In this document: one piece after another, positions 1 to 58,460 of the stretch
Layout: every line of letters begins with the position of its first letter
Position numbering within the stretch: position 1 is the stretch's first letter
Source of the DNA: Escherichia phage SHIN8
Sequence record: PP627280.1
Strand: one strand, 5' to 3'
Length of the DNA: 58,460 nt
Made by a program: the position numbers and the translations under genes
The notes under the pieces: generated by a model
The model's database searches: none
Seen by the model: only the letters and a program-made list of their open reading frames with translations
What the model was told of the DNA's origin: nothing

Positions 1-558
1 ATGAACGGGGCAAGTCAAGAGCAATATGATCGTGACTGGACGAATTACATCCAGTATGCAAATAGCTTGTCCGCTGAAGAGATGGCAATACGTGACAAAG
101 TTGTTGCTGAGTACATGTTCGACTACAATTGGACTAACGCTTGCATGAGATGCGGGTTCAATGCTATGTTTGCACAGGAGCTTGGCCAACGCTTTGCCAC
201 GGACTGTTATGTTCGATGGAAGCTCAAGGAGATTGAAAGATCCCGTGTTCAACGTACTTCTGAGCAAGCTAACATTGAAGCAGACCTTGAGCGTCAGCAT
301 ATCATTGAAGCATTAAAACGTGAAGCTCATTATACAGGACCGGGATCTTCTCAAGCTGCTAGAGTCGCCGCATTGGGCAAGCTTGCACAAATTTATGATT
401 TGGATGCTCCCAAGAAGGCTAAGATTGATGTTACTAACAGAGGCGGCGTAATGATAGTCCCTGCTGTAGCAAATATTGACGAATGGGAAAAAACTGCATC
501 CGAGTCTCAACAACGACTAGTTAAAGAGACTGAAGATGGAGCTAAACCGACAACCTGA
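1..558 (+). CDS. terminase small subunit (putative)
   Basis: 185-aa ORF directly upstream of and overlapping the large terminase; ATG at position 1 with an AAGGGGG Shine-Dalgarno at 58449-58455 if the sequence is circular. Confidence 0.45.
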   Translation: MNGASQEQYDRDWTNYIQYANSLSAEEMAIRDKVVAEYMFDYNWTNACMRCGFNAMFAQELGQRFATDCYVRWKLKEIERSRVQRTSEQANIEADLERQHIIEALKREAHYTGPGSSQAARVAALGKLAQIYDLDAPKKAKIDVTNRGGVMIVPAVANIDEWEKTASESQQRLVKETEDGAKPTT

Positions 559-2095
559 TAACATGCCGCGAGTCGTCTGGAAACCACATCCAGGTTCACA
601 GACACTCGCTCTATCCTGCCCCGCTGATATTATCCTATACCACGGAACTCGCGGTCCCGGAAAAACGGACTGCCAGCTTATGCGTTTCCGTAAGAATGTT
701 GGTGTAGGGTACGGTAAATTTTGGAAGGGTATTATATTCGACCGTGAATATAAAAACCTTGATGACCTTGTAACTAAATCCCAGCGTTGGTTTCCTGAAT
801 TTAAAGACGGGGCTAAATTCCTTAGCTCTAAGTCTGATTATAAATGGGTTTGGCCTACTGGTGAAGAGCTACTGTTCCGTGTTGCTTGTAAAGAAAAGGA
901 TTACTGGTCTTATCACGGTCACGAATACCCATTTATCGGATGGAACGAATTAACAAAATATCCGGACGGGCGTTTGTTTGAAGCTATGATGTCCTGTAAC
1001 CGTTCATCTTTCTTACCAGAAGATAACCCAATTATCAATCCAGATGGTACGGTCACATATTTACCGGATATCCCTCTTGAAGTGTTTGCTACCAGTAACC
1101 CGTTTGGCGCGGGGCATAACTGGGTTAAGAAACGCTTCATTGACGCTGCACCGATGGGTAAAATACTCAGGAAGACTACGAGAGTGTTTAACCCGAGGAC
1201 GCAGAAAGACGAAGATGTGGTTACGACGCAATGCCATATCTTTGGTTCGTACCGTGAAAACAAAAACCTAAGTCCAAAATATATTGCAGAACTTATGTCT
1301 ATCACAGACCCGAACAAGCGTGCTGCATGGTTGGGCGGGAGCTGGGATATTACATCCGGTGGTATGTTCGATGATCTGTGGCGTAGCACTGTTCACAAAG
1401 TACGACCATTCCCGATTCCAGCGAGTTGGAAGATTACACGTTCTTTCGACTGGGGTTCTTCAAAACCGTTCTCTGTCGGTTGGTGGGCTATTAGTGATGG
1501 TTCGGATGTTGTGCGTGAAGATGGCACTACATTCTCCACGGTCCGCGGTGACCTGTTTAGGATTAACGAATGGTATGGGACCAACGGTAAAACAAACGAA
1601 GGTCTACATTTGCTGGACTCAGAAATTGCAAGCGGTATACTGGAGCGGGAATTGGCCTGGGGTATACACGATCGTGTAGTTCCTGGTCCTGCGGATAACT
1701 CCATTTGGGATCTGGAGAACAATAACTCCACCGCTGCAACAATGGCGAAGAAAATTCGTCTTAACGGGAAGTTATACGACGGTATACATTGGAAGCGCAG
1801 TGATAAGTCTGCTGGGTCACGTAAACGGGGCTGGCAGAAAATGCGTGAGTTCCTTAAAGCTGCACTGCGGGAAGATGCGAACGGTAAACCTTTGCCCGGT
1901 CCGCGCGAGAATCCAGCAATGTACATTTTTGATAACTGCAACTATTTCTTTGAGCTGGTTCCAAGTCTACCTCGCGATGAAGTAGATCAGGACGACGTTG
2001 ATACGGAATGTGAAGACCATATGGGTGATGAAGTTCGTTATATGGTTCTGGATCAAGCTGTTTATACAGGTGTTGGCAAAACTATCGGTATTTAA
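536..2095 (+). CDS. terL: terminase large subunit
   Basis: 519 aa; N-terminal Walker A-like HGTRGPGKTD; size and position before portal. Confidence 0.8.
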   Translation: MELNRQPDNMPRVVWKPHPGSQTLALSCPADIILYHGTRGPGKTDCQLMRFRKNVGVGYGKFWKGIIFDREYKNLDDLVTKSQRWFPEFKDGAKFLSSKSDYKWVWPTGEELLFRVACKEKDYWSYHGHEYPFIGWNELTKYPDGRLFEAMMSCNRSSFLPEDNPIINPDGTVTYLPDIPLEVFATSNPFGAGHNWVKKRFIDAAPMGKILRKTTRVFNPRTQKDEDVVTTQCHIFGSYRENKNLSPKYIAELMSITDPNKRAAWLGGSWDITSGGMFDDLWRSTVHKVRPFPIPASWKITRSFDWGSSKPFSVGWWAISDGSDVVREDGTTFSTVRGDLFRINEWYGTNGKTNEGLHLLDSEIASGILERELAWGIHDRVVPGPADNSIWDLENNNSTAATMAKKIRLNGKLYDGIHWKRSDKSAGSRKRGWQKMREFLKAALREDANGKPLPGPRENPAMYIFDNCNYFFELVPSLPRDEVDQDDVDTECEDHMGDEVRYMVLDQAVYTGVGKTIGI

Positions 2096-2106
2096 CTGGA
2101 GGGTAT

Positions 2107-3603
2107 ATGGGTATTGATGCAACTCACCCGCTATATGACAAGTGGAAGGACGCATGGGTTAAGTGCAACGACTGCTATGAGGGTGAAGATAAAATTAAGG
2201 AAGAAGGTGTTAAATATCTACCACCTTTAGCTTCCATGATTATTGATGGGATGAATAATCCTAATGATTTGGGCTTTCAACGTTGGCTCGCTTATCGTCT
2301 GCGTGCTAACTTCCCTGACGATTATTCAAGTGCGGTTACAAACAATTTAGGTCTGCTACACCAGAAGCCTCCTACAATCCAGCTCCCACCTGAAATGGAA
2401 TACATGCGGGAGCTGTGTACTGCGGACGGTGAAGACATTATTGCTCTGCTACGTCGCATCAATGAAATGCAGTTAAAAAATGGACGTTTGGGCCTGCTGC
2501 TGGACTTGCCGAAAGGTGAGGATGTAAATAACAGACCTTATATTAGCGTTTATGATGCTTTATCCATTATCAACTGGGATGATGGTAAAGATGAATTGGG
2601 CAATATCAACTTGAACATGGTTGTTCTGGATGAAAGCGGTCCTGTACGTGTCAATCAGTTTGACTGGAAAGAAGAGAAGCGTTATCGCGTTCTACAATTA
2701 GGTCCAATGGACACAGATGAAGTAGCAGGTGGAGCGGTCTACTCCCAACATCTGTTTATTAACAATACCAATTATGATGAAGGGCAAATGATTGCTCCTT
2801 ATTATAAAGGTAATACGCTGGATGAAATTCCTTTCCAGTTTGTCAATACAACAGATATTACCCCAGCACCGGAAGCGCCGCCATTGTTGGGTCTTGCTAA
2901 CATTTGTCTAAGCATGTACCGAAGTGACGCGGATTACCGCCAATGCTTGCATATGCAGGGTCAGGATACTTTAGTTGTTGTTGGTGGTTCCATGGAAAAT
3001 GGAGATAAAGCCCCTCAGCGTATTGGTCCTGGTGCAGTCATTAACGTTTCTCAGGGAGGTGACGCTAAATATGTAGGTGTTAGCGGTGACGGTTTGTCCG
3101 AGCAACGTCTCGCACTGGCAGCGGATAAGCAGGAAGCCCAAATTAAAGCCGGGCAAATGGTAAACAATACCAAGAGTACGCAGGAATCAGGCGAAGCTAT
3201 GAAAACGCGTATTGCTGCGCGTACAGCTAGTTTGATTCGAATTGCGTATACTGGTGCGGCTGGTTTGGAGAACTTGCTGAAGGTTTGCGCTAAGTGGATG
3301 GGTGCTGATCCCGAGAAAGTTGTGGTCAAGCCTAATCTTGAATTTACCAAGAGCATGTTTAACGGTCAGGACTTTGTTCAAATTATTACTGCACGCAACC
3401 TTAAAGCTCCGATCAGCTTGCAGTCTATTCATGGCTGGCTCGTTGATCAAGGCTTAACCACACTAAGCTTTGAAGAAGAAATGGCAATTCTTGAAGAAGA
3501 GCTTAAGAAGTGGCCTCTGCCCGATGATGCTAAAGCTGATTTAAACGCAGAGCAGCAAGTAAGTAAAGATCCTAAGGAAGACAACGCTTCCGATAAAGAA
3601 TAG
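2107..3603 (+). CDS. portal protein
   Basis: 498 aa, immediately after terL and before scaffold/capsid; acidic C-terminus. Confidence 0.7.
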   Translation: MGIDATHPLYDKWKDAWVKCNDCYEGEDKIKEEGVKYLPPLASMIIDGMNNPNDLGFQRWLAYRLRANFPDDYSSAVTNNLGLLHQKPPTIQLPPEMEYMRELCTADGEDIIALLRRINEMQLKNGRLGLLLDLPKGEDVNNRPYISVYDALSIINWDDGKDELGNINLNMVVLDESGPVRVNQFDWKEEKRYRVLQLGPMDTDEVAGGAVYSQHLFINNTNYDEGQMIAPYYKGNTLDEIPFQFVNTTDITPAPEAPPLLGLANICLSMYRSDADYRQCLHMQGQDTLVVVGGSMENGDKAPQRIGPGAVINVSQGGDAKYVGVSGDGLSEQRLALAADKQEAQIKAGQMVNNTKSTQESGEAMKTRIAARTASLIRIAYTGAAGLENLLKVCAKWMGADPEKVVVKPNLEFTKSMFNGQDFVQIITARNLKAPISLQSIHGWLVDQGLTTLSFEEEMAILEEELKKWPLPDDAKADLNAEQQVSKDPKEDNASDKE

Positions 3604-3698
3604 TTGCAACTTCCAAGTTGATCGGTTTATATTAACGAACACGGGGCTGGGACGGCTCAGCTCCAAAAACGTCACACGGGTGACAACGGAGATAAGAA

Positions 3699-4571
3699 AT
3701 GAAAAAGAGTTCTGTAGCTATTAGTGTTGGTATGGCTTTAATTAATCCACGCGCTCGCGGTGAAGGTGACGTGGAACTGGAATACGAATATGCATCTGCG
3801 GAAGAAATCCCGGCAGAGTTTGCAACTCTTTACGCAGAGCAGGGCGGTAAATACGTTCTTGCAAAAGTTAAAGGTGTAGCCCCCGCTGATAGCGTTCGTC
3901 GTCTGGAAAGTGCATTAGCAAAAGAACGTAACGACCATCGTCAGGTGAAGCAACAGATTAGCGCACTTGGGCGTCCGGTTGAAGAAGTCCTTGCGGACCT
4001 TGATCGTATCCCTCAACTGGAAGCTGCCGCTAACGGTAAAGGTACTCCGGAAGACATCGAAAAGATGGTTAAAGCCCGTCTTGCTCCGCTTGAGCGTCAA
4101 TTGCAAACTGTAGCAGCTGAACGCGATTCCGTTAAGCAGGAAATTGAAGGCTACCGCACTCGCGAAACTAAAGCGAAGATTAAAGACGCAGTTATTGCTG
4201 CTGCATCCGGTGCTAAGCTGCGTCCGTCTGCTATCGAAGATGCGGTGACTTATGCACAGTTGCAAATGACCGTCGACGAGAACGGCAATGTGGTTACGAA
4301 AGATGGGGCGGGTGTAACTCCATACCTAACCCCGGCGGATTGGCTTAACGAGATCCTCCCGAAACGTCCTCACTGGGTTGAAGGATCTGCTGGTGGTGGT
4401 GCATCTGGTCCGGGCGCTGGCGGACATCACGGCGAAGACCCTTACAGTCACGACGGTTGGAACATCTCTAAACAGATGAATCTCTGGAAAACTAATCAAT
4501 CTTTAGCTAAACGCTTAGCTGAAAAGAATGGCGTAGACCCGCTGAAGCCTGTACGTCCTGCTAAGAAATAA
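3699..4571 (+). CDS. head scaffolding protein
   Basis: 290 aa, charged and coiled-coil-like, between portal and major capsid. Confidence 0.55.
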   Translation: MKKSSVAISVGMALINPRARGEGDVELEYEYASAEEIPAEFATLYAEQGGKYVLAKVKGVAPADSVRRLESALAKERNDHRQVKQQISALGRPVEEVLADLDRIPQLEAAANGKGTPEDIEKMVKARLAPLERQLQTVAAERDSVKQEIEGYRTRETKAKIKDAVIAAASGAKLRPSAIEDAVTYAQLQMTVDENGNVVTKDGAGVTPYLTPADWLNEILPKRPHWVEGSAGGGASGPGAGGHHGEDPYSHDGWNISKQMNLWKTNQSLAKRLAEKNGVDPLKPVRPAKK

Positions 4572-4585
4572 GTTGACATCCCGAC

Positions 4586-4618
4586 GTCCCTGATGTTAAG
4601 TTTCAACACATCAGGGAC
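4586..4618 (+). promoter_or_regulatory. perfect 11-bp hairpin between scaffold and capsid genes
   Basis: GTCCCTGATGT-11 nt-ACATCAGGGAC, no T-run; TTGACA hexamer at 4573-4578. Confidence 0.35.
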
Positions 4619-4693
4619 ACGGGTTCCTAAACAGCCTTCCACGGGGAAAGGCTACCAACAGTAAACAAATCAATCCTTTTCCTGGAGACAAGT

Positions 4694-5755
4694 ATGTCTA
4701 AATCTAAAATTATTCTACCATTTGGTCGTGGTGAAACTGACCTGACTCGTTTGAAGGATGTCATTGTCCCTGAGATCTTCACTGGTTATGTGCAGACGCA
4801 GACCGCTGAACTTTCTGCCCTGATCCAATCCGGTGCGGTTGTGATGGACGAGCGTTTATCAGCTAACCTTGCTGGTGCAGGTCTGACTTTTAACGAGCCG
4901 TTCTATAACGACCTGAAAGATGAAGACGAAGATATCGCGGTTGATAAAGGTAATCCGTCAAAACCGTCTAATATCACTACCGGATCTGAAGTTCAGGTTC
5001 GTATGAGTCGTTCAAAATCCTGGGGTTCTGCGGATCTGGTATCAGCTTTGATCGGTAACGACCCAATGACCGCTATCGGTAACCGCGTGTCTGCGTGGTG
5101 GGTTCGCCGTCTGCAAGCTGCATACATCGCAACCTGGAAAGGTGTATTTGCTAATGCGAAGAAATCTCATAACGACGATTTGACTTTCGACATTTCTGGC
5201 GAGTCCTTTACGAATAACCAGACCAACTTTACCGCGTCTAACTTCATCAACGCAACTGCAACGATGGGTGATGCTGCTCGCGGTCTGACCATGATTATGG
5301 TACACTCTACCGTTCGTAACCGTATGCGTCAGTTGAACCTGATCGACTTCATTCCAGATGCTCGCGGTGAAACTCAGTTTGAGTATTATCAGGGTCTGCG
5401 TATTATTGAAGACGACTCCATGCCGCACGATCCGTCTACTGGTATCTTTGAAAGCTGGCTGTTCGGCCCGGGCGCTACTGCAATGGGTGCTGGTTCACCG
5501 AAAGTTCCGACCGCCGTGGTTCGTGACGAAGCCGCTAACCAAGGCGCTGGTGAAGAAGTTCTTCACAACCGTGTTGAATGGATTCTGCATCCGGTTGGCC
5601 ATGCTTGGGCTGCTGCTCAAACTGCTAAAGGTGGTCCGTCTAACGCTGCTACCACTAACAACCTGGCCCATGTAGATTCCTGGCGTCGTGCGTTCCCTGA
5701 GCGCAAGCAGCTTAAAGTTGCACGCCTGATCACTCGTGAGTATCAGGGTTCCTAA
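4694..5755 (+). CDS. major capsid protein
   Basis: 353 aa after scaffold; followed by a strong intrinsic terminator. Confidence 0.7.
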   Translation: MSKSKIILPFGRGETDLTRLKDVIVPEIFTGYVQTQTAELSALIQSGAVVMDERLSANLAGAGLTFNEPFYNDLKDEDEDIAVDKGNPSKPSNITTGSEVQVRMSRSKSWGSADLVSALIGNDPMTAIGNRVSAWWVRRLQAAYIATWKGVFANAKKSHNDDLTFDISGESFTNNQTNFTASNFINATATMGDAARGLTMIMVHSTVRNRMRQLNLIDFIPDARGETQFEYYQGLRIIEDDSMPHDPSTGIFESWLFGPGATAMGAGSPKVPTAVVRDEAANQGAGEEVLHNRVEWILHPVGHAWAAAQTAKGGPSNAATTNNLAHVDSWRRAFPERKQLKVARLITREYQGS

Positions 5756-5776
5756 GGCTTCACTCAACGCCGCGCT

Positions 5777-5803
5777 GTAGTATTTTGGGGACATCTTATG
5801 TCC
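5777..5803 (+). terminator. intrinsic terminator after major capsid gene
   Basis: GGGGACAT-ctt-ATGTCCCC followed by TCTTTTTT. Confidence 0.6.
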
Positions 5804-5825
5804 CCTCTTTTTTAGGAGAACAACC

Positions 5826-6149
5826 ATGCGTTATCAACGTTATGAGCGACATGACTTGATGGAAAAATCGTTGCAGGTGGAGCCAATTTCGATTACTCTC
5901 GATCCTGCTAAGATTGACACCACAACTTCAGAAGTAAAAACGGTTACTGTTAAAATAAACTTTGTCCCAGGCGGAACTACAAACAAAGCGTATAGCGCGT
6001 CAGTTGACGGTTCCTCTGCTACAATTAAAGACAACGGGGACGGTACAATTACCGTGACCACAACCGCAAGCAGTGGTACTTCAAACTTGACAGTAACGTC
6101 CAAGGCAAAGGATAGTGTTACTGGTACATGTGTTATTAATGTGACCTAA
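5826..6149 (+). CDS. Ig-like (Big_2-type) domain protein, possible head decoration
   Basis: 107 aa, Thr/Ser-rich beta-strand pattern (TVTVKINFVPGG...TITVTTTASSGTSNLTVTSKAKDSVTGTCVINVT); AGGAGA RBS. Confidence 0.55.
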   Translation: MRYQRYERHDLMEKSLQVEPISITLDPAKIDTTTSEVKTVTVKINFVPGGTTNKAYSASVDGSSATIKDNGDGTITVTTTASSGTSNLTVTSKAKDSVTGTCVINVT

Positions 6150-6165
6150 AAATAAGGATTAAACA

Positions 6166-6819
6166 ATGAAGACATTAATTGAAGCATTGTTAGAACTTGA
6201 TCCGGATAACCCGAATCATTGGACTAGCGACGGTCTACCTAAAGTTGACGCTCTGCGTTTCGCTACCGCTAACCCGTCTTTAACTCGCGACGATATTACA
6301 ACTGCTGCTCCGCTGTTTACCCGCGATAACCGCGTGCTGGAAGAGCCCGAGTCAGTGGAACCTGTTAAATCTGCTGACCCAGTTTTACATGAAGCAGTTA
6401 AACAGGAGAAAGCTCATGAAGAACAAAAGAAAGTCGCGGTTGCAACGATGCAAATCGAAGTTAAGATTAGCGAAGCACTGCGTGCTATTCTGGAGCCGGA
6501 AAAAATCGGTGACACTTCCAGCTTAACCGATGAAGAACTGAAAGCGAAGCGCGAAAAGCTTAGCAATGTGGTTAAAGAGATTGCCCACACTAAGCACGCG
6601 TTGGAGCTCGCTATCTCAGACGTTCAAGCGGATCTGGATAAGATTATCGTTGAGCAGGAGCGTCGTCGTCCTAAGTCCGGTCTTACTGCAACTCAGATGT
6701 ATCTTGAAGCGCAGAAAAAACGTAAACCGGAAGACATGCTTTCTGACCATCGCTTCCAGAACCCTATTGACGATCCGGTCGCCCGTATGGTTGCACGTAA
6801 TATGATGCGTCGAGGTTAA
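6166..6819 (+). CDS. hypothetical structural protein
   Basis: 217 aa in head module. Confidence 0.4.
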   Translation: MKTLIEALLELDPDNPNHWTSDGLPKVDALRFATANPSLTRDDITTAAPLFTRDNRVLEEPESVEPVKSADPVLHEAVKQEKAHEEQKKVAVATMQIEVKISEALRAILEPEKIGDTSSLTDEELKAKREKLSNVVKEIAHTKHALELAISDVQADLDKIIVEQERRRPKSGLTATQMYLEAQKKRKPEDMLSDHRFQNPIDDPVARMVARNMMRRG

Positions 6820-6871
6820 CCATGGAAATGAGCCATAGACAATATGTGTTGTGGCTCCTCCGACGTAATAG

Positions 6872-6900
6872 AAAACGGCGTCAAGAAGACGCCGTTTCTG
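6872..6900 (+). terminator. putative terminator or RNA hairpin
   Basis: AAACGGCGTC-aagaa-GACGCCGTTT followed by CTGTT. Confidence 0.35.
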
Positions 6901-6957
6901 TTCCTGAAGAAGAGCTCCCGCCGCTTATCCCTACAACCATCGCAATGAGGAAGAAAG

Positions 6958-7464
6958 ATGGAGATTCCACTGATAGTTGAAGATGGTACTGGTGTACCGG
7001 ACGCCAACAGTTATGTCACCATTGAACAAGTCCGCATGTATGCAGCAATGCGAGGTATTGTACTTCCAAGTGAAGACGAAGATCTAAAGACAAAGATCTT
7101 TGACGCTATGGATTTTGTGGAAGGGTACAGCCAACGCTTTAAAGGTTATAAAATTAACCCACAGCAACCGCTAAATTGGCCACGCTACGGGGTGTTTGTG
7201 GACGGGTTCGAGCTACCCCAAAGCCCCTTACCAAAGGCGCTTATAAACGCTGTTTGCCAGCTTACAGCGGACTCAGCTACTGGCGGTCCTCTTAATGGGA
7301 AAACTACTGCATATGCAGTCAAAAGAACTAAAGTAGAAGGTCTTGAGATTGAATACGCAACTGGTAGCACAGCACAGTCAGGTCCAGCAAAAACATATGA
7401 TAAAGCTATGACGTTTTTATCACCTTTGCTGGGTTATCAAATGGGTAATAGACTGATACGGTGA
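6958..7464 (+). CDS. head-tail adaptor/connector (putative)
   Basis: 168 aa, position between head and tail genes; RBS AGGAAG. Confidence 0.45.
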   Translation: MEIPLIVEDGTGVPDANSYVTIEQVRMYAAMRGIVLPSEDEDLKTKIFDAMDFVEGYSQRFKGYKINPQQPLNWPRYGVFVDGFELPQSPLPKALINAVCQLTADSATGGPLNGKTTAYAVKRTKVEGLEIEYATGSTAQSGPAKTYDKAMTFLSPLLGYQMGNRLIR

Positions 7465-7467
7465 TTT

Positions 7468-7848
7468 ATGAGCTTTCCTTACGAGCAGCTAGTTGAAGCT
7501 GCAAAGCAAATGATCAACGATGCAGGTGTTAACTGTACCCTTGTTGTTATGGAGCAAGGGGAAGGTCAAGATGAATGGGACGATCCGAGCGTTGAAAAAC
7601 GATACCCATTCATTGGAGCTTTCCTTTCACCGAAGGAAAAGATGATTGGCGGCAGTCTTGTTTCTGCTGGTGAACTGAAAGTGTTGACTTACCCAATGAC
7701 ACCTCCATTGACTCGCGATAAAGCAATGACTGCACGCATTGAGCGTGTGTCGCCGGATGGGGAACTGGAAGTGTGGACAATAAATGAGTTTGTTGATACA
7801 CGACCAGCTAACGTTTCTGTTCTTTACACTTTTAAGGTGACGCGATAA
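7468..7848 (+). CDS. head-tail joining protein (putative)
   Basis: 126 aa, tightly packed in neck module. Confidence 0.4.
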   Translation: MSFPYEQLVEAAKQMINDAGVNCTLVVMEQGEGQDEWDDPSVEKRYPFIGAFLSPKEKMIGGSLVSAGELKVLTYPMTPPLTRDKAMTARIERVSPDGELEVWTINEFVDTRPANVSVLYTFKVTR

Positions 7849-8255
7849 TGGGATTCGGGGCGGATATTCGACGTGCAAGTCAGAAGGTACTTGTTCAGAC
7901 AAGCGAACAGGCCAAAAAAGTCGTTGTCAAGTTCACAGAGAACGTGATACAGGATACTCCTGTTAAGACCGGACGTACAAAAGGTGGTTGGCGGTCATCC
8001 ATTGGTGCGCCGTATGCAACGGAAACTATCCGCCTCGATCCTACTGGAGAGATGGCTAAAGCTGAAGCCCGAGTTGTTGCACGCCAACTACCTAATGATA
8101 AAGACTGGACTTTCTATTTTAGCAACCTGACACCATATGCTGGCAAACTGGAGTTCTTAGGTTGGTCGCAGCAAGCTCCGAACGGTATGGTTCGTATTAA
8201 CGTAGCGAAGCTTCCAATGTTGATACGTCAAGCTATAGCAGAAGGAAAACTATAA
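7848..8255 (+). CDS. HK97 gp10-like neck/tail completion protein
   Basis: 135 aa; IQDTPVKTGRTKGGW resembles gp10-family motif; ATGA overlap with upstream gene. Confidence 0.5.
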   Translation: MGFGADIRRASQKVLVQTSEQAKKVVVKFTENVIQDTPVKTGRTKGGWRSSIGAPYATETIRLDPTGEMAKAEARVVARQLPNDKDWTFYFSNLTPYAGKLEFLGWSQQAPNGMVRINVAKLPMLIRQAIAEGKL

Positions 8256-8704
8256 TGCTTGGATACGATTTCATTAATGATGCATTTAATAAGATGCTAC
8301 GCGAAGCAGTTGGACCGGATATTGGTATAGCGTGGAAGAATAAGAAGTTCACACCTAAAGCCAACCAGATGTGGTTAAAGGCAATCAATGCTCCCGCTTC
8401 CACTTACGCTGCAACGCTAGGTGATAACGGTCTGAATGAAATTCCAGGCTTCTACCAAATCACAGTATATAGCCCTTTAAACACTGGAACGTCTAAGCAG
8501 AATCAAATCTTGGATTCTATTCGGAAAAAGTTTAAACTGGGCTTGCGTATCCCGTGCCCGGATGACCACACGTTACGGATCGTCAGTTTAGACTTTTCGC
8601 AAGGTGGACAAACTTCGCTGAACGATTTTACCAAAGGCGGGGTTGAAGATAACTGGGACGTTAACTTTATCACAATCTATTGGTCGGCTCGTGAGCCGAG
8701 GTAA
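8255..8704 (+). CDS. tail completion/terminator protein (putative)
   Basis: 149 aa, precedes major tail protein. Confidence 0.4.
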   Translation: MLGYDFINDAFNKMLREAVGPDIGIAWKNKKFTPKANQMWLKAINAPASTYAATLGDNGLNEIPGFYQITVYSPLNTGTSKQNQILDSIRKKFKLGLRIPCPDDHTLRIVSLDFSQGGQTSLNDFTKGGVEDNWDVNFITIYWSAREPR

Positions 8705-8718
8705 GAGAGGATCTAAAT

Positions 8719-9642
8719 ATGGCTACAGGTTCACGTTATTCGTGTTACTACGTCAAAGAAGATGTAAGCAACACTACGCCAGCGAGTGCGAAGTTTACTC
8801 CGTTCCGTGTGACCAGCTCCGGTCTGGACATTAATATTGCAACGCTGGAATCTGAAGAACTGCGCGATGACGCTGAAACTGCGGACTTCCGCCTCGGTGC
8901 TCGCAGTGTTGAAGGTACAGTAACGGGCGAAATGTCCTTCGGCACCTTCGATGATCTTATTGCTGCTGCACTTCGTGGGGAGTGGCAAGACAACGTCCTT
9001 AAAGGCGGTATTATCCGTCAGTCATTTACTTTCGTAGACTATAACGCAGATCTACCGTCAGGTAAATATACAATTTATCGCGGTTGCGAAGTTAATAGCA
9101 TGACTTTCTCATTGTCTGCGGAAAACATGACCACAGTGGAATTCGGTATTGTTGGTCGCTCAATGGAAATTGCGGAATCGCTCCCATCTGGTGCAACTAT
9201 CAAAGAGCGTACAACTACTTCACCGATGGATGGTTTCTCCGGCCGCTTGCTGGAAAACGACGAAGAAATCAGCGTTATTACGGAAATCGGTCTTACCGTT
9301 GAAAACGATATTGCACCACGCTTTGTTGTTGGTTCTAAGTTCTCCATTGAACCGTCCGCTGGTCGTCGTGCGGTAACTGGTACAGCTAACGTGTACTTCC
9401 TGGATAACAAGCTGCGTATGAAGTATCTGGATGAAGTGGAAACTTCAATCAAGTTTGATCTGATTGACCCAAGCAATCCGGAACAAAAATACACTGTGGA
9501 AATGCCTCGCGTGAAGTTCACTGAAGCTCCACGTCCTATTGACGGCGAAGGGGATATCATGCTTAATATGGGCTACCGCGGATTGCTGGACCCAACAACC
9601 GCAAGTTCCATCAAAATTACCCGCGTTGTAGCGGGAGCCTAA
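8719..9642 (+). CDS. major tail protein
   Basis: 307 aa, directly upstream of chaperone and tape measure. Confidence 0.55.
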   Translation: MATGSRYSCYYVKEDVSNTTPASAKFTPFRVTSSGLDINIATLESEELRDDAETADFRLGARSVEGTVTGEMSFGTFDDLIAAALRGEWQDNVLKGGIIRQSFTFVDYNADLPSGKYTIYRGCEVNSMTFSLSAENMTTVEFGIVGRSMEIAESLPSGATIKERTTTSPMDGFSGRLLENDEEISVITEIGLTVENDIAPRFVVGSKFSIEPSAGRRAVTGTANVYFLDNKLRMKYLDEVETSIKFDLIDPSNPEQKYTVEMPRVKFTEAPRPIDGEGDIMLNMGYRGLLDPTTASSIKITRVVAGA

Positions 9643-9651
9643 GGATAAGAA

Positions 9652-10059
9652 ATGACCGACACCAAAAAAGCCAAAGTTGTAGTAGCTAAAAGCTTCCGTG
9701 ATTTTAAAACTGTGAGCCGGGCTAACGACCCGGCAAACACTAAGCCAATGAATGTGGTTATTCCTGGTGTAGGCGACACTGGCGAAAAACTCTACATTCG
9801 TAGCCGCTACTGCACAGAGTACCGTGATGCTGAACTGAAAGCACAGCGTCAACTGTTGGCTCTTATGCAGGGTAAAGACGGTGAAGTAACGGATGCTATG
9901 AAGGAAGATATCCTTACCCGTTCACTGTGTAACCTTGTAGCAGGTTGGACTTTTGACGAGCCACCGACTGTTGACAACGTGTTTGAGTTCTTAACGGAGA
10001 ACCCAACTGTCCGAGAAGATCTTAACGTATTTGCCGCTAAAGATAGTAATTTTTTCTAA
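9652..10059 (+). CDS. tail assembly chaperone (gpG-like)
   Basis: 135 aa, ends at slippery T_TTT_TTC immediately before stop; upstream of tape measure. Confidence 0.6.
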   Translation: MTDTKKAKVVVAKSFRDFKTVSRANDPANTKPMNVVIPGVGDTGEKLYIRSRYCTEYRDAELKAQRQLLALMQGKDGEVTDAMKEDILTRSLCNLVAGWTFDEPPTVDNVFEFLTENPTVREDLNVFAAKDSNFF

Positions 10060-10457
10060 AAGCGCGCAGACAGTTAATTGATAAGAAGATCCTCCAATGG
10101 GAACTAAATAGCAAAGTCCCCGGCGGGGGATCTTCTTTATTATCGCAACTGCAAAAGGTTGAGGAACAGTCTGGTAAGACGCCACCTAAGCTTAAAGAAT
10201 ATCGGGAAAAGGAAATACCGGTTTGCTTTGAATACCTGTCTACTTTATTTGATGACATTTACACTGGAGGGGATTTTAGTTATACAGAATTGCACAGCTA
10301 TCAGGTAACAATGGGCTTACATCTTCAACCGTACGAATGCGAAATACTGCGACAGCTATGGCTTGAAAAGCGCGTGTCTGAAGCTGAACAAAATGCTAAA
10401 CTCATGGAAAGTCAAATGCAAAATCAGAATAAAGGTAGAAGGAAAAGGAGAAGGTAA
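9652..10457 (+). CDS. tail assembly chaperone -1 frameshift fusion (gpGT-like)
   Basis: -1 frame is open for 133 codons from slippery heptamer 10050-10056 to TAA at 10455-10457, which overlaps the tape measure ATG. Confidence 0.5.
10050..10056 (+). other. putative -1 programmed frameshift slippery heptamer T_TTT_TTC
   Basis: canonical X_XXY_YYZ in the zero frame of the chaperone gene; nested inverted repeats 10083-10137 downstream. Confidence 0.5.
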
Positions 10458-13400
10458 TGGCCGAAACTGCTTCGCTAGTAATCAGGGTTGACGCGAAAGG
10501 GATTAGCACAGCGGACTCCATGCTGCGTAACCTTGCGCGTACAGGTGACACAGCGGAGCGTTCCGCTCAACGTGTCACATCCAGCTATAAAACATTGTCT
10601 AACACATCTAACGAACTTGCAACTGTCACAAGTCGTTTGGATGCTGCAATTGTAGGAATGATTAGCGTTGACACTATTAGCCGTGTTATTTCGCTGTCTG
10701 ACTCCTGGACCATCCTTACCAACAAACTTGAACTGGCTCGTACGGGTAATGAAACCGTTGCGGATGCGCAACAACGTGTATTTGATATTGCCCAGCGTTC
10801 GCGTACAAGCTTGGAAGCGACTGCAACTCTGTACTCCCGTCTCCAGCGTGCGATGAAGAATACTGGTATGACGGGTATGGAGCTTGGACGTATCACGGAA
10901 ACAATCAACAAAGCAATGATCGTTTCTGGTGCAACGTCCCATGAAGCAAGTGCTGCCCTTATTCAGTTTTCGCAAGCAATGGCGTCCGGTGTTCTGCGTG
11001 GGGACGAATTCCGATCCGTTGCAGAACAAGCGCCCCGCTTAACTCAAATCATGTCCGATGCATTAGGTGTTACCATTGGACAATTGCGCGAAATGGCCTA
11101 CAGCGGCAAGTTAACCGCCGATGTGGTTATCAAATCGTTGTCTGGTGCTGCGGATACAATTGATAAAGAATTTAGCCGCACTATGCCAACTTTCAACCAA
11201 CAATGGACGATTGCAACAAACAACCTGACTAAATTTATGGGTGAATCCCAAAAGACTCAAGGTGCGGTCGCTGCATTGGGTCAGACGTTTGTTGCATTAT
11301 CTGAAAACTTAGGAACGGTTGTAACGGTTGGTTCAGCTTTAGCCACAGTGATTACCGCCCGTATCATTACGGCAATGCTTGCTAAGACTAAAGCGTCTAT
11401 AGCTGCTGCAAAAGCATCACAAATGGAAGCTGCACAAACTGCGGCAACTACGGCGGTGATGCAAAGCTCTATTGGCGTTACCGCACAGAAAGCGGCTGCG
11501 GATCGTGCTGCTTCGCTTGCCGCGTTACAGGTTGCTCGCGGGTCATTAGCGGTTGCTAAGGGTACGGCAGCGGAAGCGGGCGCACGTCTTGCCCTTATTA
11601 ACGCTACCCGTGCGCATTCTGCGGCAATTATGGCGGACGTACAAGCGCGGCAAGCGCTCAATGCTGCTCTTAATGCAACTGTACCAGCCGCAAGCCGGGC
11701 GGCTACAGCAATGAGCGTGCTGCGCGGTGCTATGGGGTTAATTGGTGGTCCTGTTGGTGTAGCAATGCTGGCAGCGGGTGCAATTTACTCCTATAAAGCG
11801 TCGCTGGAAGCAGGTCGTGCGGAAAACAATCAGTTTGCGGATAGTGTTGACAGTGTACGCGATAAATTGATGCAAATGACGGAAGCTCAGCTGGCAGCTA
11901 ACGCGGTCAAAGCTAGAGCAATCCTTCCGGAACTTGAAGAGCAACTGAAGCGGGAGCAGAACGCTCTAAAATCTGCAACAGAAACACAGAAGTTCTATGA
12001 AGCACAATTAAAACGCCGTGCCGCGTCCGGTCGTGATACAGCTAGTGCTGAGAAGAACTTACAAATTGCAACGGATAACGTCAAGCTTGCTGCCGAGCGT
12101 GCTGAAGAAGCTCAACGCCGTTACAACAATGTGCTTGAAATGACAAGTCCCGCTATAGAGAAAATAATCCCTCTAGCGCGTCAGCTTGCTGCGGATATGA
12201 AGGCAGTTCTTAACATCAAATCCGGTCCGTTGATTGACGAAAAAGTATTGGACCGCTTTAAAGGTCAACTAGGGGACGTTAACCGTGAGATTGATGTTAA
12301 CACGGTTAAGGGTGCTGGTAATGCTCGCCAAGCTGCAATCCTTAGTGGACTGTATCAGACGCTGGGCAAGGATGCGGATACATACGGAAGTCTTATTCGC
12401 AAAGTAGCTATGGGCCAGGACGTTAGCTCAGAGGCAACAAGCGAATCCGCTAAAGAGCTTGTTAAATATGCTCAAGATTTAGCGCAAGCTCTTGGCAAAA
12501 ACTACGATCTTGAAGAAGCAGAGAGAAACCGGACTAAAGCTACAAAAGACGGTATTAAAGCAGAACAACAGAACGCCAAAGTTATTGACGATTTACGCAA
12601 CAAGCTTAACGAAGTAACCACAGGAGTTAAGGAAAACGCCAAAGCAAAAGCTCAAGCTGTGGCTTTAAACAAGCTCAATACGTCTGCAACTGCCGCGGAA
12701 AAAGCAGAAGTTGTTAGTCTTGCTGCTGCAATTTACGATGCAGAAGAAGCTCAAAAGAAACTGGACGAGCGTAAGAAGAATCGTAAGTTTGCTCAGGGTC
12801 TGTTAGATGAAGGTATGACAGACTATGAAAAAATCGCGTATGAGCAAAATACTAAGATTGCAGATCTTAATGCAAAACAACGGGCGGATGATCTAGCTTA
12901 CTATCAGCTTTACGAAGACGCTAAGACGCAAGTCCTGAAGAAAGCAAGCATGGAAAGGGAAAACCTGGATAAAGTTCTTATGAACCGAATGATATCCTTT
13001 TCTCAGGAATCCTTAGGCATTATAATGGATGGACTGTCACAGGCTGTAAGCCAGCAGAACTTCTTTTATAAAGCTATGTTTGCAGCACAGAAAGCAATGC
13101 AAATCCCGTCAATCCTTGCCAACACGGAAACCGCGGCTTCTGCGGCGCTTGCATGGGGTACACAGCAAGGCGGTGCCACGATGGGTGCAACAATGGCAGC
13201 TATAGTGAAAACTATGGGTTATGCGTCCGCTGCTACTGTGGGTGGCTTAGCGATTGCTGGTATGGCTCACGACGGTATTGATAACGTTCCGCGTGAAGGT
13301 ACATGGTTGCTGGATAAGGGTGAACGTGTACTTAATGCTCCGTCTAATGACAAGTTAAATCGCTTCCTGGATAGCCAAGCTTCACAACAAGGTGGCGTGA

Positions 13401-13573
13401 ATATGTCCGGTGGTGTTAGCATTGTTCAGTATATCACGGTGCAAGGAAATGGCGATGCAGCACTCACACAAGCCATGCAAAAAGCGGCCCGTGATGGTGC
13501 TGAGCAGGGATATAATAAAGTTCTTAATGACTTTGCATCCCGAGGAACAATTCGTAGAACTGCAATGGGGTAA
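10457..13573 (+). CDS. tape measure protein
   Basis: 1038 aa, Ala-rich, helical, follows chaperone pair. Confidence 0.85.
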   Translation: MAETASLVIRVDAKGISTADSMLRNLARTGDTAERSAQRVTSSYKTLSNTSNELATVTSRLDAAIVGMISVDTISRVISLSDSWTILTNKLELARTGNETVADAQQRVFDIAQRSRTSLEATATLYSRLQRAMKNTGMTGMELGRITETINKAMIVSGATSHEASAALIQFSQAMASGVLRGDEFRSVAEQAPRLTQIMSDALGVTIGQLREMAYSGKLTADVVIKSLSGAADTIDKEFSRTMPTFNQQWTIATNNLTKFMGESQKTQGAVAALGQTFVALSENLGTVVTVGSALATVITARIITAMLAKTKASIAAAKASQMEAAQTAATTAVMQSSIGVTAQKAAADRAASLAALQVARGSLAVAKGTAAEAGARLALINATRAHSAAIMADVQARQALNAALNATVPAASRAATAMSVLRGAMGLIGGPVGVAMLAAGAIYSYKASLEAGRAENNQFADSVDSVRDKLMQMTEAQLAANAVKARAILPELEEQLKREQNALKSATETQKFYEAQLKRRAASGRDTASAEKNLQIATDNVKLAAERAEEAQRRYNNVLEMTSPAIEKIIPLARQLAADMKAVLNIKSGPLIDEKVLDRFKGQLGDVNREIDVNTVKGAGNARQAAILSGLYQTLGKDADTYGSLIRKVAMGQDVSSEATSESAKELVKYAQDLAQALGKNYDLEEAERNRTKATKDGIKAEQQNAKVIDDLRNKLNEVTTGVKENAKAKAQAVALNKLNTSATAAEKAEVVSLAAAIYDAEEAQKKLDERKKNRKFAQGLLDEGMTDYEKIAYEQNTKIADLNAKQRADDLAYYQLYEDAKTQVLKKASMERENLDKVLMNRMISFSQESLGIIMDGLSQAVSQQNFFYKAMFAAQKAMQIPSILANTETAASAALAWGTQQGGATMGATMAAIVKTMGYASAATVGGLAIAGMAHDGIDNVPREGTWLLDKGERVLNAPSNDKLNRFLDSQASQQGGVNMSGGVSIVQYITVQGNGDAALTQAMQKAARDGAEQGYNKVLNDFASRGTIRRTAMG

Positions 13574-13576
13574 TAT

Positions 13577-14161
13577 ATGCTCACTTGGCCCGAAGAAATT
13601 AGACCGTCTGAGATGGAATGGTATCTAGTTTCAAACTCTGTAGAATTTACAAGCCCCTTCAATGGGGCTTCCCAAACTGTGTCCTATCCTGGATCACGAT
13701 GGGAAGCAACGTTGACATTTAGTAATTTAAATGACTGGCAATCCAGAAAGCTCGAATCGACATTAGCTAAGCTTGATGGTAAAGCTGGTCGAATCATGCT
13801 TCAAGATTTTGGTCGTTGGGGACGTGCACCAATTGGATCACCTGTGGTTAACGGTGCAAACAATACAGGGACAACTTTATCAACTAAAGGTTGGACGCCT
13901 AATAGAAAGGTTTTATGGGAAGGGGATTACATCGCAGTAAACGATGAATTAAAATTAATAACCGAGGATGCTTGGAGCGATTCTTCTGGTAACGTGATAT
14001 TAAATATCGCCCCGATGCTAAGGACTATTCCACCGAATGGGGCTAAAATCGAAACTCAAAAGCCACAAGGGGCTTTCCGGTTAGCGGAAAATACTAACGG
14101 GGTTAAGCGTCAGCCCGCTTTTAATAATTCATTCACTCTAAAATTCTCGGAGGCGTTCTAA
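13577..14161 (+). CDS. minor tail protein
   Basis: 194 aa directly after tape measure. Confidence 0.5.
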   Translation: MLTWPEEIRPSEMEWYLVSNSVEFTSPFNGASQTVSYPGSRWEATLTFSNLNDWQSRKLESTLAKLDGKAGRIMLQDFGRWGRAPIGSPVVNGANNTGTTLSTKGWTPNRKVLWEGDYIAVNDELKLITEDAWSDSSGNVILNIAPMLRTIPPNGAKIETQKPQGAFRLAENTNGVKRQPAFNNSFTLKFSEAF

Positions 14162-14745
14162 TGCTATTCAGTCCTTTCAGCGATACGCTTCTTGACGCAA
14201 TGGAGCAAACAAATGTTAGCCTGGTTCTTGCTGCGGAGATTGACTTTCCTTCTGGTGTAACGCGTGTGCATACTGGGACAGGGGTTGTTGTTATTAATGG
14301 TCAGACTTTCCTTGGCGTTGGTACTCTTGGGGACGTTGGGTCAGTGACTGAGGAAAACAGCACTAGCTCCAGCACAATGTCCATGGCGCTTAGCGGTCTG
14401 GACATGAGTCTTGTTGGGGAGACATTAAACGAAGAAGTTATCGGGCGTAATGTTGTTTGCTATATTGCAGTGATGAACGATCAAGGTAACGTCATTGCTG
14501 CTAATATTTTATTTGAAGGTTTTATTACAGACACCGCATTACAAGCAGGTCAACAGAATGCCTTGAGTTATGTTATTTCCAACGTGTTTGAGCGTTGGTC
14601 ACAAGGTTTACCGGATCGCTATACAGATGAAAGTCAACAGCGTTTATATCCAGGCGACCGTTTCTTTAGATACATTGCACAAATGGCTGAACGTTCAATC
14701 TTTTGGGGGAGTAAGAAAGATGCGCCAGGGTTCTCCTATGAGTAA
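14161..14745 (+). CDS. minor tail protein
   Basis: 194 aa, ATGA-type overlap with neighbours. Confidence 0.5.
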   Translation: MLFSPFSDTLLDAMEQTNVSLVLAAEIDFPSGVTRVHTGTGVVVINGQTFLGVGTLGDVGSVTEENSTSSSTMSMALSGLDMSLVGETLNEEVIGRNVVCYIAVMNDQGNVIAANILFEGFITDTALQAGQQNALSYVISNVFERWSQGLPDRYTDESQQRLYPGDRFFRYIAQMAERSIFWGSKKDAPGFSYE

Positions 14746-15154
14746 GTTGCCGGGCTGGCAGACACGTTTATTAACCACAGTAAAGGAGTTGTCATCGACT
14801 CCTTTTTCTTGGGGTGAAAATGATTGCTGCACCTTCGCGGCTAAATGTGTTGATGCGCAATACGGCACAAATATCTACGAACAAGTTGCTGGAAAATATA
14901 GTACCGAGCTTGGAAGTAAAAAGTTCACTATTGAAAGAGTTGGAACCGCTTACCTCCCATTGTTATTGGATACTTACCTCAGCGAACGCGTTGACAAGAA
15001 CTATGCGCAAAGAGGCGATGTGGTTACATTTGAGGGAGCATTGGGCTTAACTGCTGGCATATTATGGACTGGATATGTATGGGCTATGGGTCCGAACGGT
15101 GTGGAAACATTCCCGCTTAATAAGATCAAAATTACGGATATTTGGAGGGTCTAA
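14720..15154 (+). CDS. tail tip assembly protein (gpK-like, putative)
   Basis: ORF-track ORF 14570-15154 trimmed to internal ATG 14720 with GGAG RBS; conserved Cys in SWGENDCCTF. Confidence 0.35.
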   Translation: MRQGSPMSKLPGWQTRLLTTVKELSSTPFSWGENDCCTFAAKCVDAQYGTNIYEQVAGKYSTELGSKKFTIERVGTAYLPLLLDTYLSERVDKNYAQRGDVVTFEGALGLTAGILWTGYVWAMGPNGVETFPLNKIKITDIWRV

Positions 15155-18100
15155 TGCCACCAGCAATAATTGGAGCAGCGATAGCTTTAGGTGCGTCGGC
15201 TGCTGCTGCGGCTAGTATTATTTCGGCTACTACCGCTCTCGTTATCGGTATTGCTGCAACCGCGGCAGGTGCTCTTTTGACTAAGACACCAAATATGAAC
15301 TTTGATGCTTACAAGGGGCAGCAAGAGCGTAAACAGGTTCTGCGTGCGGCTACAGCGTCACGTTCTGTTGTATATGGCACGACCGTAGCGTCCGGACTAT
15401 TAGCATTTGCGGAGGAAGAAGCTGGAGATCAAGATGAAGGTGAATGGATGCATCTTGTTGTTGTTCTTGCTAGTCATAAATTGGAAGGTATTGAAACGAT
15501 TTGGTTGGGTGATGACGGAATTGATTGGTTTGGTGAAAACGCTACTTGGGAGTTTCATAACGACCGTCAGACTGTTGACCCATTCATGTTAAGACATTGT
15601 CCTTCCTGGAAGGAGGATATGATTGGCAAGGGTATTGCATGGCTACGTTTAAGCTTAAAGTTTGATGCTGAAAAATTCCCATCTGGTTTGCCAAACGTCA
15701 AGGTGTTGAAAAAGGGACGTAGAGTCTATGACCCACGTTCCGGTCAAACTGTCTTTAGTGATAACGCAGCTCTTGTAATACTCGATTATTTCCGCACGTA
15801 TTTAAAGCGCAAGGATGAAAACATTAACTGGGACCAATTCAAGGAAGCTGCTAACATCTGCGACGAGTTTGTAACTAATGCAGATAATACCACAGAAAGA
15901 CGCTACCGAATTAATGGTGAGTTTGAAGTGGACGAAGCACCTGCCAAGATTCTCGATGCTATGCTTGAAGCTTGTGGCGGGGAGCTAACCTATATTGGCG
16001 GCAAGCATGGTCTGTTAGTTGGTGCTTATTACGGCCCAGCTACCATGACTTTGGATGAAAGCTGCATTGCTGGGGATATTAAAATAATCCCTGAGACATC
16101 TTATAAAGAGCGTACCAATACCATTACAGGTACATTCGTCGACCCGAAGCAAACATACGCTGAAGCAGATTTTCCTCCAGTTGTGGTTAAGGAATGGGTG
16201 GAAAAAGATGGCGGTGAAATAACGCAAGACATGGATTTCCGCTTTGTTACAAGTGAATATCAAGCTCAACGTCTTGCTAATATTATTTTACGTCGTAAGC
16301 GTGTTGGTCGAACAATTGAAGTGCCGTGTAACATGAAGGGGTATAAATTCCGCCCCGGCATGTATGTCAACGTAACCATTTCAAATATCGGAATGAAAAA
16401 CGTTGAGATGCGCGTTACTAAATGGTCATTCGATCCTAAAGGTGGGATTAATCTTGTTCTTCGTCAAGACTTCCTGGAAATGTGGGACGACGCTATTGGT
16501 AAACCAATGGAGCGCCCGGATCTGGTAGACCTTCCGTCTGGTGCTATTGCTCAACCGCAAAACCTTCAGTATCAGGTATTGCAGATTAGCGATGTTGTGC
16601 AGGGTGTTTTAACGTGGAGCAATATTGGGCAGGTAGCATATAACCGCGTAGCCGTGCGACAGGGAGGTACAACGGTTTGGACCGCCCAAGTCCCTGGCCA
16701 AAATGTTCGCGTTACTGGGTTGCTGCGGGGCGCGTATACAGCGCATGTTCAAGCGGTAGCTTACAGCGGGGCAATATCGCCGGAAGCATATCTGGAATTC
16801 AATATTCAAGCACCACCTCCGCCAACTTCTGTTGAAGTGCAACAGGGTTACTTTGCTATAAGTTTGATCCCAAAATCTGCGGATATTGCAAACGTTAGCA
16901 CGCAGTATGATTTCTGGACTTCCGGTGAAACAAGATTGTCTTCCGTGTCTACAGACATTGTAGAACGCGAAGCAACTCGTAAAGGTATGGGTACAACTTG
17001 GACGTCAGAAGGGTTGAAGAATGACCACACTTATTACTGGTATGTCCGCACCATTAACGCTTTCGGATCATCTGCATTTGTAGAAGTAGCTGCATTGTGC
17101 TTTACAACAGCTACAGATTTGATGCCACAAATTGATTCTGAATTCAAGAAGACGGAGACTTACAAAGAGCTTACTACTGAAATCACAGGTGTTAAAGACG
17201 GTGTTACTCAGCTTAGCCAAACTGTAGTGGAAACTGAACAGCGTTTAAGTCAAAGCGTTAGCAATGTTCAACAAAGCGTTATCACTTTAGATGGTGTTGT
17301 TCAGGATCAGGGCGTTACCATTAATGAACAAGGACAGCTCATCGATGCACAGGGTAAGTTGATTGACACTCAAGGTAAGACTATTGAAACGGTTAGCGCG
17401 ACCGTGCAGGAGACAAGTAAAGCAGTTGTAGATTTGGAAGGTAATGTTAACGCTCAATGGGGTGCTAAAGTACAGGTAGATAGTAAAGGGCAAAAATACG
17501 TTGCTGGTATCCAGTTAGGTATGGAAGGGTCCGGTGGAGCTGTTCAGTCTTACTTCATGGTAAGCGCTAACAACTTTGCTATCTATAACCCGACAAATAG
17601 CGTAGCAGAACTAGCATTTGCTGTTAAGAACGGTCAAGTGTTCATGAAGGCTGCGTTTATTGAAAATGGTACTATTGACAGCGCTAAAATTTCAAATCAA
17701 ATTCAGTCAACAAACTACGCAAGCAATAGCGCGGGTTGGATGATTAACAAGAATGGTAGCGCTCAGTTTAACAACGTAACGATAAGAGGTACTGTATACG
17801 CTAGCAACGGATCTTTCACAGGCACAGTGAACGCAACAAGCGGTAAATTCAAGGGTACTGTGGAAGCTACCAGTTTTGTGGGTGATGTTGCGAATATGTG
17901 TGTCATTGCTGAGTCTGCAATACCAAACACACAAACTACAAGTTCAAGAACCTGGACAAAAACTTTCAAAGACTCATCCGGTTCAACATTATCTAAAGAC
18001 TTTGTGTTGCTATTAAGTTATAGTTTAACTGCATATACATCAAATCGGGCAAGTCGTATAATTGTGACTGCTAACATAGGGGAGACATCAATTACAAGGA

Positions 18101-18387
18101 GGATTGAGCGAGCTGCTAATGGTCCTGCCATGGATGTAACCATACCTTTAGCAGTGAAAGGAAGTCGTATAATTGTGACTGCTAACATAGGGGAGACATC
18201 AATTACAAGGAGGATTGAGCGAGCTGCTAATGGTCCTGCCATGGATGTAACCATACCTTTAGCAGTGAAAGGAAAGACAGCGTCGAGCGTAACAATAAGC
18301 GTTAAGGAGGAGTATACGAACGTCTATGGGAGCTACTTGCGCCCGTCTGTAATATTAATGACTCGCGGAACTGGTAGTTGGTCGTAA
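15142..18387 (+). CDS. central tail fibre / host specificity protein (lambda J-like)
   Basis: 1081 aa; hydrophobic N-terminus then J-like core; C-terminal region carries a tandem 37-aa duplication. Confidence 0.75.
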   Translation: MEGLMPPAIIGAAIALGASAAAAASIISATTALVIGIAATAAGALLTKTPNMNFDAYKGQQERKQVLRAATASRSVVYGTTVASGLLAFAEEEAGDQDEGEWMHLVVVLASHKLEGIETIWLGDDGIDWFGENATWEFHNDRQTVDPFMLRHCPSWKEDMIGKGIAWLRLSLKFDAEKFPSGLPNVKVLKKGRRVYDPRSGQTVFSDNAALVILDYFRTYLKRKDENINWDQFKEAANICDEFVTNADNTTERRYRINGEFEVDEAPAKILDAMLEACGGELTYIGGKHGLLVGAYYGPATMTLDESCIAGDIKIIPETSYKERTNTITGTFVDPKQTYAEADFPPVVVKEWVEKDGGEITQDMDFRFVTSEYQAQRLANIILRRKRVGRTIEVPCNMKGYKFRPGMYVNVTISNIGMKNVEMRVTKWSFDPKGGINLVLRQDFLEMWDDAIGKPMERPDLVDLPSGAIAQPQNLQYQVLQISDVVQGVLTWSNIGQVAYNRVAVRQGGTTVWTAQVPGQNVRVTGLLRGAYTAHVQAVAYSGAISPEAYLEFNIQAPPPPTSVEVQQGYFAISLIPKSADIANVSTQYDFWTSGETRLSSVSTDIVEREATRKGMGTTWTSEGLKNDHTYYWYVRTINAFGSSAFVEVAALCFTTATDLMPQIDSEFKKTETYKELTTEITGVKDGVTQLSQTVVETEQRLSQSVSNVQQSVITLDGVVQDQGVTINEQGQLIDAQGKLIDTQGKTIETVSATVQETSKAVVDLEGNVNAQWGAKVQVDSKGQKYVAGIQLGMEGSGGAVQSYFMVSANNFAIYNPTNSVAELAFAVKNGQVFMKAAFIENGTIDSAKISNQIQSTNYASNSAGWMINKNGSAQFNNVTIRGTVYASNGSFTGTVNATSGKFKGTVEATSFVGDVANMCVIAESAIPNTQTTSSRTWTKTFKDSSGSTLSKDFVLLLSYSLTAYTSNRASRIIVTANIGETSITRRIERAANGPAMDVTIPLAVKGSRIIVTANIGETSITRRIERAANGPAMDVTIPLAVKGKTASSVTISVKEEYTNVYGSYLRPSVILMTRGTGSWS
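18051..18272 (+). repeat. perfect tandem duplication, 2 x 111 bp, in-frame within tail fibre gene
   Basis: 18051-18161 and 18162-18272 identical base for base; encodes the same 37 aa twice. Confidence 0.9.
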
Positions 18388-18394
18388 TAAATAA

Positions 18395-18424
18395 TTAACC
18401 CCTCATTTGAGGGGTTAATTTTCA
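18395..18424. terminator. bidirectional intrinsic terminator
   Basis: TTAACCCCTCA-tt-TGAGGGGTTAA perfect stem followed by TTTT; sits between convergent fibre and lipoprotein genes. Confidence 0.55.
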
Positions 18425-18655
18425 ATAATCAATCACACAGTTTGAAGGTGAGCCAATTCGTCGGTATTCGTGATCAATTTCATGACACCATTGCCCAGTC
18501 ATTGGAAGCTTTTCGGTATCATAAATTAAAGAACCGTTACCATCGCGATCCAAAGGTTTTGGAACGACGCCGGAATTAGGTTTACCAGTATTTAAACCAT
18601 TACCACATGCAGTAAGGGACAAACATAATGCCAGCATAATTAGAGCGTGTTTCAT
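18422..18655 (-). CDS. small lipoprotein, candidate superinfection-exclusion protein (Llp/Cor-like by position)
   Basis: 77 aa; signal peptide with lipobox LTAC; convergent with tail fibre gene. Confidence 0.55.
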   Translation of the reverse strand: MKHALIMLALCLSLTACGNGLNTGKPNSGVVPKPLDRDGNGSLIYDTEKLPMTGQWCHEIDHEYRRIGSPSNCVIDY

Positions 18656-18737
18656 CGGGACTCCTTTGTGTTGTTGTCAAGGTTCAATTTTAATATACTT
18701 GTTGTGTTGAGTAAGTCAAATAAAAGTGGGAGATATT

Positions 18738-19346
18738 ATGGCAACTCGTTTACGTGGTACTTTAGTTGATGGTTTGAACAAGCCTATTATCAACGCTACA
18801 GTTGCGCTTTTAGCTAAAGGAAACAGTCTTACCGTATTATCCGGCAGCGAAGCTATCTTTAAAACAAGTGCAACCGGAACATATGACATCACCGTCCAAA
18901 CAGGTTATTACAAGGTTATTATCGGTCTGCAGGGCGTAGAGCCATATAAAGCTGGTGAAATTGCTATTTACGCGGATAGTAAAGAAGGTACGCTGAATAA
19001 CTATTTAACTTCCTGGGCACCAGAAGAGTTAACTCCGGAAGTTATTGCTCAGGTAAAAGATTTGGTTGCACAAGCAGAGACAGCTAAGAATGCTTCAGCT
19101 TCGTCTGCTACTAAATCCGAGCAAGAACGCGTTAAAGCAGAAGCTACTCGTGCTCTCCTGCGCGATCAGCACGCACAAGCGCAAGCTGTTCTGATCTGTG
19201 ACCTGAAGTCCCAGTTGCAGGAAGCTCGCTTTGCAAACTCTCAGTTGGCGCAGACGGCTGGCCTTACCTGTAAAATCAATCAGGTTGAGCAGTTAGTTAA
19301 CTTTAAGCTGCCAACTCCTCCAACTCCTCCGACTGGCTGCTGCTAA
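18738..19346 (+). CDS. protein with carboxypeptidase-regulatory-like beta-sandwich N-domain (possible fibre/structural)
   Basis: start moved to ATG 18738 with GGGAG RBS (track start 18726 is GTG); N-domain G-x-V-x-D...ATGTYDITVQTGYYKV; coiled-coil middle; C-terminal PTPPTPPTGCC. Confidence 0.4.
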   Translation: MATRLRGTLVDGLNKPIINATVALLAKGNSLTVLSGSEAIFKTSATGTYDITVQTGYYKVIIGLQGVEPYKAGEIAIYADSKEGTLNNYLTSWAPEELTPEVIAQVKDLVAQAETAKNASASSATKSEQERVKAEATRALLRDQHAQAQAVLICDLKSQLQEARFANSQLAQTAGLTCKINQVEQLVNFKLPTPPTPPTGCC

Positions 19347-19367
19347 TCGTTGAAGTGTGGTTAAACT

Positions 19368-19403
19368 AAAGCGCCTTTCGCTCCTCCGCTTGGGGCGCTT
19401 TTA
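19368..19403 (+). terminator. putative intrinsic terminator
   Basis: AAAGCGCC...GGCGCTTTT inverted repeat with T-run. Confidence 0.3.
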
Positions 19404-19417
19404 ACAGAGGTACTATC

Positions 19418-19786
19418 ATGAGCCACATTAAAATCGCAACGATGGGAATGCCACGGGTCAAATTGCCTAAGGTTGCTTTACCTCGCATTAGCGTAGGCGA
19501 GCACCACCATGAACATGAGAAAGAGGAATATAAACATGCTCACTCTTATGCTCGAGATCATGAACATATGGCAGCTATGTCAGATGTTCATGACCGGATG
19601 GAAGAACCTCCGCATACGTGGGCGGCGTACCACGACAAGCCCGGCGGTATGATGTCCATTGTTGAAATGGAATACCGCGAATTAATGGAGTGTAAGAAAG
19701 AAGGCGACCGCGCAGGGATCATGAAAGAGTTGACTGATCTTGCCGCAGCTTGTACTTGCGCTCTTCAAAAAATGAAAGATATGTAA
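19418..19786 (+). CDS. His-rich protein, possible MazG-like NTP pyrophosphohydrolase
   Basis: 122 aa; EMEYRELMEC...KELTDLAAA resembles all-alpha NTP-PPase EExxE/D helices; low certainty. Confidence 0.3.
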   Translation: MSHIKIATMGMPRVKLPKVALPRISVGEHHHEHEKEEYKHAHSYARDHEHMAAMSDVHDRMEEPPHTWAAYHDKPGGMMSIVEMEYRELMECKKEGDRAGIMKELTDLAAACTCALQKMKDM

Positions 19787-19801
19787 GAATAGGAAGCCGA
19801 C

Positions 19802-20332
19802 ATGCAAAACGTAAACGCAGGAATGGGCGTAACCCAGTTCAACGGGATGAAACCGAAAAACTCCATCAACATGGGCGGTGTTGATTGGACGTTACGTCGG
19901 GACGCTACCGATTCAACTACCATGTTCCCACACCAGAAGGTGAGCTGGCTTAATGCTGGCTGTGAACCTATGGGCGATGGAAGGGTTCATTACTGTTGGA
20001 TTATGGGAGTGATACCGCCTACGCCGGGCACTATCGAACGACCCGTGAATGTGATGTATGTCGGCTTCCACCAGTTCAAGATTACAATTGCTCCAAACTC
20101 CATTAGTCAATCAGATCTTGATCGTATGCATGTTTACGTCAGCGATGGTAAAGACTTCGCAGGGGATTTTATTAGTAAGTTTCTTGGTATGCAACCAGAG
20201 CAGCCTGTAGAAGCACGCGAGCATATTAGCCCGTGGCCGCCCATGATTGATCAGGAAGTGCTGCAACCAAAGACCGCTCAAACGGTCCCTCAGAAACCGG
20301 AGCAGAAGGTGAAACCAAATGACGAAGAATGA
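19802..20332 (+). CDS. hypothetical protein
   Basis: 176-aa ORF. Confidence 0.4.
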   Translation: MQNVNAGMGVTQFNGMKPKNSINMGGVDWTLRRDATDSTTMFPHQKVSWLNAGCEPMGDGRVHYCWIMGVIPPTPGTIERPVNVMYVGFHQFKITIAPNSISQSDLDRMHVYVSDGKDFAGDFISKFLGMQPEQPVEAREHISPWPPMIDQEVLQPKTAQTVPQKPEQKVKPNDEE

Positions 20333-20603
20333 AGGTATTGATAAAGTCGTTGAAGGGCTTTCTATTCGTGCTCATGTTATAGCAGACGAAGGTCATGATC
20401 AACTCACAATTATGAAATCTGCATTCAGCGATTTTAAGTCTCTTGGAAACTTAAGCGGGTTAATGACTGTGGTGTCGACCGGAAAATTAACCCAGCAGCA
20501 AATCAGTCTGGCTCAGCGTATTGCTGTTAAAGTTATTGCGGTACTTGGGATGATTGAAGCTGAAAAGCCTAGTTCCAAGCAGGATAACGAAAGCGACCTT
20601 TAA
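20319..20603 (+). CDS. hypothetical protein
   Basis: 94-aa ORF overlapping upstream gene. Confidence 0.4.
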   Translation: MTKNEGIDKVVEGLSIRAHVIADEGHDQLTIMKSAFSDFKSLGNLSGLMTVVSTGKLTQQQISLAQRIAVKVIAVLGMIEAEKPSSKQDNESDL

Positions 20604-20614
20604 GGAGGTCTACT

Positions 20615-20818
20615 ATGTGTGGTAATACTAACCGTTGCTGTCTAGGCAGTCCTGCAACACAAGCAGGTATACTTCAGGGGCAATTAGCTCAAGCAGCGTG
20701 TAATTGCAAAACTTTTCAACCAGTAGCGCCAACTCCTGTGTTTGTGAATGCTTTTGCACCGCCTGTTTTCAATACTTTTGGCGTATACCCATACGGTGCT
20801 TTCTTTCGTATATTCTAA
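20615..20818 (+). CDS. small Cys-containing hypothetical protein
   Basis: 67 aa, followed by bidirectional terminator. Confidence 0.35.
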   Translation: MCGNTNRCCLGSPATQAGILQGQLAQAACNCKTFQPVAPTPVFVNAFAPPVFNTFGVYPYGAFFRIF

Positions 20819-20825
20819 GAAGAGA

Positions 20826-20850
20826 AAAGGGGCAAACGCCCCTTTCTTTA
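20826..20850. terminator. bidirectional intrinsic terminator at convergence of plus and minus transcription
   Basis: AAAGGGGC-aaac-GCCCCTTT with T-runs on both strands. Confidence 0.55.
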
Positions 20851-21129
20851 ACGCTTATGAAAAGCTGACAGGATTGCAAGTGTTACAGCACCCAATCCAA
20901 CGACGGTAGCATAAGTGAGTTGGTGTTGAACTTTAACAAAGCCATAATAGGTGCTAGGGATGTCTACAATCCCAAACGCGATAGCAAAGCTGGTCACAAG
21001 TAGTGCTACAGCAAGGGCGCGTAATAACGCCCTGCTCATTGCTGTAAAACCCTTCTCATTACTATCTCCGGTCATTATAACAACAATGATTAGAAATAGC
21101 GAAACGACAACTAATAGATATTCCATCAT
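20848..21129 (-). CDS. membrane protein
   Basis: 93 aa, 2-3 hydrophobic helices. Confidence 0.45.
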   Translation of the reverse strand: MMEYLLVVVSLFLIIVVIMTGDSNEKGFTAMSRALLRALAVALLVTSFAIAFGIVDIPSTYYGFVKVQHQLTYATVVGLGAVTLAILSAFHKR

Positions 21130-21338
21130 TTGCGTCTCCTGTACATGTATTGATCATACGCAGTCGCAATAATAGTGACTGGCCAGCAAGCGAGTATACA
21201 TAGAAGACTTACAATCTTCTCCCAACGTTTCTTATGGGCTAGCGCATAATCATAGTTATTCCAACAAAAGAAATAAGTCATTGCTGTAATAACTGCACCA
21301 ATTACAAAATACATAACCACATATTCAGTCATTAACAA
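21126..21338 (-). CDS. membrane protein
   Basis: 70 aa, two hydrophobic helices. Confidence 0.45.
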   Translation of the reverse strand: MLMTEYVVMYFVIGAVITAMTYFFCWNNYDYALAHKKRWEKIVSLLCILACWPVTIIATAYDQYMYRRRK

Positions 21339-21522
21339 ACTCCCATGTTAAATGATTACGATATACACCATTGTCTACATACCGTCCGGGACGTGCATCA
21401 AAGCTAGGTACAGTAAATGCTAACGTTCCCGCAGTGTAAAGTTGCACCTTTTGTCCGTCCCACGGTCCGCCGATCAATTTAAAAGTCTGTCGATAACCTT
21501 TTGCAGCTCTAGCCATGCTCAC
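21325..21522 (-). CDS. hypothetical protein
   Basis: 65-aa ORF. Confidence 0.35.
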   Translation of the reverse strand: MSMARAAKGYRQTFKLIGGPWDGQKVQLYTAGTLAFTVPSFDARPGRYVDNGVYRNHLTWEFVND

Positions 21523-21558
21523 TCCTTAAATACCCGCGCGAACGCGGGTATTATTTTA

Positions 21559-21765
21559 TTACGCTTCCGGTGTTTCCGGTGATGGTTCATCAGGAACAAC
21601 AATAACGTCGGCTAAAACTTTTAACGCTTCTTGCTGCTCCGCGGTCATATTATTCCAGTAATAGACGTGAATGTAAATTACTGGTTTGTCACCATGTTGC
21701 CACGGTTCGCGACTTACTACATCCACACCTAAATCGCTTGCTACGCTTTTTTCTTTACCAGCCAT
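21559..21765 (-). CDS. hypothetical protein
   Basis: 68-aa ORF. Confidence 0.35.
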   Translation of the reverse strand: MAGKEKSVASDLGVDVVSREPWQHGDKPVIYIHVYYWNNMTAEQQEALKVLADVIVVPDEPSPETPEA

Positions 21766-21797
21766 GCTAATATACCCCTTTAAGGTTTTACACGCGG

Positions 21798-22091
21798 CTA
21801 GCCCCCAAAAGTACCCCTATGATCAAGGGTTCTAATGCGCTGCTCCAGCCAACGTGCGTTCTTTTCAAAATGTTTATTGGTACGCGCTGCTTTGCACGCA
21901 TCAATAATACCTAACTCACATCCAAGCTGCGTTTGTCCCATCACGTAAGAATGGGTTAACATGCTGGATACAAGCTCTTCACATTGTAACTTAATAGGAT
22001 GGTCTTGGCATAGTTTCTTTGCTGCATCTTTTAAATCCACAGCTTGGACACCAGGCGCTATCAGCAAAGTTACGAGTAATAAACGTTTCAT
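21798..22091 (-). CDS. secreted/periplasmic protein
   Basis: 97 aa, cleavable signal peptide MKRLLLVTLLIAPGVQA, four Cys. Confidence 0.45.
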   Translation of the reverse strand: MKRLLLVTLLIAPGVQAVDLKDAAKKLCQDHPIKLQCEELVSSMLTHSYVMGQTQLGCELGIIDACKAARTNKHFEKNARWLEQRIRTLDHRGTFGG

Positions 22092-22375
22092 TATGCTTTC
22101 CCTTTACGACATAAGGCTTGAAGTTCCAGAAGCGCATTAATGTCTTCCTGTGGAGTTACACCAACGTGAATTGGATATTTATCGCGGCATTCGTTACCGA
22201 CCTCAACAGTGTGGTTAATGTAGCCGTAAACACATCCACCAATAACAGTGAAGATAAGCGCAACAATCATTGTAAGGTACTTACCTTGTTTGCGTTCTTC
22301 ATTTTGTTTATTAAGCTGACGGTTAAGTTCTACCGCGTCGATTTTACCTTTATTGTAATCGTCTACTAAGCTCAT
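22091..22375 (-). CDS. single-pass membrane protein
   Basis: track ORF begins at TTG 22432; internal ATG 22375 has GAGGAG RBS and lies after a terminator hairpin. Confidence 0.4.
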   Translation of the reverse strand: MSLVDDYNKGKIDAVELNRQLNKQNEERKQGKYLTMIVALIFTVIGGCVYGYINHTVEVGNECRDKYPIHVGVTPQEDINALLELQALCRKGKA

Positions 22376-22404
22376 TTTGTATCTCCTCTTGTTGTATGCA
22401 TATA

Positions 22405-22430
22405 TTAAAACAGACCCGCGAAGGGTCTGC
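22405..22430 (-). terminator. putative intrinsic terminator downstream of DNA polymerase
   Basis: CAGACCC-gcgaa-GGGTCTG followed by T-run on minus strand. Confidence 0.45.
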
Positions 22431-22439
22431 AAGTAGAAT

Positions 22440-24425
22440 TTAGGCGTATCCCATGTCTTCGAGATACTTCTCTGCTTTAGCTATATAAGCATCATAATCT
22501 ATGTCGTCCGGTATTTTATCCGGTAGCGTCATAATCGGGACACCTCCCGCGCTACCAGCTACACGGTTGCCCGAGTTAGCATAGATTATTTCAGGTGTTT
22601 CTTCATTAGTGCTTAAGTACCAGCGTACAACCTTACCCAAAAATTCGCCATTCCATACCGCGCCGCCTTTTACCGCACGTAGGATAATGAATTTTCTAAT
22701 ATCGTTGCAATTGCGTATAGTACGAGAAACAGGCGTACCGTGGGCCAAACATTCACATACAGATTCCATAATGATCTCACCAGTACAGTTCTTTTGAAGA
22801 CCTGTCTTTGCGAACCACCCTTTACGTTTAATTTCAACATTTCCTTCCTCGTCAGGTTCTTTTACTGCAACATAGTTATTGACGTTAGCGCTGTACAGCT
22901 TGTCATAGTAGTTGGACTCCATTTCAAAGCCTGTCACGGATTCCCACCACTTGATCATATTATCAACGAAGTCCTGCATATGGTCCGGATACTTAACCAC
23001 AATACCATCCGTGTTCGCTGAAATTACTTTAACACCGTTCAGCTCAAACGCTTCAATAAGCATCAACAGTGAAAGCTGTCCAGTTAATGTAACTTGTATC
23101 AATAATTGGGGCGCGTACAGTACGGACCACATAGACCCCAACTTACCGAACGATCCGTTGATGACGATCTTCAGCGTGTTGGCTGTGTTTTTGTCTCCGC
23201 TGTGCTTAGCTGCAATACGGCGGTCTACAATACTTTTATAAACACGAAGGAACGCTGGTCCCAACTGTTCTGGATATAAGCCCTGATTAAGAATGATTGA
23301 AGGATAATAAGACGTTACGTCAATGTCCCGCTTTTTGATACCAGGCTCTTTACCGTGGCCAGCACACTCTTCGGAGCTATGTAAACCACCAATACCCATA
23401 CGGTAGACACCGTCTGCAATCTTGATCTCAAGACCTGTTAATGCTGGAGGTAAGCTGACACCACCGTTATCGCTAACAATAAAGCGACAGTCCCGAACAA
23501 TATCCAGAACACTATTCATCAAAGGTGTTTGAAAACGAATAAAGTCCGGTATGTTGTATGCATACTTTGTTCCAGGATAAACTTGCGGACGCTGTGGGCG
23601 CACGCCCGTTAACGCTTGGATTTCGTGCTTAATCACGTCTTCTGCAATCTGTGCATCGGAGCGTGAACGTAGATCCACACCGTATTCTTGCGACATAATT
23701 TCACGCAAGTGAATAGGCTCTTGCAATGCAATAAAACATTCTTCTGTTTGTACAAGGTCGTTAATACAGTACCAGCGTACAATTAACATCTGGTCCTGCG
23801 TTAACATGGTATTGGGTTTGAACGGTAAATCCTGCATACGTCGAGTATGTACACGTCCGCCGTATTGTTTCAAACCGCCGGACCCAGGCAGCACTTCCAT
23901 GATATCAATGTGGTTAACGTTCTGCATACGCTTGAGACGGTAACTTTTCAATACATCCGAAGGACGCCAGTCTTCAACGATTATCTTATCGGTCGCGTCT
24001 TTAAGCTGCGCATTAGAACAGCCGTTAAGCGCAAGCGTAGCAATGGGCATATCGTACCCGTTACCGTTAAAGCTCACGATAAGGAAGTTTGTCATCACCC
24101 AGTTAAGTAATAAGCAATTCAAACTACAACCGTGATACATCTCGAAGTAGACAACTTTCTTAGTTCGCACTCCGCGAAATGCAATTAAGAAATAATTTGG
24201 ATAACATTCTATATCATATACAAGCGGTTCGCGGTTAATCCATGCTTGAATAAGTTCGTCCTGTGTGTACAGGTTGTATTGGAAGTTCCGCGCTTCCTCA
24301 AGATTAGGCAAATAATCCGGGCGCTCCCAAGTGCGCTCCGGCGGTAAACGTTTAACCTTTTCTTTCTTTGCTTTTGGCTCAGGCGGTAAGTCCTGCCAAA
24401 AGAAACCTATAGCATCGGTTCGCAT
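22440..24425 (-). CDS. DNA polymerase, family B-like with 3'-5' exonuclease
   Basis: 661 aa; exo motif YDIECYPNYF; DVTSYYPSI (motif A-like), KIVINGSFGKLG, ANTDGIVV. Confidence 0.75.
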   Translation of the reverse strand: MRTDAIGFFWQDLPPEPKAKKEKVKRLPPERTWERPDYLPNLEEARNFQYNLYTQDELIQAWINREPLVYDIECYPNYFLIAFRGVRTKKVVYFEMYHGCSLNCLLLNWVMTNFLIVSFNGNGYDMPIATLALNGCSNAQLKDATDKIIVEDWRPSDVLKSYRLKRMQNVNHIDIMEVLPGSGGLKQYGGRVHTRRMQDLPFKPNTMLTQDQMLIVRWYCINDLVQTEECFIALQEPIHLREIMSQEYGVDLRSRSDAQIAEDVIKHEIQALTGVRPQRPQVYPGTKYAYNIPDFIRFQTPLMNSVLDIVRDCRFIVSDNGGVSLPPALTGLEIKIADGVYRMGIGGLHSSEECAGHGKEPGIKKRDIDVTSYYPSIILNQGLYPEQLGPAFLRVYKSIVDRRIAAKHSGDKNTANTLKIVINGSFGKLGSMWSVLYAPQLLIQVTLTGQLSLLMLIEAFELNGVKVISANTDGIVVKYPDHMQDFVDNMIKWWESVTGFEMESNYYDKLYSANVNNYVAVKEPDEEGNVEIKRKGWFAKTGLQKNCTGEIIMESVCECLAHGTPVSRTIRNCNDIRKFIILRAVKGGAVWNGEFLGKVVRWYLSTNEETPEIIYANSGNRVAGSAGGVPIMTLPDKIPDDIDYDAYIAKAEKYLEDMGYA

Positions 24426-24996
24426 TTAATCCGCTCCATTGCTTCTTTAATTGCTAGAATCATATGGTCATAACGACTAACACCACTACCGTCGCAAGTA
24501 TGTGCGCCAAGTACGTGAAATTTAGCAAAACGCTCAGGTCCGTTTACACGTCCAATATGAACATGCTTATTATTTTCCAATCCCCATAAAACAATATCCG
24601 CAGCATGTTCAGAATCTTTAAACTCCGTAGTTCCGCCAATAAAGATACAATCCGCTTCATTTGGAATACTATCACAACCATCCTGGGCTACAAATGCTTT
24701 CTTCCAACCGTCTGCTAGATGGTTGTATTGCCCCACATTTCAAGAGTAGTTTTATGATCCCCAACTTTATCCGGAACGCAGACAAATAAGCATTGGTCTT
24801 TAACATGATATTCTCGTTTAAGAAGAGAAATAAACTCTTTCTCACGAAACCCGCTGTATGCGCCGTTATCAATTGCAAATACAGGTTCACCGCGAGTATA
24901 TCTGGTCAATGGTGTTAATAATTGCCCAACAACGCCTTCCGGCCATTGGGTCTTACGGAAAGCTATACGGTCACGATGCCCGTCAATCAAAAATTT
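24407..24996 (-). pseudogene. hypothetical gene split by single-base frameshift at a C4/G4 run
   Basis: track ORFs 24715-25053 and 24407-24736 are contiguous; adding one G at 24731-24734 gives one ~196-aa ORF (..TTLEMWGQYNHLADGWKK..). Confidence 0.4.
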
Positions 24997-24998
24997 CA

Positions 24999-25952
24999 TT
25001 AGACACGTTCTCCAATTAACACACCGCGAAGATTTTCCCCAAAGAATGCGCAAGGTTGCGGATATAAACTAAAGTCCGCAGTCTTAACCACATTTTCGAG
25101 TAATAACAGGATGTCGATATTGTAAACTCCCGTTATTGATCTGTCCTGCAATACGAAGCTTGCACCTTCTGCATCATCGTAATGAGTACGCGCTAGACCG
25201 TTTTCAATATATACGCGAGGACGATCTTCCGCAAAAGGTTTAATTTTATGCAAGCCCTCAAAAAGACCTGGATCAACAGGATGTGCATTACATTGAACAT
25301 TTAAAATACGACGTATATCAGGCCACTCCGCATCAATAAGCTGTGTTCGCAACCAGCGACCTTCCGGATAATGAAACGTCACATTGTTCTTGCTAACCTG
25401 AATATGTGTCGGGTTAGCTTTAATGCGCAGTATTTCTTTAATAGCAACAGACGGTATTATGCAGTCAATAGGGAATTGATTACCAAACCAATATTCCGCA
25501 ATGGTGACGTTATTTGTAGCAAACAGGCTACCGTTATTAATCAGAATACCGCAAGCCCACGGGCGGGACGCATCCGAGCCTACAAACGGAGCAACAGACT
25601 TCACACCGTGTACGAAGCGAGCACCGTCTATTTCGTATAAATCGCCTTCAGGGAATACGTGAGGTGTTTCCTTGTCAATACAGCGTATAGCAACACGAAA
25701 CGGTCCGGACTTGATATTAAGTTTACCGTTAGCCATCATTGTTAACTGTACGGTTTCGTCACAGTTTGAAATAGCTTTAATCATAAGCCCAGCTTCGGGT
25801 TTGCAATCAATATCCAGCTCAATAGGGCTACCCAGTGCAATAACACCGTTAAAGCCCTGTACCTGTCCATCACGGATAAGAAAGCTGGTAAGCCCTTCTA
25901 CCAGTTCCTTTCGAGCGACGGAGCCTTGAACAAATTTAAGAGCGTCTAACAT
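24999..25952 (-). CDS. sliding clamp (DnaN/beta-clamp-like)
   Basis: 317 aa; DAEWPDIRRILN resembles the DnaN DGRFPDYRRVLP segment. Confidence 0.5.
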   Translation of the reverse strand: MLDALKFVQGSVARKELVEGLTSFLIRDGQVQGFNGVIALGSPIELDIDCKPEAGLMIKAISNCDETVQLTMMANGKLNIKSGPFRVAIRCIDKETPHVFPEGDLYEIDGARFVHGVKSVAPFVGSDASRPWACGILINNGSLFATNNVTIAEYWFGNQFPIDCIIPSVAIKEILRIKANPTHIQVSKNNVTFHYPEGRWLRTQLIDAEWPDIRRILNVQCNAHPVDPGLFEGLHKIKPFAEDRPRVYIENGLARTHYDDAEGASFVLQDRSITGVYNIDILLLLENVVKTADFSLYPQPCAFFGENLRGVLIGERV

Positions 25953-26179
25953 TAGCGATCCTCGATTGCTCTAATTGTGGTTAAATCTAATTCGCAGGTT
26001 GGAGGGTATCCATAAAGTCCCATTTGTTTTCCTTGTGCATTAAACCATGTACCTGACGGATCCTGCCATTGCTTAGGTGTCTTGTGGAGAAATACTACTC
26101 TGTTTTCACCGTAATAATTAATTCTTACGCCTGTGTGAGTATATTTACGTTTACCTTTTGGTCTTCTTAAGTTAGCCAT
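25952..26179 (-). CDS. hypothetical protein
   Basis: 75 aa, basic. Confidence 0.35.
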   Translation of the reverse strand: MANLRRPKGKRKYTHTGVRINYYGENRVVFLHKTPKQWQDPSGTWFNAQGKQMGLYGYPPTCELDLTTIRAIEDR

Positions 26180-27099
26180 CAGAACAACTCCATTACACGA
26201 TCACGGAATGTGCCGTCATGGGTGGCGTTAATGTTTGCAGCAATTACACCATACGCCCATAAGTTGAAGGCAGCACGTGATTCATAGATTGTTGATAAAC
26301 GTTCGTAAGTGAAACCGTTTTGCTCAAGGTATTTAAGGACAGCGTCTTGTTCAATTTCAGTTAATGTTGAAACATGCTTACCAAAATGATGACGGTCCGG
26401 TGACTTATCTGAAACGCGCATTAGTCCCCACGGAGGGGTAACCACACTTCCAAACGCTGCCGCTTGTATCCAGGAGGATGAGTCGCAGCTATACCACGGG
26501 TAACGTTCCATAATGGTTGTGGACGTAATACCAAACGCATGAAGTTTAATCTTAGCACGTCCGCTACCGTCGCAAATGTATTTGTCCCACATGCGGTCAA
26601 GCCAAGTCTTAAGCGTGTCCGTGGAACGCCCTACCATGCCACCGATAGTGATATATTCGTAGTTCTTCATGTAGTATTCAAGATAGCGGAAGTCCTCCCC
26701 AAAGTGAAAGCAAGGTAACGGTTTAGCACCGCGTGCTTCCATTTCAAGTTGGTTACGGTAGGTTTGCAACGGATCACCGATACCATCGAGCACCGACGCC
26801 ATTACTGCGCCATCTTCTACGCGAAGGATGTCTTTGTTGCGCTTGATGTATTCGCAGTATTCAACAATATCAATGTGAGCACCTAACGAGTGCGCGGAGA
26901 ATGCACCGGAGTCGAGAAACACTTTAGCCCCGTCCGCACGCATTTGATCAACATACTTCTGACGCCCAACGTAGTGGTAGGATTCCAAAATATTTGGAAG
27001 GCTATTAACAATGTCTTTTTCCCGATCGTTTAACTTTTCATATCGTTGTTGACCAGCTTTATAGCCGTTGGTATATACCGCAGCGACAAACAGATGCAT
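26179..27099 (-). CDS. dpdA: DNA-guanine transglycosylase (TGT-like, DpdA-type)
   Basis: 306 aa; VFLDSGAFSAH TGT-type motif; adjacent to preQ0 synthesis genes. Confidence 0.7.
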   Translation of the reverse strand: MHLFVAAVYTNGYKAGQQRYEKLNDREKDIVNSLPNILESYHYVGRQKYVDQMRADGAKVFLDSGAFSAHSLGAHIDIVEYCEYIKRNKDILRVEDGAVMASVLDGIGDPLQTYRNQLEMEARGAKPLPCFHFGEDFRYLEYYMKNYEYITIGGMVGRSTDTLKTWLDRMWDKYICDGSGRAKIKLHAFGITSTTIMERYPWYSCDSSSWIQAAAFGSVVTPPWGLMRVSDKSPDRHHFGKHVSTLTEIEQDAVLKYLEQNGFTYERLSTIYESRAAFNLWAYGVIAANINATHDGTFRDRVMELF

Positions 27100-27656
27100 T
27101 ATTCCACCTCAAATTTATTACGCTTAGATCTGTTTTCTTCAATAGATAAGTATTGTAGGTTACTAAGGACGTGAAGTCCACTGACTCTTTTACCGCAAAG
27201 AGGTATAATATGATCAACCTCCATCCCATCCGGGCAGTTAGCGTAGAACAATTCAATTTGTTCTTTTTCAGACCACGCAGGGATTCTTAAAGACCTTTTC
27301 TTATGCACTTCAAGGGAATGTAACCTTGATCTAGCTTTACCGTAATCTGTCTTAGCCCAGCGTTTCAGCCTTTCTTTATTTTGTTCTTTACCTTTCTCAG
27401 TAGAATTATAAGCAGCTTTTGAACGTTGAAGGGCTTCTTTTCCTTTCTGTGACTTATGGTATCTCTTAATAGCATTCCTTGCAGCTTCTGTTTTATTGTA
27501 AATACGCATTCTTTTCTTTCGTGCTTCTCTGTCACAAGTAATACAATAGCCATCTACAGTCTTTCTTTCAGAAACATGACCTTTCGCACAAGGCTTACCA
27601 GTAAAATAATATTTCAAACCTCTTTCTTTTGCTTCAGCTCTTGTGATAATTTCCAT
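27099..27656 (-). CDS. HNH homing endonuclease
   Basis: 185 aa; C-terminal DHIIPL...N...N HNH motif; Cys pairs; AT-rich codon usage. Confidence 0.65.
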   Translation of the reverse strand: MEIITRAEAKERGLKYYFTGKPCAKGHVSERKTVDGYCITCDREARKKRMRIYNKTEAARNAIKRYHKSQKGKEALQRSKAAYNSTEKGKEQNKERLKRWAKTDYGKARSRLHSLEVHKKRSLRIPAWSEKEQIELFYANCPDGMEVDHIIPLCGKRVSGLHVLSNLQYLSIEENRSKRNKFEVE

Positions 27657-27670
27657 TGTCTTATACCAAC

Positions 27671-27708
27671 TAAAAAGCCCATACCAGTATTATGACCGAT
27701 ATGGGCTT
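27671..27708 (-). terminator. putative intrinsic terminator between folE and HNH/dpdA
   Basis: AAGCCCATA/TATGGGCTT 9-bp stem followed by TTTTT on minus strand. Confidence 0.4.
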
Positions 27709-27726
27709 GATCTGTAAAGCTATCTA

Positions 27727-28368
27727 TTATTTACAAGCTTCAAGGAACTCCCGGCGCCATTCTTTACCAATATCGCTACCATGCTCCAGTTCTGTAGCGC
27801 CCCGGAATGCTTTAGTAATAGTAGAGCTGCCGCATACCTGCTTAACACCGCGTGACTCCATGCACATATGCTTGGCGTCAACATAAACACATACAGCTTT
27901 CGGGTTTAAATGCTCCTGAATAGCGTCTGCAATCTGGTTAGTAAGACGTTCCTGAACTTGCAGTCGACGACTAAAAGCATCCACAACGCGAGACAGCTTA
28001 CTAAGCCCAACAATCTTCCCATTGGGGACATAACCCACGACAGCATGACCGATGATAGGAGCCATGTGATGCTCACAATGACTATACACAGGGATATCAC
28101 GGACAATGACCATTTCATTGGTGTTTTCCGCCCCGTCTTCAAAGGTCTTAAATAACCCAGCAATATCTACATCGTAACCGCTAAACCACGTTGCATAAGC
28201 TTTCGCTACACGCTCCGGAGTTTCCTCCAGTCCTGGGCGCAGAACCGCGCTAACTTCAATTTGGGATAGTAAAGTACGCACAGCGTTAGCAATACGGAAT
28301 TGAACACCTTCACTATTAATACTATATTTAGACATGGTTTGCAGTTTCCTTGTTGTTAATGTGGTCAT
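27727..28368 (-). CDS. folE: GTP cyclohydrolase I
   Basis: 213 aa; SHCEHHMAPIIGHAVVGYVP active-site region. Confidence 0.85.
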   Translation of the reverse strand: MTTLTTRKLQTMSKYSINSEGVQFRIANAVRTLLSQIEVSAVLRPGLEETPERVAKAYATWFSGYDVDIAGLFKTFEDGAENTNEMVIVRDIPVYSHCEHHMAPIIGHAVVGYVPNGKIVGLSKLSRVVDAFSRRLQVQERLTNQIADAIQEHLNPKAVCVYVDAKHMCMESRGVKQVCGSSTITKAFRGATELEHGSDIGKEWRREFLEACK

Positions 28369-28369
28369 A

Positions 28370-28906
28370 TCACAGGCTATAGTTTACGTGGCATTTCGAA
28401 GTTTCTTCGATGGTGCATTCTACAAGTTGAACACCATGTTCGTCAAGCAGTAGCGGACCAATTACTTCAACCATATATGCAGCTAGATTTTCCGCAGTTG
28501 GGTTGAACGGCAAAGATACAAGTGAATCGTTAAAAGCTTTAAGATCTTCATCCCCTTCACCGAAAGTAGGCCAACCGCGTTCAGATTGAGTATCCGTTTC
28601 AATACAACATTGCAGTCCGTTGATCAACATATCCTTTTCCCAATGTAGAAACTTATGATCCCAGTTATCTTCTAGCCACTGGCAGAGCGTAGTTTTAACC
28701 ACACTAAAGTCGATCACGCGCCCAACGCTGTCCAGACCGTCCTCAATCAGCTTTCCTCGTGTCACTACTTTTCCGCATCCATGTTTCGGTGCAACTTTAA
28801 AATGAAACTTATAGTTGTGACCGTGGAGGTGGCGACATTTGCTTTCATGTCCTACAACACGGTGACCAGCGCAAATTTCATGTGAACGGATTACTGTATA
28901 GCTCAT
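28370..28906 (-). CDS. queD: 6-carboxy-5,6,7,8-tetrahydropterin synthase
   Basis: 178 aa; ICAGHRVVGHESKCRHLHGHNY Cys/His zinc motif. Confidence 0.75.
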   Translation of the reverse strand: MSYTVIRSHEICAGHRVVGHESKCRHLHGHNYKFHFKVAPKHGCGKVVTRGKLIEDGLDSVGRVIDFSVVKTTLCQWLEDNWDHKFLHWEKDMLINGLQCCIETDTQSERGWPTFGEGDEDLKAFNDSLVSLPFNPTAENLAAYMVEVIGPLLLDEHGVQLVECTIEETSKCHVNYSL

Positions 28907-29178
28907 TTTAATACCTCTTCTACTCTATTCATAAATTCCAAATGACGACGCATAGTTTCTTCTTTTGTGGAAGAATTACAATGCGACCAACCATTATCTA
29001 AGAAATATGCCCAATAATATTCACCATACTTCTTCCGCATAGCGGGAATGGGACATTTCCTTCTTTCAAGCTTAGGGTTCTGTGATCTTATATAAGCTTG
29101 TTTTTCTTTAAGACTTAATGCTTCAAACCAGTCAGCTTGCTCGTGGTACTTTAAATGTTTTGGAGGTACAGGGATCAT
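28903..29178 (-). CDS. hypothetical protein embedded in deazaguanine cluster
   Basis: 91-aa ORF. Confidence 0.4.
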   Translation of the reverse strand: MIPVPPKHLKYHEQADWFEALSLKEKQAYIRSQNPKLERRKCPIPAMRKKYGEYYWAYFLDNGWSHCNSSTKEETMRRHLEFMNRVEEVLK

Positions 29179-29753
29179 TTAATCACCTCTTTAGATTGTT
29201 CAATTTCTAACGCACGCTGTGCGGACGCAATAATGTCTTTCAAATCTTCTAACAGATTTTTATGACCGCGTTCGCCCGGCTGCAACGCTTTTTTGATTAA
29301 ATGCTGCAAAGCTGGGTTAGTTGTCTTCCAAGCTTCCAAGACATCATACACATCCACGATACACTTTACAACATTTCCGTTTTGATCTTTACCACGAATA
29401 ACTTTCTGATATTTATTCATGGGAATTTTAGATGGTTTGTATTTCGTAAAAACTGCACCATTAAATGTATTACTTATGCTTGTTTCAGAAGCTTGATGGT
29501 ACAATCCGGAGCGAGTGTTTTCGCTAGCTTGTTTGACGTAATCATCCGCAACAATATAACGCCAAGATATAACTGAATCCTTTTCTAACGGTATTACATT
29601 ATCGCAGGATTTTTTATACCAATCCCATCCTTGCTTATGGTTCTTCTTAATAGATCCATTAGCTAATTGAACTTCAAATTGCTCATTCTGAAGAAAAATA
29701 GGCATTCCTTTTCCATCATGTTTGTGCCAAATTTTATTCAAATTATCTTTCAT
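29175..29753 (-). CDS. hypothetical protein embedded in deazaguanine cluster
   Basis: track ORF trimmed to ATG 29753; Lys/Asn-rich, AT-rich. Confidence 0.4.
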   Translation of the reverse strand: MKDNLNKIWHKHDGKGMPIFLQNEQFEVQLANGSIKKNHKQGWDWYKKSCDNVIPLEKDSVISWRYIVADDYVKQASENTRSGLYHQASETSISNTFNGAVFTKYKPSKIPMNKYQKVIRGKDQNGNVVKCIVDVYDVLEAWKTTNPALQHLIKKALQPGERGHKNLLEDLKDIIASAQRALEIEQSKEVIK

Positions 29754-29755
29754 TT

Positions 29756-30235
29756 TTACGCTCTCGCTGTACGTGAATGAACTTCGTAAACAACCCAAAG
29801 AATAGCGGACGCTGTGAACTTACTTAAGCTCATTGCTACCATAGATCCCGGATTAACAATACCTATAATACTTAAGAACACAATGGAGTCAATCGGTACA
29901 GCTACCAAAGAGCTGATAAATACACGTTGATGAAAAGGCTTCTTGGTGACCGTGTATACCACATAATCAGCAAACTCACTAAGCGCAAAAGACGCAACGG
30001 ATGCAACTACAACCGCAGGATCTCCAAACACCCAGCTAAGGATGCAGCCAACGATCATTGCAGGGATAACACCTTTACCCGCGTTACGCTGTGCGTAATC
30101 ACGCAGGACAAAGATAATGCTTACAAAGAAAGCCATCATGGGGACTACGCCAAGTGGCGTATTAAGCATCGGAAGGTAGGAAAAGCCCAGGTTTACGAAT
30201 GTAATTGCAGCCAGATAAGCAACGATAAATTTCAT
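29756..30235 (-). CDS. polytopic membrane protein, possible 7-deazaguanine precursor transporter (YhhQ-like)
   Basis: 159 aa, 4-5 hydrophobic helices, located between queD and queC. Confidence 0.4.
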   Translation of the reverse strand: MKFIVAYLAAITFVNLGFSYLPMLNTPLGVVPMMAFFVSIIFVLRDYAQRNAGKGVIPAMIVGCILSWVFGDPAVVVASVASFALSEFADYVVYTVTKKPFHQRVFISSLVAVPIDSIVFLSIIGIVNPGSMVAMSLSKFTASAILWVVYEVHSRTARA

Positions 30236-30355
30236 ACTTTTGTTCTCCAGTTTTAACAGCGCTATTCGCTGGTTGTTGGGTTTAAAAGATTTAGTACTAT
30301 AGTTGGGTTACCGCACCCTAAACAATGCGCTAGCGGTGCGGTTTTCTCGGTAAGA

Positions 30356-31063
30356 TCAAGCTTTGCTAATAAATTCGCTGTACCCTTTAGCACGCAATTT
30401 GCACGCAGGGCATTCTCCGCAACCGTATCCCCAATCATGCAGAGTACGACGGACGCCGTTATAGCAAGTATGTGACCGCTCAATCACTGTGGTTAAGAAA
30501 CCAACCTTATCCGCCAGCTCAAACGTTTCTGCTTTATTTAAACGCATAAGCGGAGTAACAAAATGGATATCTGTTTCATATCCAACGTTTAACGTAGCTT
30601 CAAGCAGATCTACAAACTGCTGGCGGCAATCCGGATAACCGCTATAGTCCGTTTCACAAACGCCTGTAACCACATATCGAGCTCCAACCTTCTGCGCGTA
30701 GGCGTGCGCGGTAGTCAGGAAAAGAGCATTACGGTTTGGCACAAAGCTTGCCGGAAGGTTGTTGTGCTGTTCGTGATGTTCGTTAACATCACCTTCATTC
30801 CCGATTAAAGCACTATTGCCAATCTGTTTCAAAGCAGGTAATTCAAAGACAACAAACGGGACATTGTGCTCTTTACAAATTTGATTTGCACAAGCCAGCT
30901 CAATGTTATGACGTTGACCGTATGCAAAACCAATAGCATACACCTTATCATAGTTATTAAGGGCAAGACCCAAACAGGTGACGCTGTCCTGGCCGCCAGA
31001 CAGGACGACAACGGCGGAGTTATGATTTTTTACAGGGAATACCAGTTTATCTAATTTATTCAT
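30356..31063 (-). CDS. queC: 7-cyano-7-deazaguanine synthase
   Basis: 235 aa; PP-loop VVLSGGQDSVTC; C-terminal Cys cluster CYNG...CGECPAC. Confidence 0.85.
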   Translation of the reverse strand: MNKLDKLVFPVKNHNSAVVVLSGGQDSVTCLGLALNNYDKVYAIGFAYGQRHNIELACANQICKEHNVPFVVFELPALKQIGNSALIGNEGDVNEHHEQHNNLPASFVPNRNALFLTTAHAYAQKVGARYVVTGVCETDYSGYPDCRQQFVDLLEATLNVGYETDIHFVTPLMRLNKAETFELADKVGFLTTVIERSHTCYNGVRRTLHDWGYGCGECPACKLRAKGYSEFISKA

Positions 31064-31064
31064 T

Positions 31065-31253
31065 TTAGAAACCTTTAAGGTTAATATTAAGGTTAACGAC
31101 TACTTGTTCAACTACATCTTCAGAGGTTACCTGACGCTTGTGAATCTCAAGCTCCGAGTATATTTTCTTGGATGCAGCACGGCAAATAGCGTCATTTAAC
31201 TCGTCCTGTAAACGTTGAATCTTTTGCATAAGAATTACAGTCTCTTCATTCAT
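31065..31253 (-). CDS. hypothetical protein
   Basis: 62-aa ORF. Confidence 0.3.
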   Translation of the reverse strand: MNEETVILMQKIQRLQDELNDAICRAASKKIYSELEIHKRQVTSEDVVEQVVVNLNINLKGF

Positions 31254-31458
31254 CTACTTCACCTTTAATATCACAAGGGTTGATTGTTACGTTAGACATT
31301 ACAATTGGATGATTGCGCGCTCCAATTGTACTAACGTGATTAATATCTAATTCTACATGCACGCCCTGCATAGTAGCATGAGCAATTGAAGAATTAAGTT
31401 TTTCTACCAGCTCAGTGATCATTTCCTGATGCTGTTTCGCTTCTTCTAAAGTGATCAT
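31246..31458 (-). CDS. hypothetical protein
   Basis: 70-aa ORF. Confidence 0.3.
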   Translation of the reverse strand: MITLEEAKQHQEMITELVEKLNSSIAHATMQGVHVELDINHVSTIGARNHPIVMSNVTINPCDIKGEVDE

Positions 31459-32165
31459 TATTCCACCCCAATATATTTGTGAACCTGAAGCTGCAACGTG
31501 TAACCGTGTTTCATACAGCTTTGGACAACGGCTTGGATATTACTGTGGTTAAGGTCTTCATCCTGCTCGTCCATTGGCTGTAAATATATCTTACCCTTGA
31601 AACCCTTCGGAGGTCTAGCGATAAATGGCGTAGCTTGATGATCTAATGCCTGAAGCGGCAAACCATCTTCCACGTTTACACAGCACGCTTTAAGTACATA
31701 TTTAAATGCATTAGCGCGGCGCAGCACAGAAGGATGAATCTTTGAGGTCTTGGGACTACATACAATTACAGGTGACTGGGAAAAGTTCTTAGGTAAAGGC
31801 ATAGACCCATTAGTTTCAATTTGCACCAAATACCCGCGCGATAACAGTTGTTCAATAAACGGGTTAATTTGCTGACGGAACGGTTCACCCCCAGTGATAA
31901 CCACAAGTGAGGTGCTATTGCCGGATTCCAGCTTACGGCTTTCGATTAAACGCATAATATCGACAATGTGATAAAGACTACGACCAACAGTATAATCTGT
32001 ATCACAGCCAGGGCATTGCAGATTACACCCAGCAAGACGCACAAATACAGCAGGTTGGCCGCAGAATGGACCTTCACCCTGAATGGTAGAGAATACCGAA
32101 TGCACGTCTAAATACATATCGTTTTCTTTAGAACGGGACTCGGGAGCTTGTTGATTAATATTCAT
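31458..32165 (-). CDS. queE: 7-carboxy-7-deazaguanine synthase (radical SAM)
   Basis: 235 aa; CNLQCPGC (Cx3Cx2C) radical-SAM motif. Confidence 0.8.
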   Translation of the reverse strand: MNINQQAPESRSKENDMYLDVHSVFSTIQGEGPFCGQPAVFVRLAGCNLQCPGCDTDYTVGRSLYHIVDIMRLIESRKLESGNSTSLVVITGGEPFRQQINPFIEQLLSRGYLVQIETNGSMPLPKNFSQSPVIVCSPKTSKIHPSVLRRANAFKYVLKACCVNVEDGLPLQALDHQATPFIARPPKGFKGKIYLQPMDEQDEDLNHSNIQAVVQSCMKHGYTLQLQVHKYIGVE

Positions 32166-32180
32166 CTTAAATCCTCTAGT

Positions 32181-32209
32181 GAAAAAGAAAGCGCCTCATT
32201 GGGCGCTTT
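32181..32209 (-). terminator. putative intrinsic terminator
   Basis: AAAGCGCC/GGCGCTTT stem followed by CTTTTTC on minus strand. Confidence 0.45.
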
Positions 32210-32234
32210 CATTATAACGTGATATGTTTTGATA

Positions 32235-33047
32235 TTACAAGCCGTTCAGGGCTTCCGGTACTGGCATAGGCACACGGCCAGTTACACCATTAAACTTCTT
32301 CCAACGTGCATACTGAGTTTTAACGGTATCTTCGTTCAGACCGTGGCGACCAGCCAGATTCAGAACATAAGAGATCGGAGCAGGCTGACCCAGCGTAGCG
32401 CTAATCTGATCCATCAGAGCCCAGGCACGACCGCAGGAAGTCTCAGGTTGTGGACGACGAACACCATTCTGTTCAGGCATACGGTTCGCTTCTTTCGCTT
32501 TTTCACGTTCAGCTTTTTCGCGGGCTTTTTCAGCAGCCTTTTCAGCCTGTTTAGCAGCGCGGATCTTGTCTTTGAAGCCTTTGATAAACGAATCCAGTTC
32601 GTCAACCATGCTCTGAGCAGCACTTACTGCACCGGACAGATCTTCATCTTTGGATTTTTTAACAACTGCTTTCAGCTCTTTCAGTTTATTCTTAAAAAGC
32701 TTCAGCTGTTCAGAACCCTGAAATTCAGCTACCGTAATCTCTTCAATAGTGCCTTTATCGGCAACATCGGATAAAACAGACCTCACGGTTTCAACTCCGC
32801 GGGAAAGAGCGGTAAATTTATTTTCCGCTACAGCACGAATTTCAGCTTGTTTCTTTTCAGCGGCAGCTTTTTTCTCTGCTTCTTTTTTCTCTTTTGCTAC
32901 GCGTGCAGCTTCAGCAGCAGCGGCTTTTTTAGCCTCTGCGTCGTTAGCAGTAGCTTCTTTCTTTGCAGGCTTAGCAGATTTTGCAGCGGCAGCAGCGGCT
33001 GCGGCAGCAGCGGCTTTCTTATCTTCAATATTACTCATTTTCTTCAC
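32235..33047 (-). CDS. Ala/Lys-rich low-complexity protein, possible histone H1-like DNA-binding protein
   Basis: 270 aa; N-terminal AAAAAAAAAAKSAKPAKK and AKKA repeats; structured C-terminal domain. Confidence 0.4.
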   Translation of the reverse strand: MKKMSNIEDKKAAAAAAAAAAAKSAKPAKKEATANDAEAKKAAAAEAARVAKEKKEAEKKAAAEKKQAEIRAVAENKFTALSRGVETVRSVLSDVADKGTIEEITVAEFQGSEQLKLFKNKLKELKAVVKKSKDEDLSGAVSAAQSMVDELDSFIKGFKDKIRAAKQAEKAAEKAREKAEREKAKEANRMPEQNGVRRPQPETSCGRAWALMDQISATLGQPAPISYVLNLAGRHGLNEDTVKTQYARWKKFNGVTGRVPMPVPEALNGL

Positions 33048-33165
33048 TCCGAATTATTATGGGTTCGTTTGTTACCAACGGGGTTAAATGTACCAAAGGA
33101 TTTTGTGACACGCAACCCCTTACATAAACATTTTTAAAAATATTTTTGATCAGGGTTAGAACTTA

Positions 33166-33660
33166 TTAGCTCTTCGCACCTCTGCCCGGTGTCCATGCTG
33201 CTTGCAATGCGGGTTGCTCACAAATGACCCTGGCACCGGAAATAATACCACCCTCCCGTTCAGCATCGTATTTGACACGGGCAGGTTTCCAAAGTCCTTC
33301 ATCCATTGACGGTACGTATTGCCCAAGTTGAGGCGAGCAAAAGCCCTGGATATCATATTCCACACAGAATTCGGCTTGTGCGCTAATTTGGGCGTGATCC
33401 AGGATTGTTTCTGGAAGTTGCGTAAAGTAATCAGACAAAATGCGCTCAACGATTTCCCGTTCATATGGTGCAGCTCCTAAATTTTCTGTCAGGTTAATAT
33501 AAAGCATTTGAAGATCTACATCTTCAAGATCTTTTAAATCGTTTACTGGTGTTACCAGTGTTGACTCCGGACAACAGATAATTCCAAGTTGGTGTAGTGT
33601 CAACCAATTGGGATGTTTTGCCAAGAGTTCAAATTTATCTGTATCAATTAGGACGTACAT
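33166..33660 (-). CDS. hypothetical protein
   Basis: 164-aa acidic ORF; AGGGGA RBS. Confidence 0.4.
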   Translation of the reverse strand: MYVLIDTDKFELLAKHPNWLTLHQLGIICCPESTLVTPVNDLKDLEDVDLQMLYINLTENLGAAPYEREIVERILSDYFTQLPETILDHAQISAQAEFCVEYDIQGFCSPQLGQYVPSMDEGLWKPARVKYDAEREGGIISGARVICEQPALQAAWTPGRGAKS

Positions 33661-33681
33661 TGCAATCCCCTATAAATAAGT

Positions 33682-33704
33682 AATGCCCCAATAGTAGGGG
33701 CATT
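33682..33704 (-). terminator. weak putative terminator or RNA hairpin
   Basis: AATGCCCC-aatagta-GGGGCATT. Confidence 0.3.
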
Positions 33705-33719
33705 AGATGTTGAAGTCAA

Positions 33720-35702
33720 TTAGAACGGGACGTAATCCGGATCATCTACTTGTACAGGGTTAACCACATTGTTCACCGTTATGCCTTGCGTATTCTGCGA
33801 AACAATATCGTCCCAGCTTACATCATCGTTATAGCTCGGACCTTCTGTTGTTCCATCCTGCCCGTATACTTTAACCTGAATAGCTTCGTCGTCCTGTGGA
33901 GCTTCAAACTTACCGAAACAAGTACCATCATAATCATAGTTCAATATCTCAGGCCATTTCTTATTGGTATGAACTTTGATGTATTTTGGTGTTTTAAGCA
34001 TTGCAGCAACATCAAGAGCTTCTTCAATAGTTTGTGGTAAAGGTAAATGTGTCCTTTTCTTCCACCATGCAACAGCTTTACGACCTGCCCAGTCCCCATG
34101 AAGCAGAGCTACCCATTCACTGAATATTTTACTACCGCAATAATAAGTCACCTTCATTGTTGGAGGTTTAGAGCTGTCATTGCGTTTAGTATGCTTTGCA
34201 TAAGTAACATGCGTAACTTTGAAGTCTTCAACTACTGGAATATCCTGCTTGATCAGGGCTTCCGTACTTGCAGCTTTCTTGAGTTTGGTCTGGAACTTAA
34301 ACTCATGACCGCAAAAGCCTTCTTTAACGTAATCCGTCCCGCGTAGCCTAAATCCTTTCAGATATAATTGTTGAACTTGTTCCTGTGTGACGCTGTCCAT
34401 TGGGATTGGTGCGAAGCCACCGCAATAGCGAGCGGATGCATGATTATACGACCCACATACATCGCATTCTTTAACCGGAGCAGTACCAGCACCTTTTTCG
34501 CCAGGGCGCTTGGGTTTAACAGGGTCGTTAATAGGGCCCAAACGGCGCGTATTGCCGCTGAAATCCAGTACAAGGCAGTTCTGCTTGGGGCTTGCCGCAA
34601 TAGCTTGTAAGCGCCCCTCCTGCGTGGAAAGATCAAAGCCCTCCGCGTACACCGGACGCGTACCGCGACCCAGCATCTGGACCCATAGCACCGCCGACGC
34701 AGTTGGGCGGAGCATGATAATTAAGTCCAGCATTGGATGATCAAAACCTGTGGTTAAGACGTTATTGTTAGTTAATGCACGAAATTCACCGCGCTTGAAC
34801 TTTTCAATAATCTCGTCACGTTCTTTTGCATCAAGCTTAGAGTGAATACATCCACAGCTAATACCCATATCGTTCAGCATATCGCAGGCGTCTTTAGCGT
34901 GTTCAATACCAGAACAAAATATAAGCCAGCTTTGACGGTCTTCACCACATTCAATCGCTTCCTCAAGTGCGCGGAGTGTTGCGTCATCGCGGTTTACCGC
35001 ACTTTGCAGCTCACTCTGGATAAACTCACCGCCGCGTTTACCTACCCCGTTGATGTCCAGCTCCATCTTAGTACGCTTTGGCACAACCGGAAGAAGATAA
35101 CCTTGCTCCAGGAACCAGTTAAAGGCTTCCGGAGTAGTTGCATCGAACGTTACCTTATCAAATAACGCATCATCGTCTTCGTTTTCCTTGACAATTGAAC
35201 CATACCCCAGTCGATAAGGTGTAGCAGTAAGGCCGATGATTTTTAAGTAAGGGTTAACTTCACGCAACGCTGCAAAGAACTTCTTATACATTGTTGCATC
35301 ACGCGGACTAATAAGATGCGCTTCATCCACAAAAATAAGATCAACTTTGCCGAACTTTTTCGGATGCTTAGCAACGGACGCAATCCCTGCAAAGGTAATA
35401 AGATTGTAGACTTCTTTACGCTTCAAACCCGCGCTGTAAATACCTGCTGGCGCTTCGGGCCAGACTTTCATTAATTTATCATAGTTTTGTGCAATTAACT
35501 CTTTGACGTGAGTTAACATCATTACGCGCTGGTTTGGATACCATTTGTAAAGCAGATCGAGGAACCCCGCGATAACGAGCGATTTTCCTGTCCCTGTTGG
35601 TAACAGGATCAAAGGGTTCCCCGCGTTACCCTTTTCAGCATCAAAATAGCGGAATACGCTATAAACTGCTTCCTGTTGATAATCGCGGAGCCTCATAATC
35701 AA
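33720..35702 (-). CDS. DEAD/DEAH-box superfamily 2 helicase
   Basis: 660 aa; Walker A LPTGTGKS; FVDEAHLIS; zinc-ribbon CDVCGS...YCGG. Confidence 0.7.
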   Translation of the reverse strand: MIMRLRDYQQEAVYSVFRYFDAEKGNAGNPLILLPTGTGKSLVIAGFLDLLYKWYPNQRVMMLTHVKELIAQNYDKLMKVWPEAPAGIYSAGLKRKEVYNLITFAGIASVAKHPKKFGKVDLIFVDEAHLISPRDATMYKKFFAALREVNPYLKIIGLTATPYRLGYGSIVKENEDDDALFDKVTFDATTPEAFNWFLEQGYLLPVVPKRTKMELDINGVGKRGGEFIQSELQSAVNRDDATLRALEEAIECGEDRQSWLIFCSGIEHAKDACDMLNDMGISCGCIHSKLDAKERDEIIEKFKRGEFRALTNNNVLTTGFDHPMLDLIIMLRPTASAVLWVQMLGRGTRPVYAEGFDLSTQEGRLQAIAASPKQNCLVLDFSGNTRRLGPINDPVKPKRPGEKGAGTAPVKECDVCGSYNHASARYCGGFAPIPMDSVTQEQVQQLYLKGFRLRGTDYVKEGFCGHEFKFQTKLKKAASTEALIKQDIPVVEDFKVTHVTYAKHTKRNDSSKPPTMKVTYYCGSKIFSEWVALLHGDWAGRKAVAWWKKRTHLPLPQTIEEALDVAAMLKTPKYIKVHTNKKWPEILNYDYDGTCFGKFEAPQDDEAIQVKVYGQDGTTEGPSYNDDVSWDDIVSQNTQGITVNNVVNPVQVDDPDYVPF

Positions 35703-36607
35703 TCTTTCCCGTAATAATTAGCTACTTGATAGTTTTGACAACCAACTTTCTGTCCTTGCGTATCCACTGCGACGGAATGGAAATTGCAATACCATGTTCC
35801 ATCTTCTTTAGGTTCAAGGAATTGGCATGTGCGGCAGTTTACTTCCGGCATAGTTTTACGCCAGCATAGTGAGGAGTGATCGCACCATTTACATTCGAAG
35901 AAAGTGGAATCTTTAAATGCGCGGTCCGGAATATCTGTAGCAATAGCAATCTGCACACCACGATCAATATACATGTCCGCGGTAACAGGATCAAACGGAA
36001 TAATTTCTGCGTAAACTTCATCGTCATTCTTGTTTACAGCAAGATATAACGCTGCGCCAAGACCTAGTTTTCGCATGTACACGTTCATCTGTACATAGTG
36101 TTCAGGTTTAGCTTCTTTGACACCTTTAGCTTTCAGCTTTTTAAAAGACTTATCGTTATGTGTCTTCATTTCGGTGAGCACAGGCATCCCAGGCTGCACG
36201 TCCGGACAACCTATAACCACACCATCGCAGGAACCGCCAAAGTGTCCGCCAGCTTCGCTGATACGGAACTGGTGTCCGTTTTCGTCCTGCTGGTAGACCT
36301 GCATACCTGCCGCAAGCAGCATAGCAATGAAACGGGCTTCTTCCAGATGTCCGCGGTTAAACAGTCGAAGCTGGCGTCCGTCAAACTCTTTGCGTGTGGC
36401 CCAGCGATATCCATAGAAAAGCTTGCGTGCGCATTGCTGCCCAATAAGGGAAGCGCCTAAGTGACTGCGGTTACCGCTTTCAGGGCGATAAGCGTCTTCA
36501 ATTGTGGGAATGACTACGCCAAGATACTTACGGTAAGTCCCACCCTGATCTTTTTGCACACCGTCATTGATCGCTTGAAGTGTTTTTTCTGCAATATAAA
36601 TAGCCAT
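35699..36607 (-). CDS. PD-(D/E)XK nuclease, Cas4/RecB-like with C-terminal Cys cluster
   Basis: 302 aa; D...EMK and QMNVY motifs; CKWCDHSSLC...CRTC. Confidence 0.55.
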   Translation of the reverse strand: MAIYIAEKTLQAINDGVQKDQGGTYRKYLGVVIPTIEDAYRPESGNRSHLGASLIGQQCARKLFYGYRWATRKEFDGRQLRLFNRGHLEEARFIAMLLAAGMQVYQQDENGHQFRISEAGGHFGGSCDGVVIGCPDVQPGMPVLTEMKTHNDKSFKKLKAKGVKEAKPEHYVQMNVYMRKLGLGAALYLAVNKNDDEVYAEIIPFDPVTADMYIDRGVQIAIATDIPDRAFKDSTFFECKWCDHSSLCWRKTMPEVNCRTCQFLEPKEDGTWYCNFHSVAVDTQGQKVGCQNYQVANYYGKD

Positions 36608-36672
36608 TGGAATACCTTAGAAAAATAAGCCGTCTTTCGACGGCTTATGGACACTACAGAGGGAGGGTTATC

Positions 36673-37560
36673 TTACTGCTGCCACGGCGGGACTGCTGCT
36701 TGTGCCGGATGCGGTTCAGCTTGCTGCTGCGGCTGAGCTTGCTGCTGAGGTGCTGCTGCTTGGCCAGGCTGTGCTACCTGCTGCGCCCACGGCTGCTGAG
36801 CTGCTTCCGGTGCTACTGGCTGTTGTACCGGAGCTTGCTGCACTGGCTGCTGTGGTGCTGCGTTTTGAGCAGGATTATCCCACGGCTGCGGTGCGGCATT
36901 CTGCCACGGTTGTGCTGCTGCGCCCTGCTGTGGTGCTGGTTGCTGCTGCACAGGCTGCTGAACTGGCTGCTGTTGCTGCACCGGAGCTTGCTGCTGTACA
37001 GGCGCTTGCTGTTGCTGAGCAAACGGGTTAGCTGCTGGTTGCTGTGGTGCTGCGCCCGGGAAAGCTGGCTGCTGTGCTGGCGCACCTGCACCGAACGGGT
37101 TAGCTACTGCCGCTTGAGCACCCATTGCTGGAGCACCTGCTTCTTTTTCCGCATACTTAACCGGATCGTTAATGTTAGCATAACCGTTAGGCTCGTTGCT
37201 GTCTTCATAACCTTCCTGAGAACGAACTTTCAGACGCAGGTTCAGCGGAATGTTATGCAGTTGAGCAGGAGTATCCCAGCGAATTACGCCAACCGCATGG
37301 GAAAGCGCGCCCAGTTGTTCGTATGCGATACGCACAGTATCTTCGTTGTCGTTGATAACGTTGTAACGAGCAAAGATTTTACGACCTTTGGCAAAACCAT
37401 CAATGATGCTAAACGTTACCTGGATCGCCATACCGCCATTTTTGGTCGGTTTAAATTCAGATGCTTCAATTACTGCTTTATACCAACCTTTCGGCAATGC
37501 GCCGTAAGAAGGTGCTTGATAGCTGCTCGCGTCAAAGTGGAAATTAGTTGGCATAGTCAT
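36673..37560 (-). CDS. ssDNA-binding-like protein with Gln/Pro/Ala-rich C-terminal tail
   Basis: 295 aa; globular N-domain ~140 aa then low-complexity QQQAPVQQ repeats; next to Sak4-like ATPase. Confidence 0.4.
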   Translation of the reverse strand: MTMPTNFHFDASSYQAPSYGALPKGWYKAVIEASEFKPTKNGGMAIQVTFSIIDGFAKGRKIFARYNVINDNEDTVRIAYEQLGALSHAVGVIRWDTPAQLHNIPLNLRLKVRSQEGYEDSNEPNGYANINDPVKYAEKEAGAPAMGAQAAVANPFGAGAPAQQPAFPGAAPQQPAANPFAQQQQAPVQQQAPVQQQQPVQQPVQQQPAPQQGAAAQPWQNAAPQPWDNPAQNAAPQQPVQQAPVQQPVAPEAAQQPWAQQVAQPGQAAAPQQQAQPQQQAEPHPAQAAVPPWQQ

Positions 37561-38288
37561 TAGTTAATACCTTTCATTTTGTTGATAACAGAACCTAAGT
37601 GTGGGACTTCAACCGCATCTAAACGTCCCGAACGATCCTTAGCGATTGTATTAAAGTCCGGTTGAGTTTGCAAGTAACGATACGAGTTACCTTGCTGATC
37701 CTTATTTACATTCAGACGAAATACTTCGTCGAAGAAGTAAGGGAGCATTTGCCCCAATTTGGATCCAGGCATAGATGGAGCATACGCGGTAACACCGGAG
37801 ACTTCATCTTTGTCTTTGCCCATTTTAGCAGACATATAAACATGTTTGCCAGGAATATCGCGAAATTTACGGATCAGATCTTGCATCTTTTCAAGCAAAG
37901 TACCATAAGCTTGACGAGGATCTTTCGTTCCCTTTTTCGCGTTGTTTAAACATTGTTCAGCAATTTCGCTCAAGCTGTCAAGCGCAATAGAATCGAAATA
38001 CTGCTGGTTAGCTGGAGTTACGCACCACTGATAAGCCGCTTCAACGTCTTCCAGACATTTCACTTCAATTACCGGAATATCGTAAACGATGGGCAAACCC
38101 ATGTTACCATAAACACGGTTAAGGTTTTCCGCTGCAATAGACAACAGACCGGATTCTGCGCTGATTAAAATTGGTTTAGGTAGTGTGGCTACAAGGCTGG
38201 TTTTACCCATACCTGCTTCACCGTAAACCAGAATTTTAACACCTGTGTCCTGCACAACTTGTGAAGACATTTTAATTTCAATGGCCAT
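37560..38288 (-). CDS. RecA-like ATPase (Sak4-type recombination protein, putative)
   Basis: 242 aa; N-terminal Walker A GEAGMGKTS. Confidence 0.55.
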   Translation of the reverse strand: MAIEIKMSSQVVQDTGVKILVYGEAGMGKTSLVATLPKPILISAESGLLSIAAENLNRVYGNMGLPIVYDIPVIEVKCLEDVEAAYQWCVTPANQQYFDSIALDSLSEIAEQCLNNAKKGTKDPRQAYGTLLEKMQDLIRKFRDIPGKHVYMSAKMGKDKDEVSGVTAYAPSMPGSKLGQMLPYFFDEVFRLNVNKDQQGNSYRYLQTQPDFNTIAKDRSGRLDAVEVPHLGSVINKMKGIN

Positions 38289-38353
38289 TTAACGCCTCTC
38301 TTTTAAGTTCGCGCTCATTGTAACGTAATATACTTTGAACCCTCAATTACTTT

Positions 38354-39280
38354 TTAATCTAAAGCCTGATCACTTTCATCGCGGAAATGCATAAAGTTTG
38401 CAAAACGCGGTTTATCTTTCACGCCATGAGGGAAGTGTTTATATGAAATAGTCCGACCTTTAATTTTGTCAGGGTTATTCCAATAATAAATCTTATCCTC
38501 TTGCGTTAGTTTACCAGGACTAACGTTGATTGTATTGCCCGTCTTAACGTCTTTACAAACCAACGTCCCGATCATACCGTTAGGAACTTTATTTTCCTGA
38601 TGCGAAGATCGTGTAGTCCTGCCCAGCTCGTTAACAGTAGCTTCATTAAGGTTAGTTTCACCCTCAATAATATCAAGGACAATAGCATCTTCCTGAATAA
38701 AGCGTTTAATACGAAGATATCCACCTTCACGAACTGTGCCGCGCCCATGTTTATAAGGCTTGTCAGGATCACGGATAATAATACCTTCATAACCCATATC
38801 AAGCCAGATGTTTTCCCAGTAGAGCAGCTCTTGTAAAGACTTAACCACACGCATCTCTACCACTTTCAGGTCGAACAATTCACCCTTCGCGTGCTGTGTG
38901 GTTATAAAGTCTTTCATCATGTTGTAGCGAGCTTCATACCCAAGCTCTGCTACACTTTCCGCGCACAGATCAAAGATGTGCCATATTAGCAACGGTTCAC
39001 CTTCAATTGTATTTACCGCACTGGTTGTTTTACGACACAGGTCAGGATCTGTTTCCAACCCTGCTGCAAGTTCACCGTCATAGCCCATGTACTGGGGACC
39101 GCTGAAAATTGCGCTTGTATGGCGGTTTTTAAACAGCTTTAAGCTTCGCCCTACTATCTGCCCGTCCGGATTTAAACCGCGTACACCGTCGATTTTAGGC
39201 AGTATACAGCACGGAAACTTAATCTTTTCTTCAACCGCGTCAGTCGCTAAATGTGGTTTAAATGCCATTGTTAACCTCAT
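38354..39280 (-). CDS. ATP-dependent DNA ligase
   Basis: 308 aa; motif I LPKIDGVRG. Confidence 0.7.
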   Translation of the reverse strand: MRLTMAFKPHLATDAVEEKIKFPCCILPKIDGVRGLNPDGQIVGRSLKLFKNRHTSAIFSGPQYMGYDGELAAGLETDPDLCRKTTSAVNTIEGEPLLIWHIFDLCAESVAELGYEARYNMMKDFITTQHAKGELFDLKVVEMRVVKSLQELLYWENIWLDMGYEGIIIRDPDKPYKHGRGTVREGGYLRIKRFIQEDAIVLDIIEGETNLNEATVNELGRTTRSSHQENKVPNGMIGTLVCKDVKTGNTINVSPGKLTQEDKIYYWNNPDKIKGRTISYKHFPHGVKDKPRFANFMHFRDESDQALD

Positions 39281-39899
39281 TCATAATAATCATGTTGATG
39301 AGAACTGCCACGTATACCGCAACGTTCTAAAAGTATTGCAGCTTTTTGAGCTTTCTCTTTCATACGGGTATTACGGCGTAAATGTCCGCTACCCTTTTTA
39401 GGTCTATTTTCCTTTTTCTTTGCTTCGGAAATAAGCTCTTTGCATTCCTGCAAACGGATCTTGCTTCTTTCCAATCGCATAGCAGAACGCGCACGTTCAT
39501 CGCAAAATCTTTGGGCTTTACTACGTTGGTCTTGCGTACTTGTATGACCTTTAACGTGGCGGAACTCAATAGTTAGATTATATTTACGCAATTGATCGTT
39601 CAACCATTTGAAAGCTACACCTTCCTGTTCACTTTTCCAGCTTGCTTCTTTATACACTTTAATAGCTGTTGAACAATCTGTTTGCACAATTAAATGATCG
39701 CCTGGATGGATTAATTTAGCCTTCAATCCCTCCCAAATAACATTACAGATTGCCATTGTTTCAGCTGCATTATTATCAGGAGCTCCACGTAACGGCCCAC
39801 CGTTAGCGTTATTTCCACGGTTGCACACTACCCAGCCACCGTATCCCGCGGCTTTGTATTTGGACAAAAACTTGCATCAGATATAATTGTTACTCTCAT
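39277..39899 (-). pseudogene. ribonuclease H, interrupted by frameshift at an A5/T5 run
   Basis: N-terminal MRVTIISDASF is in another frame from the track ORF (TTG start at 39867); one extra T at 39866-39870 gives continuous ..SDASFLSKYKAAGYGGW..TDC.. Confidence 0.5.
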
Positions 39900-39911
39900 T
39901 ATTTATCCTTA

Positions 39912-39935
39912 ATAAAAAGGGGTCTGTTGACCCCC
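39912..39935 (-). terminator. intrinsic terminator upstream of RNase H
   Basis: GGGGTC-aaca-GACCCC followed by TTTTT on minus strand. Confidence 0.5.
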
Positions 39936-39940
39936 TATAG

Positions 39941-40171
39941 TTATGCAGGAATGGATTCTTCCGGTACTTCCGGAATAACAATCTCAATTTCTTCCTCATT
40001 CTGGAAGGTTAGTCGAAACCCGTCTCCTGGACGCCCGAAAGCAAAGGTAAGGGCTATCGTATTATCCTGCTCGTAATGACAGATGCTTTCTACTTTCATT
40101 TCGTTACCGTAAAAGTCACGGTAAATCATTCCAGGTAGCGCATCGGTCGCTTTGATCTTTCTTACAGCCAT
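39941..40171 (-). CDS. hypothetical protein
   Basis: track ORF trimmed to internal ATG (MAVRKIKATD..). Confidence 0.35.
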   Translation of the reverse strand: MAVRKIKATDALPGMIYRDFYGNEMKVESICHYEQDNTIALTFAFGRPGDGFRLTFQNEEEIEIVIPEVPEESIPA

Positions 40172-40181
40172 TATTCCCCGT

Positions 40182-40973
40182 TTACAGTTTGTCTTTGAAC
40201 TCTTCGATATATTGCTCGATCGGATACTGCTTACGCTTGAAACGATCAAACAAGATTTTAGCAGATTCTACGTCTTCGTCGCTCTCTTTACTTGCGCCCG
40301 GTGCCATAAAATCACGCCATGTAAAACCGTTCAGATTATGCATCTTAGCGATGTGCTTGTTGTAACGGCTTTCCCAGTCCACACGCGGACCTTCCATCGT
40401 GCGTAAACCGCGCCCAAGCACCTGTACATATAGATCTTTCTGACGTTGTACAGCTTCGCCATTATAAGGTCCGGTTTTAAACTCAACAATACTACCGTTA
40501 AGATCTACACCATCTGCAAAGTTGTGTAGCATAGTTTCAATGACGTCATTCAATGTTGGAACCGCCACTTTACCCTGAGCAATACCTGCTAAATAACCGA
40601 CGTTTTCTTCACCGTACAACTCGATCAGTTCTTTCTTGGTTGCTTCTGCTTCTTTGTTTGCGGACAAAGCCAACATCTGTTGTTCGAACATGTGCTCCTG
40701 TTCCAGGAAGTGAGCATAGCGCTCTTCGTCTACTTTGCACACAATCCATTTATATTCAACATCCTTGCTGAAGTCCGGATACTGATCTACTTCTACTACT
40801 TCCGTAGCAAAGAACTTGCCGTTATGTTGAATAACAACTGTATCGCCCGGCTGCAATTCGTCACTTTCCAGAGCACGGTAGGTATAAAGACGCCCACTCG
40901 CTTCAAACTTAACTTTGACAGTTACAACGCCTTTTAACAGAGCATGATAAGCTTTCTGAAATTCTTTACGCAT
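40182..40973 (-). CDS. hypothetical protein
   Basis: 263-aa ORF. Confidence 0.4.
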   Translation of the reverse strand: MRKEFQKAYHALLKGVVTVKVKFEASGRLYTYRALESDELQPGDTVVIQHNGKFFATEVVEVDQYPDFSKDVEYKWIVCKVDEERYAHFLEQEHMFEQQMLALSANKEAEATKKELIELYGEENVGYLAGIAQGKVAVPTLNDVIETMLHNFADGVDLNGSIVEFKTGPYNGEAVQRQKDLYVQVLGRGLRTMEGPRVDWESRYNKHIAKMHNLNGFTWRDFMAPGASKESDEDVESAKILFDRFKRKQYPIEQYIEEFKDKL

Positions 40974-41015
40974 TTTTAGTTTCCTCTTGGGCGGATTGAC
41001 CGCCCGTTAATGTGG

Positions 41016-41426
41016 TTAAGCTTTATTTGGAACGATTTCCAGTGACGCGGAACCAACTTTCGATTCAACGCACTGGTTAAAGACTGCGGCTTGCTCCGCT
41101 GTAAGTTTACGCCAAGCCGCAACTTTCAACACAGGTTTATTTTCTACAAGCTGATCAACGTTAACACCAACTTTAATCAGATCGCCCAGGATTCCGTTAA
41201 GACTTGGAAGATCAATCTTACGATCAATCTTGTGAGTCATTTTCATAACCCCGCCAGTAATTTCAACTTTATTAGTCCCCTCAGACGGCGCTGGGAAATA
41301 GGACTTAATAATCTTTTCGCGTAGTGCTCGCTCGCGAGCTTGAAGCTTTTGTAATTCTGCTTTGGTTTTATACCACTCAATAACATCTGCTTCGGTTGCT
41401 TGTACTGCTTTATCTGCGTCGAACAT
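41016..41426 (-). CDS. hypothetical protein
   Basis: track ORF begins at TTG; internal ATG 41426 has GAGGA RBS. Confidence 0.4.
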   Translation of the reverse strand: MFDADKAVQATEADVIEWYKTKAELQKLQARERALREKIIKSYFPAPSEGTNKVEITGGVMKMTHKIDRKIDLPSLNGILGDLIKVGVNVDQLVENKPVLKVAAWRKLTAEQAAVFNQCVESKVGSASLEIVPNKA

Positions 41427-41489
41427 TTTTCTATCCTCTGTTGTGTTTCGATGTATGTATAATAGCGCATCCATGTGACAGGGCAAGAC

Positions 41490-41660
41490 TCAATCTGTAT
41501 CAATTAATCTTTTTAAACGGATTAGTAATCTAGCAACCTTCCTCCATTCAGCATCCTCCATTAATGGTGAAGGCTTATACGCTTCAGGTATCGGACAAGG
41601 TATATAGGGTTCCATGTCAGATATTACTTGCTTTGATAACTTTTTCTTCCGTTTACCCAT
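41490..41660 (-). CDS. small basic protein (56 aa), not in ORF track
   Basis: ATG ORF MGKRKKKLSKQ... below track threshold; weak RBS. Confidence 0.25.
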   Translation of the reverse strand: MGKRKKKLSKQVISDMEPYIPCPIPEAYKPSPLMEDAEWRKVARLLIRLKRLIDTD

Positions 41661-41667
41661 AAATAAC

Positions 41668-42423
41668 CTATTTCAAATAGCGGGAAGTCATAATTGGATG
41701 CAAAGACACTTCTTCCTCAGATGTAACCACATTGCGCTTCCCTGAGCAAGGCACTTCTAATTCAATTTCAGCTGCCCCACAGACACGGCATTGATGTAAT
41801 GCAATTTCACCATTTCTATCCTTGATGCACTCAGGGGCGTCCGGATCGCTATTAATATATAATTCATGACCGTTTATAAAAGGTCGCATATCCCGTTTAC
41901 GATAAGCTACACCCGTTGACCCGAAACCATTAGCACCGCGCTCAGTAGTCTTGAGCTCGTCTACTTCTACCAATTGCACGCTGGGCAGCTTAATAAGCAT
42001 AGCTTGCGCAATGCGATCACCATGATTGACAGTAAAACTACCATCGTTATCGATGGTCATCTTAACCTTAAGTTCTCCAGTGTAGTCGCTATCAATGACG
42101 CCCACGCAGTTTGCCAGACGCACGTCATTTTTGAATCCGTGCCCGCTACGGGAATAGACCATAAGCGCGTAACCTTCAGGAATATCAAACGCTAACCCTG
42201 TGCGGAATATGTGCTCGTAAGAGAAAATGATTTGTTCACAACCGTCTTCACTTTTGAGATCCGCGTGCAGGTCAAAGCAAGCTGCCCCGGCAGTGGCAAA
42301 CGCTGGTAGAATTGCCGTGTCAGTTAAACGTTTCACACCGACCGGAATTGTGCTTAATGATGCAGCAAATTTTTCAACATCAATTGCAAAAGAATTTTTT
42401 GTGATATTTAATACATCAGTCAT
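41668..42423 (-). CDS. dut: dUTP diphosphatase with C-terminal zinc-ribbon extension
   Basis: 251 aa; GVIDSDYTGE, SRSG, RIAQ, GFGSTG motifs; C-terminal CRVCG...PCSG. Confidence 0.7.
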   Translation of the reverse strand: MTDVLNITKNSFAIDVEKFAASLSTIPVGVKRLTDTAILPAFATAGAACFDLHADLKSEDGCEQIIFSYEHIFRTGLAFDIPEGYALMVYSRSGHGFKNDVRLANCVGVIDSDYTGELKVKMTIDNDGSFTVNHGDRIAQAMLIKLPSVQLVEVDELKTTERGANGFGSTGVAYRKRDMRPFINGHELYINSDPDAPECIKDRNGEIALHQCRVCGAAEIELEVPCSGKRNVVTSEEEVSLHPIMTSRYLK

Positions 42424-42455
42424 AATTTCACCTTATTGAATTGAACCGCGATCAA

Positions 42456-42977
42456 TTAACCATTGTTGGAAAATTCACCGTGCAAAATTGCACGCATTTC
42501 CTTCAGCCATTGTGTCGCTTTATTTTTACCTTCATCATTAAATGGGAAATACCTATAATAGTTTTTACCATTCAGCCGAATCTGCGCTAACCAACTATTG
42601 CTGCTTTTAGATTTGTTATGTGTAAGACCTTTAACCCCGCTTGAATTGTTACTATATTTAAATCTATTATGTGCGTTCTGACTAGAATCGCAAGCCCTCA
42701 AATTGTATTGAGCATTATTCAGTTTATTGCAGTCATCATGATCAATTTCTTCAGGTTCTTCATCATAGAGCATTTTCCAGATTATACGGTGGACAAAATA
42801 TGAAATGCCATCAATCTTTGTTCTAAGATGACCAGTTGTATGAACCCATCCAACGCAAGATCCCTTTGGAGCTCTGTTGCTTCTATGAATCTTCCATGTT
42901 AATGCACCCGTCGACGGATCATAGTCAAACAGCTCCAGAAGCTGCTCTTGTGTAAGGTGTATAGGCTTCGCTTTCAT
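42456..42977 (-). CDS. HNH homing endonuclease with AP2-like DNA-binding domain
   Basis: 173 aa; HRIIW...DHDDCNKLNN HNH_3-type motif; AT-rich. Confidence 0.65.
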   Translation of the reverse strand: MKAKPIHLTQEQLLELFDYDPSTGALTWKIHRSNRAPKGSCVGWVHTTGHLRTKIDGISYFVHRIIWKMLYDEEPEEIDHDDCNKLNNAQYNLRACDSSQNAHNRFKYSNNSSGVKGLTHNKSKSSNSWLAQIRLNGKNYYRYFPFNDEGKNKATQWLKEMRAILHGEFSNNG

Positions 42978-43444
42978 GATATGAGTGAACCCCTCTCAAT
43001 CAAGTAGCATTTCGCGTGCGCTTTAAAAATAATGCGGTAGTCATCAAGACTAATTTCCGCGCGGATGGAATCTTTAACTTCATACCACTGCCATTCACCA
43101 TTACTGAAGACAACCGGATTAAGCGGTAGAACAACCTTCCATCCTTTACGTTCTATTTTATACATCAGAACTGGATATCTGCCAAGCTCTTTAGCAGATT
43201 GAACAGTCTGCTTCCACCATGTGTTTACTTGTGGCGTAGCATGGTTTTTTACTTCAACCGCATGGTGGCATGTATTGCTAATGTCGCAACCCCCGACCGC
43301 ACTTTGATTCTGGTTACGCTGAGCAATAGGTTTTTCCGGTAACTGCATCCCCAGCTCTGCGTAAATTTCGGCATAAATTGCATTAAAGAAGTCACATACT
43401 TCCCGCTCACCGCGTTGACCTTTAGCGCGAATATTTACTGCCAT
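42974..43444 (-). CDS. PD-(D/E)XK-type nuclease (possible Holliday junction resolvase)
   Basis: 156 aa; GQRGEREV...D...EVK arrangement. Confidence 0.4.
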   Translation of the reverse strand: MAVNIRAKGQRGEREVCDFFNAIYAEIYAELGMQLPEKPIAQRNQNQSAVGGCDISNTCHHAVEVKNHATPQVNTWWKQTVQSAKELGRYPVLMYKIERKGWKVVLPLNPVVFSNGEWQWYEVKDSIRAEISLDDYRIIFKAHAKCYLIERGSLIS

Positions 43445-43445
43445 T

Positions 43446-43748
43446 TCAAATCCCCTTTAAAGACTCACCAATAATCCGTTTAATTTTACATAGTCTGCGA
43501 ACTTGAGTAAAGAACGCTCCGTTTTTCCATGGTACGCCAAAATCTCCGGTTGTGATTGGTTGCATAAAACCTGGAAGAACAATGCTAGCGCTAGCTGTAA
43601 CTCCATCCGGTTTATTGTCAATAGTGATAATATAGTCTTCGTCCATTTTACTCATAATGCAACCAGACTCGACATCCGTCCCCATATAACGCACTTGCAC
43701 AGACCATCCTGATTGCGACAGGTGCTGTTTAAATTCTTCATATGTCAT
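43446..43748 (-). CDS. hypothetical protein
   Basis: 100-aa ORF. Confidence 0.4.
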   Translation of the reverse strand: MTYEEFKQHLSQSGWSVQVRYMGTDVESGCIMSKMDEDYIITIDNKPDGVTASASIVLPGFMQPITTGDFGVPWKNGAFFTQVRRLCKIKRIIGESLKGI

Positions 43749-43787
43749 ATAATCTCCAAAAGTTGAATATAAAACACTTCATAAAGA

Positions 43788-43816
43788 ATTTTATATTGAA
43801 GTTCTGTTGATCTCAA
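43788..43816 (-). promoter_or_regulatory. candidate sigma70-type promoter (TTGAGA-17-TAAAAT)
   Basis: hexamers read on minus strand, just downstream of a terminator and ~40 nt upstream of the 43748 start. Confidence 0.3.
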
Positions 43817-43820
43817 GGAA

Positions 43821-43852
43821 CAAAAAAGCCCAGGCATAAGGATTCCTGGGCT
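43821..43852 (-). terminator. intrinsic terminator
   Basis: AGCCCAGG-10 nt loop-CCTGGGCT followed by TTTTTTG on minus strand. Confidence 0.55.
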
Positions 43853-43958
43853 CTCTTGATTGTCGGATAGCTTACTTTGACTGCCGTCTTCGTCTATCCT
43901 GGCCTACTTGTACAGCCTCGCCAAAGGCTGGTGACGGTTTGGTACATCTGGCGCCGTC

Positions 43959-44095
43959 GCGTTAAACATCGTTCACATCGTTCAGTAAGTTGCGGGTTTA
44001 CCCTGTCCGCTCCAGGAAGCCCAGCGAAAGTAGTTGCTGTAAGGAGGTACAGCTACCGCTTTCAAGGGCTTGAGTTAAGCATCGTTCACTAAGTT
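43959..44095. repeat. direct repeats of CATCGTTCA(C/G)(TAAGTT) in a ~300-bp non-coding region
   Basis: copies at 43967-43976, 43977-43991 and 44080-44095. Confidence 0.7.
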
Positions 44096-44164
44096 AATGT
44101 TGTTAAATTGTTAAACCTCGTTAACTGTGGTTATCTTAAAGGATGCAGTCTTGAATGGCAAGCT

Positions 44165-44482
44165 TCAATTTTGCGCGGTCCCCTTTGCCGCTTTTGGTGC
44201 TAAAGTACCATCATTTAACATCAACTCAAAACCTGTTACTTGATCGGTTGGAACAATAGGGTAATTCATGATAGCCATGTGGATACAACACCCTCCATCA
44301 CATTCGTCGATGTATTCACTACCCCAATAGTATAAATGACCATCTCTTCGAATATCCATTGCTGTAGGGAAATCTACAAGAATTCTTTTGATTTCTTTTC
44401 GTCCTTCTTTATGCAGATTAGTTTCAATACGGATAAGCTCCGCATAAATTGCTTCACAGATAGTATTTACAATTCCCATCAT
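44165..44482 (-). CDS. hypothetical protein
   Basis: 105-aa ORF with CDGGCC cluster. Confidence 0.4.
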   Translation of the reverse strand: MMGIVNTICEAIYAELIRIETNLHKEGRKEIKRILVDFPTAMDIRRDGHLYYWGSEYIDECDGGCCIHMAIMNYPIVPTDQVTGFELMLNDGTLAPKAAKGTAQN

Positions 44483-44689
44483 TTACCCCCTTAAGTTTTG
44501 AATCATTCTATCACAGGCAGCTTTTACAGAAGAGTTCTGCCAGTCTTCTTCAATTTGTGAAGGTTCTTCAGGCGAATAAGCAGCACTAATCAAGCACTGA
44601 TTATAACCTTCAATATAAGCTTGCTTTGCGGTATCGACTATTGCTCGTAAAGCGATATTGAATAATTGTTGATCCATTTTACACCTCAC
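44483..44689 (-). CDS. hypothetical protein
   Basis: 68 aa; GTG start overlapping stop of upstream micro-ORF. Confidence 0.4.
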   Translation of the reverse strand: MRCKMDQQLFNIALRAIVDTAKQAYIEGYNQCLISAAYSPEEPSQIEEDWQNSSVKAACDRMIQNLRG

Positions 44690-44760
44690 AGAATGTACAT
44701 AAACCAGAAATAACCAGCTACGAAAATAGCACCCGCAAATAATTTTAAAAGCTCGAACAT
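44686..44760 (-). CDS. 24-aa hydrophobic micro-protein (MFELLKLFAGAIFVAGYFWFMYIL)
   Basis: ATG with strong GGAGGG RBS; stop overlaps next start (GTGA); candidate promoter upstream. Confidence 0.35.
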   Translation of the reverse strand: MFELLKLFAGAIFVAGYFWFMYIL

Positions 44761-44787
44761 TGTTCCCTCCGTTAACTTTATGCTGTA

Positions 44788-44815
44788 AGTATAGCAGGAC
44801 TTACGATGTATGCAA
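44788..44815 (-). promoter_or_regulatory. candidate sigma70-type promoter (TTGCAT-16-TATACT)
   Basis: hexamers on minus strand ~30 nt upstream of the micro-ORF. Confidence 0.3.
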
Positions 44816-44918
44816 CAACTTTAGACTTGAAATACATCTATAAAATAGCACGATTTGCCTTTACCTCTGATCCGTCTAGCTGTACTATTAACACATAAAC
44901 AGAGCGGAGGATTACAAA

Positions 44919-45143
44919 ATGGTCATGCTGAATAAAGTATATAGCACAATGGGCGCGGATTATAAAGTTGTACGTCACCCGCGTACTGGTAAATTTGAAG
45001 CGTATATCCGTCCAATGGGTGAAAGTTGGATGTATTACGGTACTTATGATGACGCTGAGCAAGCTTATAAAGAAGCGGAAAGTGCGGCGGAAGCATCCGA
45101 AATTATGGCAAGGTACGACGTCGATGATTACTACCTTAACTAA
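44919..45143 (+). CDS. hypothetical acidic protein, lone plus-strand gene inside minus-strand block
   Basis: 74 aa; GGAGGA RBS; followed by terminator. Confidence 0.45.
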   Translation: MVMLNKVYSTMGADYKVVRHPRTGKFEAYIRPMGESWMYYGTYDDAEQAYKEAESAAEASEIMARYDVDDYYLN

Positions 45144-45147
45144 CAAT

Positions 45148-45172
45148 AAAGGGCCATTTGGCCCTTTATTTA
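45148..45172. terminator. bidirectional intrinsic terminator
   Basis: AAAGGGCC-attt-GGCCCTTT with T-rich flanks. Confidence 0.5.
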
Positions 45173-47512
45173 TTCCTCTTCTCCTAAGTTTGCCATAATA
45201 CCTTCAACATCTTGCGTAATGCGCCAAGCGGCCCCAGTAAATCCCAGTTTGATAGTTTCCTCCCGTGTTACCGGAACAAGAGCACCCATAGCAACCATCT
45301 CTTTGATCGTAGACTCAATTGCTGCGGACAATCCGTGGTGATAGTTTTTAAACGCGGACTTACTTGCAAGACGAGTAGTAATATCACCCCGCGTGATAAT
45401 ACCTTCTTTACGCAGATCTACACGTTTAACTTTCACCCAATCTTTAGTTAGATAATTGACACAAACTTGGCACATAGTACGGATACGAGCTTCGTCATTA
45501 GTACCGATACCCCCACTATGCCATTCCTTCATAATGATATCCTGTCCATGACGCACAAAGTCTAAGGCCCATTGTACATGATAGGTCTGCACAACCGGAT
45601 TGATCCAGTTTTCTCCCACAGCTAACAGGGCGGATAGACGTAATACCTTCAGGTGCGCACGGTTCCACGGCTGACGGATCGCTTCGTCTTTGGTTGCGTT
45701 AATATTACGGTCACATTCATCGTTAAACTGATCACATAATGCTTCCGCTTCTGGACTAAACTGCACTTCAATACTTTGATGCTTTGCCATTGCGACTAAG
45801 GTGTGGTTAACAAGATGGCACACCATATCCCGCAAATGCTGATCCATTGTAGTCTGCTGGTTCTTGTTTAAAGGTGGTCGATCCCCTTCATAGCGGACAA
45901 CATGGAAACGGGATAAGAATCCATCCTCCATCATTTCACGGGTTAAAGCTTCAAAAAACGTGTCCGGTGTCGTTTCGCCCATGATGCTATAGGCCACACC
46001 TTGTTGAGCTTCCGTATTATTAGCCTTATCAGAATAAGACATACCACCAACAATAGACATCTGACCGGACTTTTGATAAACATCGGTAAGGTCATTCTTG
46101 AAGCTTTGCATCGGTGAACCTGCTGGCGCCGTTGCCATTGCTTTGATAATCTTACCAAACTCACCGTTCAAGTTGATAAAAGATTGTTTGTCTGCAAAAG
46201 ATTTACGCAGTGCGGAGCCGGAAGCGCATCGGTCAAAAGATACAAAGCTATGAATCTGCGGAAACGGTTCCTGAAGCTGGCTAACTATATTAGATAGGCC
46301 GCTGTTCAACGTTTCTTTACCAACACCTGAACGAGCAATAAGGACGAAATATCCATTAAGACCAGATTGCGGAATCTGCCAAACCTTCCCGCATACGCCA
46401 GCCATAAATCCTAGTGCTGTCACAATAGAAATTTCTTTCACTGGTCGGACAGATGCTTTGTAGATGTACTTCGCAAGCTCCCCAGCAAGTCCCGGCGGCC
46501 AGTCAATGGCGGTTGCATCAATAGATGTACTTTCTGCAACTACTGTCTGCCCCTGTGTTGTTTCAACAGTTACGGGCATTTCCGCTACCTGCTGCATTGC
46601 ACTGTGTGCCGCTTGCATACGGGCAGCATAATCCCGCGCCAGCGCCGCTACGTTTTCCTGGGCAATGCGCTCACGCTCCATGCGACCGCGACACATACGC
46701 AAGCAACGGTCAATATGAACATTGTTCTTATTAGCCTTCTCACGTTTGCCCAGTGCACTGTAACGGAACAGACGACGACATTGCTCATTACTTTCCGTGT
46801 AAAATGCATACATAGAAATAAGGGCAAGATCTGCTTCAGACTGGGAAGGGAAACCCATTTCAACCCATTCACCATTGAATAACCGCGCATACTTATCGCC
46901 GTTATCTGCTTCAAGTGCGCGCTGATGAATAGTTGCATCATCTTCTACCGGATCTTTTTCTACCAGTTCAATTTCATATGTCTTGCGCTGAAGATCAATT
47001 TCATTCACAAGCATAGTAAGGTAATGATCACGTTCTGCGACTGGTTTGTTGTAGACGGGATTACCCGTGCAGATAATAAAACGCTCCTGACTATAAACCT
47101 CGACACCATCACGTCGACGACCTTTACCGATGTTACCTCTTAACCACAGGTGGACACCCAAGCCTGAGCGACTCACTTCGGTGTAAGTGTCGAACGCAGT
47201 CATGATCTGTTCGAAGCGGCGCAACTGCTCCGGCGTCGTGTGCTTCTTGGGATCAGGTTCATTGGTTGCGTTCTTCACATCCAGGTCGATGCAGGTGAAC
47301 GGGTCTTGTGCAGTAAGCACAAAGCCAATATAAGGTTTATTGAAATGAGCGGCGCAACCTTTAGCAGCTTCAAACGTCATAAGCATATCCGGATCGGTAA
47401 CGTCCGCCGCCATCAAACGTCCAATATCGCTATCCCATACCAACGGCTTTTTATCCGCATCGGCGACCGCCCATTGTGGGAAAGCTTTAATTTCAGCGGG
47501 AAACAGTTCCAT
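45170..47512 (-). CDS. DNA primase/helicase (primase-polymerase-like N-domain plus P-loop NTPase)
   Basis: 780 aa; Walker A ARSGVGKETL in C-terminal half; acidic catalytic-like CIDLDV...GLGVHLWL N-domain. Confidence 0.65.
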   Translation of the reverse strand: MELFPAEIKAFPQWAVADADKKPLVWDSDIGRLMAADVTDPDMLMTFEAAKGCAAHFNKPYIGFVLTAQDPFTCIDLDVKNATNEPDPKKHTTPEQLRRFEQIMTAFDTYTEVSRSGLGVHLWLRGNIGKGRRRDGVEVYSQERFIICTGNPVYNKPVAERDHYLTMLVNEIDLQRKTYEIELVEKDPVEDDATIHQRALEADNGDKYARLFNGEWVEMGFPSQSEADLALISMYAFYTESNEQCRRLFRYSALGKREKANKNNVHIDRCLRMCRGRMERERIAQENVAALARDYAARMQAAHSAMQQVAEMPVTVETTQGQTVVAESTSIDATAIDWPPGLAGELAKYIYKASVRPVKEISIVTALGFMAGVCGKVWQIPQSGLNGYFVLIARSGVGKETLNSGLSNIVSQLQEPFPQIHSFVSFDRCASGSALRKSFADKQSFINLNGEFGKIIKAMATAPAGSPMQSFKNDLTDVYQKSGQMSIVGGMSYSDKANNTEAQQGVAYSIMGETTPDTFFEALTREMMEDGFLSRFHVVRYEGDRPPLNKNQQTTMDQHLRDMVCHLVNHTLVAMAKHQSIEVQFSPEAEALCDQFNDECDRNINATKDEAIRQPWNRAHLKVLRLSALLAVGENWINPVVQTYHVQWALDFVRHGQDIIMKEWHSGGIGTNDEARIRTMCQVCVNYLTKDWVKVKRVDLRKEGIITRGDITTRLASKSAFKNYHHGLSAAIESTIKEMVAMGALVPVTREETIKLGFTGAAWRITQDVEGIMANLGEEE

Positions 47513-47523
47513 GATTTATCCTT

Positions 47524-47739
47524 TTACTGAGAACTAACCATTGCACAACCGATGGCAGCAAATAAGTGCTTCTTAGTCTCGTTGATCACTTTCTCTGCAT
47601 CCAGATAGCTCTCATAATGTCCAAGGTAAATAATAGTCCCTGCAACCATGATATAAGCTGTGCGGTAATGCATGTAATGCCCAATGAACCATCCCTGCTC
47701 CCGAAGCTTATTTTGTCCAACTTCACTAAGTACCATCAT
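47524..47739 (-). CDS. hypothetical protein
   Basis: 71-aa ORF. Confidence 0.35.
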   Translation of the reverse strand: MMVLSEVGQNKLREQGWFIGHYMHYRTAYIMVAGTIIYLGHYESYLDAEKVINETKKHLFAAIGCAMVSSQ

Positions 47740-47939
47740 GACCTCCGACGCTTATCGCCTTGCATCTTTTCCAGGGCGGGCACTGCTAAGGAACGTTTGT
47801 AGATGTACTGGTTAGCGATTCTGATAGCGCCCGGGATGCTGTCACGTATGCGCGACATCTTAAACTTAGATATGCCATAACGGTCTTCAATTTCCGCCGC
47901 CGTTATGTAGTTCAAATCAAATTCCGATTCGTGATCCAT
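47736..47939 (-). CDS. helix-turn-helix DNA-binding protein (putative regulator)
   Basis: track ORF trimmed to ATG 47939 with GGAGGG RBS; YITAAEIEDRYGISKFKMSRIRDS HTH-like. Confidence 0.4.
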   Translation of the reverse strand: MDHESEFDLNYITAAEIEDRYGISKFKMSRIRDSIPGAIRIANQYIYKRSLAVPALEKMQGDKRRRS

Positions 47940-48004
47940 AATACCCTCCGTTACAACCGTCCACACAATACACAGTAAAGTCCTACTTTGCAACTATTTT
48001 TGCA

Positions 48005-48733
48005 TTATTGCGGAGTTGTGATAATATGGTTACCAACTTCTAACATAACGTCCTGCGGCTCTCTTCCCTGTCTTAAGCTAATGAGCCAATTATCAATATT
48101 AGGAAGAATATTTTTAGCCTGCTCAGAATCCCTGTATAGTGCAAGGTCTACCCATTGAGCCCCAAGCTTGACACGGATAGCGGTAGCGGTTTCGTAATGG
48201 TGCAGGGAACACGTAGGCCAGCGACCGCGATTATCCCAATCCTGGATATCGCCACTCCGGCGCATTCTGTACCAGCGATGGGTTAGTTTATCCATTTCCT
48301 TATCCGTCAGAGCATCCCCTTTAAGCAAAGCTTGGCGCTGTATCCAGGCCTTAAGCTCGGCGTTTTCCTTGCGCCCGGTTTTACCCTTATCTACTTTTAC
48401 CTTAAGTGCTTCCTCATAGGGATCGTTACCCTTGCCCATGTGGTAATTGAATTTGCCCGTATAGCTGCGAAGCTCTTTGGCGTCCAGCTCATGCCCCAGC
48501 TTATCGCTAACCCATGCAAGGAAAGCCGCACGCTCTGCATCCAGTTTACCCGCTTTTTGTCTTACCGCTTTTTTAACTGGTTGCTCCACATCTTCGTTGA
48601 AGTAATCCTCCACCATAGCAAGCGCCTGAGCCTTAGTGGGCACGCCCCGTAACCGCGAGCACGCTTGCACGACCCAGGCAGCAAAGCACAAATCCTTAAC
48701 CACAGTTTTAGATGTAATAGTTTCTTCGCTCAT
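48005..48733 (-). CDS. hypothetical protein (first gene of a leftward operon)
   Basis: 242 aa; GGAGGA RBS; candidate promoter immediately upstream. Confidence 0.45.
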   Translation of the reverse strand: MSEETITSKTVVKDLCFAAWVVQACSRLRGVPTKAQALAMVEDYFNEDVEQPVKKAVRQKAGKLDAERAAFLAWVSDKLGHELDAKELRSYTGKFNYHMGKGNDPYEEALKVKVDKGKTGRKENAELKAWIQRQALLKGDALTDKEMDKLTHRWYRMRRSGDIQDWDNRGRWPTCSLHHYETATAIRVKLGAQWVDLALYRDSEQAKNILPNIDNWLISLRQGREPQDVMLEVGNHIITTPQ

Positions 48734-49401
48734 AAATCCTCCTAGTGAACTGGTAATGCTACTATAAAACAGCTATTAGCTATTTGCAAGAATTGTTTTA
48801 ATATAGTGCTTAGTGGCGTACATAGTGGGCAAAGCGTGTATAGTACGCCGTTACTGGCTTTGTAAAAGTTTGCCACTATAAACCACTATCCCACTATTCA
48901 CTAATTTTTTATTTTTACACAGAGCAAAGTTTATAAGTTTACGGTTTCCCCCTTATTACCCCGTTTTCAAACAAAGAATTAGTAGTAGTAGTGAAAACGT
49001 GTAAATGCCACTATCACTACTATACTATTAATTATCTGAAAAAAGTTGGGAGTATACCCCTATAAACTTATAAACTTTCAGTCAACTAACTAAAATAAAA
49101 CTAATTAAACTAATATTAATAATAACTATAAATATATATAAAATAAGGATTTATTATTATTGTATATAGTACCTATTGGTATTATGTGATGAGTTTATAG
49201 TCACTAAATAAACTCTATAAATTTTAATAAACCTGAACGGATGCAAATCAAAAACGAGAAGTCAAGTGCTTTTGAGGGAAATTTATTGAACTATTGTGAT
49301 CGGAAGGTATATCAAGCTATAATGCGCTTAATCGCGGGATATTGGAGGAGGACTTTATTGCGCGGTTAACCGGACCAGTAGGAGGGCTGGCCCGGAGTAG
49401 T
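48734..49401. repeat. AT-rich 668-bp non-coding region with repeated CTATAAA/CCACTAT motifs
   Basis: CTATAAA at ~48763, 48877, 49050, 49127, 49216 and inverted at 49194; CCACTAT x3 at 48872-48897; (TAG)4 at 48981-48992. Confidence 0.6.
48761..48789 (-). promoter_or_regulatory. candidate sigma70-type promoter (TTGCAA-17-TATAGT)
   Basis: hexamers on minus strand, -10 about 28 nt upstream of the 48733 ATG. Confidence 0.35.
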
Positions 49402-49734
49402 TTAGAGCTGTACAGGTATGAAGTGGGCTAATGTGTCGTCTGACATGATACCCGACAATTTTTCGCTTACCCATTCGGACCAAATGCTATCCGGTTCCTG
49501 GCGGTGTACAAACCAGATTTCGGAAGTGCCTTCTTTGCGCATCGGCTTCACTTCTACAAGGAACTTGTCCTGCATGAGGCGGGTGAAGCAGACGCTGGTC
49601 ATTGGAACCGGCTTTTCGTGTTTATTGTAATAAGGAGTCAGTAATTTATTTCCGAAGTTAGCAACTTCATAAACTGTTCCTTTGCGAAGACCTCTGATGT
49701 CTGTGTAAGAGCGGATAAATGTTTTCATGTTCAC
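49402..49734 (-). CDS. hypothetical protein
   Basis: 110-aa ORF. Confidence 0.4.
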   Translation of the reverse strand: MNMKTFIRSYTDIRGLRKGTVYEVANFGNKLLTPYYNKHEKPVPMTSVCFTRLMQDKFLVEVKPMRKEGTSEIWFVHRQEPDSIWSEWVSEKLSGIMSDDTLAHFIPVQL

Positions 49735-49778
49735 TCCTAGGGCTCCCGCAGAAGCCCGTTGGTAGATGTGGTTATAGA

Positions 49779-50393
49779 TTATGCGTCCAGTCCGTTGTAT
49801 TTGCGCCAGGCGTAGAACTGAATGGCGACTGTTGTCCCGTTGTAAGAAGGCATTGCAGCTTTCATTTCTTTCAGCTCCGGCGTGCGACCCAGTTCAGCTA
49901 AAAGTTTGTCGCCCATTGCCCACACTTCGGCGGTTTTTCCTTTCAGAGGCTTGCGAGCGCCATTTTTGAAATCACAGCGAGCAGCTTTTGCATCCTGTTT
50001 TGGCGCGGCAGCTTTTGGCTCTTCAATTTTGATTTCAGAAACCTGCGTGGCAGCTTTTGCGTGTTTCATATCTTTCTCTTCCTCCTGCTCCAGAGCTTCG
50101 AGGCAGCTTTTGACGATTTCCGGATTTACCATCGGGCGCAGTACCGAGACGCTGGCAGCTGGCGCGGCGGTCGGTGCCGGGACTTTCTGCTCCGGCAGCT
50201 GCGCTTTTTTATGGTCGCGCAGCACCTGAAGCACTTCCTTCTCGACGATGTAAAAACCGATCTCGTCCTGATGGATAAGCTGTTCGTGTGCGTCGCGTGC
50301 AACCTGGCCCCAGCGGGTCTTAAGGGCGCGGCGTGCATTCGTTTTCATGGTGTAACGCATTTTGTCCTGTTCGCGGTGAGTTACTTTAGACAT
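49779..50393 (-). CDS. hypothetical protein
   Basis: 204-aa ORF, Ala/Lys-rich middle. Confidence 0.4.
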   Translation of the reverse strand: MSKVTHREQDKMRYTMKTNARRALKTRWGQVARDAHEQLIHQDEIGFYIVEKEVLQVLRDHKKAQLPEQKVPAPTAAPAASVSVLRPMVNPEIVKSCLEALEQEEEKDMKHAKAATQVSEIKIEEPKAAAPKQDAKAARCDFKNGARKPLKGKTAEVWAMGDKLLAELGRTPELKEMKAAMPSYNGTTVAIQFYAWRKYNGLDA

Positions 50394-50483
50394 GGTATAG
50401 CTCCTTCTGTTAGATTGTTTAGTTGTCTTGCTAAGTTGACTTATTATTGCCCAGTCGGATCAACTAGGCAAGATATAAATCAC

Positions 50484-50708
50484 TTATTTAACCATTAAGG
50501 CCCATCTTTTATAGCCGTTCAGCTCCAGTCTATGACCGTGATCGTTGCAATAACGTTGGATATTATTAAAGTCGTTATCATTCATATCGCTAACATCAAT
50601 ATTAAAATAGTTGCGCTTTGCAGCTGTAACGTATTGGGACAATTGTATTGAGTACAGATGTTCAATGTTGTCGATAATAGCTTGCTGAACTTTAGTGATA
50701 GTAGCCAT
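50484..50708 (-). CDS. hypothetical protein
   Basis: 74-aa ORF. Confidence 0.4.
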   Translation of the reverse strand: MATITKVQQAIIDNIEHLYSIQLSQYVTAAKRNYFNIDVSDMNDNDFNNIQRYCNDHGHRLELNGYKRWALMVK

Positions 50709-51046
50709 GATGCAACCCTTTTTATGTGGTTAAGCAGTATTTCTTTGTTGAAGTAATAATAGCCTTGCATCGTGATATTGAATAGGCCAAAAGTGCTATT
50801 TTAGATCACTATTACATCTACAGCTTTGCAGTAACGCTACGCTAAAAATGCAAAGTCTTACGTTTGCAAAGAAAGTGGATTTTATGTACATCACTCTTAG
50901 TACGTATAACGTCTATTATGTTAAATAGCTAAGTTATTGATTTATGGTAAATCTTGTATCAATTCGGACGTTATAGGAGTCTAACGTATTGATTTATAAG
51001 GGTGTAAAATTTTGCTGTTTGTAGCGCATAAAAAGGAACAAACCGG

Positions 51047-51063
51047 GATGTCATAAAATGACA
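51047..51063. promoter_or_regulatory. candidate operator palindrome ATGTCAT-aaa-ATGACAT in divergent control region
   Basis: perfect 7-bp inverted repeat next to TATAAA-like elements between divergent gene blocks. Confidence 0.3.
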
Positions 51064-51168
51064 TGTGTTTTGTCAGTATAAATGCCACGTTTGGCCTAGA
51101 CATGGATCAAGTCATGTTGTACTATATAGTCAAAGGAAAGATAAAGCTGAAAGGCGGAGGAAAATAAA

Positions 51169-51318
51169 ATGAGAAAGTTTAAAGTCATGTACTACGGTAA
51201 CTACATTGGAGACGTTAAAGCTCCGAACCGTGCTGAGGCAGAAGGTTTCGTCCGCGCAGAGATGCAACTTGGAATCGCTGATTTTGCAGCCATTATCGAA
51301 CTAGTAGAGGTATTTTAA
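51169..51318 (+). CDS. small hypothetical protein (49 aa), not in ORF track
   Basis: ATG with GGAGGA RBS, first gene of the rightward block. Confidence 0.35.
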   Translation: MRKFKVMYYGNYIGDVKAPNRAEAEGFVRAEMQLGIADFAAIIELVEVF

Positions 51319-51319
51319 T

Positions 51320-51460
51320 ATGCCACGCAAATACACGCTTACACGCGCACAGCACGCGTTATTAATTGCAGCAATGCGCGCAGAATATGCAGTTCATGGC
51401 TGGCATAGTGCCATGATGCGCGGTAAAAGCATATATGCGGACATACTCTCGCAAGGATAA
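51320..51460 (+). CDS. small hypothetical protein (46 aa), not in ORF track
   Basis: ATG 2 nt after upstream stop. Confidence 0.3.
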   Translation: MPRKYTLTRAQHALLIAAMRAEYAVHGWHSAMMRGKSIYADILSQG

Positions 51461-52025
51461 CGCACACAGCAGCACCACAGCGAGCTAATGTACATAGGTA
51501 ATGGTAATGCATTACCAACACACAACGAGCACGCTGTACCCCACAAAGCGGCGCTAATTTCAACACTCACAGGCTGTACGTTAACTCGTACGGCCTGCTC
51601 TGCTATATGCACGCCACATACGCAGCCAGCTCACAGTGAACATTAATATAATCACGAATGAAATGGATTCGTTTGGAAGAATAACAATTCTTGCAGTCAC
51701 AGACCGGTCCAATGAGCCGGCTCATAGACCCCACCTAGGATCATCAGGGTACTAATAATCACCCGAGGGCGCCTTATCCATCCTGATAGTAAGTCCACGC
51801 CTAAATCTCACCTGTCACATCCCTGTCCACCTACATCCATGACCCCACCTACCTTCTTTTTGAATATATTGCGCTCATCCTTTCTAAATATATGGATTTT
51901 GGTAGTAAATTCTGAGTCGTCAACGTATAATTCGTCTTGTAGCTGCTCCATAGCTATCATCTTTAAGCGGATGCAACCAATTTCTATCAGTTCACACCTG
52001 TTTTTAGAGCATCGAGGAGGTATTT

Positions 52026-52277
52026 ATGTGCGACTCCAGTGCAAGCGCTGCACCCAGCACCTCCAGCAATGTGGTTACAGAGGTAAATGCAATGCGATTA
52101 GGCCCATATCGCGGCTATTATGGTCGTGCAGCATGGAATGACGCTACTCAACGTTTTGAAGGCTGGATTATCTGTCCGGAACGTGTTAAATTTCACTCCG
52201 TAAAAGAGAAAAATATCGTTCTTAATTTTCAAAAATGTGTCACTAAATATGTAGAGGAGCAGGAAGAATGCGTGTAG
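52026..52277 (+). CDS. hypothetical protein
   Basis: 83 aa; AGGAGG RBS. Confidence 0.4.
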   Translation: MCDSSASAAPSTSSNVVTEVNAMRLGPYRGYYGRAAWNDATQRFEGWIICPERVKFHSVKEKNIVLNFQKCVTKYVEEQEECV

Positions 52278-52510
52278 AAGACGAGCAAAAGACAGTTGAC
52301 TACTTCGGAATGCAAATTGTTGTTCCGGAATGGGTTAAATGGCTTGCTGTCGATGGTGACGGCAAATTATTCGGTTATGAATGTGAGCCCGACATTTTAG
52401 TTAATGTAGATTGGGATAAATGGTACAGTGAAGAAGGTAAATGCCGCTGCATTACAGAAGTCATCCTTGAAGAAGAACATTGGTCACAAACCTTAGTGGA
52501 GCTTTTTTAA
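52268..52510 (+). CDS. hypothetical protein (paralogue of 52852-53148)
   Basis: 80 aa; shares VPEW..AVDGDGK..Y.CEP motif with 52852 ORF. Confidence 0.4.
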   Translation: MRVEDEQKTVDYFGMQIVVPEWVKWLAVDGDGKLFGYECEPDILVNVDWDKWYSEEGKCRCITEVILEEEHWSQTLVELF

Positions 52511-52800
52511 TGCACGTAGAAGATATTGTTGAAGGCAAAGAGTATCGTTTACTGACCGATATTGGCGGTGTCGGATATACTCCGGATGATGCGGCTTGTT
52601 TTAACGTCCTTCCGCAAGGTGCTATCGTGACAGTTAACAAGGTTGTTACCGATTTATACAGCGTTCATGACGGCAGATGGCCACATGCAGTTATTGTCAC
52701 CTTCGGTAAAGATGGTTATGTGGACCTTGATGGCGAAGACGATACTTACGAAGTTGCGTATACAGGTCTGGTAAGTCCCAATTTCCTGGAAGAAGTATAA
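52510..52800 (+). CDS. hypothetical protein
   Basis: track ORF trimmed to ATG overlapping upstream stop (TAATG). Confidence 0.4.
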   Translation: MHVEDIVEGKEYRLLTDIGGVGYTPDDAACFNVLPQGAIVTVNKVVTDLYSVHDGRWPHAVIVTFGKDGYVDLDGEDDTYEVAYTGLVSPNFLEEV

Positions 52801-52851
52801 TTATCAATCTATAATGGGCTCTACGGAGCCCTTAATTATCTGGAGGTTGTT

Positions 52852-53148
52852 ATGCTGTATTTAGGGATGGACGAAACTGGACACGCGATTCCTTCCGTTA
52901 ACAAGGAGACGCAAGTATTTACCGACTATTACGGGTCTGCTGTCCCTGTTGAGCCCTGGGCTAACTTTATCGCTGTAGATGCAGACGGTAAAGTTCATTG
53001 TTATGACGCCAAACCTTCTTGCTATGAATCTGGTAAGCAATGGATGCTTGGCGTATACGGATTACATGTGCGCTACTGCGGTGAAGTTGACATTGAAGGT
53101 GTGGACTGGCGCGATACGTTGAAGGAGATTAAAGATGTCCGCGGCTGA
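52852..53148 (+). CDS. hypothetical protein (paralogue of 52268-52510)
   Basis: 98 aa; VPVEPWANFIAVDADGKVHCYDAKP. Confidence 0.4.
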   Translation: MLYLGMDETGHAIPSVNKETQVFTDYYGSAVPVEPWANFIAVDADGKVHCYDAKPSCYESGKQWMLGVYGLHVRYCGEVDIEGVDWRDTLKEIKDVRG

Positions 53149-53221
53149 AGTTACGACATTTATAATAGCTTTTGCTGTTGCTTTATTCCTTATAGCTAAG
53201 TTAGATTTAATGATGGGATAG
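53135..53221 (+). CDS. 28-aa hydrophobic micro-protein, not in ORF track
   Basis: ATG with GGAG RBS; MSAAEVTTFIIAFAVALFLIAKLDLMMG. Confidence 0.3.
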   Translation: MSAAEVTTFIIAFAVALFLIAKLDLMMG

Positions 53222-53224
53222 TTT

Positions 53225-53449
53225 ATGCGCTTACTCATGGTGTTAGGCGTTATACTTGCCGCTTTCGTTGTATTTGCAATTGTAGACTCTAAAGAAATGG
53301 AGCGGCAAAACTGCCAACGTACTGGTAACAGCCGTGAGGATATCATTTGGCAATATATTTACGATGCAAAAGGTAATGTTATGTCAATGTATCCTCAGGT
53401 TATTACTGAGTATGAATATAAATGCAATGACCGTAACAGGTGGAGATAA
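53225..53449 (+). CDS. small membrane-anchored protein
   Basis: 74 aa, N-terminal hydrophobic helix. Confidence 0.4.
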   Translation: MRLLMVLGVILAAFVVFAIVDSKEMERQNCQRTGNSREDIIWQYIYDAKGNVMSMYPQVITEYEYKCNDRNRWR

Positions 53450-53451
53450 TA

Positions 53452-53643
53452 ATGGATAGACTATCCGATGAGCGCGTTGCTAAGCTTGCAGAATATGACT
53501 GTGCAAGCAATGAGGAGGTTATGTTTTTAGCACAAGAGGTGAAGGAACTTCGAGCTGTAGCAAAGGACTTCCTGCGTCGTAATAAATATGGTCCTTTGTT
53601 CTATCGTGATTTGTATAACCGTTTTAAGGAGATTGTGAAATGA
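53452..53643 (+). CDS. hypothetical protein
   Basis: track ORF trimmed to ATG with GGAG RBS. Confidence 0.35.
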   Translation: MDRLSDERVAKLAEYDCASNEEVMFLAQEVKELRAVAKDFLRRNKYGPLFYRDLYNRFKEIVK

Positions 53644-53909
53644 TTACCGCTCAAGAAGCTCGTGAATTAAGCGATAAGCTGGATATTAGCGAAGATATTG
53701 AATTTATCAGTAACAGCATTCGCGTAGCTGCTACAAAGGGATACAATAAAGTATCACTGGTAACAAAATACGGCGCTGTTGGCAATCCTGACACTCAAGA
53801 CCCGACAACTATGAAGATTGCTAAATGGTTAGCTGATTCTGGTTTTACGGTGTTATATTATCCTTCAATGGACCAACGTGATAACGAGCGTACTGAGGTA
53901 GCATGGTGA
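53640..53909 (+). CDS. hypothetical protein
   Basis: 89-aa ORF. Confidence 0.4.
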   Translation: MITAQEARELSDKLDISEDIEFISNSIRVAATKGYNKVSLVTKYGAVGNPDTQDPTTMKIAKWLADSGFTVLYYPSMDQRDNERTEVAW

Positions 53910-53977
53910 TTGAAGAAAATATCAAATATTGGAAAGGCTTTATTGACGAAATGTTGAAACCATTGGAGAAGAAATAA
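53903..53977 (+). CDS. 24-aa micro-ORF translationally coupled on both sides
   Basis: ATGGTGA overlap with upstream stop and TAATG overlap with downstream start. Confidence 0.25.
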   Translation: MVIEENIKYWKGFIDEMLKPLEKK

Positions 53978-54369
53978 TGCTATTAGTCGTCACCGGAGGT
54001 CGAGATTTTAAGCATGTGGAGTATATTTACGCTCAATTGGATAAGCTGCATATGCAAAGAAGGATAACCACACTTCGCCACGGTGACGCTGACGGTGTTG
54101 ACCGGATTTGCGCACATTGGGCAGAGCGCAACGGTATTAAGACAGAAGCGTTCCCTGCCCCGTGGGACAATCTTTCCTTACCAAATACAAAGATACGGTA
54201 TAACGCCAAGGGTGCTTATAATGCACAAGCTGGCGCTTACCGCAATCAATTGATGCTGGATACTGATCCTAAACCAGATCACGCTATTGTATTTCCTGGC
54301 GGAGCTGGTACTATGGATATGTACAGACGGATTAAAGCATCCGGTATTCCTTACACTTTAGCGGAGTAA
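53977..54369 (+). CDS. Rossmann-fold nucleotide-binding protein (SLOG/DprA-like, putative)
   Basis: 130 aa; LVVTGGRDF, HGDADGVD, IVFPGGAGT glycine-rich motifs. Confidence 0.4.
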   Translation: MLLVVTGGRDFKHVEYIYAQLDKLHMQRRITTLRHGDADGVDRICAHWAERNGIKTEAFPAPWDNLSLPNTKIRYNAKGAYNAQAGAYRNQLMLDTDPKPDHAIVFPGGAGTMDMYRRIKASGIPYTLAE

Positions 54370-54372
54370 ATA

Positions 54373-54843
54373 ATGGCTGACGTTAAAACTATTGTTGATG
54401 TAATGGATGAGTCCAAAGACTGCCAACTGAAGAAGTCGTTTGAAGTAAAACAGGTTACAGAGACTCAGTTAGTCTGTAATTTTGCGCGTTATTGTGGACT
54501 GGGGCGCGGGAAAGACTGGAACGGGCTTATTGTTATGCCCACATCACAGATCCTCGTTTACGTCCGCAATATTGTAGAAGATCTTTTGCGTCTTCAAATA
54601 GATATTGGTGACGTAGAAATTAACATGACCGCGAGCTCTACCATTGTGGTTAAATGGCAGTCGGGCGAGACACTGCGTTTGGAAGCGTGCCATTGTGCTA
54701 AGAGCCTACACCACCTGCGCGGTTGTCATTACCAGTTCGTTGGGTTTGTACATCCGCAAGGGTTAAGCGAGCGTACGGCGCTGGTAGCGCGTTTGCTGCT
54801 GCGTCCTTATAATAACGAGCTGGAAGTTATATACGAGGCATAA
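54373..54843 (+). CDS. hypothetical protein with Cys/His cluster
   Basis: 156 aa; CHCAKSLHHLRGCH. Confidence 0.4.
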   Translation: MADVKTIVDVMDESKDCQLKKSFEVKQVTETQLVCNFARYCGLGRGKDWNGLIVMPTSQILVYVRNIVEDLLRLQIDIGDVEINMTASSTIVVKWQSGETLRLEACHCAKSLHHLRGCHYQFVGFVHPQGLSERTALVARLLLRPYNNELEVIYEA

Positions 54844-54844
54844 A

Positions 54845-55051
54845 ATGGAAACTCCATTAGCTAAACAAATGATAGAGCGTGCGGATCGGGACGGTTTACC
54901 GGAAGACCATGCTATGCGTCGAACCGCCCAAGTGTTTGACGAGATTAGCGTTAAATATGCTATGGGTAAGAGCACCCCTAAAGCCTTATTAGGTGCTTGG
55001 GCTCGCGCTCGACGCTGCTGGTGTAACTATACCGGAGAACAGCTTATATGA
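54845..55051 (+). CDS. hypothetical protein
   Basis: 68-aa ORF. Confidence 0.35.
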   Translation: METPLAKQMIERADRDGLPEDHAMRRTAQVFDEISVKYAMGKSTPKALLGAWARARRCWCNYTGEQLI

Positions 55052-55470
55052 TCAAACACGTTAAACAGCCAACGTTGAATACATGCGTTTCCGCGTGTTT
55101 GGCAATGATCCTTAATAAACCTGTTGAGACGGTTATTAAGGAATTTCACAGTCGTTATTATAACAACTGGGAAATCACTATCAGCGAATATTTGACTAAA
55201 AACGGCGTCCAGCATCATTGTTCAGAAGGTGGTGGGCGTGAAACTTTGCATATGGGAGGTTTGTTCCTGTGCACGGTGCCAAGTCTTAATATTCCTGGCG
55301 CATTGCACCAGATTGTGATTGATATGACGGATCACAAGTTTATTGTGCATGATCCAATTAAAGGATGGGAAGGTAAAAAGTTCTATGTTGGTCCGGATCA
55401 AGATCCTGAAGAGCCTGGAGCTTTTATCATTCATACTTGGGTCAAAGACGTTGAAATCCTGCTTTATTAA
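55048..55470 (+). CDS. papain-fold cysteine peptidase (C39-like domain, putative)
   Basis: 140 aa; QPTLNTCVSACLAMIL N-terminal Cys motif and HQIVIDMTDHKFIVHDP His motif. Confidence 0.45.
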   Translation: MIKHVKQPTLNTCVSACLAMILNKPVETVIKEFHSRYYNNWEITISEYLTKNGVQHHCSEGGGRETLHMGGLFLCTVPSLNIPGALHQIVIDMTDHKFIVHDPIKGWEGKKFYVGPDQDPEEPGAFIIHTWVKDVEILLY

Positions 55471-55500
55471 TTTTCTTGCTATCACATAACCCTTCATTGT

Positions 55501-55534
55501 ATTGTGTACCCATCGAATAAGAGGGGTACACAAT
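55501..55534 (+). promoter_or_regulatory. perfect 11-bp hairpin occluding RBS/start codon of downstream membrane-protein gene
   Basis: ATTGTGTACCC-12 nt-GGGTACACAAT; 3' arm includes the first two bases of the ATG at 55533. Confidence 0.4.
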
Positions 55535-55718
55535 GACCAAACTATACGCCGGATTGTTTTTATTTGCGACGTTGATGTTCGCTGGGCTTTATACCTATAC
55601 AGTAGTCGAACAACCTTCCACGGTTATCCGAATCTTTGCAAGTACAGGGCTTTGCATCTGTCTTATTCTATTTGTTTTATGCATTGTTATTATCCAAGAC
55701 CAAAGGAAAGTTAAATGA
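55533..55718 (+). CDS. small two-helix membrane protein
   Basis: 61 aa, two hydrophobic segments. Confidence 0.45.
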   Translation: MTKLYAGLFLFATLMFAGLYTYTVVEQPSTVIRIFASTGLCICLILFVLCIVIIQDQRKVK

Positions 55719-56179
55719 CCACAATTGCGTTTGATGGAAAAGTATTAGCTGCGGACCGTGGAGTTATGCGCGGGGAAGCTGTGACTGCTTATAAGAAAGT
55801 TCATAGCGTGAATGGACATCGTGGACGGTTTTTACTGGGCTTGTGCGGTTTGACGGCATTTACCGATCAGGTGTTGCGTTATTTTAATAGCGCGGAACCT
55901 GTTAAGTTCCCTGATATTAAACTTTACAGTAAAGATGATGATTACGGGCAAACTTGCGGTCTTGCTGTCACTCCGGAAGGTACTTGCCATTTTATTTATA
56001 ATGATGGTACTTTGAGTGAGCCCATGCTGGATGGATGGGGATCTGAGGGTAGCGGTTGTGTGTTTGCTGCTGGTGCATTAGCTGCTGGTGCAAGTGCGAG
56101 CGAAGCTATTGAGCTGGCAATTAAACACACCACATGTGCATTCCTGGGAGTTGATACAATATCGTTTGAGGGTTTTTAA
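55715..56179 (+). CDS. HslV-like Ntn-hydrolase (proteasome beta-subunit-like peptidase, putative)
   Basis: 154 aa; N-terminal MTTIAF (Thr after Met), KKV, GLCGLTAFTDQVLRYF and GSEGSG segments parallel HslV. Confidence 0.5.
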   Translation: MTTIAFDGKVLAADRGVMRGEAVTAYKKVHSVNGHRGRFLLGLCGLTAFTDQVLRYFNSAEPVKFPDIKLYSKDDDYGQTCGLAVTPEGTCHFIYNDGTLSEPMLDGWGSEGSGCVFAAGALAAGASASEAIELAIKHTTCAFLGVDTISFEGF

Positions 56180-56180
56180 A

Positions 56181-56672
56181 ATGGAATGGTCTTCCATATT
56201 CACTTATTTGGATGGAAAGCTGTTCTGGAAAACTTCTAGAGGCGGTAGAGTTATACCAGGAGCACTTGCTGGTCATGCTACAAAGAGGGGTTACGTCAAA
56301 ATACGATGCGGTTGTAGTTTCTATCTAAGGCATCGCATAGTATGGGAAATGCATAATGGGTCCATTCCCGAAAATATGCAAATAGATCATATTAATCACG
56401 TTCCTGGAGATGATAGGATAGAGAATCTTAGATTAGTTACAAGTACATTAAATAATAGGAACGTAACCAGATCTAAGCTTAATAAGTCTGGTGTTACTGG
56501 TGTTTGCTATCACAAAAGAAATAAAAGATGGATAGCTTATATTAATACACAGGTCGGTCAAGTAAGACTTGGCTCTTTTATTAATTTTGAAGATGCTGTC
56601 AATGCTCGTAAAAATGCTGAGATTGTATATGAATACCACGAGAATCATGGAACTGAACGTAAGAGTTTTTGA
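56181..56672 (+). CDS. HNH homing endonuclease with AP2-like domain
   Basis: track ORF trimmed to ATG 56181; HRIVW...IDHINHVPGDDRIENLR HNH_3-type motif. Confidence 0.65.
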   Translation: MEWSSIFTYLDGKLFWKTSRGGRVIPGALAGHATKRGYVKIRCGCSFYLRHRIVWEMHNGSIPENMQIDHINHVPGDDRIENLRLVTSTLNNRNVTRSKLNKSGVTGVCYHKRNKRWIAYINTQVGQVRLGSFINFEDAVNARKNAEIVYEYHENHGTERKSF

Positions 56673-56916
56673 TGTTTTACCTTCACAATTAAACTGGAGG
56701 ATAAAAGATTTTTATAACTATGTCCAAGTGAACGATGATATTTTCTTCACTGATTGTGAGGAGGTAGCTATTGCGATTATTGATAGTCTGCAAACTAATG
56801 GCCTTGTTATCTTTTGGGATGGGGTTAACGATTACTCAGTATATTCAGAAAAGTATCTTGGCGAAGGGAACTCATTATTCGCTAAGTCCTGCGTTCTGGC
56901 ATTCCTTAATAGATAA
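56647..56916 (+). CDS. hypothetical protein
   Basis: internal ATG of track ORF 56569-56916; start uncertain. Confidence 0.3.
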   Translation: MELNVRVFDVLPSQLNWRIKDFYNYVQVNDDIFFTDCEEVAIAIIDSLQTNGLVIFWDGVNDYSVYSEKYLGEGNSLFAKSCVLAFLNR

Positions 56917-57001
56917 TCCGTCATATCCAATTCAGCTTGCTCCTCTTGATCAAAGCCTGTTAATATTATCAAGCCTAAATCAAGCGGAGGAGGCTTTATC
57001 T

Positions 57002-57439
57002 ATGGCACTTCAACCTCGTGGTATTCGTAATAACAATCCAGGCAATATTCGCTGGGGTGATAATTGGCAGGGCTTAGTTCCTGCTGATAAGCGAACCGAT
57101 AAATCTTTTGCTCAATTCACGCAACCGATTTACGGCATTCGTGCGCTAGCGAAAATCCTGACAAACTACACCAAACGTGAAGGCTTGCCCAATGTGGGTA
57201 AGAAAAACATCGACACTGTACGTGAAATTATCGCTCGCTGGGCACCGCCTAACGAAAACGATACGGAAGCGTATATTCGCTCTGTTGCCAAAGCAATTGG
57301 TGTTCAACCTAACGATCCAATTAATGTCTTCGACAAGGCAATTATGTCAGGATTGGTGAAAGCAATCATTCGTCATGAAAATGGCATGATGCCCTATACC
57401 GATGACGTAATTAACCGCGCTATTGCAATGGTACTTTAA
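57002..57439 (+). CDS. endolysin (putative peptidoglycan hydrolase)
   Basis: track ORF trimmed to ATG 57002 with GGAGGAGG RBS; conserved GIRNNNPGNIRW segment; directly upstream of holin and spanins. Confidence 0.5.
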   Translation: MALQPRGIRNNNPGNIRWGDNWQGLVPADKRTDKSFAQFTQPIYGIRALAKILTNYTKREGLPNVGKKNIDTVREIIARWAPPNENDTEAYIRSVAKAIGVQPNDPINVFDKAIMSGLVKAIIRHENGMMPYTDDVINRAIAMVL

Positions 57440-57443
57440 CTGA

Positions 57444-57466
57444 CGGGGCGTTAGCCCCTTTTATTT
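57444..57466 (+). terminator. putative intrinsic terminator between endolysin and holin
   Basis: GGGGC-gtta-GCCCC followed by TTTTATTT. Confidence 0.4.
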
Positions 57467-57475
57467 GGAGGGAAC

Positions 57476-57820
57476 ATGTTCAATTCACCCAACGAACATT
57501 GGGCAGTTCTAGCGGGGTTTGCGTTTATCTCCCTCATTGGGGGAGCTCTCGGTTATGTCATGCGTACAATAGACGCTGGTAAGAAAGTACGGGCAAGTAT
57601 TGCGTTTCTTGAAGGCTTATCCGCCGCTTTCTTTGGCGTTATAATGTATGCGATCTACAGGGAGTTTAACATCAGCCTTTGGTTCGCTTTTGGCCTTGCT
57701 GGCCTATTTGCTTGGGCAGGTTCACGTGCTACGCTAAAAGCCCTAACGTCGCTTATAGCTTCACGGACAGGGATCAAACTCGATTCAGGGGACTGCAAAC
57801 ATGAAAACGATTCTAAATAA
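57476..57820 (+). CDS. holin
   Basis: 114 aa, three hydrophobic helices, charged C-terminus; GGAGGG RBS. Confidence 0.55.
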   Translation: MFNSPNEHWAVLAGFAFISLIGGALGYVMRTIDAGKKVRASIAFLEGLSAAFFGVIMYAIYREFNISLWFAFGLAGLFAWAGSRATLKALTSLIASRTGIKLDSGDCKHENDSK

Positions 57821-58277
57821 CTTCTTCGGTTTTATAAAAACTAAACCGCGTCTGTTTATCGAGTATTTGATGATCGGCGCGGTTGTGTTTTTATGCGGGG
57901 TGGCTGCATACTTGTGGTCACAGAACGAGCTCAGCAAAACTAATTTAAATCATGCTGAGCAAAGACTAACCGTTGTAGAACGGGACAATGCAAAGCTGGG
58001 CGAAGCTGTTGTATTTCTTGCATCCCAACGGGAGAAGGATACTGAATCCTATCGAAAATTGGCTTCAGCAATTGAAAGTGAGCAACATAACCACAGGTTG
58101 CTTCAGGACAAATTAAAAGCACTGGAGAAAAGCAATGCCGACGTCAAAGCTTATCTTAATGAGCGTGTTCCTGATGATTTGCGCAGGCTGCTCGACGGAG
58201 ATACAACCTCCACCACCGCCGCAGATAGTGAAGATAAAACTTCCGGCCCATCTGTTGGTAGAATGTCGGGAAGTTGA
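57801..58277 (+). CDS. i-spanin (Rz-like)
   Basis: 158 aa; N-terminal transmembrane helix then coiled-coil periplasmic domain. Confidence 0.55.
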   Translation: MKTILNNFFGFIKTKPRLFIEYLMIGAVVFLCGVAAYLWSQNELSKTNLNHAEQRLTVVERDNAKLGEAVVFLASQREKDTESYRKLASAIESEQHNHRLLQDKLKALEKSNADVKAYLNERVPDDLRRLLDGDTTSTTAADSEDKTSGPSVGRMSGS

Positions 58278-58440
58278 TAAATATCCTTTGGTTTATACAA
58301 GGGATATTATCCAACGTTTGCAGGATACAGAAACAGCTCTGACTGAATGTAAACTGAGGGTTAAGGAAATCATACGCTATGAAGCTGAAAATGTTTCGCT
58401 TGATTTTGTAGGATCAAGCAATTATATTCAGCCTAAATAG
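58135..58440 (+). CDS. o-spanin (Rz1-like lipoprotein) overlapping i-spanin in +1 frame
   Basis: 101 aa; signal peptide with Cys at LMICAGC, PPPPP run; starts inside Rz. Confidence 0.55.
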   Translation: MPTSKLILMSVFLMICAGCSTEIQPPPPPQIVKIKLPAHLLVECREVDKYPLVYTRDIIQRLQDTETALTECKLRVKEIIRYEAENVSLDFVGSSNYIQPK

Positions 58441-58460
58441 CAATAAGAAAGGGGGCTTCC

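Follow-up and report, generated by a model that had tools for sequence, protein, structure and literature searches.

The genome of Escherichia phage SHIN8 (PP627280.1), analysed here as one stretch of 58,460 nt and referred to as the window, is the 58-kb genome of a Seuratvirus (Queuovirinae). On its minus strand it holds an open reading frame of only 24 codons, in the following called the micro-ORF, which appears to be a genus-core phage gene that was missed by standard annotation and is absent from both PHROGs and Pfam. What is new is its place in the genome: the first cistron is always the micro-ORF, followed by a hypervariable array of cassettes that are joined by a common linker. We favour, with a probability of roughly 0.55, the reading that it is translated into a single-helix membrane peptide which, as the first cistron of its operon and independently of the cargo that follows, would make a specific helix contact within the membrane and serve host takeover, exclusion or counter-defence.

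Identification of the micro-ORF

The features of the locus are compiled in Table 1. The initial annotation had placed a hydrophobic 24-aa ORF with a near-consensus Shine-Dalgarno (SD) sequence here; coordinates and sequence were right, the strand is the minus strand, and the SD was confirmed as GGAGGG, reading from 44770 to 44765. SD sequences were found with the homologues in every lineage, for instance AAGGAG in Salmonella phage STP-SP5 and AGAGGT in Hafnia phage yong3. No alternative in-frame start exists upstream of the micro-ORF.

Table 1. Features of the micro-ORF locus in the window (positions on PP627280.1).
Feature	Position	Strand	Details
Intrinsic terminator	43821..43858	-	GCCCAGG...CCTGGGC followed by a U run; closes the micro-ORF unit
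Apparently non-coding 3' region	43859..44164	-	about 300 nt, predicted to be transcribed; three TGAACGATG repeats
105-aa gene, phrog_25787	44165..44482	-	conserved; right-hand anchor of the cassette array
Cargo gene, 64 aa, phrog_36709	44483..44677	-	sits in the variable cassette slot
Junction/linker TGAGGTGTAAAATG, 14 nt	44675..44688	-	micro-ORF stop, SD and ATG of the next gene
Micro-ORF	44686..44760	-	ATG 44760-44758, TGA 44688-44686; 24 codons plus TGA; MFELLKLFAGAIFVAGYFWFMYIL
Micro-ORF Shine-Dalgarno GGAGGG	44765..44770	-	spaced 4 nt from the ATG
Sigma-70-type promoter candidate	44788..44815	-	-35 TTGCAT 44815-44810, 16-nt spacer, -10 TATACT 44793-44788
Upstream box, core GTGCTAT	44843..44858	-	GCAAATCGTGCTATTT / GCAAATCGTGCTAT; some 95 nt ahead of the micro-ORF start codon
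Divergent 74-aa neighbour	44919..45143	+	97% identical to DruSM1 ORF65; intergenic control region common to it and the micro-ORF

An ORF of 24 codons is trivial when taken alone. Requiring an ATG start, a length of 15–40 aa, a GRAVY of at least 1.2 and an SD match of at least 5 nt leaves two ORFs in the whole window, the micro-ORF and one at 53135-53221, compared to a mean of 0.35 in block shuffles under the same criteria. The second of these, a 28-aa ORF which had been described as similar, does exist and is short and hydrophobic, but its sequence is unrelated to that of the micro-ORF. It is annotated in phage Seurat (CPT_Seurat76) and deleted in some Seuratviruses, as compared by blastn; tblastn with the 28-aa peptide gave no matches, even from close relatives that bear the ORF, for which the low-complexity filter of BLAST is one conceivable cause. 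Furthermore, an HMM built from nine variants of the micro-ORF detected no paralogue in the window. The deciding evidence for the reality of the micro-ORF is, in our judgement, its conservation among phages.

Conservation and selection at the protein level

The 1.1-kb region around the micro-ORF is 95–99% identical to the corresponding DNA of WildeMaa/Bas23, SeppeHuegi, CAjan, Seurat and about 30 other coliphages. A tblastn search matched 37 phage records, and each of them carries the micro-ORF intact and with exactly 24 codons; they comprise 33 Seuratviruses of the E. coli type, two diverged ones and two Felixounaviruses. The micro-ORF was present in 35 out of 35 records with a primase of the Seuratvirus level. 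Judged by this distribution, it belongs to the core genes of Seuratvirus. The ORF is annotated in one of the 37 records only, that of Cronobacter phage CSP1, and lacks an annotation in the other 36. This orthologue, CSP1_063 (ARW59095.1; UniRef100_A0AB33CJ70), has 24 aa, MFEILKLFAGIIFVAGYFWFMYIL, and the same position; it is labelled 'uncharacterized protein' and forms a singleton cluster in a collection of 15 billion proteins.

More diverged versions occur in STP-SP5 (MFEFVKIFASVIFIALYFWLMYWV) and yong3 (MSAFVNIFGGSIFVAVYFWVMYFL). Scanning IMG/VR and metagenomes with a sequence pattern added further close copies of the Seuratvirus type as well as one new variant, here called L057, which represents a fourth lineage (MYEFVKIFAGVIFVAVYFWFMYFL, metagenome contig OIYP01011397.1). 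The search pattern required F13, Y17-F18-W19 and M21-Y22, so that invariance at these positions is partly imposed for the metagenome and IMG/VR members; STP-SP5 and yong3 were found by BLAST, which also demands similarity, and the conservation of residues is to this extent partly a matter of ascertainment.

Altogether 16 distinct DNA versions of the micro-ORF were obtained, 13 of them within the E. coli group. Among these 13 the variable columns are distributed 3/2/14 over the three codon positions, and 12 of the 15 variable codons differ purely synonymously. Pairwise dN/dS values range from 0.03 to 0.5, with dS often saturated. The diverged homologues differ at 18–24 of 69 aligned DNA sites but preserve the frame, the length, the start, the stop and the SD, and the resulting amino acid changes exchange one hydrophobic residue for another. 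The frame of the micro-ORF is the only one that is open across the lineages, including STP-SP5, yong3 and L057. At the RNA level, the leader together with the ORF folds no better than shuffled sequences (z = +0.86). No Rfam match at E<=1 covers the micro-ORF; the segment 44000-45300 gave only a sub-threshold match to STnc350 at 45141-45203, outside of it, and the Rfam gathering score was reached nowhere in the whole window. From the bias towards third positions, the dN/dS values, the single open frame, the fixed length and the missing fold and Rfam signals we conclude, on the grounds of comparative sequence analysis, that what keeps the micro-ORF conserved is its translation into a peptide, most probably one with a single helix, and not a role as an RNA element.

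A 123-aa ORF in another frame is annotated in SeppeHuegi and KS_A8. Since this frame is interrupted by stops in STP-SP5, yong3 and L057, it is best regarded as an over-extended version of the downstream gene.

Searches for relatives outside these phages remained negative. Three variants were scanned against Pfam, PHROGs v4 and NCBIfam 20 as well as PDB sequences without a match at E<=10, save for a PHROG match of one variant at E 0.78, which is at chance level. No copy of the micro-ORF was found in plasmids (tblastn) or in 5,426 complete E. coli genomes (blastn), and a scan of 185,579 species genomes (one per species) with a degenerate DNA pattern revealed no bacterial or prophage copy. Other hits of the degenerate patterns in IMG/VR, metagenomes and species genomes lack the ORF structure and are attributed to chance. 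In Craquatrovirus PSTCR4 and Nonagvirus 9g the syntenic region near the primase yielded no homologue, either by an ORF scan or with the HMM of nine variants. Apart from transfers into Felixounavirus, the micro-ORF thus seems to be restricted to the genus Seuratvirus by all sequences compared. We consider the peptide a new family outside any described one; the class of small hydrophobic phage ORFs as such is common. A transcriptome, Ribo-seq data set or proteome of a Seuratvirus was not found in the literature.

Character of the predicted peptide

The peptide has a GRAVY of 1.66 in the window and of 1.66–1.77 across its versions, and the best 19-residue hydrophobicity window scores 1.64–2.00, which agrees with a stretch of about 18–20 residues able to span a bilayer. 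Charged residues are confined to at most E3 (acidic) and K6 (basic) near the N-terminus, residues 4–24 being otherwise uncharged; the version from yong3 is entirely uncharged. The C-terminus reads ...YFWFMYIL, with nothing charged after K6. Most likely, therefore, the peptide forms a single transmembrane helix, as predicted from its composition. Replacements among the versions are swaps within L/I/V/F and within A/G/S.

Ten of the 24 positions are invariant across lineages in which synonymous sites are saturated. Five of these, F8, I12, A15, W19 and Y22, follow each other with a 4-3-4-3 spacing, as expected for one face of a helix; further invariant residues are F13, Y17, F18 and M21. The motif YFW.MY is invariant, in part because the search pattern imposed it, while the last two residues (IL/WV/FL) and the stop codon (TGA/TAG/TAA) vary. 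In a membrane-spanning orientation Y17, W19 and Y22 would come to lie close to one interface of the membrane.

Proteins shorter than about 45–50 aa are inserted into the membrane post-translationally (review PMC12648545). The same would be expected here, because a chain of 24 residues is still inside the ribosome tunnel when it is released.

The upstream control region

The candidate promoter TTGCAT-16-TATACT that the initial annotation had pointed out is present and its position is conserved, but it is weak: it scores 8/12 against the consensus (3/6 for the -35 hexamer) and fell below the threshold of our consensus scanner, which did not list it. Its support comes from the conserved position and not from the consensus score. 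In all five diverged lineages a pair of hexamers with a 16-nt spacer ends 26–28 nt before the ATG of the micro-ORF. The corresponding elements are TGGACT-16-TATAAT in STP-SP5 (10/12), TTGCCA-16-TATAAT in yong3 (11/12) and TTGCCT-16-TATACT in L057 (9/12). The spacer sequences diverge between lineages, the position remains constant.

Further upstream lies a box whose core is invariant in an alignment of the window with the Felixounavirus copy, an IMG/VR contig, STP-SP5 and yong3. A copy matching it at 13 of 16 positions occurs at 50786-50801, yet 21 of 100 shuffles contained one as good. The box may be an operator, or else a further promoter element. On the opposite strand, neither the micro-ORF nor its immediate surroundings gave a promoter-like site in the scanner.

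Operon structure, linker and cassette array

The predicted transcription unit is about 1 kb long and comprises the micro-ORF, the 64-aa gene, the 105-aa gene, about 300 nt free of ORFs and a terminator. No tRNA or Rfam match was found in the ORF-free part. The terminator, a strong one, folds with -21.9 kcal/mol (z = -4.4; none of 200 shuffles was as good); a pattern scanner had missed it because its loop is 10 nt long.

The initial annotation had seen the stop of the micro-ORF overlap a GTG start of the next gene. The overlap GTGA is literally there, but this GTG has not been kept as a start codon. Conserved is the ATG at 44677, 8 nt past the stop, which is also the start annotated in the relatives. 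The stop codon of the micro-ORF lies within the SD of the next gene (GAGGTG), and this arrangement, with 8–9 nt to the following ATG, is kept in every lineage. The linker TGAGGTRTRARATG occurs once in the window, against 0.06 occurrences expected, and is found again between the cassettes of other Seuratviruses (L005, L006, L013 and L051). The internal cassettes, which have no micro-ORF in front of them, still carry a good SD of their own within the linker.

Between the micro-ORF and the 105-aa gene there is a slot which holds one to four genes, belonging to at least eight unrelated families across the phages; in STP-SP5 they include an HNH-type endonuclease. These features bear the signature of a cassette array that is swapped by recombination at the shared linker. 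Because the following gene differs between phages, any coupling would be generic and would not point to a functional pair of two genes. Of the view that a hydrophobic micro-protein is encoded here and coupled to the downstream gene, it therefore holds that the micro-ORF is, by all appearance, a coding single-helix gene with its own SD and promoter which abuts the next gene; a constant partner gene it does not have.

The same conclusion follows from a transfer between phages. The promoter, the micro-ORF and one cassette have been inserted together into two Salmonella Felixounavirus genomes, SWJM-02 and SPJ41, between the DNA polymerase/homing endonuclease and the ligase genes. This insert was found in 2 of 324 records that match the Felixounavirus region. 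The block is about 93% identical in DNA, while the peptide is 100% conserved, all changes in the micro-ORF being synonymous. The 105-aa gene did not move with it. From the at least eight families of following genes and from this transfer without the 105-aa gene we gather that the peptide is autonomous, both from any particular downstream gene and from the 105-aa protein, as far as genome comparison can tell.

The neighbouring locus and the knock-outs in DruSM1

The divergently oriented 74-aa neighbour, for which we found a weak match to the AP2 domain (E 1.3e-3, below the cutoff), has an experimentally studied counterpart in the Seuratvirus DruSM1. Deletion of ORF65 in DruSM1 lowers the plating efficiency on hosts with hhe (to about 1e-3) and with Druantia I, and the mutant dPH_ORF69 shows the same phenotypes (bioRxiv 10.1101/2024.04.14.589459). 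According to the published primers, the latter deletion takes out the conserved upstream box together with the -35 hexamer of the micro-ORF promoter but keeps the -10 hexamer. PH_ORF69 itself, which corresponds to WildeMaa bas23_0067 (30 aa, 44806-44898, plus strand), is probably not a gene: its frame is broken in the Felixounavirus copy, in STP-SP5 and in yong3. With a frame that is not conserved, the phenotype of dPH_ORF69 must stem from regulatory DNA. The simplest reading is a lost expression of ORF65; an effect through reduced expression of the micro-ORF operon is compatible with the same deletion.

The dPH_ORF69 mutant still forms plaques on DH10B (bioRxiv 10.1101/2024.04.14.589459), although it lacks the -35 hexamer and the box. 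Therefore, full expression of the micro-ORF is probably dispensable in the laboratory. ORF62-64 of DruSM1, that is, the 105-aa gene and two cassettes, could be deleted with no phenotype listed (bioRxiv 10.1101/2024.04.14.589459). The micro-ORF was neither annotated nor targeted in the DruSM1 knock-out library, whose authors raised the possibility that small proteins missed by annotation account for the knock-outs that resisted complementation (bioRxiv 10.1101/2024.04.14.589459).

A more far-reaching idea, which we regard as speculative and rather improbable, takes the micro-protein for the conserved effector of a counter-defence or host-takeover locus with a membrane-embedded host or defence target, the trailing cassettes being exchangeable counter-defence genes. 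If this were true, part of the sensitivity of dPH_ORF69 to Druantia I and hhe would be due to the lost promoter of the micro-ORF and not to PH_ORF69.

Alternative explanations

The conserved junction could also mean that the micro-ORF acts in cis as a leader ORF: translation of its 24 codons would set the expression of the cassettes by coupling or by pausing at the stop codon, and the peptide itself would be functionless. This reading fits the stop inside the next SD and the ATG 8–9 nt further on in every lineage, and an interchangeable follower would suit a generic expression platform. TnaC is a regulatory leader and arrest peptide of likewise 24 aa. It resembles the micro-ORF also as the first ORF of an operon, by an invariant Trp and by a stop close to downstream signals, a resemblance that we take as a lead only. 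However, the micro-ORF peptide is hydrophobic throughout, has no Rho or terminator logic, and varies in its stop codon and last two residues, unlike known termination-arrest peptides, although the YFW.MY motif just before them is kept. Attenuator and arrest leaders have a terminator or alternative RNA structures before the regulated gene, whereas here a gap of 8–9 nt is found, with no terminator between leader and gene and no significant RNA structure. Moreover, selection acts on the amino acids, and hydrophobicity is maintained, over the whole length, which simple coupling does not need, and every cassette has its own good linker SD, even at internal junctions that lack a micro-ORF. We thus hold a leader ORF to be unlikely.

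A hydrophobic peptide of this size might instead be a non-specific membrane toxin of the type I kind, which would dissipate the proton motive force and so lead to host shut-off or exclusion without a specific partner. The type I toxins IbsC (19 aa), ShoB (26 aa) and TisB (29 aa) are similarly tiny, very hydrophobic and consist of a single helix, and a strong SD combined with an own promoter in a lytic phage would fit such a role. Type I toxins are, however, translationally repressed, whereas the SD of the micro-ORF is strong, weakly paired and unsequestered; they belong to addiction modules of chromosomes or plasmids, whereas the micro-ORF resides in a lytic phage. No homology to them and no antisense RNA partner was detected here, that is, no antisense promoter, RNA signal or Rfam match. 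Ten invariant positions of 24, with their heptad-like stripe, exceed what bulk hydrophobicity would need, and the helix interior lacks the polar or charged residues of pore-forming peptides of the TisB type. An early collapse of the membrane would presumably also harm a phage that needs an energised host. All this makes a plain toxin an improbable explanation, despite the physical likeness.

Besides membrane-targeted toxins and inhibitors of host membrane proteins, the initial annotation had named holin modulators among the usual roles of such peptides; none of the three roles is demonstrated by our analysis. A function as holin, antiholin or lysis-timing modulator, suggested by nothing but the single transmembrane helix and the phage origin, is disfavoured by the genomic surroundings and seems very improbable to us. 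In phage Seurat the homologue (42716-42787, minus strand) is about 12.8 kb away from the sole annotated lysis gene, an endolysin at 55501-55938 on the plus strand. The neighbours in the window encode a PDDEXK/RusA-like nuclease, an HNH endonuclease, a dUTPase and a primase, as in a region for replication and nucleotide metabolism, and the Felixounavirus copies sit between DNA polymerase and ligase genes. Furthermore, the micro-ORF has its own sigma-70-type promoter and terminator, and the charged cytoplasmic tail at the C-terminus of a holin is missing. Finally, an untranslated DNA or RNA element (5' UTR, operator or recombination site) might be suspected next to a conserved control region and with a 3' end that is part of a repeated, recombination-prone linker, but is largely refuted by the substitution pattern, with 14 of 19 variable columns at third positions and frame, length, start, stop and SD retained over the 18–24 differences in 69 sites, as well as by the absent structure signal, and is hardly credible.

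Comparison with known small membrane proteins

Regulators of the MgtR, AcrZ and KdpF type bind a larger membrane protein inside the bilayer. Together with MgtS and PmrR they share with the micro-ORF peptide a length of less than 50 aa, one transmembrane helix and post-translational insertion (PMC12648545). The micro-ORF peptide differs from these in being phage-encoded and even shorter and in having no sequence similarity to them, and we do not claim that it belongs to them. The peptide would act in a manner like theirs or like that of Gp11 of Staphylococcus phage PhiNM1, a small membrane protein from an early gene which binds the host membrane-associated proteins MurG and DivIC (PMC11237401). 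We favour the latter as the working model for the micro-ORF peptide, although Gp11 is of 53 aa with two predicted helices, comes from a phage of Gram-positive bacteria and shows no sequence relationship.

Proposed mode of action and implications

For the specific membrane peptide that we prefer, the following course can be proposed. Host RNA polymerase would read the operon of about 1 kb from the conserved sigma-70-type promoter. The peptide would be released before leaving the ribosome tunnel and then be inserted post-translationally into the inner membrane of the host, where the helix would engage in a specific helix–helix contact, the partner being a host membrane protein or another copy of the peptide. 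The outcome may be host takeover, exclusion or counter-defence, whatever cargo gene follows, and the peptide would act outside the lysis cassette. In this scheme it is the timing of expression, the membrane insertion and the kind of target that we infer.

If the peptide does have a specific membrane target, it would be among the shortest phage effectors known. As the micro-ORF adjoins a published counter-defence locus of a closely related phage, its function is directly testable. Beyond the peptide itself, the locus represents a compact natural expression module, consisting of a promoter, a leader micro-gene and linker-joined cassettes, which bears on the exchange of accessory genes and on phage engineering. 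This module has been mobile enough to cross into another phage subfamily.

The divergent control region

The 24-codon hydrophobic micro-ORF shares its upstream intergenic region with a divergent 74-aa neighbour, whose product may regulate this region. The counterpart of this neighbour in DruSM1, the Seuratvirus with a published knock-out library, is ORF65, for which the authors reported an anti-hhe and a weak anti-Druantia phenotype and the HHpred call 'transcriptional regulator SplA' (bioRxiv 10.1101/2024.04.14.589459). The protein of the window gave a sub-threshold match to an AP2 domain (E 1.3e-3). In the diverged Hafnia phage yong3 an unrelated gene takes its place.

The conserved box within this region has a relative in the second of the two large stretches that separate divergent genes in the window, and an intermediate form, GGCCAAAAGTGCGAT, is present at the micro-ORF locus of the diverged lineage represented by metagenome contig OIYP01011397.1. 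The two boxes may be a shared operator, or their likeness may be due to chance: at least two box matches occurred in 21 of 100 shuffles. The annotated 30-aa ORF is probably not a gene, because its frame is broken in the Felixounavirus copy of the region and in the diverged Seuratviruses STP-SP5 and yong3. Thus, the phenotype on hhe and Druantia I of the DruSM1 PH_ORF69 deletion (bioRxiv 10.1101/2024.04.14.589459) would probably be a regulatory effect.

Coordinates of features in the window and in related loci
Feature	Position	Strand	Remarks
Divergent 74-aa neighbour of micro-ORF	44919-45143	+	97% identity to DruSM1 ORF65
Conserved box GCAAATCGTGCTATTT	44843-44858	-	upstream of micro-ORF promoter
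Box relative GCCAAAAGTGCTATTT	50786-50801	+	13/16 vs GCAAATCGTGCTATTT
30-aa ORF	44806-44898	+	divergent control region; bas23_0067 (WildeMaa), PH_ORF69 (DruSM1)
Linker TGAGGTRTRARATG	44675-44688	-	window
Linker TGAGGTRTRARATG, loci of relatives	L005:2331, L006:2061, L013:5755, L051:1157 and 1384
Seuratvirus-derived insert	L004 (Salmonella phage SWJM-02) 2010-2348; L011 (SPJ41)		Felixounavirus genomes, n=2
Primase/helicase, C-terminal half	45170-46369	-	two alleles
Stretch from 105-aa gene to terminator	43859-44164	-	~300 nt
Second micro-ORF	53135-53221	+	28 aa, MSAAEVTTFIIAFAVALFLIAKLDLMMG; SD present
74-aa protein gene, phrog_8826	53225-53449		next after second micro-ORF; N-terminal hydrophobic helix

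Further elements of the window

The second micro-ORF, annotated as CPT_Seurat76 in phage Seurat, is kept in ECP2304 with an altered C-terminus (...LFIW) and deleted in OddieOddie; its product has no sequence relationship with the 24-aa peptide. For the primase/helicase, two alleles of the C-terminal half, of ~61% protein identity, occur among E. coli Seuratviruses otherwise ~95% identical (at least 95% in 15 records, 60-80% in 20).

The stretch before the terminator contains no convincing ORF, no Rfam match and no tRNA match; its GC content is raised and it holds three copies of the repeat TGAACGATG. At the matching region a 53-aa ORF is annotated on the opposite strand in WildeMaa, and 'PH_ORF65' of DruSM1, which could be deleted (bioRxiv 10.1101/2024.04.14.589459), falls within the same repeats. 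It may encode a non-coding RNA or, close to the replication genes, serve as an element of the iteron type.

Mobility of the cassettes

Control region, micro-ORF and a 53-aa cassette together form the insert in SWJM-02 and SPJ41, which is absent from other Felixounaviruses. It lies between the genes for DNA polymerase and ligase, beside a homing endonuclease, and is accompanied by a divergently inserted gene of 127 aa (phrog_4301). Different Seuratviruses reuse the linker where one cassette gene joins the next, and one cassette can occupy different slots, the MKYLHYFEMNIG family for instance being first in the Cronobacter phage CSP1 and second in the Salmonella phage STP-SP5. Together, these two sequence features point to a shuffling of the cassettes via the linker.

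Follow-up and report, generated by a model that had tools for sequence, protein, structure and literature searches.

The 668-bp AT-rich gap at positions 48734 to 49401 of the Escherichia phage SHIN8 genome is a real and genus-conserved DNA control region, and we give about an even chance to the reading that it is a replication-control region, combining a replication origin with the promoter/operator of the replication operon. Its layout appears origin-like, with short repeats flanking the easiest-to-melt DNA of the genome, between divergent promoters. The initial annotation had offered an origin or a binding platform for phage factors among the possible roles; the comparative evidence favors such a platform and an origin-like organization, since two families of repeats vary together with particular neighbor genes and lie on either side of the genome's least stable DNA, at the GC-skew minimum. 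The function itself is inferred from sequence. Throughout, the window is the whole 58,460-nucleotide stretch analyzed (PP627280.1), the genome of a Seuratvirus (Queuovirinae) coliphage.

With a GC content of 32.8% against 44.3% for the window, and a minimum of 10% at 49100 to 49149, the gap is the AT-rich noncoding island described initially, and it is noncoding in relatives too. Its standing as the largest noncoding stretch held when checked on the annotations of relatives, as the homologous gap tops the stretches seen in CAjan, SA80RD, and KurtStettler (in CAjan it measures 630 bp, the largest among the annotated stretches seen). KurtStettler, also called Bas22, is 99% identical to SHIN8 in this region. 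A gap of 630 to 830 bp is found at the same place in all Seuratvirus phages examined, including STP-SP5 and yong3, in which it is retained although nucleotide similarity is mostly gone. The element occupies one place per phage record, is syntenic throughout, and has portions that are better conserved than the flanking genes in the relatives compared. Vid5 and JenK1, which belong to other genera and carry homologous primase and winged helix-turn-helix (wHTH) genes, have no comparable gap upstream of the primase. In SHIN8, the gap lies directly upstream of an operon encoding a 242-aa protein, a wHTH protein, and a primase-helicase. Comparison with about 20 relatives split it into five modules, namely the leftward promoter, the motif-A dyad arrays, motif B, a 150-bp core, and a 115-bp block. 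The features of the gap and its operon are as follows.

45170 to 47512, minus strand: primase-helicase gene (780 aa; PHROG 3022, E 4e-275; Pfam NrS-1 pol HBD)
47736 to 47939, minus strand: 67-aa small protein (phrog_11967), predicted Xis/MerR-type wHTH
48005 to 48733, minus strand: 242-aa orphan protein (phrog_27223), first gene after the gap
48761 to 48789, minus strand: leftward sigma-70-like promoter TTGCAA-17-TATAGT, 9 of 12 consensus positions, for the 242-aa/wHTH/primase operon
48802 to 48904: array 1, three nested inverted pairs of motif A
48926 to 49078: array 2, a 153-bp nested dyad
49061 to 49075, plus strand: left tandem of motif B, TATAAAC-T-TATAAAC (ATAAAC starting at 49062 and 49070), at the left edge of the AT-rich core
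49072 to 49086: AAACTTTCAGTCAAC, invariant in 19 of 19 sequences (18 related loci plus the window) and in STP-SP5
49082 to 49231: AT-rich core (150 bp), proposed DNA-unwinding element, least stable duplex of the window
49177 to 49185, plus strand: putative extended -10-like element TGgTATTAT, inside the invariant core and kept in STP-SP5
49193 to 49232: right copies of motif B (inverted GTTTAT at 49193 to 49198; ATAAAC at 49208 to 49213 and 49227 to 49232)
49241 to 49369, plus strand: open reading frame of 42 codons plus stop, probably not a gene
49282 to 49396: ultraconserved 115-bp block, with the rightward promoter and two hairpins (49328 to 49369 and 49370 to 49395)
49294 to 49323, plus strand: rightward promoter TTGTGA-18-TATAAT, 10 of 12 consensus positions, joint-best sigma-70 match in 40000 to 58460

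A host or plasmid source of the sequence was ruled out, as the 115-bp block has no BLAST match in 5,426 E. coli genomes and the whole gap has none among PLSDB plasmids. Neither tRNA nor tmRNA genes were found, and Rfam 15 gave no match at gathering scores across the whole window and none at an E value of 1 or below for 48650 to 49500. A cos or pac site is also unlikely, the terminase genes being at the opposite end of the map.

The repeats were evaluated by an unbiased 7-mer scan, in which ATAGTGG/CCACTAT ranked first (Poisson P of about 1e-7, surviving correction for about 8,000 7-mers) and CTATAAA second (1.7e-5). Three CCACTAT copies had been reported initially; the count is in fact four direct copies (48873, 48883, 48891, and 49008) and one inverted copy (48822), five of the six in the whole window, against 0.11 expected. 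The five direct copies of CTATAAA (48762, 48876, 49060, 49126, and 49215) and the inverted one (49194) are located as had been described; they represent 5 of the 11 plus-strand and 1 of the 3 minus-strand copies of the window, with 0.56 expected. Neither count was matched in 2,000 dinucleotide-preserving shuffles of the region. A cruder test, based on the commonest 7-mer in shuffles, left CTATAAA alone borderline (6 observed, with the 95th percentile at 6). CTATAAA is not a single motif, as it mostly samples the ATAAAC family and the -10 of the leftward promoter.

In array 1, the left half-sites of motif A are ATAGTG(G) at 48803, 48811, and 48822, plus ATAGTA at 48840, and the right half-sites are the first three direct CCACTAT copies, plus TCACTA at 48899. 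Array 2 has outer arms forming a perfect 16-bp inverted repeat (48926 to 48941 and 49063 to 49078), made of inverted motif-B copies, and inner arms TAGTAGTAGTAGTG and CACTATCACTACTA at 48980 to 48993 and 49009 to 49022. The (TAG)4 run noted earlier is present at 48980 to 48991, within the 8-bp inverted repeat CGTTTTCA/TGAAAACG (48962 to 48969 and 48992 to 48999); it is, rather than a microsatellite, a dyad arm of degenerate half-sites, and CAjan has TAGGGGTACTAGGGTA there. The single-strand fold of array 2 has a z score of -4.3 to -5.0, with values of -3 to -6 in other phages encoding the 242-aa protein (-2.6 in CAjan) and -0.8 in Skure. We rejected, as the primary explanation, that compensatory change preserves the long inverted repeat for its stem, be it in RNA or in a cruciform; the apparent compensation arises because the arms are inverted motif-B copies undergoing a concerted ATAAAC-to-NAAAAC switch. 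A MITE-like mobile element bounded by the 16-bp arms was rejected, given this account of the arms, the single syntenic place in each phage, and the absence of the block from E. coli genomes and of the whole gap from plasmids.

Motif A, of 6 to 7 bp, takes the form CCACTAT here, CCCTAT in CAjan, and GGAAT in Skure. The top enriched k-mer thus differs by lineage (observed versus expected, CCACTAT 5 versus 0.1, CACTAT 9 versus 0.42, CCCTAT 12 versus 1.4, and GGAATAA 8 versus 0.24), yet the positions and the dyad layout stay the same; in CAjan, Seurat, and slur01, all array 1 copies are CCCTAT/ATAGGG. Motif A is exchanged together with the wHTH and 242-aa genes, as one cassette, and the primase is at least 99% identical between CCACTAT and CCCTAT phages. 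Dru_SM1 has a GGAAT array but lacks the wHTH allele of the Skure type. Each covariation of motif A or motif B with genes is based on two or three lineages.

The 67-aa protein of this cassette is a candidate binder of the motif-A repeats. The AF2 model (pLDDT 86) has a beta-alpha-alpha-beta-beta-alpha topology, and its best Foldseek matches are excisionases, BldC, and MerR N-terminal domains, with TM scores of 0.55 to 0.65 and nonsignificant E values of 0.3 to 2. Pfam matches were below threshold (E 0.026 to 0.15), with no Cox or HTH_17 match above it. The putative recognition helix varies with the repeat type, and a homolog is present in every Seuratvirus examined and adjoins the primase in Vid5 and JenK1. 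The submitter's annotation of the yong3 homolog reads “regulatory protein cox.” The 242-aa protein is coinherited with the motif-A arrays; its versions in the CCACTAT and CCCTAT lineages share 44% identity, and it is absent in the Skure type, STP-SP5, and yong3. It gave no Pfam or NCBIfam match, no fold match, and no recognizable DNA-binding fold; it forms just two 50%-identity clusters among 1.8 billion representative proteins, and an IMG/VR scan with the family added two loci only. A 71-aa AP2/HNH-like open reading frame was rejected as a repeat binder, its presence or absence being independent of the repeat type.

The second repeat family, motif B, changes with the primase-helicase, which is the proposed origin recognizer. 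This protein comprises an AEP prim-pol domain, a helix-bundle domain (HBD), a DUF3987 helicase (E 1.2e-12), and a C-terminal domain. Two primase alleles occur in the genus, identical over aa 41 to 280 and about 49% identical over aa 620 to 780, so that they differ in the helicase/C-terminal half only. In SHIN8, ATAAAC occurs in both orientations on either side of the AT-rich core, with further inverted copies at 48929 and 48937. Phages with allele 1 have 5 to 6 ATAAAC copies and 0 to 2 NAAAAC copies, and those with allele 2 have no ATAAAC and 5 to 6 NAAAAC copies, at offsets and orientations matching the allele-1 copies. In every phage with allele 2, the left tandem reads CAAAAAC/CTAAAAC, and the right copies become GTTTTTG, GCAAAAC, and ACAAAAC with unchanged offsets. 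This pairing held in 17 of 17 inspected loci, which effectively represent two lineages plus yong3, and BLAST coverage of the remaining records is consistent with it. yong3 has a third primase allele, nearer to allele 1 in aa 300 to 620, and nine ATAAAC copies. The neighboring 110-aa and 204-aa genes are not structured by the allele split. Measured upstream from the primase start, the left edge of the gap is about 1.2 kb away and the AT-rich core about 1.6 kb, and three small genes intervene; given such a short distance from primase to core, linkage alone could yield the match between allele and motif.

The core between these repeats holds the minimum of duplex stability in the entire window for segments of 60, 100, and 150 bp. 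Its least stable 100 bp (49085 to 49184; 13% GC) has a duplex stability of -96.1 kcal/mol against a mean of -135.4 ± 7.6, i.e., 5 standard deviations below the mean, and the next 100-bp candidate in the window is 16 kcal/mol more stable. The center of the core, 49126 to 49190, is nearly invariant genus-wide. The cumulative G-C curve reaches its global minimum at 49200 and its maximum at 21000, about half a genome apart; the minimum is shallow, with a second near-minimum at 52000. Negative skew is present in the minus-strand genes left of the gap and missing in those to its right. A DnaA-dependent origin was rejected, since DnaA boxes (TTWTNCACA) form no cluster and number 3 in the window versus 7.5 expected; the gap has one relaxed box, at 48913 to 48921, which is not conserved in the SA80RD type. 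IHF sites in the gap were not found beyond chance. As a lead, and not as evidence, ATTGGTAT in the core and GTGG in the repeats resemble NrS-1 primase recognition sites.

At its edges, the gap has two promoters that do look real. The left one is the minus-strand promoter noted in the initial annotation, located at 48789 to 48761. The promoter array also proposed there is not borne out, as the gap holds 3 sigma-70-like sites versus 3.0 ± 1.9 in shuffles, with no excess, and the repeats of sister lineages (CCCTAT, GGAAT, and NAAAAC) are not -10-like. A plus-strand open reading frame of 43 codons at 49241 to 49372 had been described, and an open reading frame does exist there; it ends at 49369, with 42 codons plus the stop, and the extended -10-like element upstream of it is present as described. 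This frame is probably not a gene. It lacks a Shine-Dalgarno sequence (AACGGATG) and has no Pfam or PHROG match; in Skure, Dru_SM1, and STP-SP5 other sequence takes the place of its 5′ half, and the Skure type has an in-frame stop. With only 7 substitutions across 10 phages, dN/dS is uninformative.

If the gap functions as an origin, the primase-helicase would recognize the ATAAAC repeats flanking the core through its variable C-terminal half, melt or load at the core (49082 to 49231), and prime there. The CCACTAT dyad arrays would be bound by a cassette protein, the 67-aa winged-helix-like protein and/or the 242-aa orphan, and this binding might aid origin firing or autoregulate the leftward promoter. 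The divergent edge promoters would bracket the element and may aid its opening. A more specific and doubtful version is a “two-key” modular origin, in which two independent, exchangeable protein/repeat modules act on one invariant core. The first module would consist of the winged-helix protein, perhaps joined by the 242-aa orphan, and the CCACTAT/CCCTAT/GGAAT arrays, and the second of the helicase C-terminal half and the ATAAAC/NAAAAC repeats; the prim-pol domain, which is 100% conserved, would begin synthesis at a fixed site in the core, and the promoter block of 115 invariant bp would supply an activating or regulatory transcript.

The main rival of the origin reading is a purely transcriptional control region, without origin function, separating small early genes from the replication (middle) operon, which we consider possible although on the unlikely side. 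A Cox/Xis-like winged-helix protein on phased repeats would then switch the divergent promoters, and the core would be a UP-element-rich promoter region. Indeed, no single elements are better supported than the edge promoters. Immediately upstream of the first gene of the operon, the leftward one is the sole sigma-70-like site, and in the CAjan type its TTGCAA is kept and CCCTAT copies overlap its spacer and -10. Both hexamers of the rightward one are kept in STP-SP5 despite five spacer changes, and plus-strand genes follow it there and in SLUR76 and Dru_SM1, an HNH gene in the latter two. The predicted excisionase/MerR-like fold of the small protein and the cox annotation in yong3 point the same way, as do the 8- to 11-bp spacing of the motif-A copies and the extended -10 element within the invariant core, whose center could be conserved as a promoter and not for unwinding or priming. 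The sites bound by P2 Cox are short direct repeats in arrays. Nevertheless, transcriptional control leaves unexplained the copy-for-copy change of the core-flanking repeats with the helicase half, the extreme outlier status of the core in duplex stability, and a skew turn that falls in the gap and not near 51.8 kb, where the divergent gene switch lies, and promoter-like sites occur at chance frequency.

A small noncoding or antisense RNA from the invariant block, with the rest of the gap as spacer, is very improbable; a two-hairpin transcript from about 49330, driven by the promoter at 49294 to 49323, would run antisense into the 110-aa gene or prime or activate replication. The block is 99 to 100% identical in 12 of 13 relatives, with flanks at 75 to 98%, its promoter matches 10 consensus positions, its predicted two-hairpin fold has a z score of -2.2, and no plus-strand gene lies downstream in SHIN8. 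Yet no Rfam family matches, even at an E value of 1, and no terminator-like site was found in 48500 to 49600, the hairpin at 49370 to 49395 lacking a T tract on both strands. The invariance leaves no covariation to test, SLUR76 and Dru_SM1 replace everything past the -10, making the transcribed part dispensable, and an RNA accounts for none of the repeat systems. We consider very improbable a mosaic junction or landing pad, that is, a recombination-prone leftover spacer between exchangeable modules and homing-endonuclease sites, whose repeats arose by slippage or duplication and have no binding function. Recombination breakpoints do fall inside the gap (near 49020 to 49040, 49232 to 49281, and 49396), and HNH genes are inserted in or close to it in several relatives. 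However, slippage can give neither one motif in both orientations at conserved offsets nor the concerted replacement of all copies in sister lineages, and the element is single copy, absent from E. coli genomes and plasmids, and in part more conserved than its flanking genes.

The origin reading would matter for the Queuovirinae, whose DNA carries 7-deazaguanine modifications and among which are several phages of the BASEL collection; neither a replication origin nor an initiator specificity has been described for them. Likewise, our literature search found no Seuratvirus origin, transcription start site, or transcriptome data, and no experimental data on replication, binding, or transcription. 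The analysis provides a precise candidate, with the core at 49082 to 49231, repeat sets defined to the base, and two candidate promoters, and the natural allele swaps predict the repeat-reading protein for each repeat type. If confirmed, the origin could be used for engineering or plasmid-based propagation of these phages and would offer a compact system for start-site choice by AEP prim-pol/DUF3987 helicases. If the two-key version is true, module swapping would set replication compatibility between coinfecting Seuratviruses.

The design is already known in kind, although no origin is reported for this phage group. In the P2 Cox/excisionase type, a small winged-helix protein is encoded beside clustered 6- to 9-bp repeats about one helical turn apart, with divergent promoters; the SHIN8 case differs in the weak fold similarity, the lack of a Pfam Cox or HTH_17 match at threshold, and a phage without an integration system. 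Lambdoid ori-O modules and iteron plasmids share the order of AT-rich element, repeats, promoter, and first replication gene, the exchange of repeat sets together with the adjacent protein gene, and a possible operator role of promoter-overlapping repeats. Their repeats are, however, 17 to 22 bp, and those of SHIN8 are 6 to 7 bp, mainly dyads, and outside the gene, with no DnaA-box cluster. By analogy, the gap appears closest in design to the origins of SaPIs and P4. P4 ori/crr has octamer-scale repeats in both orientations, recognized by the C-terminal domain of the fused primase-helicase alpha and grouped in two separated clusters, as in the SHIN8 gap; the primase fold of alpha differs from that of the SHIN8 primase-helicase. 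In SaPI origins, an AT-rich region is flanked by 5- to 6-nt iterons in opposite orientations, and a self-loading Rep or Pri-Rep helicase binds them through its C-terminal winged helix (PMC9371898). Unlike in SaPIs, where the origin is immediately downstream of rep, the SHIN8 gap lies upstream of the primase start, and the helicase is of the DUF3987 type and not of the SaPI Rep type, the similarity found being in the primase domain only. SHIN8 also has another repeat system, independent of the first and paired with cassette proteins of its own. As in SaPIs, short 5- to 7-nt repeats lie on either side of an AT-rich segment in both orientations with a primase-helicase gene nearby, the AEP primase domain has its homolog in SaPI5 PriRep5 (7ola, E 7.6e-11, matched by the N terminus), and the repeat sequence matches the helicase C-terminal allele (PMC9371898).

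BLAST against phage records identifies the window as the genome of a Seuratvirus (Queuovirinae) coliphage. The 2.4 kb compared at 48000-50400 shares 97-98% identity with SLUR75, KS_A3, and KurtStettler (Bas22), and the gap alone, the AT-rich noncoding region at 48734-49401, shares 99% with the same phages. According to annotated relatives, the genome map comprises three blocks: structural genes, which occupy the plus strand between the terminase and about 24 kb; a long block of leftward DNA-metabolism genes, which spans about 24-52 kb and contains the gap; and small plus-strand genes in the remainder of the map. The initial annotation called the gap the largest noncoding stretch, and in the relatives' annotations examined, the homologous gap is indeed the largest unannotated stretch. 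A four-gene operon lies to its left, and comparison with about 20 relatives altogether (an alignment of ten Seuratviruses plus further loci, including the distant relatives STP-SP5 and yong3) divides the gap into five modules, as follows.

45170-47512, minus strand: primase-helicase gene (780 aa), last of the operon
47524-47739, minus strand: 71-aa ORF with a weak HNH-associated/AP2-like match
47736-47939, minus strand: 67-aa protein gene
48005-48733, minus strand: 242-aa orphan protein gene
48789..48761, minus strand: module 1, leftward promoter TTGCAA-17-TATAGT, 28 nt upstream of the 242-aa gene
48802-48904: module 2, array 1, three nested inverted pairs of a single half-site
48926-49078: module 3, array 2, a 153-bp nested dyad
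49072-49086: module 4, the invariant 15-mer AAACTTTCAGTCAAC, leading into the AT core
49082-49231: AT-rich core of 150 bp, its center (49126-49190) almost invariant genus-wide
49282-49396: module 5, conserved block of 115 bp with the rightward promoter and two hairpins
49294-49323, plus strand: rightward promoter TTGTGA-18-TATAAT, 10/12 consensus
49402-49734, leftward: small early-type 110-aa gene, right of the gap
49779-50393: small early-type 204-aa gene, right of the gap

The presence of the 71-aa ORF varies among close relatives independently of repeat type, and Skure carries a 93-aa AP2-like ORF within the same operon. A 44-aa ORF (48742-48876, minus strand), annotated as a CDS in KurtStettler (bas22_0069) and KS_A8, overlaps the leftward promoter and array 1 and is probably a spurious gene call. 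Directly after the primase stop codon, a perfect palindrome with an 11-bp stem (45145-45170, AATAAAGGGCC ATTT GGCCCTTTATT) resembles a bidirectional terminator placed between convergent genes.

All the elements previously listed for the gap were found in the sequence, including the leftward promoter hexamers. The gap is AT-rich as described, with a GC content of 32.8% versus 44.3% for the whole window, dipping to 10% over 50 bp at its lowest. CTATAAA has five plus-strand copies and one minus-strand copy, as claimed. CCACTAT is likewise repeated, with four plus-strand copies and one inverted copy rather than the three reported, and these make up 5 of the 6 copies in the entire 58-kb window. Expected numbers were 0.56 for CTATAAA and 0.11 for CCACTAT, and none of 2000 dinucleotide-preserving shuffles of the region reached the observed counts. 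In an unbiased scan of all 7-mers, ATAGTGG/CCACTAT ranked first (P about 1e-7) and CTATAAA second; CTATAAA on its own was borderline by a cruder test against the commonest 7-mer in shuffles. The gap is real, nonrandom, and functionally organized.

The least stable 100 bp of the window, by nearest-neighbor energies, lie in the core at 49085-49184 (-96.1 kcal/mol, against a window mean of -135.4 +- 7.6 and a runner-up segment of -111.8), and the core segment is also the least stable at 60 and 150 bp. Cumulative G-C has its global minimum at 49200, a shallow one with a second near-minimum at 52000, and its maximum at 21000, roughly half a genome away. Since minus-strand genes have a skew of -0.11 to -0.15 left of the gap and of about 0 to +0.07 right of it, the polarity turns at the gap rather than near 51.8 kb, where the divergent gene switch lies. 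Second in instability among 150-bp segments of the window is the next AT-rich gap (50863-51012), located close to the divergent early-gene switch; the IHF consensus WATCAANNNNTTR is matched there twice in tandem (50930-50942 and 50982-50994, minus strand).

Although the CTATAAA repeats are real, they do not form a single motif: most copies belong to a second family, motif B (ATAAAC), distributed as follows.

48929 and 48937, inverted: left arm of a 16-bp inverted repeat
49062 and 49070, plus strand: directly left of the AT core
49193, inverted: right of the AT core
49208 and 49227, plus strand: right of the AT core

Motif B follows the version of the primase-helicase gene. Two alleles occur in the genus, allele 1 at least 98.6% and allele 2 76-78% identical to the window protein. 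Residues 41 to 280, covering the AEP prim-pol and the helix-bundle domain, share 100% identity, and divergence is confined to the DUF3987 helicase and C-terminal domain, with residues 620 to 780 about 49% identical, which implies a recombination boundary inside the gene. In a 200-bp core window, allele-1 phages carry five to six ATAAAC and at most two NAAAAC copies, whereas allele-2 phages carry no ATAAAC and five to six [ACT]AAAAC copies at unchanged offsets and orientations. This pairing had no exceptions in the 17 loci inspected, although, like the covariation of motif A (the CCACTAT half-site), it rests on two or three lineages and linkage could account for it. The pairing persists although cassette A, the exchangeable unit between primase and core, has been exchanged across both allele groups, and the neighboring 110-aa and 204-aa genes show no matching two-group structure. 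Moreover, yong3 has a third primase allele, nearer to allele 1 in residues 300 to 620, and nine ATAAAC copies. In the long inverted repeat (AAAGTTTATAAGTTTA in the window, AAAGTTTTGGGTTTTTGG in SA80RD), compensatory change is only apparent, as its arms are inverted motif-B copies and therefore switch together.

Motif A occupies the two arrays. Array 1 has ATAGTG(G) on its left side and CCACTAT on its right, spaced 8-11 bp. The inner arms of array 2 are TAGTAGTAGTAGTG / CACTATCACTACTA and the outer arms form a perfect 16-bp inverted repeat; the reported (TAG)4 sequence is present here, as one arm of degenerate half-sites rather than a separate microsatellite. As single-stranded DNA, array 2 folds far better than shuffled sequences do (z = -4.3 to -5.0). 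A single relaxed DnaA-box match between the arrays (TTTTACACA, 48913-48921) is not above chance and is not conserved among SA80RD-type phages. The most enriched k-mer of the syntenic gap differs by lineage.

Window: CCACTAT, 5 observed versus 0.1 expected
SA80RD, Greed, and CSP1: CACTAT, 9 versus 0.42
CAjan, Seurat, and slur01: CCCTAT/ATAGGG, 12 versus 1.4
Skure, KS_W4, VogelGryff, and STP-SP5: GGAATAA/TGGAATA, 6-8 versus about 0.2

In CAjan, the positions and dyad layout are those of the window and all copies are switched. Because the copies are replaced in concert, motif A appears to mark a site that a single specific factor recognizes. The exchanged unit comprises the 67-aa and 242-aa genes, the promoter, and both arrays; between CCACTAT and CCCTAT phages, the primase is at least 99.7% identical, the 242-aa protein 44%, and the 67-aa protein 58%. 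Dru_SM1 (L011, 1700-2350) is a mosaic, with CACTAT arrays left of the core, a Skure-type GGAAT array on the right, and a 67-aa allele of the CCACTAT type despite the GGAAT array, and does not fit a simple one-protein/one-repeat cassette model.

The 67-aa protein was found in every Seuratvirus examined, also where the 242-aa protein is absent, and is the more constant partner of the two. The confident AF2 model (pLDDT 86) shares its beta-alpha-alpha-beta-beta-alpha topology with excisionase/MerR winged helices, and the best Foldseek matches were Tn916 Xis, BldC, other excisionases, and MerR N-terminal domains (TM 0.55-0.65, nonsignificant E-values); Pfam matches were subthreshold only. In the putative recognition helix, both CCACTAT lineages have ISKFK[ML]SR, the CCCTAT lineage VSRYKLCR, and the GGAAT lineage LSRRKLCS. 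All this is no more than suggestive of a DNA-binding protein. A homologue also adjoins the primase in Vid5 and JenK1, where a small winged-helix-like gene lies directly upstream of it (L020, 3257-3490; L021, 3252-3488), so that the type is conserved outside the genus, in Vidquintavirus and Nonagvirus; these two loci, with homologous primase and wHTH genes, have no long noncoding gap there. The 242-aa protein is a true orphan: it matched no family or fold and, at 50% identity, falls into just two clusters among 1.8 billion representative proteins.

Across the 115-bp block, 12 of the 13 phages compared show 99-100% identity, more than in any neighboring coding sequence (flanking genes, 75-98%). 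Its promoter is the joint-best sigma-70 match of the right-hand 18 kb. STP-SP5 keeps both hexamers with five spacer bases changed and has a 158-aa plus-strand gene downstream, and in SLUR76 and Dru_SM1 another leader and an HNH endonuclease gene substitute beyond the -10. Since the hexamers are kept and plus-strand genes follow in relatives, this is probably a genuine promoter, which in the window phage points toward the 3' end of the leftward 110-aa gene. The plus-strand HNH insertions (SLUR76, L012, 2086-2540; Dru_SM1, L011, 2378-2835) displace the 110-aa gene, and the block may be a homing-endonuclease landing site. A predicted transcript from near 49330 has a two-hairpin fold (z = -2.2), for which no canonical terminator was found, and the block's invariance leaves the RNA structure without covariation signal. 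The block had no Rfam, E. coli, or plasmid match. The 42-aa ORF proposed here lacks a Shine-Dalgarno sequence and, in three lineages, has its 5' half replaced and an in-frame stop; we do not regard it as a gene.

We consider the chances about even that the gap is a replication origin to which a regulatory or auxiliary array system is attached, because its layout matches the origins of self-loading initiator helicases. Oppositely oriented short repeats flank the most meltable DNA of the genome, directly upstream of an operon whose last gene encodes the primase-helicase; the repeat sequence is paired with the helicase C-terminal allele, and divergent promoters bracket the whole. The chief rival, which seems rather unlikely, is that the entire gap is a transcriptional switch only, operated by a Cox/Xis-like protein. 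It would explain motif A and the promoters well but gives a poor account of how motif B follows the helicase allele, of the core's extreme instability, and of the GC skew. As regards motif A, origin and switch are compatible. A literature search turned up no origin, transcription-start-site, or transcriptome data published for these phages.

Overall, judged from its sequence, the gap is best filed as a new, previously uncharacterized member of the iteron/AT-rich origin class, and the modular specificity architecture of this candidate origin is worth testing. The best-documented parallel to its layout is the SaPI origin, in which 5-6-nt iterons in opposite orientations flank an AT-rich center and serve as binding sites for the C-terminal winged helix of Rep or Pri-Rep (PMC9371898). 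The window primase domain and the PriRep5 primase domain (7ola, E 7.6e-11) are homologous, and in another mobile element DUF3987 proteins are demonstrated helicases and prim-pol partners (PMC11724360). Iteron plasmids and lambdoid ori-O modules resemble the gap in the order of AT-rich element, repeats, promoter, and first replication gene.

Follow-up and report, generated by a model that had tools for sequence, protein, structure and literature searches.

A putative divergent promoter pair with a recurrent upstream box in the central gap of a Seuratvirus genome

Known divergent control regions and the gap

Divergent early control regions are known from Mu (Pe/Pc, with an IHF site), phi29 (A2b/A2c-A3, with p4/p6) and lambda (PR/PRM). 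Judged from general knowledge of these regions, the non-coding gap described here has a similar make-up, with back-to-back promoters (predicted in our case) over an AT-rich interval that carries IHF-like and inverted-repeat sites. It differs from them in having neither a repressor/lysogeny module nor a repeated operator on the core promoters, and in that its interval of about 290 bp is exchangeable among strains.

For the promoters themselves, the described counterpart is found among the genes controlled by MarA/SoxS/Rob/RamA. [quoted passage not shown] The two boxes at the edges of the gap agree with all of these rules, in orientation, in the overlap with -35, in the missing -35 hexamer and in the canonical -10. 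The promoters micF, lpxC P2 and lpxL P1, which belong to this class, present the same forward, asymmetric site with GCAC first. A literature search returned no relevant paper on transcription control in Queuovirinae phages.

The stretch of DNA analyzed here (the window, 58,460 bp) is the whole genome of a Seuratvirus (Queuovirinae) infecting E. coli, as placed by megablast and blastn, and its nearest genomes are SLUR76/SLUR26, VogelGryff and Seurat. The open reading frames (ORFs) lie on the plus strand from 1 to 20.3 kb, on the minus strand from about 22.4 to 50.7 kb, and again on the plus strand from 51169 to the end, this last block resuming at 1-20.3 kb. The orientation map makes the gap at 50709-51168 the sole divergence point of an apparently complete genome, in agreement with the first-pass annotation, which had described a 460-bp gap separating leftward and rightward gene blocks. 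The gap has a GC content of 34%, compared with 44% for the genome. The leftward block encodes an NrS-1-like primase-helicase, a ligase, a helicase, an RNase H and a dUTPase, and it also carries the 7-deazaguanine pathway (FolE, QueD, QueC and QueE); the rightward block consists of small proteins without known function. A search of the window for tRNA and tmRNA genes found none. Each edge of the gap carries an outward-facing module of -10 hexamer, CA start, Shine-Dalgarno sequence and first gene that is conserved throughout the genus, which upholds the earlier description of a divergent control region. On the sequence evidence, we consider it probable that the gap is a divergent transcription control region, of an ordinary kind but with a previously undescribed promoter class at its edges.

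Paired edge elements and the predicted promoters

The two edges are marked by a 13-mer, CACNTTTGGCCTA, that occurs exactly twice in the 58,460 bp, once per edge and facing outward. Its chance expectation is 0, and no copies appeared in 100 shuffles. The same 13-mer is the core of the longest inverted repeat of the gap (50783-50801 with 51080-51098; 19 nt, 84%). The upstream element of the leftward promoter, PL, is the 17-mer TAGCACTTTTGGCCTAT at 50782-50798 on the minus strand, with the core AGCAC-N4-GGCC at 50785-50797; that of the rightward promoter, PR, is the 17-mer TGCCACGTTTGGCCTAG at 51083-51099 on the plus strand, with the core GCCAC-N4-GGCC at 51084-51096. Both are predicted to occupy positions -49 to -33. 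The full layouts read AGCACTTTTGGCC-23 nt-TATTAT-tacttcA on the minus strand and GCCACGTTTGGCC-23 nt-TACTAT-atagtcA on the plus strand. The motifs that had been listed earlier for the control region do exist, but they reside in the exchangeable central module; the conserved determinants are the edge boxes at 50785-50797 and 51084-51096, which had gone unlisted. A TATAAA-like element, likewise reported, is present at 51077-51082, where it forms the A/T-rich flank just upstream of the PR element and is not a -10 hexamer.

The -10 hexamer of PL, TATTAT at 50756-50761 on the minus strand, precedes a predicted start at A 50749 (TATTAT-tacttc-A), and CTATTAT is invariant in 14 genomes despite a varying 23-nt spacer. 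The sequence at the "-35" position, TATTCA, agrees with TTGACA at three of six bases and the position is not conserved in relatives; it is because of this poor hexamer that the sigma70 matrix score of PL is just 5.1. The ATG at 50708 follows a predicted 5' leader of 41 nt (50709-50749, minus strand), in which lie a conserved TTAACCACA (50726-50734) and, as Shine-Dalgarno sequence, AAAGGG. This leader is conserved in front of non-homologous first genes. About 35 genomes share the PL module, leader included, at above 93% identity, among them genomes with a different first leftward gene. No homologue of the PL module was found in E. coli genomes. Compared by eye, TTAACCACA agrees at 8 of 9 positions with the DnaA box consensus.

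The PR core, TAGACA-17 nt-TACTAT (51097-51132, plus strand), has its -10 at 51120-51125 and its predicted start at A 51132, and the leader extends to GGAGG at 51156-51160, followed by the ATG at 51169. It is the sole plus-strand match of the consensus scan within the gap and is kept in window-type and CAjan-type genomes. Its "-35" sequence, TAGACA, agrees with TTGACA at five of six bases, and does so in this window only. Both promoters present a -10 whose second base is A and whose sixth is T, properly upstream of a Shine-Dalgarno sequence and a first gene; a TTGACA-like -35 hexamer, placed 16-18 nt further upstream, is not a property of the pair. In the genome-wide ranking by the sigma70 weight matrix PR stands 103rd and PL 1233rd, which argues that the core promoters alone are weak. 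Near-consensus sigma70 promoters are located in other gaps of the genome, and with these ranks the label "early" that had been given to the control region is unproven. No intrinsic terminators were detected within the gap.

For comparison we assembled the window and the related region from 16 GenBank phages, two IMG/VR sequences, one metagenome and six Logan contigs (about 25 loci), among which the identity of the adjacent 204-aa protein to that of the window falls to 66%. The 204-aa protein of the PL operon is conserved. The motif [A/G][G/C]CAC-N4-GGCC is present in every compared locus, 23 nt upstream of a -10 hexamer (TATTAT, TACTAT, GATACT or CATAAT), counts that are not independent, as many of the genomes are near kin. 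All PL- and PR-type copies of the window and of the 24 related loci place GGCC 23 nt from the -10, and one additional promoter of yong3 has 22 nt. Since the interval itself exists in about ten unrelated sequence versions, the PL and PR copies hold a fixed helical register to the -10 over unrelated spacers. The "-35" position varies among the loci (TATTCA, AAGATC, TAGATC, TAGACA, ACACAT and TAATCA), and the same CA start context is seen downstream of all PL and PR copies. The PL element is identical or near-identical across all Seuratvirus loci examined. A third type of box, P2 of the CAjan-type phages, stands 24 nt from a non-canonical TAYWCG, which indicates that the box is not always accompanied by a good -10.

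In predicted coordinates AGCAC-N4-GGCC lies at -48 to -36, the 17-mer is centered at -41 and GCAC is promoter-distal, within the test range of about -36 to -55. A conserved asymmetric bipartite element that replaces the -35 and keeps a strict register to the -10 points to a class II activator-dependent architecture. Our preferred reading, which we hold to be the likelier one, is a divergent pair of sigma70-type promoters in which an upstream box takes the place of the -35 and works in class II activator mode; from the anatomy of the two modules we infer both the start sites and the use of sigma70. Under this reading PL (predicted start about 50749, minus strand) would drive the leftward replication and modification genes and PR (predicted start about 51132, plus strand) the rightward block of small genes, each combining a good -10 with the asymmetric bipartite sequence (T)AGCAC-N4-GGCC(TA) at -48 to -36 in place of a -35 hexamer. 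A sequence-specific activator seated on the box would recruit RNA polymerase by the class II route, through contacts with sigma region 4 and/or the alpha C-terminal domain. The best lead for this binder is an AraC/XylS-type protein, a monomer carrying two helix-turn-helix motifs; the host proteins Rob/MarA/SoxS are examples. The 286-bp AT-rich interval would be an exchangeable accessory module outside the core promoters, and the most likely role of its conserved islands (a pair of IHF-like sites spaced 52 bp, a palindrome of 17 bp with a third half-site, and a 7-bp long-range inverted repeat) is to bind architectural or regulatory proteins through which both promoters are tuned. The position of the box over the -35 would suit a repressor equally well. 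The genus-wide promoter class, AGCAC-N4-GGCC followed after 23 nt by a -10, offers a direct experimental handle; the kind of system is known, and the class and its binder would be new.

Candidate binders of the edge boxes

The published marbox consensus is GCAnnWWnTGnnAAA, with at most two mismatches allowed (PMC12052159). The PL box of the window has three mismatches to it and the PR box four, which places both beyond this threshold; the boxes of STP-SP5, L021, L014 and P2, with two mismatches, fall within it. Matches to the consensus occur in the window at chance density (297 observed vs 277 expected). The second half of the marbox is TGnnAAA, and at this place the phage box has an invariant GGCC. 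The phage boxes also differ from those of the class in belonging to a lytic phage genome. The PR 20-mer ATGCCACGTTTGGCCTAGAC (51081-51100) agrees at 15 of 20 positions, 11 of them consecutive, with the reverse complement of the E. coli mar marbox, the mar sequence having been verified in E. coli genomes. The invariant GGCC, together with variable bases where the marbox has AAA, argues for a specificity related to but distinct from that of canonical MarA.

Resemblance extends to the AraC sites of pBAD, whose sequence was verified and whose half-sites, araI1 and araI2, are assigned as in the established AraC literature. The PL 17-mer is identical to araI1, TAGCATTTTTATCCATA, at 11 of 17 positions, and it ends 20 nt before the -10, the same distance as for araI2 at pBAD. 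The two systems differ in that the AraC B-box is TCCATA whereas the phage element has GGCCTA. Unlike araBAD, the phage promoters present no clear second full half-site 21 bp upstream, just a conserved TAGATG 22 nt upstream, and the arabinose logic of araBAD is not expected for them. Sites of other regulators, compared by eye as consensus sequences (sigma54 -24/-12, CRP/FNR, LexA, PurR, OxyR, ArgR, Lrp, the PhoB pho box and the DnaA box), do not fit the box or the palindrome of the central module; the one near match in this comparison is that of TTAACCACA in the PL leader to the DnaA box.

Two identities for the binder have to be weighed. The boxes may, in a narrower form of our preferred reading, be marbox-like sites for the host monomers Rob/MarA/SoxS, in which case the central promoters would be immediate-early and responsive to host stress. 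Rob is constitutively abundant. The GCAC first half-site common to the marbox, the forward orientation with a centre at about -41 and no -35, the 15/20 agreement of the PR box with the mar marbox and the boxes of relatives that reach the two-mismatch threshold all suit such a host regulator; moreover, among the phage ORFs covered by the Pfam scan none has an AraC-type helix-turn-helix, so that a binder of the AraC/XylS type would be a host protein. The same comparison speaks against it through the three (PL) and four (PR) mismatches, the chance level of consensus matches, and systematic differences (GG for TG, TAT/TAG for AAA) that include an invariant GGCC foreign to the marbox, and the literature search yielded no paper linking the marbox to phage promoters. 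We advance the host regulators only tentatively, as a possibility; if one of them is used, the launch of the phage would be tied to host physiology, with relevance to phage therapy given together with antibiotics. That the boxes are instead operators of a phage DNA-binding protein, for example the winged-helix-like 204-aa protein of the PL operon (49779-50393) acting as a repressor of both promoters, for autoregulation or early shut-off, or as an activator of middle genes, seems to us rather doubtful. A weak winged-helix-like domain in that protein is the sole candidate, and Pfam showed no helix-turn-helix in the ORFs flanking the gap or in 47736-47939, in keeping with the earlier statement that no repressor gene is recognizable. 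The protein is a putative DNA binder with weak fold matches (Foldseek E at least 0.8). The strict 23-nt register over unrelated spacers suits contact between an activator and RNA polymerase, not a repressor, and self-activation of a promoter without a -35 would pose a start-up problem. From this register we infer activation by the box, with the host monomers as the leading candidates and with timing early in infection if they are the binders.

The helix-turn-helix protein that the first-pass annotation had placed at 47736-47939 did not survive scrutiny, as Pfam gives no match for it even at E<5 and a PDB sequence search none either; three homologue clusters only were found for this ORF. Nor is the gap a lambda-like operator array. 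Such an array would comprise at least two copies of a 14-18-bp palindrome over the core promoters; the gap contains one palindrome in a single copy, predicted at -84 to -68 of PR and thus off the core promoter.

A further idea concerns the modification of the phage DNA. In the related phage CAjan, preQ0 (7-deazaguanine) stands in for G within GA and GGC motifs, and the DNA resists cutting by HaeIII (GGCC) (PMC7544227). By these motifs virion DNA would carry the modification on both strands at the GGCC of either box, and the presence of GGCC/GA modification motifs together with FolE, QueD, QueC and QueE means that the promoters could behave differently on incoming, modified DNA and on newly replicated, unmodified DNA. 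It is unlikely, in our estimate, that the -35 elements have been replaced by sites for host AraC/XylS stress regulators so as to wire the lytic launch to antibiotic or oxidative stress, with the modified GGCC as a temporal switch. Should hypermodification of GGCC matter, it would be a rare regulatory role for phage base modification, beyond defence evasion. Without a role for either a host stress regulator or DNA modification, the locus would be a divergent promoter region of the ordinary sort, its spacer exchangeable. The GA in TAGACA and GATC is also a CAjan-type modification motif.

The central module and other roles proposed for the gap

The AT-rich central module of about 286 bp occurs in about eight genomes (the window, SLUR76/26, VogelGryff, Seurat, WildeMaa, SLUR75 and one metagenome contig), and other Seuratviruses are without it or have different modules in its place. 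In CAjan-type phages just 65 bp separate the PL box from a second box, beyond which come other sequence and a separate PR with an AT-rich upstream region. This arrangement argues that the module is accessory and exchangeable between conserved boundaries, and since many Seuratviruses are without it, the genus does not depend on any of its motifs. Scans of IMG/VR and metagenomes for the module gave one further genome only, of subtype 1, so the power to detect covariation stays low. As internal sigma70 promoters the module offers low-scoring candidates only.

Two subtypes of the module differ by 25-40% and yet have sharply conserved islands in common: the block at 50906-50932, copy 1 and parts of copy 2 of a direct repeat, ATGTCA-N5-TGACAT with TTGTCA, and a 7-bp inverted repeat. 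The most conserved of these, ATAACGTCTATTATGTTAAATAGCTAA (50906-50932), is 100% identical over its 27 nt in seven genomes, with flanks at about 60-75%. The direct repeat is 17 nt long, with copies that are identical at 15 of 17 positions and 52 bp apart. Copy 1, CTAAGTTATTGATTTAT at 50929-50945 (minus strand), holds an IHF-consensus match, AATCAATAACTTA, at 50930-50942 (minus strand); copy 2, CTAACGTATTGATTTAT at 50981-50997 (minus strand), holds another, AATCAATACGTTA, at 50982-50994 (minus strand) and has a 5' AAAATTTTA tract. Within these repeats stand the two copies of TATTGATTTAT that had been reported before, at 50935-50945 and 50987-50997; they are the only two in the window, where 0.07 are expected, and none of 100 shuffles reached two. 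The IHF consensus WATCAANNNNTTR has three matches genome-wide, two of them inside the TATTGATTTAT repeats on the minus strand, and we regard these as candidate sites. The consensus of site 1 is kept in both subtypes, and site 2 is lost (TTGTT) in Seurat, WildeMaa and SLUR75.

The palindrome ATGTCA-taaaa-TGACAT (51048-51064) and the half-site TTGTCA (51070-51075) together span 51048-51075, predicted at -84 to -57 of PR. The palindrome had been recorded as ATGTCAT-aaa-ATGACAT; it is present and perfect, with coordinates that required a shift of 1 nt. No second copy exists in the window. The window contains 45 perfect 7+7 inverted repeats whose loop is at most 7, vs 32.5 +/- 8 in shuffles; with about 0.35 to be expected in any 460 bp, the palindrome is not significant alone. 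ATGTCA-N5-TGACAT with TTGTCA is nevertheless kept in the diverged subtype 2 with a different loop and flanks, and this conservation favours a protein site. Lying outside the PR core, it is more likely a site for an upstream regulator than a classical operator. Its stem is AT-rich, and a trailing T-run is seen in this subtype only.

The heptamer TGCAAAG has 26 copies in the window vs 13.3 expected. Three of them fall within 48 bp (50824-50871), at 50824-50830 on the minus strand and at 50849 and 50865 on the plus strand, which confirms the direct and inverted copies noted previously. The inverted arms are confined to subtype 1 and absent from subtype 2, and the third copy is found in this window only. 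Another pair, at 55634 and 55650 with a 16-nt spacing, lies inside an ORF for a small membrane protein and was set aside as coincidence. The three copies (CTTTGCA/TGCAAAG/TGCAAAG) and a conserved GCTACG..AAAA are enclosed by the long-range inverted repeat ATCTACA / AGTGGAT at 50816-50822 and 50874-50880. As a 7-bp helix, ATCTAYA...TRTAGAT, it pairs in 98% of cells across seven genomes, with one compensatory change from C-G to T-A in subtype 2. The segment 50816-50880 folds at -18.3 kcal/mol (z -2.3), and its inner stems are not conserved.

That compensatory change and the z of -2.3 for the TGCAAAG-arm hairpin would suit a small non-coding RNA encoded by the central module, as would the minus strand of 50800-51095, which folds better than its shuffles (z -2.58). 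The plus strand, however, gives a z of -0.28, the inner stems are not kept in subtype 2, and no convincing internal promoter or terminator was found. Rfam gave no match at the gathering score for the whole window or for the local region (best regional E 1.9), and likewise none for 10 related loci. A micro-protein fares no better, as the ORFs of the gap have at most 40 aa, are without a Shine-Dalgarno sequence and have frames that are not conserved; a role of the module as RNA or micro-protein gene is thus quite improbable. The segment between the inverted boxes could also be imagined as an invertible or mobile cassette like the fim switch, or as a neutral mosaic junction. An inverted repeat of 19 nt and 84% does bound about 280 bp with two IHF-like sites, and the content between the boxes varies among phages, as exchange at conserved boundaries predicts. 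The orientation is nonetheless the same in 8/8 module genomes, no recombinase was found in the ORFs scanned with Pfam and PHROG, the conserved islands speak against neutrality, and the inverted repeats are accounted for by two outward promoters of one class, which makes a cassette or neutral junction extremely unlikely beside the divergent promoter pair that we prefer.

The last alternative is that the central part of the gap is a replication origin at the strand-switch point, AT-rich and with IHF sites, repeats and palindromes, fired by divergent transcription. The GC content of 34%, a minimum of the cumulative GC skew at about 49-52 kb, two IHF-consensus sites on a direct repeat spaced 52 bp, and a primase-helicase gene 3 kb away are what an origin would lead one to expect, and arrays of TACCAGG repeats occupy the same place in CAjan-type and Nonagvirus genomes (e.g. 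BRET); such an array is absent anywhere in the window. Set against this, the module is present in about eight genomes only and the minimal gaps of yong3, KS_S4 and slur01 are without any repeats, the repeat has just two copies where at least three iterons and an unwinding element, conserved throughout the genus, are required, and the GC skew tracks gene orientation. A better origin candidate is the non-coding gap at 43749-44164, which has three 16-nt iterons and is itself 96-100% conserved in all 34 Seuratviruses; given this conservation in 34/34, we rate an origin within 50709-51168 as very unlikely.

The leftward leader and the GATC sites of the gap

The leader of PL, the predicted leftward promoter at the edge of the gap between the two gene blocks (50709-51168), carries the nonamer TTAACCACA on the minus strand at 50726-50734, just 5' of the Shine-Dalgarno sequence. 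Compared by eye with the DnaA box TTATCCACA, it agrees at eight of nine positions. Each of the 14 genomes aligned has the nonamer unchanged, even where the leader is of another type. The PL operon opens with a gene of 74 aa (50484-50708, minus strand) that matches PHROG 7673 (E 6e-21); the annotation of this PHROG as 'internal head protein' is unexpected for a gene in that position. Unrelated genes fill the same slot in other Seuratviruses.

The gap contains two GATC sites only. One lies at 50804-50807, 6 nt beyond the PL box (the upstream element AGCAC-N4-GGCC), and the other at 51105-51108, within the spacer of the rightward promoter PR, where it is retained with a 1-nt shift in all PR variants. 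GA is among the motifs of 7-deazaguanine modification in phage CAjan (PMC7544227).

Leader, tract and repeats in related phages

In WildeMaa and SLUR75, PR and its first gene are separated by a leader rich in purines and in GC, about 250 nt long (L005, about 1930-2178, and L016, about 1630-1878, respectively). This leader might be a structured RNA; a search of Rfam gave no match to it in either phage.

P2, the third type of box, found in the CAjan-type phages (Seuratviruses with other sequence in place of the central module of the window), is paired with a non-canonical TAYWCG at 24 nt. Directly after P2 comes a GC-rich tract of 15-24 nt in which purines and pyrimidines alternate perfectly (L003 2165-2188, L009 2166-2189, L012 2167-2190, L014 13340-13363, L006 2149-2168, L023 2514-2530 and L024 2567-2584). 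The sequence of the tract differs between loci while the alternation is retained, a composition that could permit Z-DNA. Alternating runs in the window reach 14 nt at most, and none falls within the gap.

CAjan-type Seuratviruses and the Nonagvirus BRET carry zero to five GC-rich units between their divergent promoters. The units are arranged in tandem, measure about 28-40 nt each and share the core (A/T)ACCAGG(T/G)G; their number differs from strain to strain. These arrays, at about 2190-2340 in CAjan (L004), GottfriedDienst (L009), Dru_SM1 (L010), Greed (L013) and SRR25721715 (L021) and at 2100-2165 in BRET (L017), could serve as iterons or encode a non-coding RNA in repeated form. The window has no such units.

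Other non-coding regions of the window

Our best candidate in the window for a replication origin or control region is the non-coding gap 43749-44164, which is 96-100% identical across 34 of 34 Seuratvirus genomes. It holds three direct copies of the 16-mer GTTAAACATCGTTCAC (43961, 44074 and 44110), accompanied by CATCGTTCA sub-repeats, and the two sigma70-like promoters that rank best within the leftward block (43816-43788 and 44161-44133).

Another non-coding gap, AT-rich and 525 bp long (48877-49401), has many copies of CTATAAA(C/T). It also contains AAAGTTTATAAGTTTA as a perfect inverted repeat of 16 nt (48926/49063). A second promoter class or a structural element may reside in this gap.

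Past the 46-aa gene, all ORFs in a stretch of about 565 bp (51461-52025) are implausible. Two copies of GACCCCACCTA occur there (51727-51737 and 51841-51851), and their reverse complement, TAGGTGGGGTC, resembles the ACCAGGTGGG units of the CAjan-type phages. A small leftward ORF is possible at 51808-51960.

Follow-up and report, generated by a model that had tools for sequence, protein, structure and literature searches.

The cro-nutR-tR1-cII interval of phage lambda lies directly after the first small early genes and before the next gene block. It joins a short conserved linear motif, a hairpin and a stretch of C-rich, unstructured, untranslated RNA. The lambda OOP and P22 sar antisense RNAs start at leftward promoters and converge on upstream early genes. 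In T4-type phages, Arbiol and colleagues reportedly described in 2010 the PeSL (promoter-early stem-loop) cassettes, and are said to have proposed that they serve the modular shuffling of small early genes. Early/middle terminator-promoter junctions are also annotated in lytic coliphages such as SA126VB and SA80RD.

Seuratviruses (Queuovirinae) serve as model phages, among others in the BASEL collection and in studies of 7-deazaguanine DNA modification. The stretch of DNA analysed here, called the window below, is a complete Seuratvirus genome of 58,460 nt. Its structural genes lie on the plus strand (1-20.6 kb) and its replication genes on the minus strand (20.8-50.7 kb). Small plus-strand genes start at 51169, after a divergent AT-rich region, and two of them are followed by the gap under study. 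The features of the locus are as follows.

50709-51168: divergent control region
51169-51318 and 51320-51460: micro-genes that bound the gap at the left
51458-51476, plus strand: linear motif (A)TAACGCACACAGC, invariant, with the stop codon of the last micro-gene inside it
51461-52025: the gap (565 bp), between the micro-genes and the next plus-strand gene
51477-51537, plus strand: hairpin H1, ~61 nt, −23.3 kcal/mol, z = −3.3
51570-51597, plus strand: hairpin H2, 11-bp G+C-rich stem CAGGCUGUACG / CGUACGGCCUG, 6-nt loop
51623-51652, plus strand: promoter-like site P1, CAGCCA (TAGCCA in relatives), 18-nt spacer, TATAAT (51647-51652)
51654-51725, plus strand: run of small hairpins and palindromes, fold z = −2.3
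51654-51672, plus strand: hairpin ACGAAU-N7-AUUCGU
Within 51674-51695, plus strand: hairpin AAGAAU-AACA-AUUCUU
51702-51709, plus strand: palindrome GACCGGTC
51712-51725, plus strand: palindrome ATGAGCCGGCTCAT
51700-51890, plus strand: C-rich, G-poor, rut-like tract, predicted to be unstructured
51808-51960, minus strand: 50-aa ORF, a hypothetical protein in some relatives' records, judged not to be a conserved gene
51853-51985, both strands: near-invariant core with two overlapping sigma-70-like putative promoters
TAGTAA (51903-51908), 17-nt spacer, TATAAT (51926-51931), plus strand: rightward core promoter-like site
TTGACG (51923 to 51918), 16-nt spacer, CAAAAT (51901 to 51896), minus strand: leftward core promoter-like site
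51986-52025, plus strand: variable proximal leader with the Shine-Dalgarno sequence GAGGAGG (52014-52020) of the gene at 52026-52277
52026-52277, plus strand: downstream gene that bounds the gap at the right

The gap resembles the lambda interval in its position and in the order of motif, hairpin and C-rich tract. It differs in several respects. Within 51461-52025 there is no boxA (CGCTCTTA, with at most 1 mismatch), H1 has ~61 nt where boxB has 15 nt, and its loop is not a GNRA-like pentaloop of the boxB type. No N-like protein was identified in this phage, the promoter-like core comes after the tract, and a role of Rho is one that we infer. With the annotated coliphage junctions the gap shares the strong hairpin H2, with the conserved TATAAT of P1 within ~50 nt after it, and a further promoter-like site ahead of the next operon; phage PSTCR7 has a textbook terminator at the syntenic site. 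The difference is that H1 and H2 lack a U-tract, and canonical intrinsic termination is not predicted for them. As with PeSLs, a conserved stem-loop or promoter-like sequence forms a fixed border of hypervariable tiny early genes, and recombinants break within it. PeSLs, however, are reportedly repeated many times per genome, whereas the gap element is single-copy. The possible leftward promoter, whose transcript would converge on the upstream early genes, recalls OOP and sar, but here no terminator or transcript size can be predicted, and this promoter is not uniformly strong among relatives and is absent where an endonuclease cassette is present.

Hairpins, palindromes and the C-rich tract

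All of the motifs listed in a preliminary description of this region exist, with coordinates off by a few bases. The reported palindrome GGTAATGCATTACC (51503-51516) is in fact a perfect 16-bp palindrome, TGGTAATGCATTACCA (51502-51517), and GAGCCGGCTC (51714-51723) is in fact the 14-bp palindrome ATGAGCCGGCTCAT. CCACCTA occurs at 51731, 51827 and 51845, which makes three of the four plus-strand copies in the window, and TATAAT occurs in the gap at 51647 and 51926. Two TATAAT in 565 bp are weakly unusual, because the whole genome has 24 on this strand. Perfect palindromes of at least 14 bp number four genome-wide (3.8 expected from shuffles), and two of these four, including the longest, sit in this 1% of the genome. 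The 14-bp palindrome ATGAGCCGGCTCAT is perfect in this phage only, the relatives having GCCGAC or GCCAAC, so the palindrome as such is not under constraint. A unit of ~40 nt, GTCACA..GTCCA..GACCCCACCTA, is duplicated with its copies ~115 bp apart, and the alignment score was reached by 4 of 1000 shuffles. Among the small hairpins of 51654-51725, the first and the last have invariant stems and varying loops; relatives have only degraded versions of the AAGAAT/ATTCTT stem and of the perfect 14-bp palindrome. A CACAG cluster (5 copies in 240 bp, the densest genome-wide) was rejected as a motif, as sites are lost in the closest relative.

The upper stem of H1 pairs GGUAAUG (51497-51503) with CAUUACC (51510-51516). 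The hairpin includes the 16-bp palindrome and the conserved motif GTAATGGTAAT, which has a single exact occurrence in the genome, and it adjoins the stop codon of upstream genes that differ between phages. A hairpin at this site persists across haplotypes. Seurat-type phages carry a different long hairpin built on the same H1 core, and in 12 variants of this type 98% of the cells are paired. The loop, with GUAAUGGUAAU, has 6 nt in the window type or ~15 nt in the Seurat type, and the stems have 7-20 bp. The H1 of Salmonella phage STP-SP5 showed two double compensatory pairs, in a single lineage. The H1 site of Hafnia phage yong3 has small, weak stem-loops (z = −1.5). In Providencia phage PSTCR7 the corresponding position is occupied by a canonical bidirectional intrinsic terminator, with a ~600-nt non-coding spacer after it. 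Within the window-type haplotype none of 76 pairs is compensatory, and there is no covariation. Depletion of variation in stems was discarded as evidence: p = 4e-6 was obtained with the alignment-derived structure, which is largely circular, and p = 0.01-0.8 with single-sequence folds.

The fold of H2 reached −21.9 kcal/mol (z = −4.6). In the SA126VB record H2 is labelled a terminator, in Dru_SM1 it lies inverted at the same place, and Seurat-type haplotypes lack it. Both H1 and H2 are stable G+C-rich stem-loops, as intrinsic terminators are. A U-run (at least 5 in 8 nt) is absent after either stem, the tails being ACCCCACAAAG for H1 and CUCUGCUAUAU for H2, and the terminator scan reports neither of them. 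Without a U-tract, neither is a canonical intrinsic terminator. The consensus terminator scan was at chance level.

The region had been suggested to hold a structured RNA. This stands in so far as at least one stem-loop (H1) is conserved and the 5′ half of the gap folds far better than shuffles (z = −4.6 on the plus strand and −4.0 on the minus strand). A single discrete structured RNA finds no support: neither strand of the 3′ half is predicted to fold into a structure (z = +0.8 and +0.3), and the gap has no Rfam match. The covariance-model scan that had been proposed as a check (Rfam 15, permissive threshold) gave only two chance-level matches (E = 4-5), both outside the region, and a tRNA/tmRNA search with ARAGORN found no gene. 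A long-range anti-Shine-Dalgarno pairing in the minimum-energy fold (51850-51858 with 52014-52022) was rejected, with no covariation and no counterpart in STP-SP5.

The C-rich tract has the largest plus-strand C-minus-G excess genome-wide, in a 100-nt segment from ~51757-51760 (C 41, G 12). Its C/G ratio is 2.2, compared with 0.76-0.84 in sense-strand coding sequence, and the ratio is 1.6-1.7 in the Seurat-type, STP-SP5 and L144 gaps despite their different sequence. The tract contains direct repeats of GACCCCACCTA (51727-51737 and 51841-51851) and tandem units ACATCCCTGTCC(ACCTA) / ACATCCATGACC(CCACCTA) at 51817-51851. Two copies of CACCCCACTA, ~111 bp apart, are also found in PSTCR7. Like a rut site, the tract offers at least ~80 nt of C-rich, G-poor RNA with little predicted structure (z = +0.8 for the plus strand of 51775-52030), and with no conserved ORF it would be free of translating ribosomes. 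Since C-richness of the plus strand is G-richness of the minus strand, which is the normal sense composition here, the bias could also mark a leftward transcript.

Modular conservation and promoter-like sites

The gap is retained in ~35 relatives, and every relative has an unannotated or inconsistently annotated gap at the locus. It is conserved in modules. Module A is the invariant motif at the upstream stop codon together with H1. Module B is haplotype-specific; it comprises the strong hairpin H2, the small hairpins and a TATAAT that does not vary although its flanks do. Module C1 is the most C-rich, G-poor plus-strand tract in the genome, with the CCCCACCTA direct repeats, and module C2 is the near-invariant core of ~130 nt, with overlapping sigma-70-like putative promoters on both strands, ~95 nt upstream of the next gene. 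The motif (A)TAACGCACACAGC was found in all relatives, though the upstream gene varies between phages; it is the left edge of conservation and a mosaic junction.

Exchange within the gap takes several forms. At least 3 different versions of module B occur among the relatives, L154 and L159 have recombinant H1 flanks, and slur01-type phages have a 31-bp insertion. A 370-bp cassette is inserted upstream of the core in SD04, where the core remains beside the downstream gene. Five viable relatives carry an HNH endonuclease cassette in place of 51837-52067 and have lost the entire core, so the core is replaceable. In these phages H1, module B and the C-rich tract as far as 51836 are still present.

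In the more distant STP-SP5 and yong3, blocks of the gap can be aligned at ~70% identity, and the downstream gene has 76% DNA identity in STP-SP5 and 72% protein identity in yong3. The scans of the collections turned up few diverged relatives, and one of them, a 15-mer scan, lacked specificity. Among close relatives the neighbouring downstream gene is equally low in diversity, which means that part of the conservation seen there is recent shared ancestry. A comparison of the gap with 5,426 E. coli genomes gave no match, and an origin from the host was rejected. No second copy of the gap sequence was found within the phage genome; with a single copy in the phage and no E. coli match, a mobile element was rejected as its source.

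The ATATAAT of P1 is invariant in 5 relatives, while the bases on either side vary. The SA126VB record annotates a promoter here. The score of P1 with our promoter weight matrix, which was built from assumed frequencies, is modest (6.9), and the site is limited to the window-type haplotype and missing in most relatives. Twenty relatives have an almost unchanged core. Some of them are only 81-84% identical to the window across the surrounding region, and in these the core is better conserved than the coding flanks. The leader that follows is more variable (pi 0.07-0.12 vs 0.01-0.04 in the core). With the same matrix the two core sites scored 10.0 (plus) and 10.9 (minus), which places them in the top ~1-2 × 10−4 of genome positions and equals the score of the main early promoter at 51097. 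The −35 element of the rightward site is weak (3/6), and consensus promoter scans were at chance level overall. An AT-rich stretch covers 51855-51915. The rightward site is TAGAAA-17-TATACT in STP-SP5 (score 10.9), and the leftward site is GTGACG-16-TAAAAT in yong3 (score 10.7). Phage yong3 lacks the rightward TATAAT, and STP-SP5 has only a weak leftward site (score 5.4), so the comparison does not fix the direction of the putative core promoter.

Proposed transcription control and rival explanations

The non-coding status of the gap, its modular conservation, its hairpins, its composition and its promoter-like hexamers are direct observations. The explanation that we favour, with about as much confidence as doubt, is that the gap is an untranslated cis-regulatory spacer leading from the micro-gene cassette to the next operon, with a terminator or attenuator and a promoter for re-initiation. 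The spacer would divide the exchangeable immediate-early cassette (51169-51460) from the conserved rightward operon starting at 52026. The cassette would be transcribed rightward from the divergent control region, and transcripts of the early promoter would end or attenuate at H1, by the stop codon. The strong H2 may add to termination or attenuation in this haplotype. RNA that reads through would be long, untranslated, unstructured, C-rich and G-poor, the type on which host Rho loads. The downstream operon would be re-initiated from the near-invariant core, ~95 nt before its start codon, with P1 as a second promoter-like site in this haplotype. The overlapping leftward site of the core, if active, would produce RNA that converges on the early genes. 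We infer the termination, the Rho dependence, the promoter activity and the timing; a literature search for transcripts of this region and for transcript maps of the genus found nothing. The gap is real and conserved, and is probably an ordinary kind of element.

We speculate that H1 and the C-rich tract may go further and form a new switch of processive antitermination or attenuation, in which a phage or host factor binding H1 controls the passage of RNA polymerase across a Rho-dependent terminator towards the downstream operon. This is a long shot. H1 is conserved across the genus, stands exactly at the last immediate-early stop codon and has GUAAUGGUAAU in or at its loop. Such a switch would be like lambda nut or HK022 put in function and unrelated to them in sequence, and could act together with a convergent leftward RNA that starts in the invariant core.

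Other explanations of the gap compete with a transcription-control spacer. A non-coding regulatory RNA, either leftward (antisense or convergent) or rightward, is unlikely, and a composite transcription-control region fits the evidence better than an sRNA gene. The leftward candidate would run from TTGACG-16-CAAAAT (start ~51889) through the G-rich complement into the early micro-genes, in the manner of lambda OOP. Its promoter-like site keeps a high score and the 16-nt spacer in both the window (10.9) and yong3 (10.7) and coincides with the most conserved block, GGATTTT..AAATTCTGA.TCGTCA. The minus strand of the gap also has a sense-like composition (G > C), its 5′ half folds well, and the gap is conserved without coding capacity. 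However, the same site is weak in STP-SP5, no terminator is evident, and the endonuclease-cassette phages have lost it yet retain all of the gap to the left of 51837. The rightward candidate, a small RNA starting at P1 (~51659) and ending in the C-rich tract, suffers from the loss of P1 in most relatives, and neither an Rfam match nor covariation argues for an RNA in either direction. Recognition of the repeats and palindromes as DNA, in line with the clustered protein-binding sites of the preliminary description, whether as operators of a phage regulator, origin iterons or another site of DNA transactions, is quite unlikely. Direct repeats of the CCCCACCTA type lie ~114 bp apart, with a tandem pair, beside the AT-rich stretch, and the same repeat pair, ~111 bp apart, exists in a phage of another genus. 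Perfect palindromes cluster in the gap, ACGAAT-N7-ATTCGT, at the predicted P1 start, varies in its centre and not in its arms, and the flip of H2 in Dru_SM1 kept the DNA palindrome and worsened the RNA stem. Against this, several palindromes are not conserved, and the arms of H1 change together, which points to structure rather than sequence-specific recognition. The repeats are not found elsewhere in the genome, unlike the sites of a regulon, and the adjacent 46-aa protein showed no recognisable DNA-binding fold; its model is an uninformative single helix, and it has no PDB relative. A region at 48734-49401 is much more origin-like (GC ~21%, CCACTAT repeats), and with this better candidate at 48.7-49.4 kb the gap was set aside as a less likely replication origin. 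No initiator that binds iterons was identified, and the primase belongs to the NrS-1-like primase-polymerases.

Most of the gap could also be functionless, a mosaic junction of recombination linkers, cassette scars and a decayed minus-strand gene, with low diversity due to recent ancestry. We consider this quite unlikely. The gap is a hot spot of exchange (module-B versions, H1 recombinants, cassettes, insertions), the downstream gene is as low in diversity among close relatives, and the composition resembles that of a minus-strand gene. Yet the ~70%-identity blocks survive in STP-SP5 and yong3, the core exceeds the coding flanks in conservation among relatives of 81-84% identity, and the hairpin and the C/G bias persist through replacement of the sequence. 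The preliminary description had seen no convincing ORF in the gap, and in the comparison with relatives no ORF survives. That comparison, also proposed as a check, showed conservation without coding signal, and the homologous regions encode no conserved protein. It is very improbable that the gap hides a real small protein gene, be it the 50-aa minus-strand ORF or the plus-strand ORF of Seurat (gp70) and CAjan. Several records do annotate an ORF here, and the first 33 residues of the minus-strand ORF look protein-like and, in 27 of the 28 records that tblastn matched, are 82-100% identical. But the annotations conflict in strand and frame between records, and no gap ORF has a convincing ribosome-binding site or a kept reading frame with mostly synonymous change. 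The frame of the minus-strand ORF is shifted by indels in CAjan (−1 at 51897), metagenome contig L155 (+2) and STP-SP5 (a 22-aa ORF remains), and yong3 has no equivalent ORF. Its few substitutions are mostly non-synonymous, neither a PHROG nor a significant Pfam match was obtained for it, and a search of 5.8 billion proteins found just 3 near-identical clusters. With no family and a frame broken in relatives, it was rejected as a gene. The plus-strand ORFs of Seurat gp70 and CAjan were also rejected, as their translation is of low complexity, they are haplotype-specific, and the ATG is lost in window-type relatives.

Meaning for Seuratviruses

As far as its sequence tells, the gap as it stands belongs to an ordinary class of element. 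If the reading as a transcription-control spacer is right, it marks the boundary between immediate-early and delayed-early genes in these phages, and the ORFs annotated here in several GenBank records would be spurious. An antitermination switch, if true, would be a new example beyond the lambdoid phages. The gap also shows a site at which these phages exchange small early genes, endonuclease cassettes and other inserts, which is useful for phage engineering.

Setting and motif content of the gap

The window shared 90–98% identity with Seuratvirus (Queuovirinae) siphophages of E. coli (Seurat, CAjan, the SLUR phages, and BASEL Bas21-24), and it is evidently the whole genome. Its layout is as follows:

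1 to ~20.6 kb, plus strand: structural genes
20.8–50.7 kb, minus strand: replication and nucleotide-metabolism genes
50709–51168: AT-rich divergent control region
51169 to the genome end, plus strand: small genes

The minus-strand block encodes an NrS-1-like primase-polymerase, helicase, DNA polymerase, ligase, Sak4-like annealing protein, and exonuclease. The ORF-poor gap (51461–52025) is flanked 5′ by two micro-genes (49 and 46 aa), the first genes read rightward, and 3′ by the gene at 52026–52277. The 46-aa protein (51320–51460) belongs to PHROG 37795, and its AlphaFold model is a single long helix. Its N-terminus (MPRKYTLTRAQHALL…) is kept in nearly all relatives despite differences in the remainder of the cassette. 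For the 83-aa protein of gene 52026–52277, PHROG 9151 gave a weak HicB-like match (E = 0.005); its ‘Hfq’ label in one record is probably unreliable.

All motifs listed for the gap in the preliminary description were present, shifted by 2–6 bases. The two palindromes, described as 14 and 10 bp, are in fact 16 bp (51502–51517) and 14 bp (51712–51725). CCACCTA at 51731, 51827, and 51845 accounts for three of the four plus-strand copies in the genome. The two TATAAT hexamers (51647 and 51926) are only mildly unusual. Perfect palindromes of at least 14 bp are not commoner genome-wide than in shuffles (4 versus 3.8), yet the gap, which is 1% of the genome, contains two of the four, among them the longest. 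A ~40-nt unit with terminal GACCCCACCTA is duplicated ~115 bp apart, with a score reached by 4 of 1000 shuffles. Generic promoter and terminator scans gave results at chance level.

Coding status

GenBank annotations of the gap conflict, showing a plus-strand ORF (Seurat gp70, CAjan), a minus-strand ORF of 42–50 aa (ECP2304, OddieOddie, CSP1C), or none. The plus-strand ORFs were rejected as genes: their translation is of low complexity, they are haplotype-specific, and the ATG is lost in relatives that share the window type of gap. The sole protein-like ORF is on the minus strand (51808–51960). It carries indels of −1 in CAjan and +2 in metagenome contig L155. In Salmonella phage STP-SP5 it is shrunk to 22 aa, and Hafnia phage yong3 lacks an equivalent. 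Its substitutions are few and mostly non-synonymous. No PHROG match and no significant Pfam match were obtained, and only three near-identical clusters were found in 5.8 billion proteins. With the frames broken or absent in relatives and no protein family, a small protein gene is unlikely. The gap had been described as lacking a convincing ORF, and no conserved protein was found in the homologous regions of relatives. The feature itself is thus confirmed as genuine, conserved across relatives, and without a protein product. The accompanying suggestion, a structured RNA or clustered protein-binding sites, is supported in part.

Modules of the gap and their conservation

The comparison set comprised ~35 relatives (15 GenBank loci, further GenBank matches, and metagenome and IMG/VR contigs). 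The gap was divided into modules:

51458–51540: module A, upstream stop codon motif and hairpin H1
51477–51537: hairpin H1 (−23.3 kcal/mol, z = −3.3)
about 51520–51760: module B, haplotype-specific, at least three versions
51570–51597: hairpin H2, strong (z = −4.6), in the window's version of module B
about 51700–51890, plus strand: module C1, C-rich and G-poor
51853–51985: module C2, nearly invariant core

In module A, the upstream gene varies between phages, but its stop codon always lies within the invariant motif TAACGCACACAGC. Most relatives have the Seurat type of gap, in which another 3′ flank forms a different long hairpin on the same core (GAGCUAAUG...GUAAUGGUAAU...CAUUAGCUC). Across 12 variants of this Seurat-type H1, 98% of cells were paired; several changes turn G-C into G-U, and in STP-SP5 two stem pairs are replaced by two-sided changes. 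Loci L154 and L159 are recombinants joining flanks of both types, indicating that exchange occurs inside the H1 core. The site in yong3 is diverged and forms small, weakly supported stem-loops (z = −1.5). The 13-mer GCAGCACCACAGC of module A (51469–51481) has four further copies on the opposite strand (36744–37053), within the SSB-like gene 36673–37560; this is probably a coding repeat and coincidence.

Providencia phage PSTCR7, of another genus, has a textbook bidirectional intrinsic terminator at the syntenic position, followed by a ~600-nt non-coding spacer. This unannotated gap of ~640 nt (730–1372 of locus L164) lies 3′ of the first rightward early gene and opens with the terminator AAGCCCGC…GCGGGUUUUAUUUU. 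It is very G-poor, with dozens of AAUAACA-type (A-A-N) repeats after the terminator. Near its end are two copies of CACCCCACTA, ~111 bp apart, and TAGTAAATTC, motifs in common with the window.

Module B of the window also holds a pair of small hairpins, along with two palindromes, of which the 14-bp one is imperfect in every relative. TATAAT at 51647 is invariant between flanks that both vary (five relatives). In phage Dru_SM1, unlike all other phages, the 28-nt H2 (1610–1637 of locus L005) lies inverted at the same position, with a reverse-strand match of 100% identity. On both strands, the 5′ half of the gap folds far better than shuffled sequence (z = −4.6 and −4.0). No covariation was found in this half, and the apparently low stem variation in module B is mostly an artefact of the alignment-derived structure.

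Module C1 contains CCCCACCTA repeats and the most C-rich, G-poor plus-strand 100 nt of the genome (C 41, G 12); the remaining strongly C-rich plus-strand windows are all within the leftward-transcribed block. The C/G ratio is 1.6–2.2 in the gap tract versus 0.76–0.84 in sense-strand coding sequence. This bias is retained in the gaps of the Seurat type, STP-SP5, and locus L144, also where the sequence is non-homologous. No structure was predicted for C1 RNA on either strand.

Module C2 is nearly invariant in 20 relatives, some only 81–84% identical to the window over the surrounding region, and blocks of it persist at ~70% identity in STP-SP5 and yong3. The proximal leader (51986–52013) is more variable. 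C2 contains two overlapping sigma-70-like sites, rightward TAGTAA-17-TATAAT and leftward TTGACG-16-CAAAAT. A simple PWM built on consensus frequencies gave them 10.0 and 10.9; these scores fall in the top 1–2 × 10−4 of genome positions and match that of the main early promoter, at 51097. At the homologous place, STP-SP5 retains the rightward site (10.9) and yong3 the leftward site (10.7).

Aeromonas phage SD04 has a 370-bp cassette directly upstream of C2, which remains joined to the downstream gene. This ~370-bp insertion (~1820–2170 of locus L009, equivalent to window 51855–51887) starts with the leader of the endonuclease cassettes (…GTTTCACGCTTTCTATATACTGGGTTTAGTGTTAAAATAT…) and holds a small ORF (MSLIGLASAFVLG…) that has no annotation in the record and a membrane-peptide-like look. 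Dru_SM1, Skure, WildeMaa, SA80RD, and phiG7 (loci L005, L006, L011, L012, and L013) carry an HNH homing-endonuclease cassette of ~560–590 bp in place of exactly 51837–52067, a segment that takes in the invariant core and ~14 codons at the start of the next gene. The junction is immediately 3′ of CCCCACCTACC, and the next gene is cut at its 5′ end to a 186-nt ORF with a GTG start. The replacement looks like intron-less homing with co-conversion.

Interpretation and alternatives

The best-supported reading is that the gap is a composite cis-regulatory spacer between an exchangeable immediate-early micro-gene cassette and a conserved rightward operon. The hairpins at the stop codon may end or process early transcripts. 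The long, untranslated, unstructured, C-rich RNA would be of the kind acted on by the host Rho factor, and the promoter-like core, ~95 nt ahead of the next gene, may restart transcription. A literature search yielded no transcript data for any Seuratvirus member, so we infer every functional step. In layout the gap is like the lambda cro-nutR-tR1-cII interval, but it has neither boxA nor a boxB-like hairpin, and unlike intrinsic terminators, H1 and H2 lack a U-tract. The most novel of the readings considered, a nut/put-like antitermination switch built on conserved hairpin H1, is improbable.

An antisense or other non-coding RNA read leftward from the core must be taken seriously as an alternative. 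Of the two core sites, the leftward one matches better in both the window and yong3, and the base composition of the gap's minus strand is that usual for sense strands in this phage. However, the leftward site is only weak in STP-SP5, a terminator is not evident, and the endonuclease-cassette phages lose the site while keeping all sequence upstream. DNA-level binding sites or a replication origin are also candidates, but hairpin arms changing together favour structure over recognition of a sequence, and the AT-rich repeat region at 48.7–49.4 kb is far more origin-like. The many exchanges would fit functionless mosaic scars, a further candidate that does not match the conservation in diverged lineages or a hairpin and C/G bias that outlast sequence replacement.

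A second, 670-bp gap at 48734–49401 separates two minus-strand genes. It has CCACTAT-type repeats (about 48871–48905 and 49008–49030), a AGTAGTAGTAGTG run, a very AT-rich stretch (49060–49240), and a GC content of ~21% at 49000–49300. The 100 nt at 49336 rank next in C excess on the strand that is transcribed, there minus. The region looks like a replication origin and/or promoter cluster.

Most probably, the gap of phage SHIN8 would be an ordinary transcription boundary made up of terminator-like hairpins together with a Rho-type tract and a promoter. Such a boundary is undocumented in the genus Seuratvirus.
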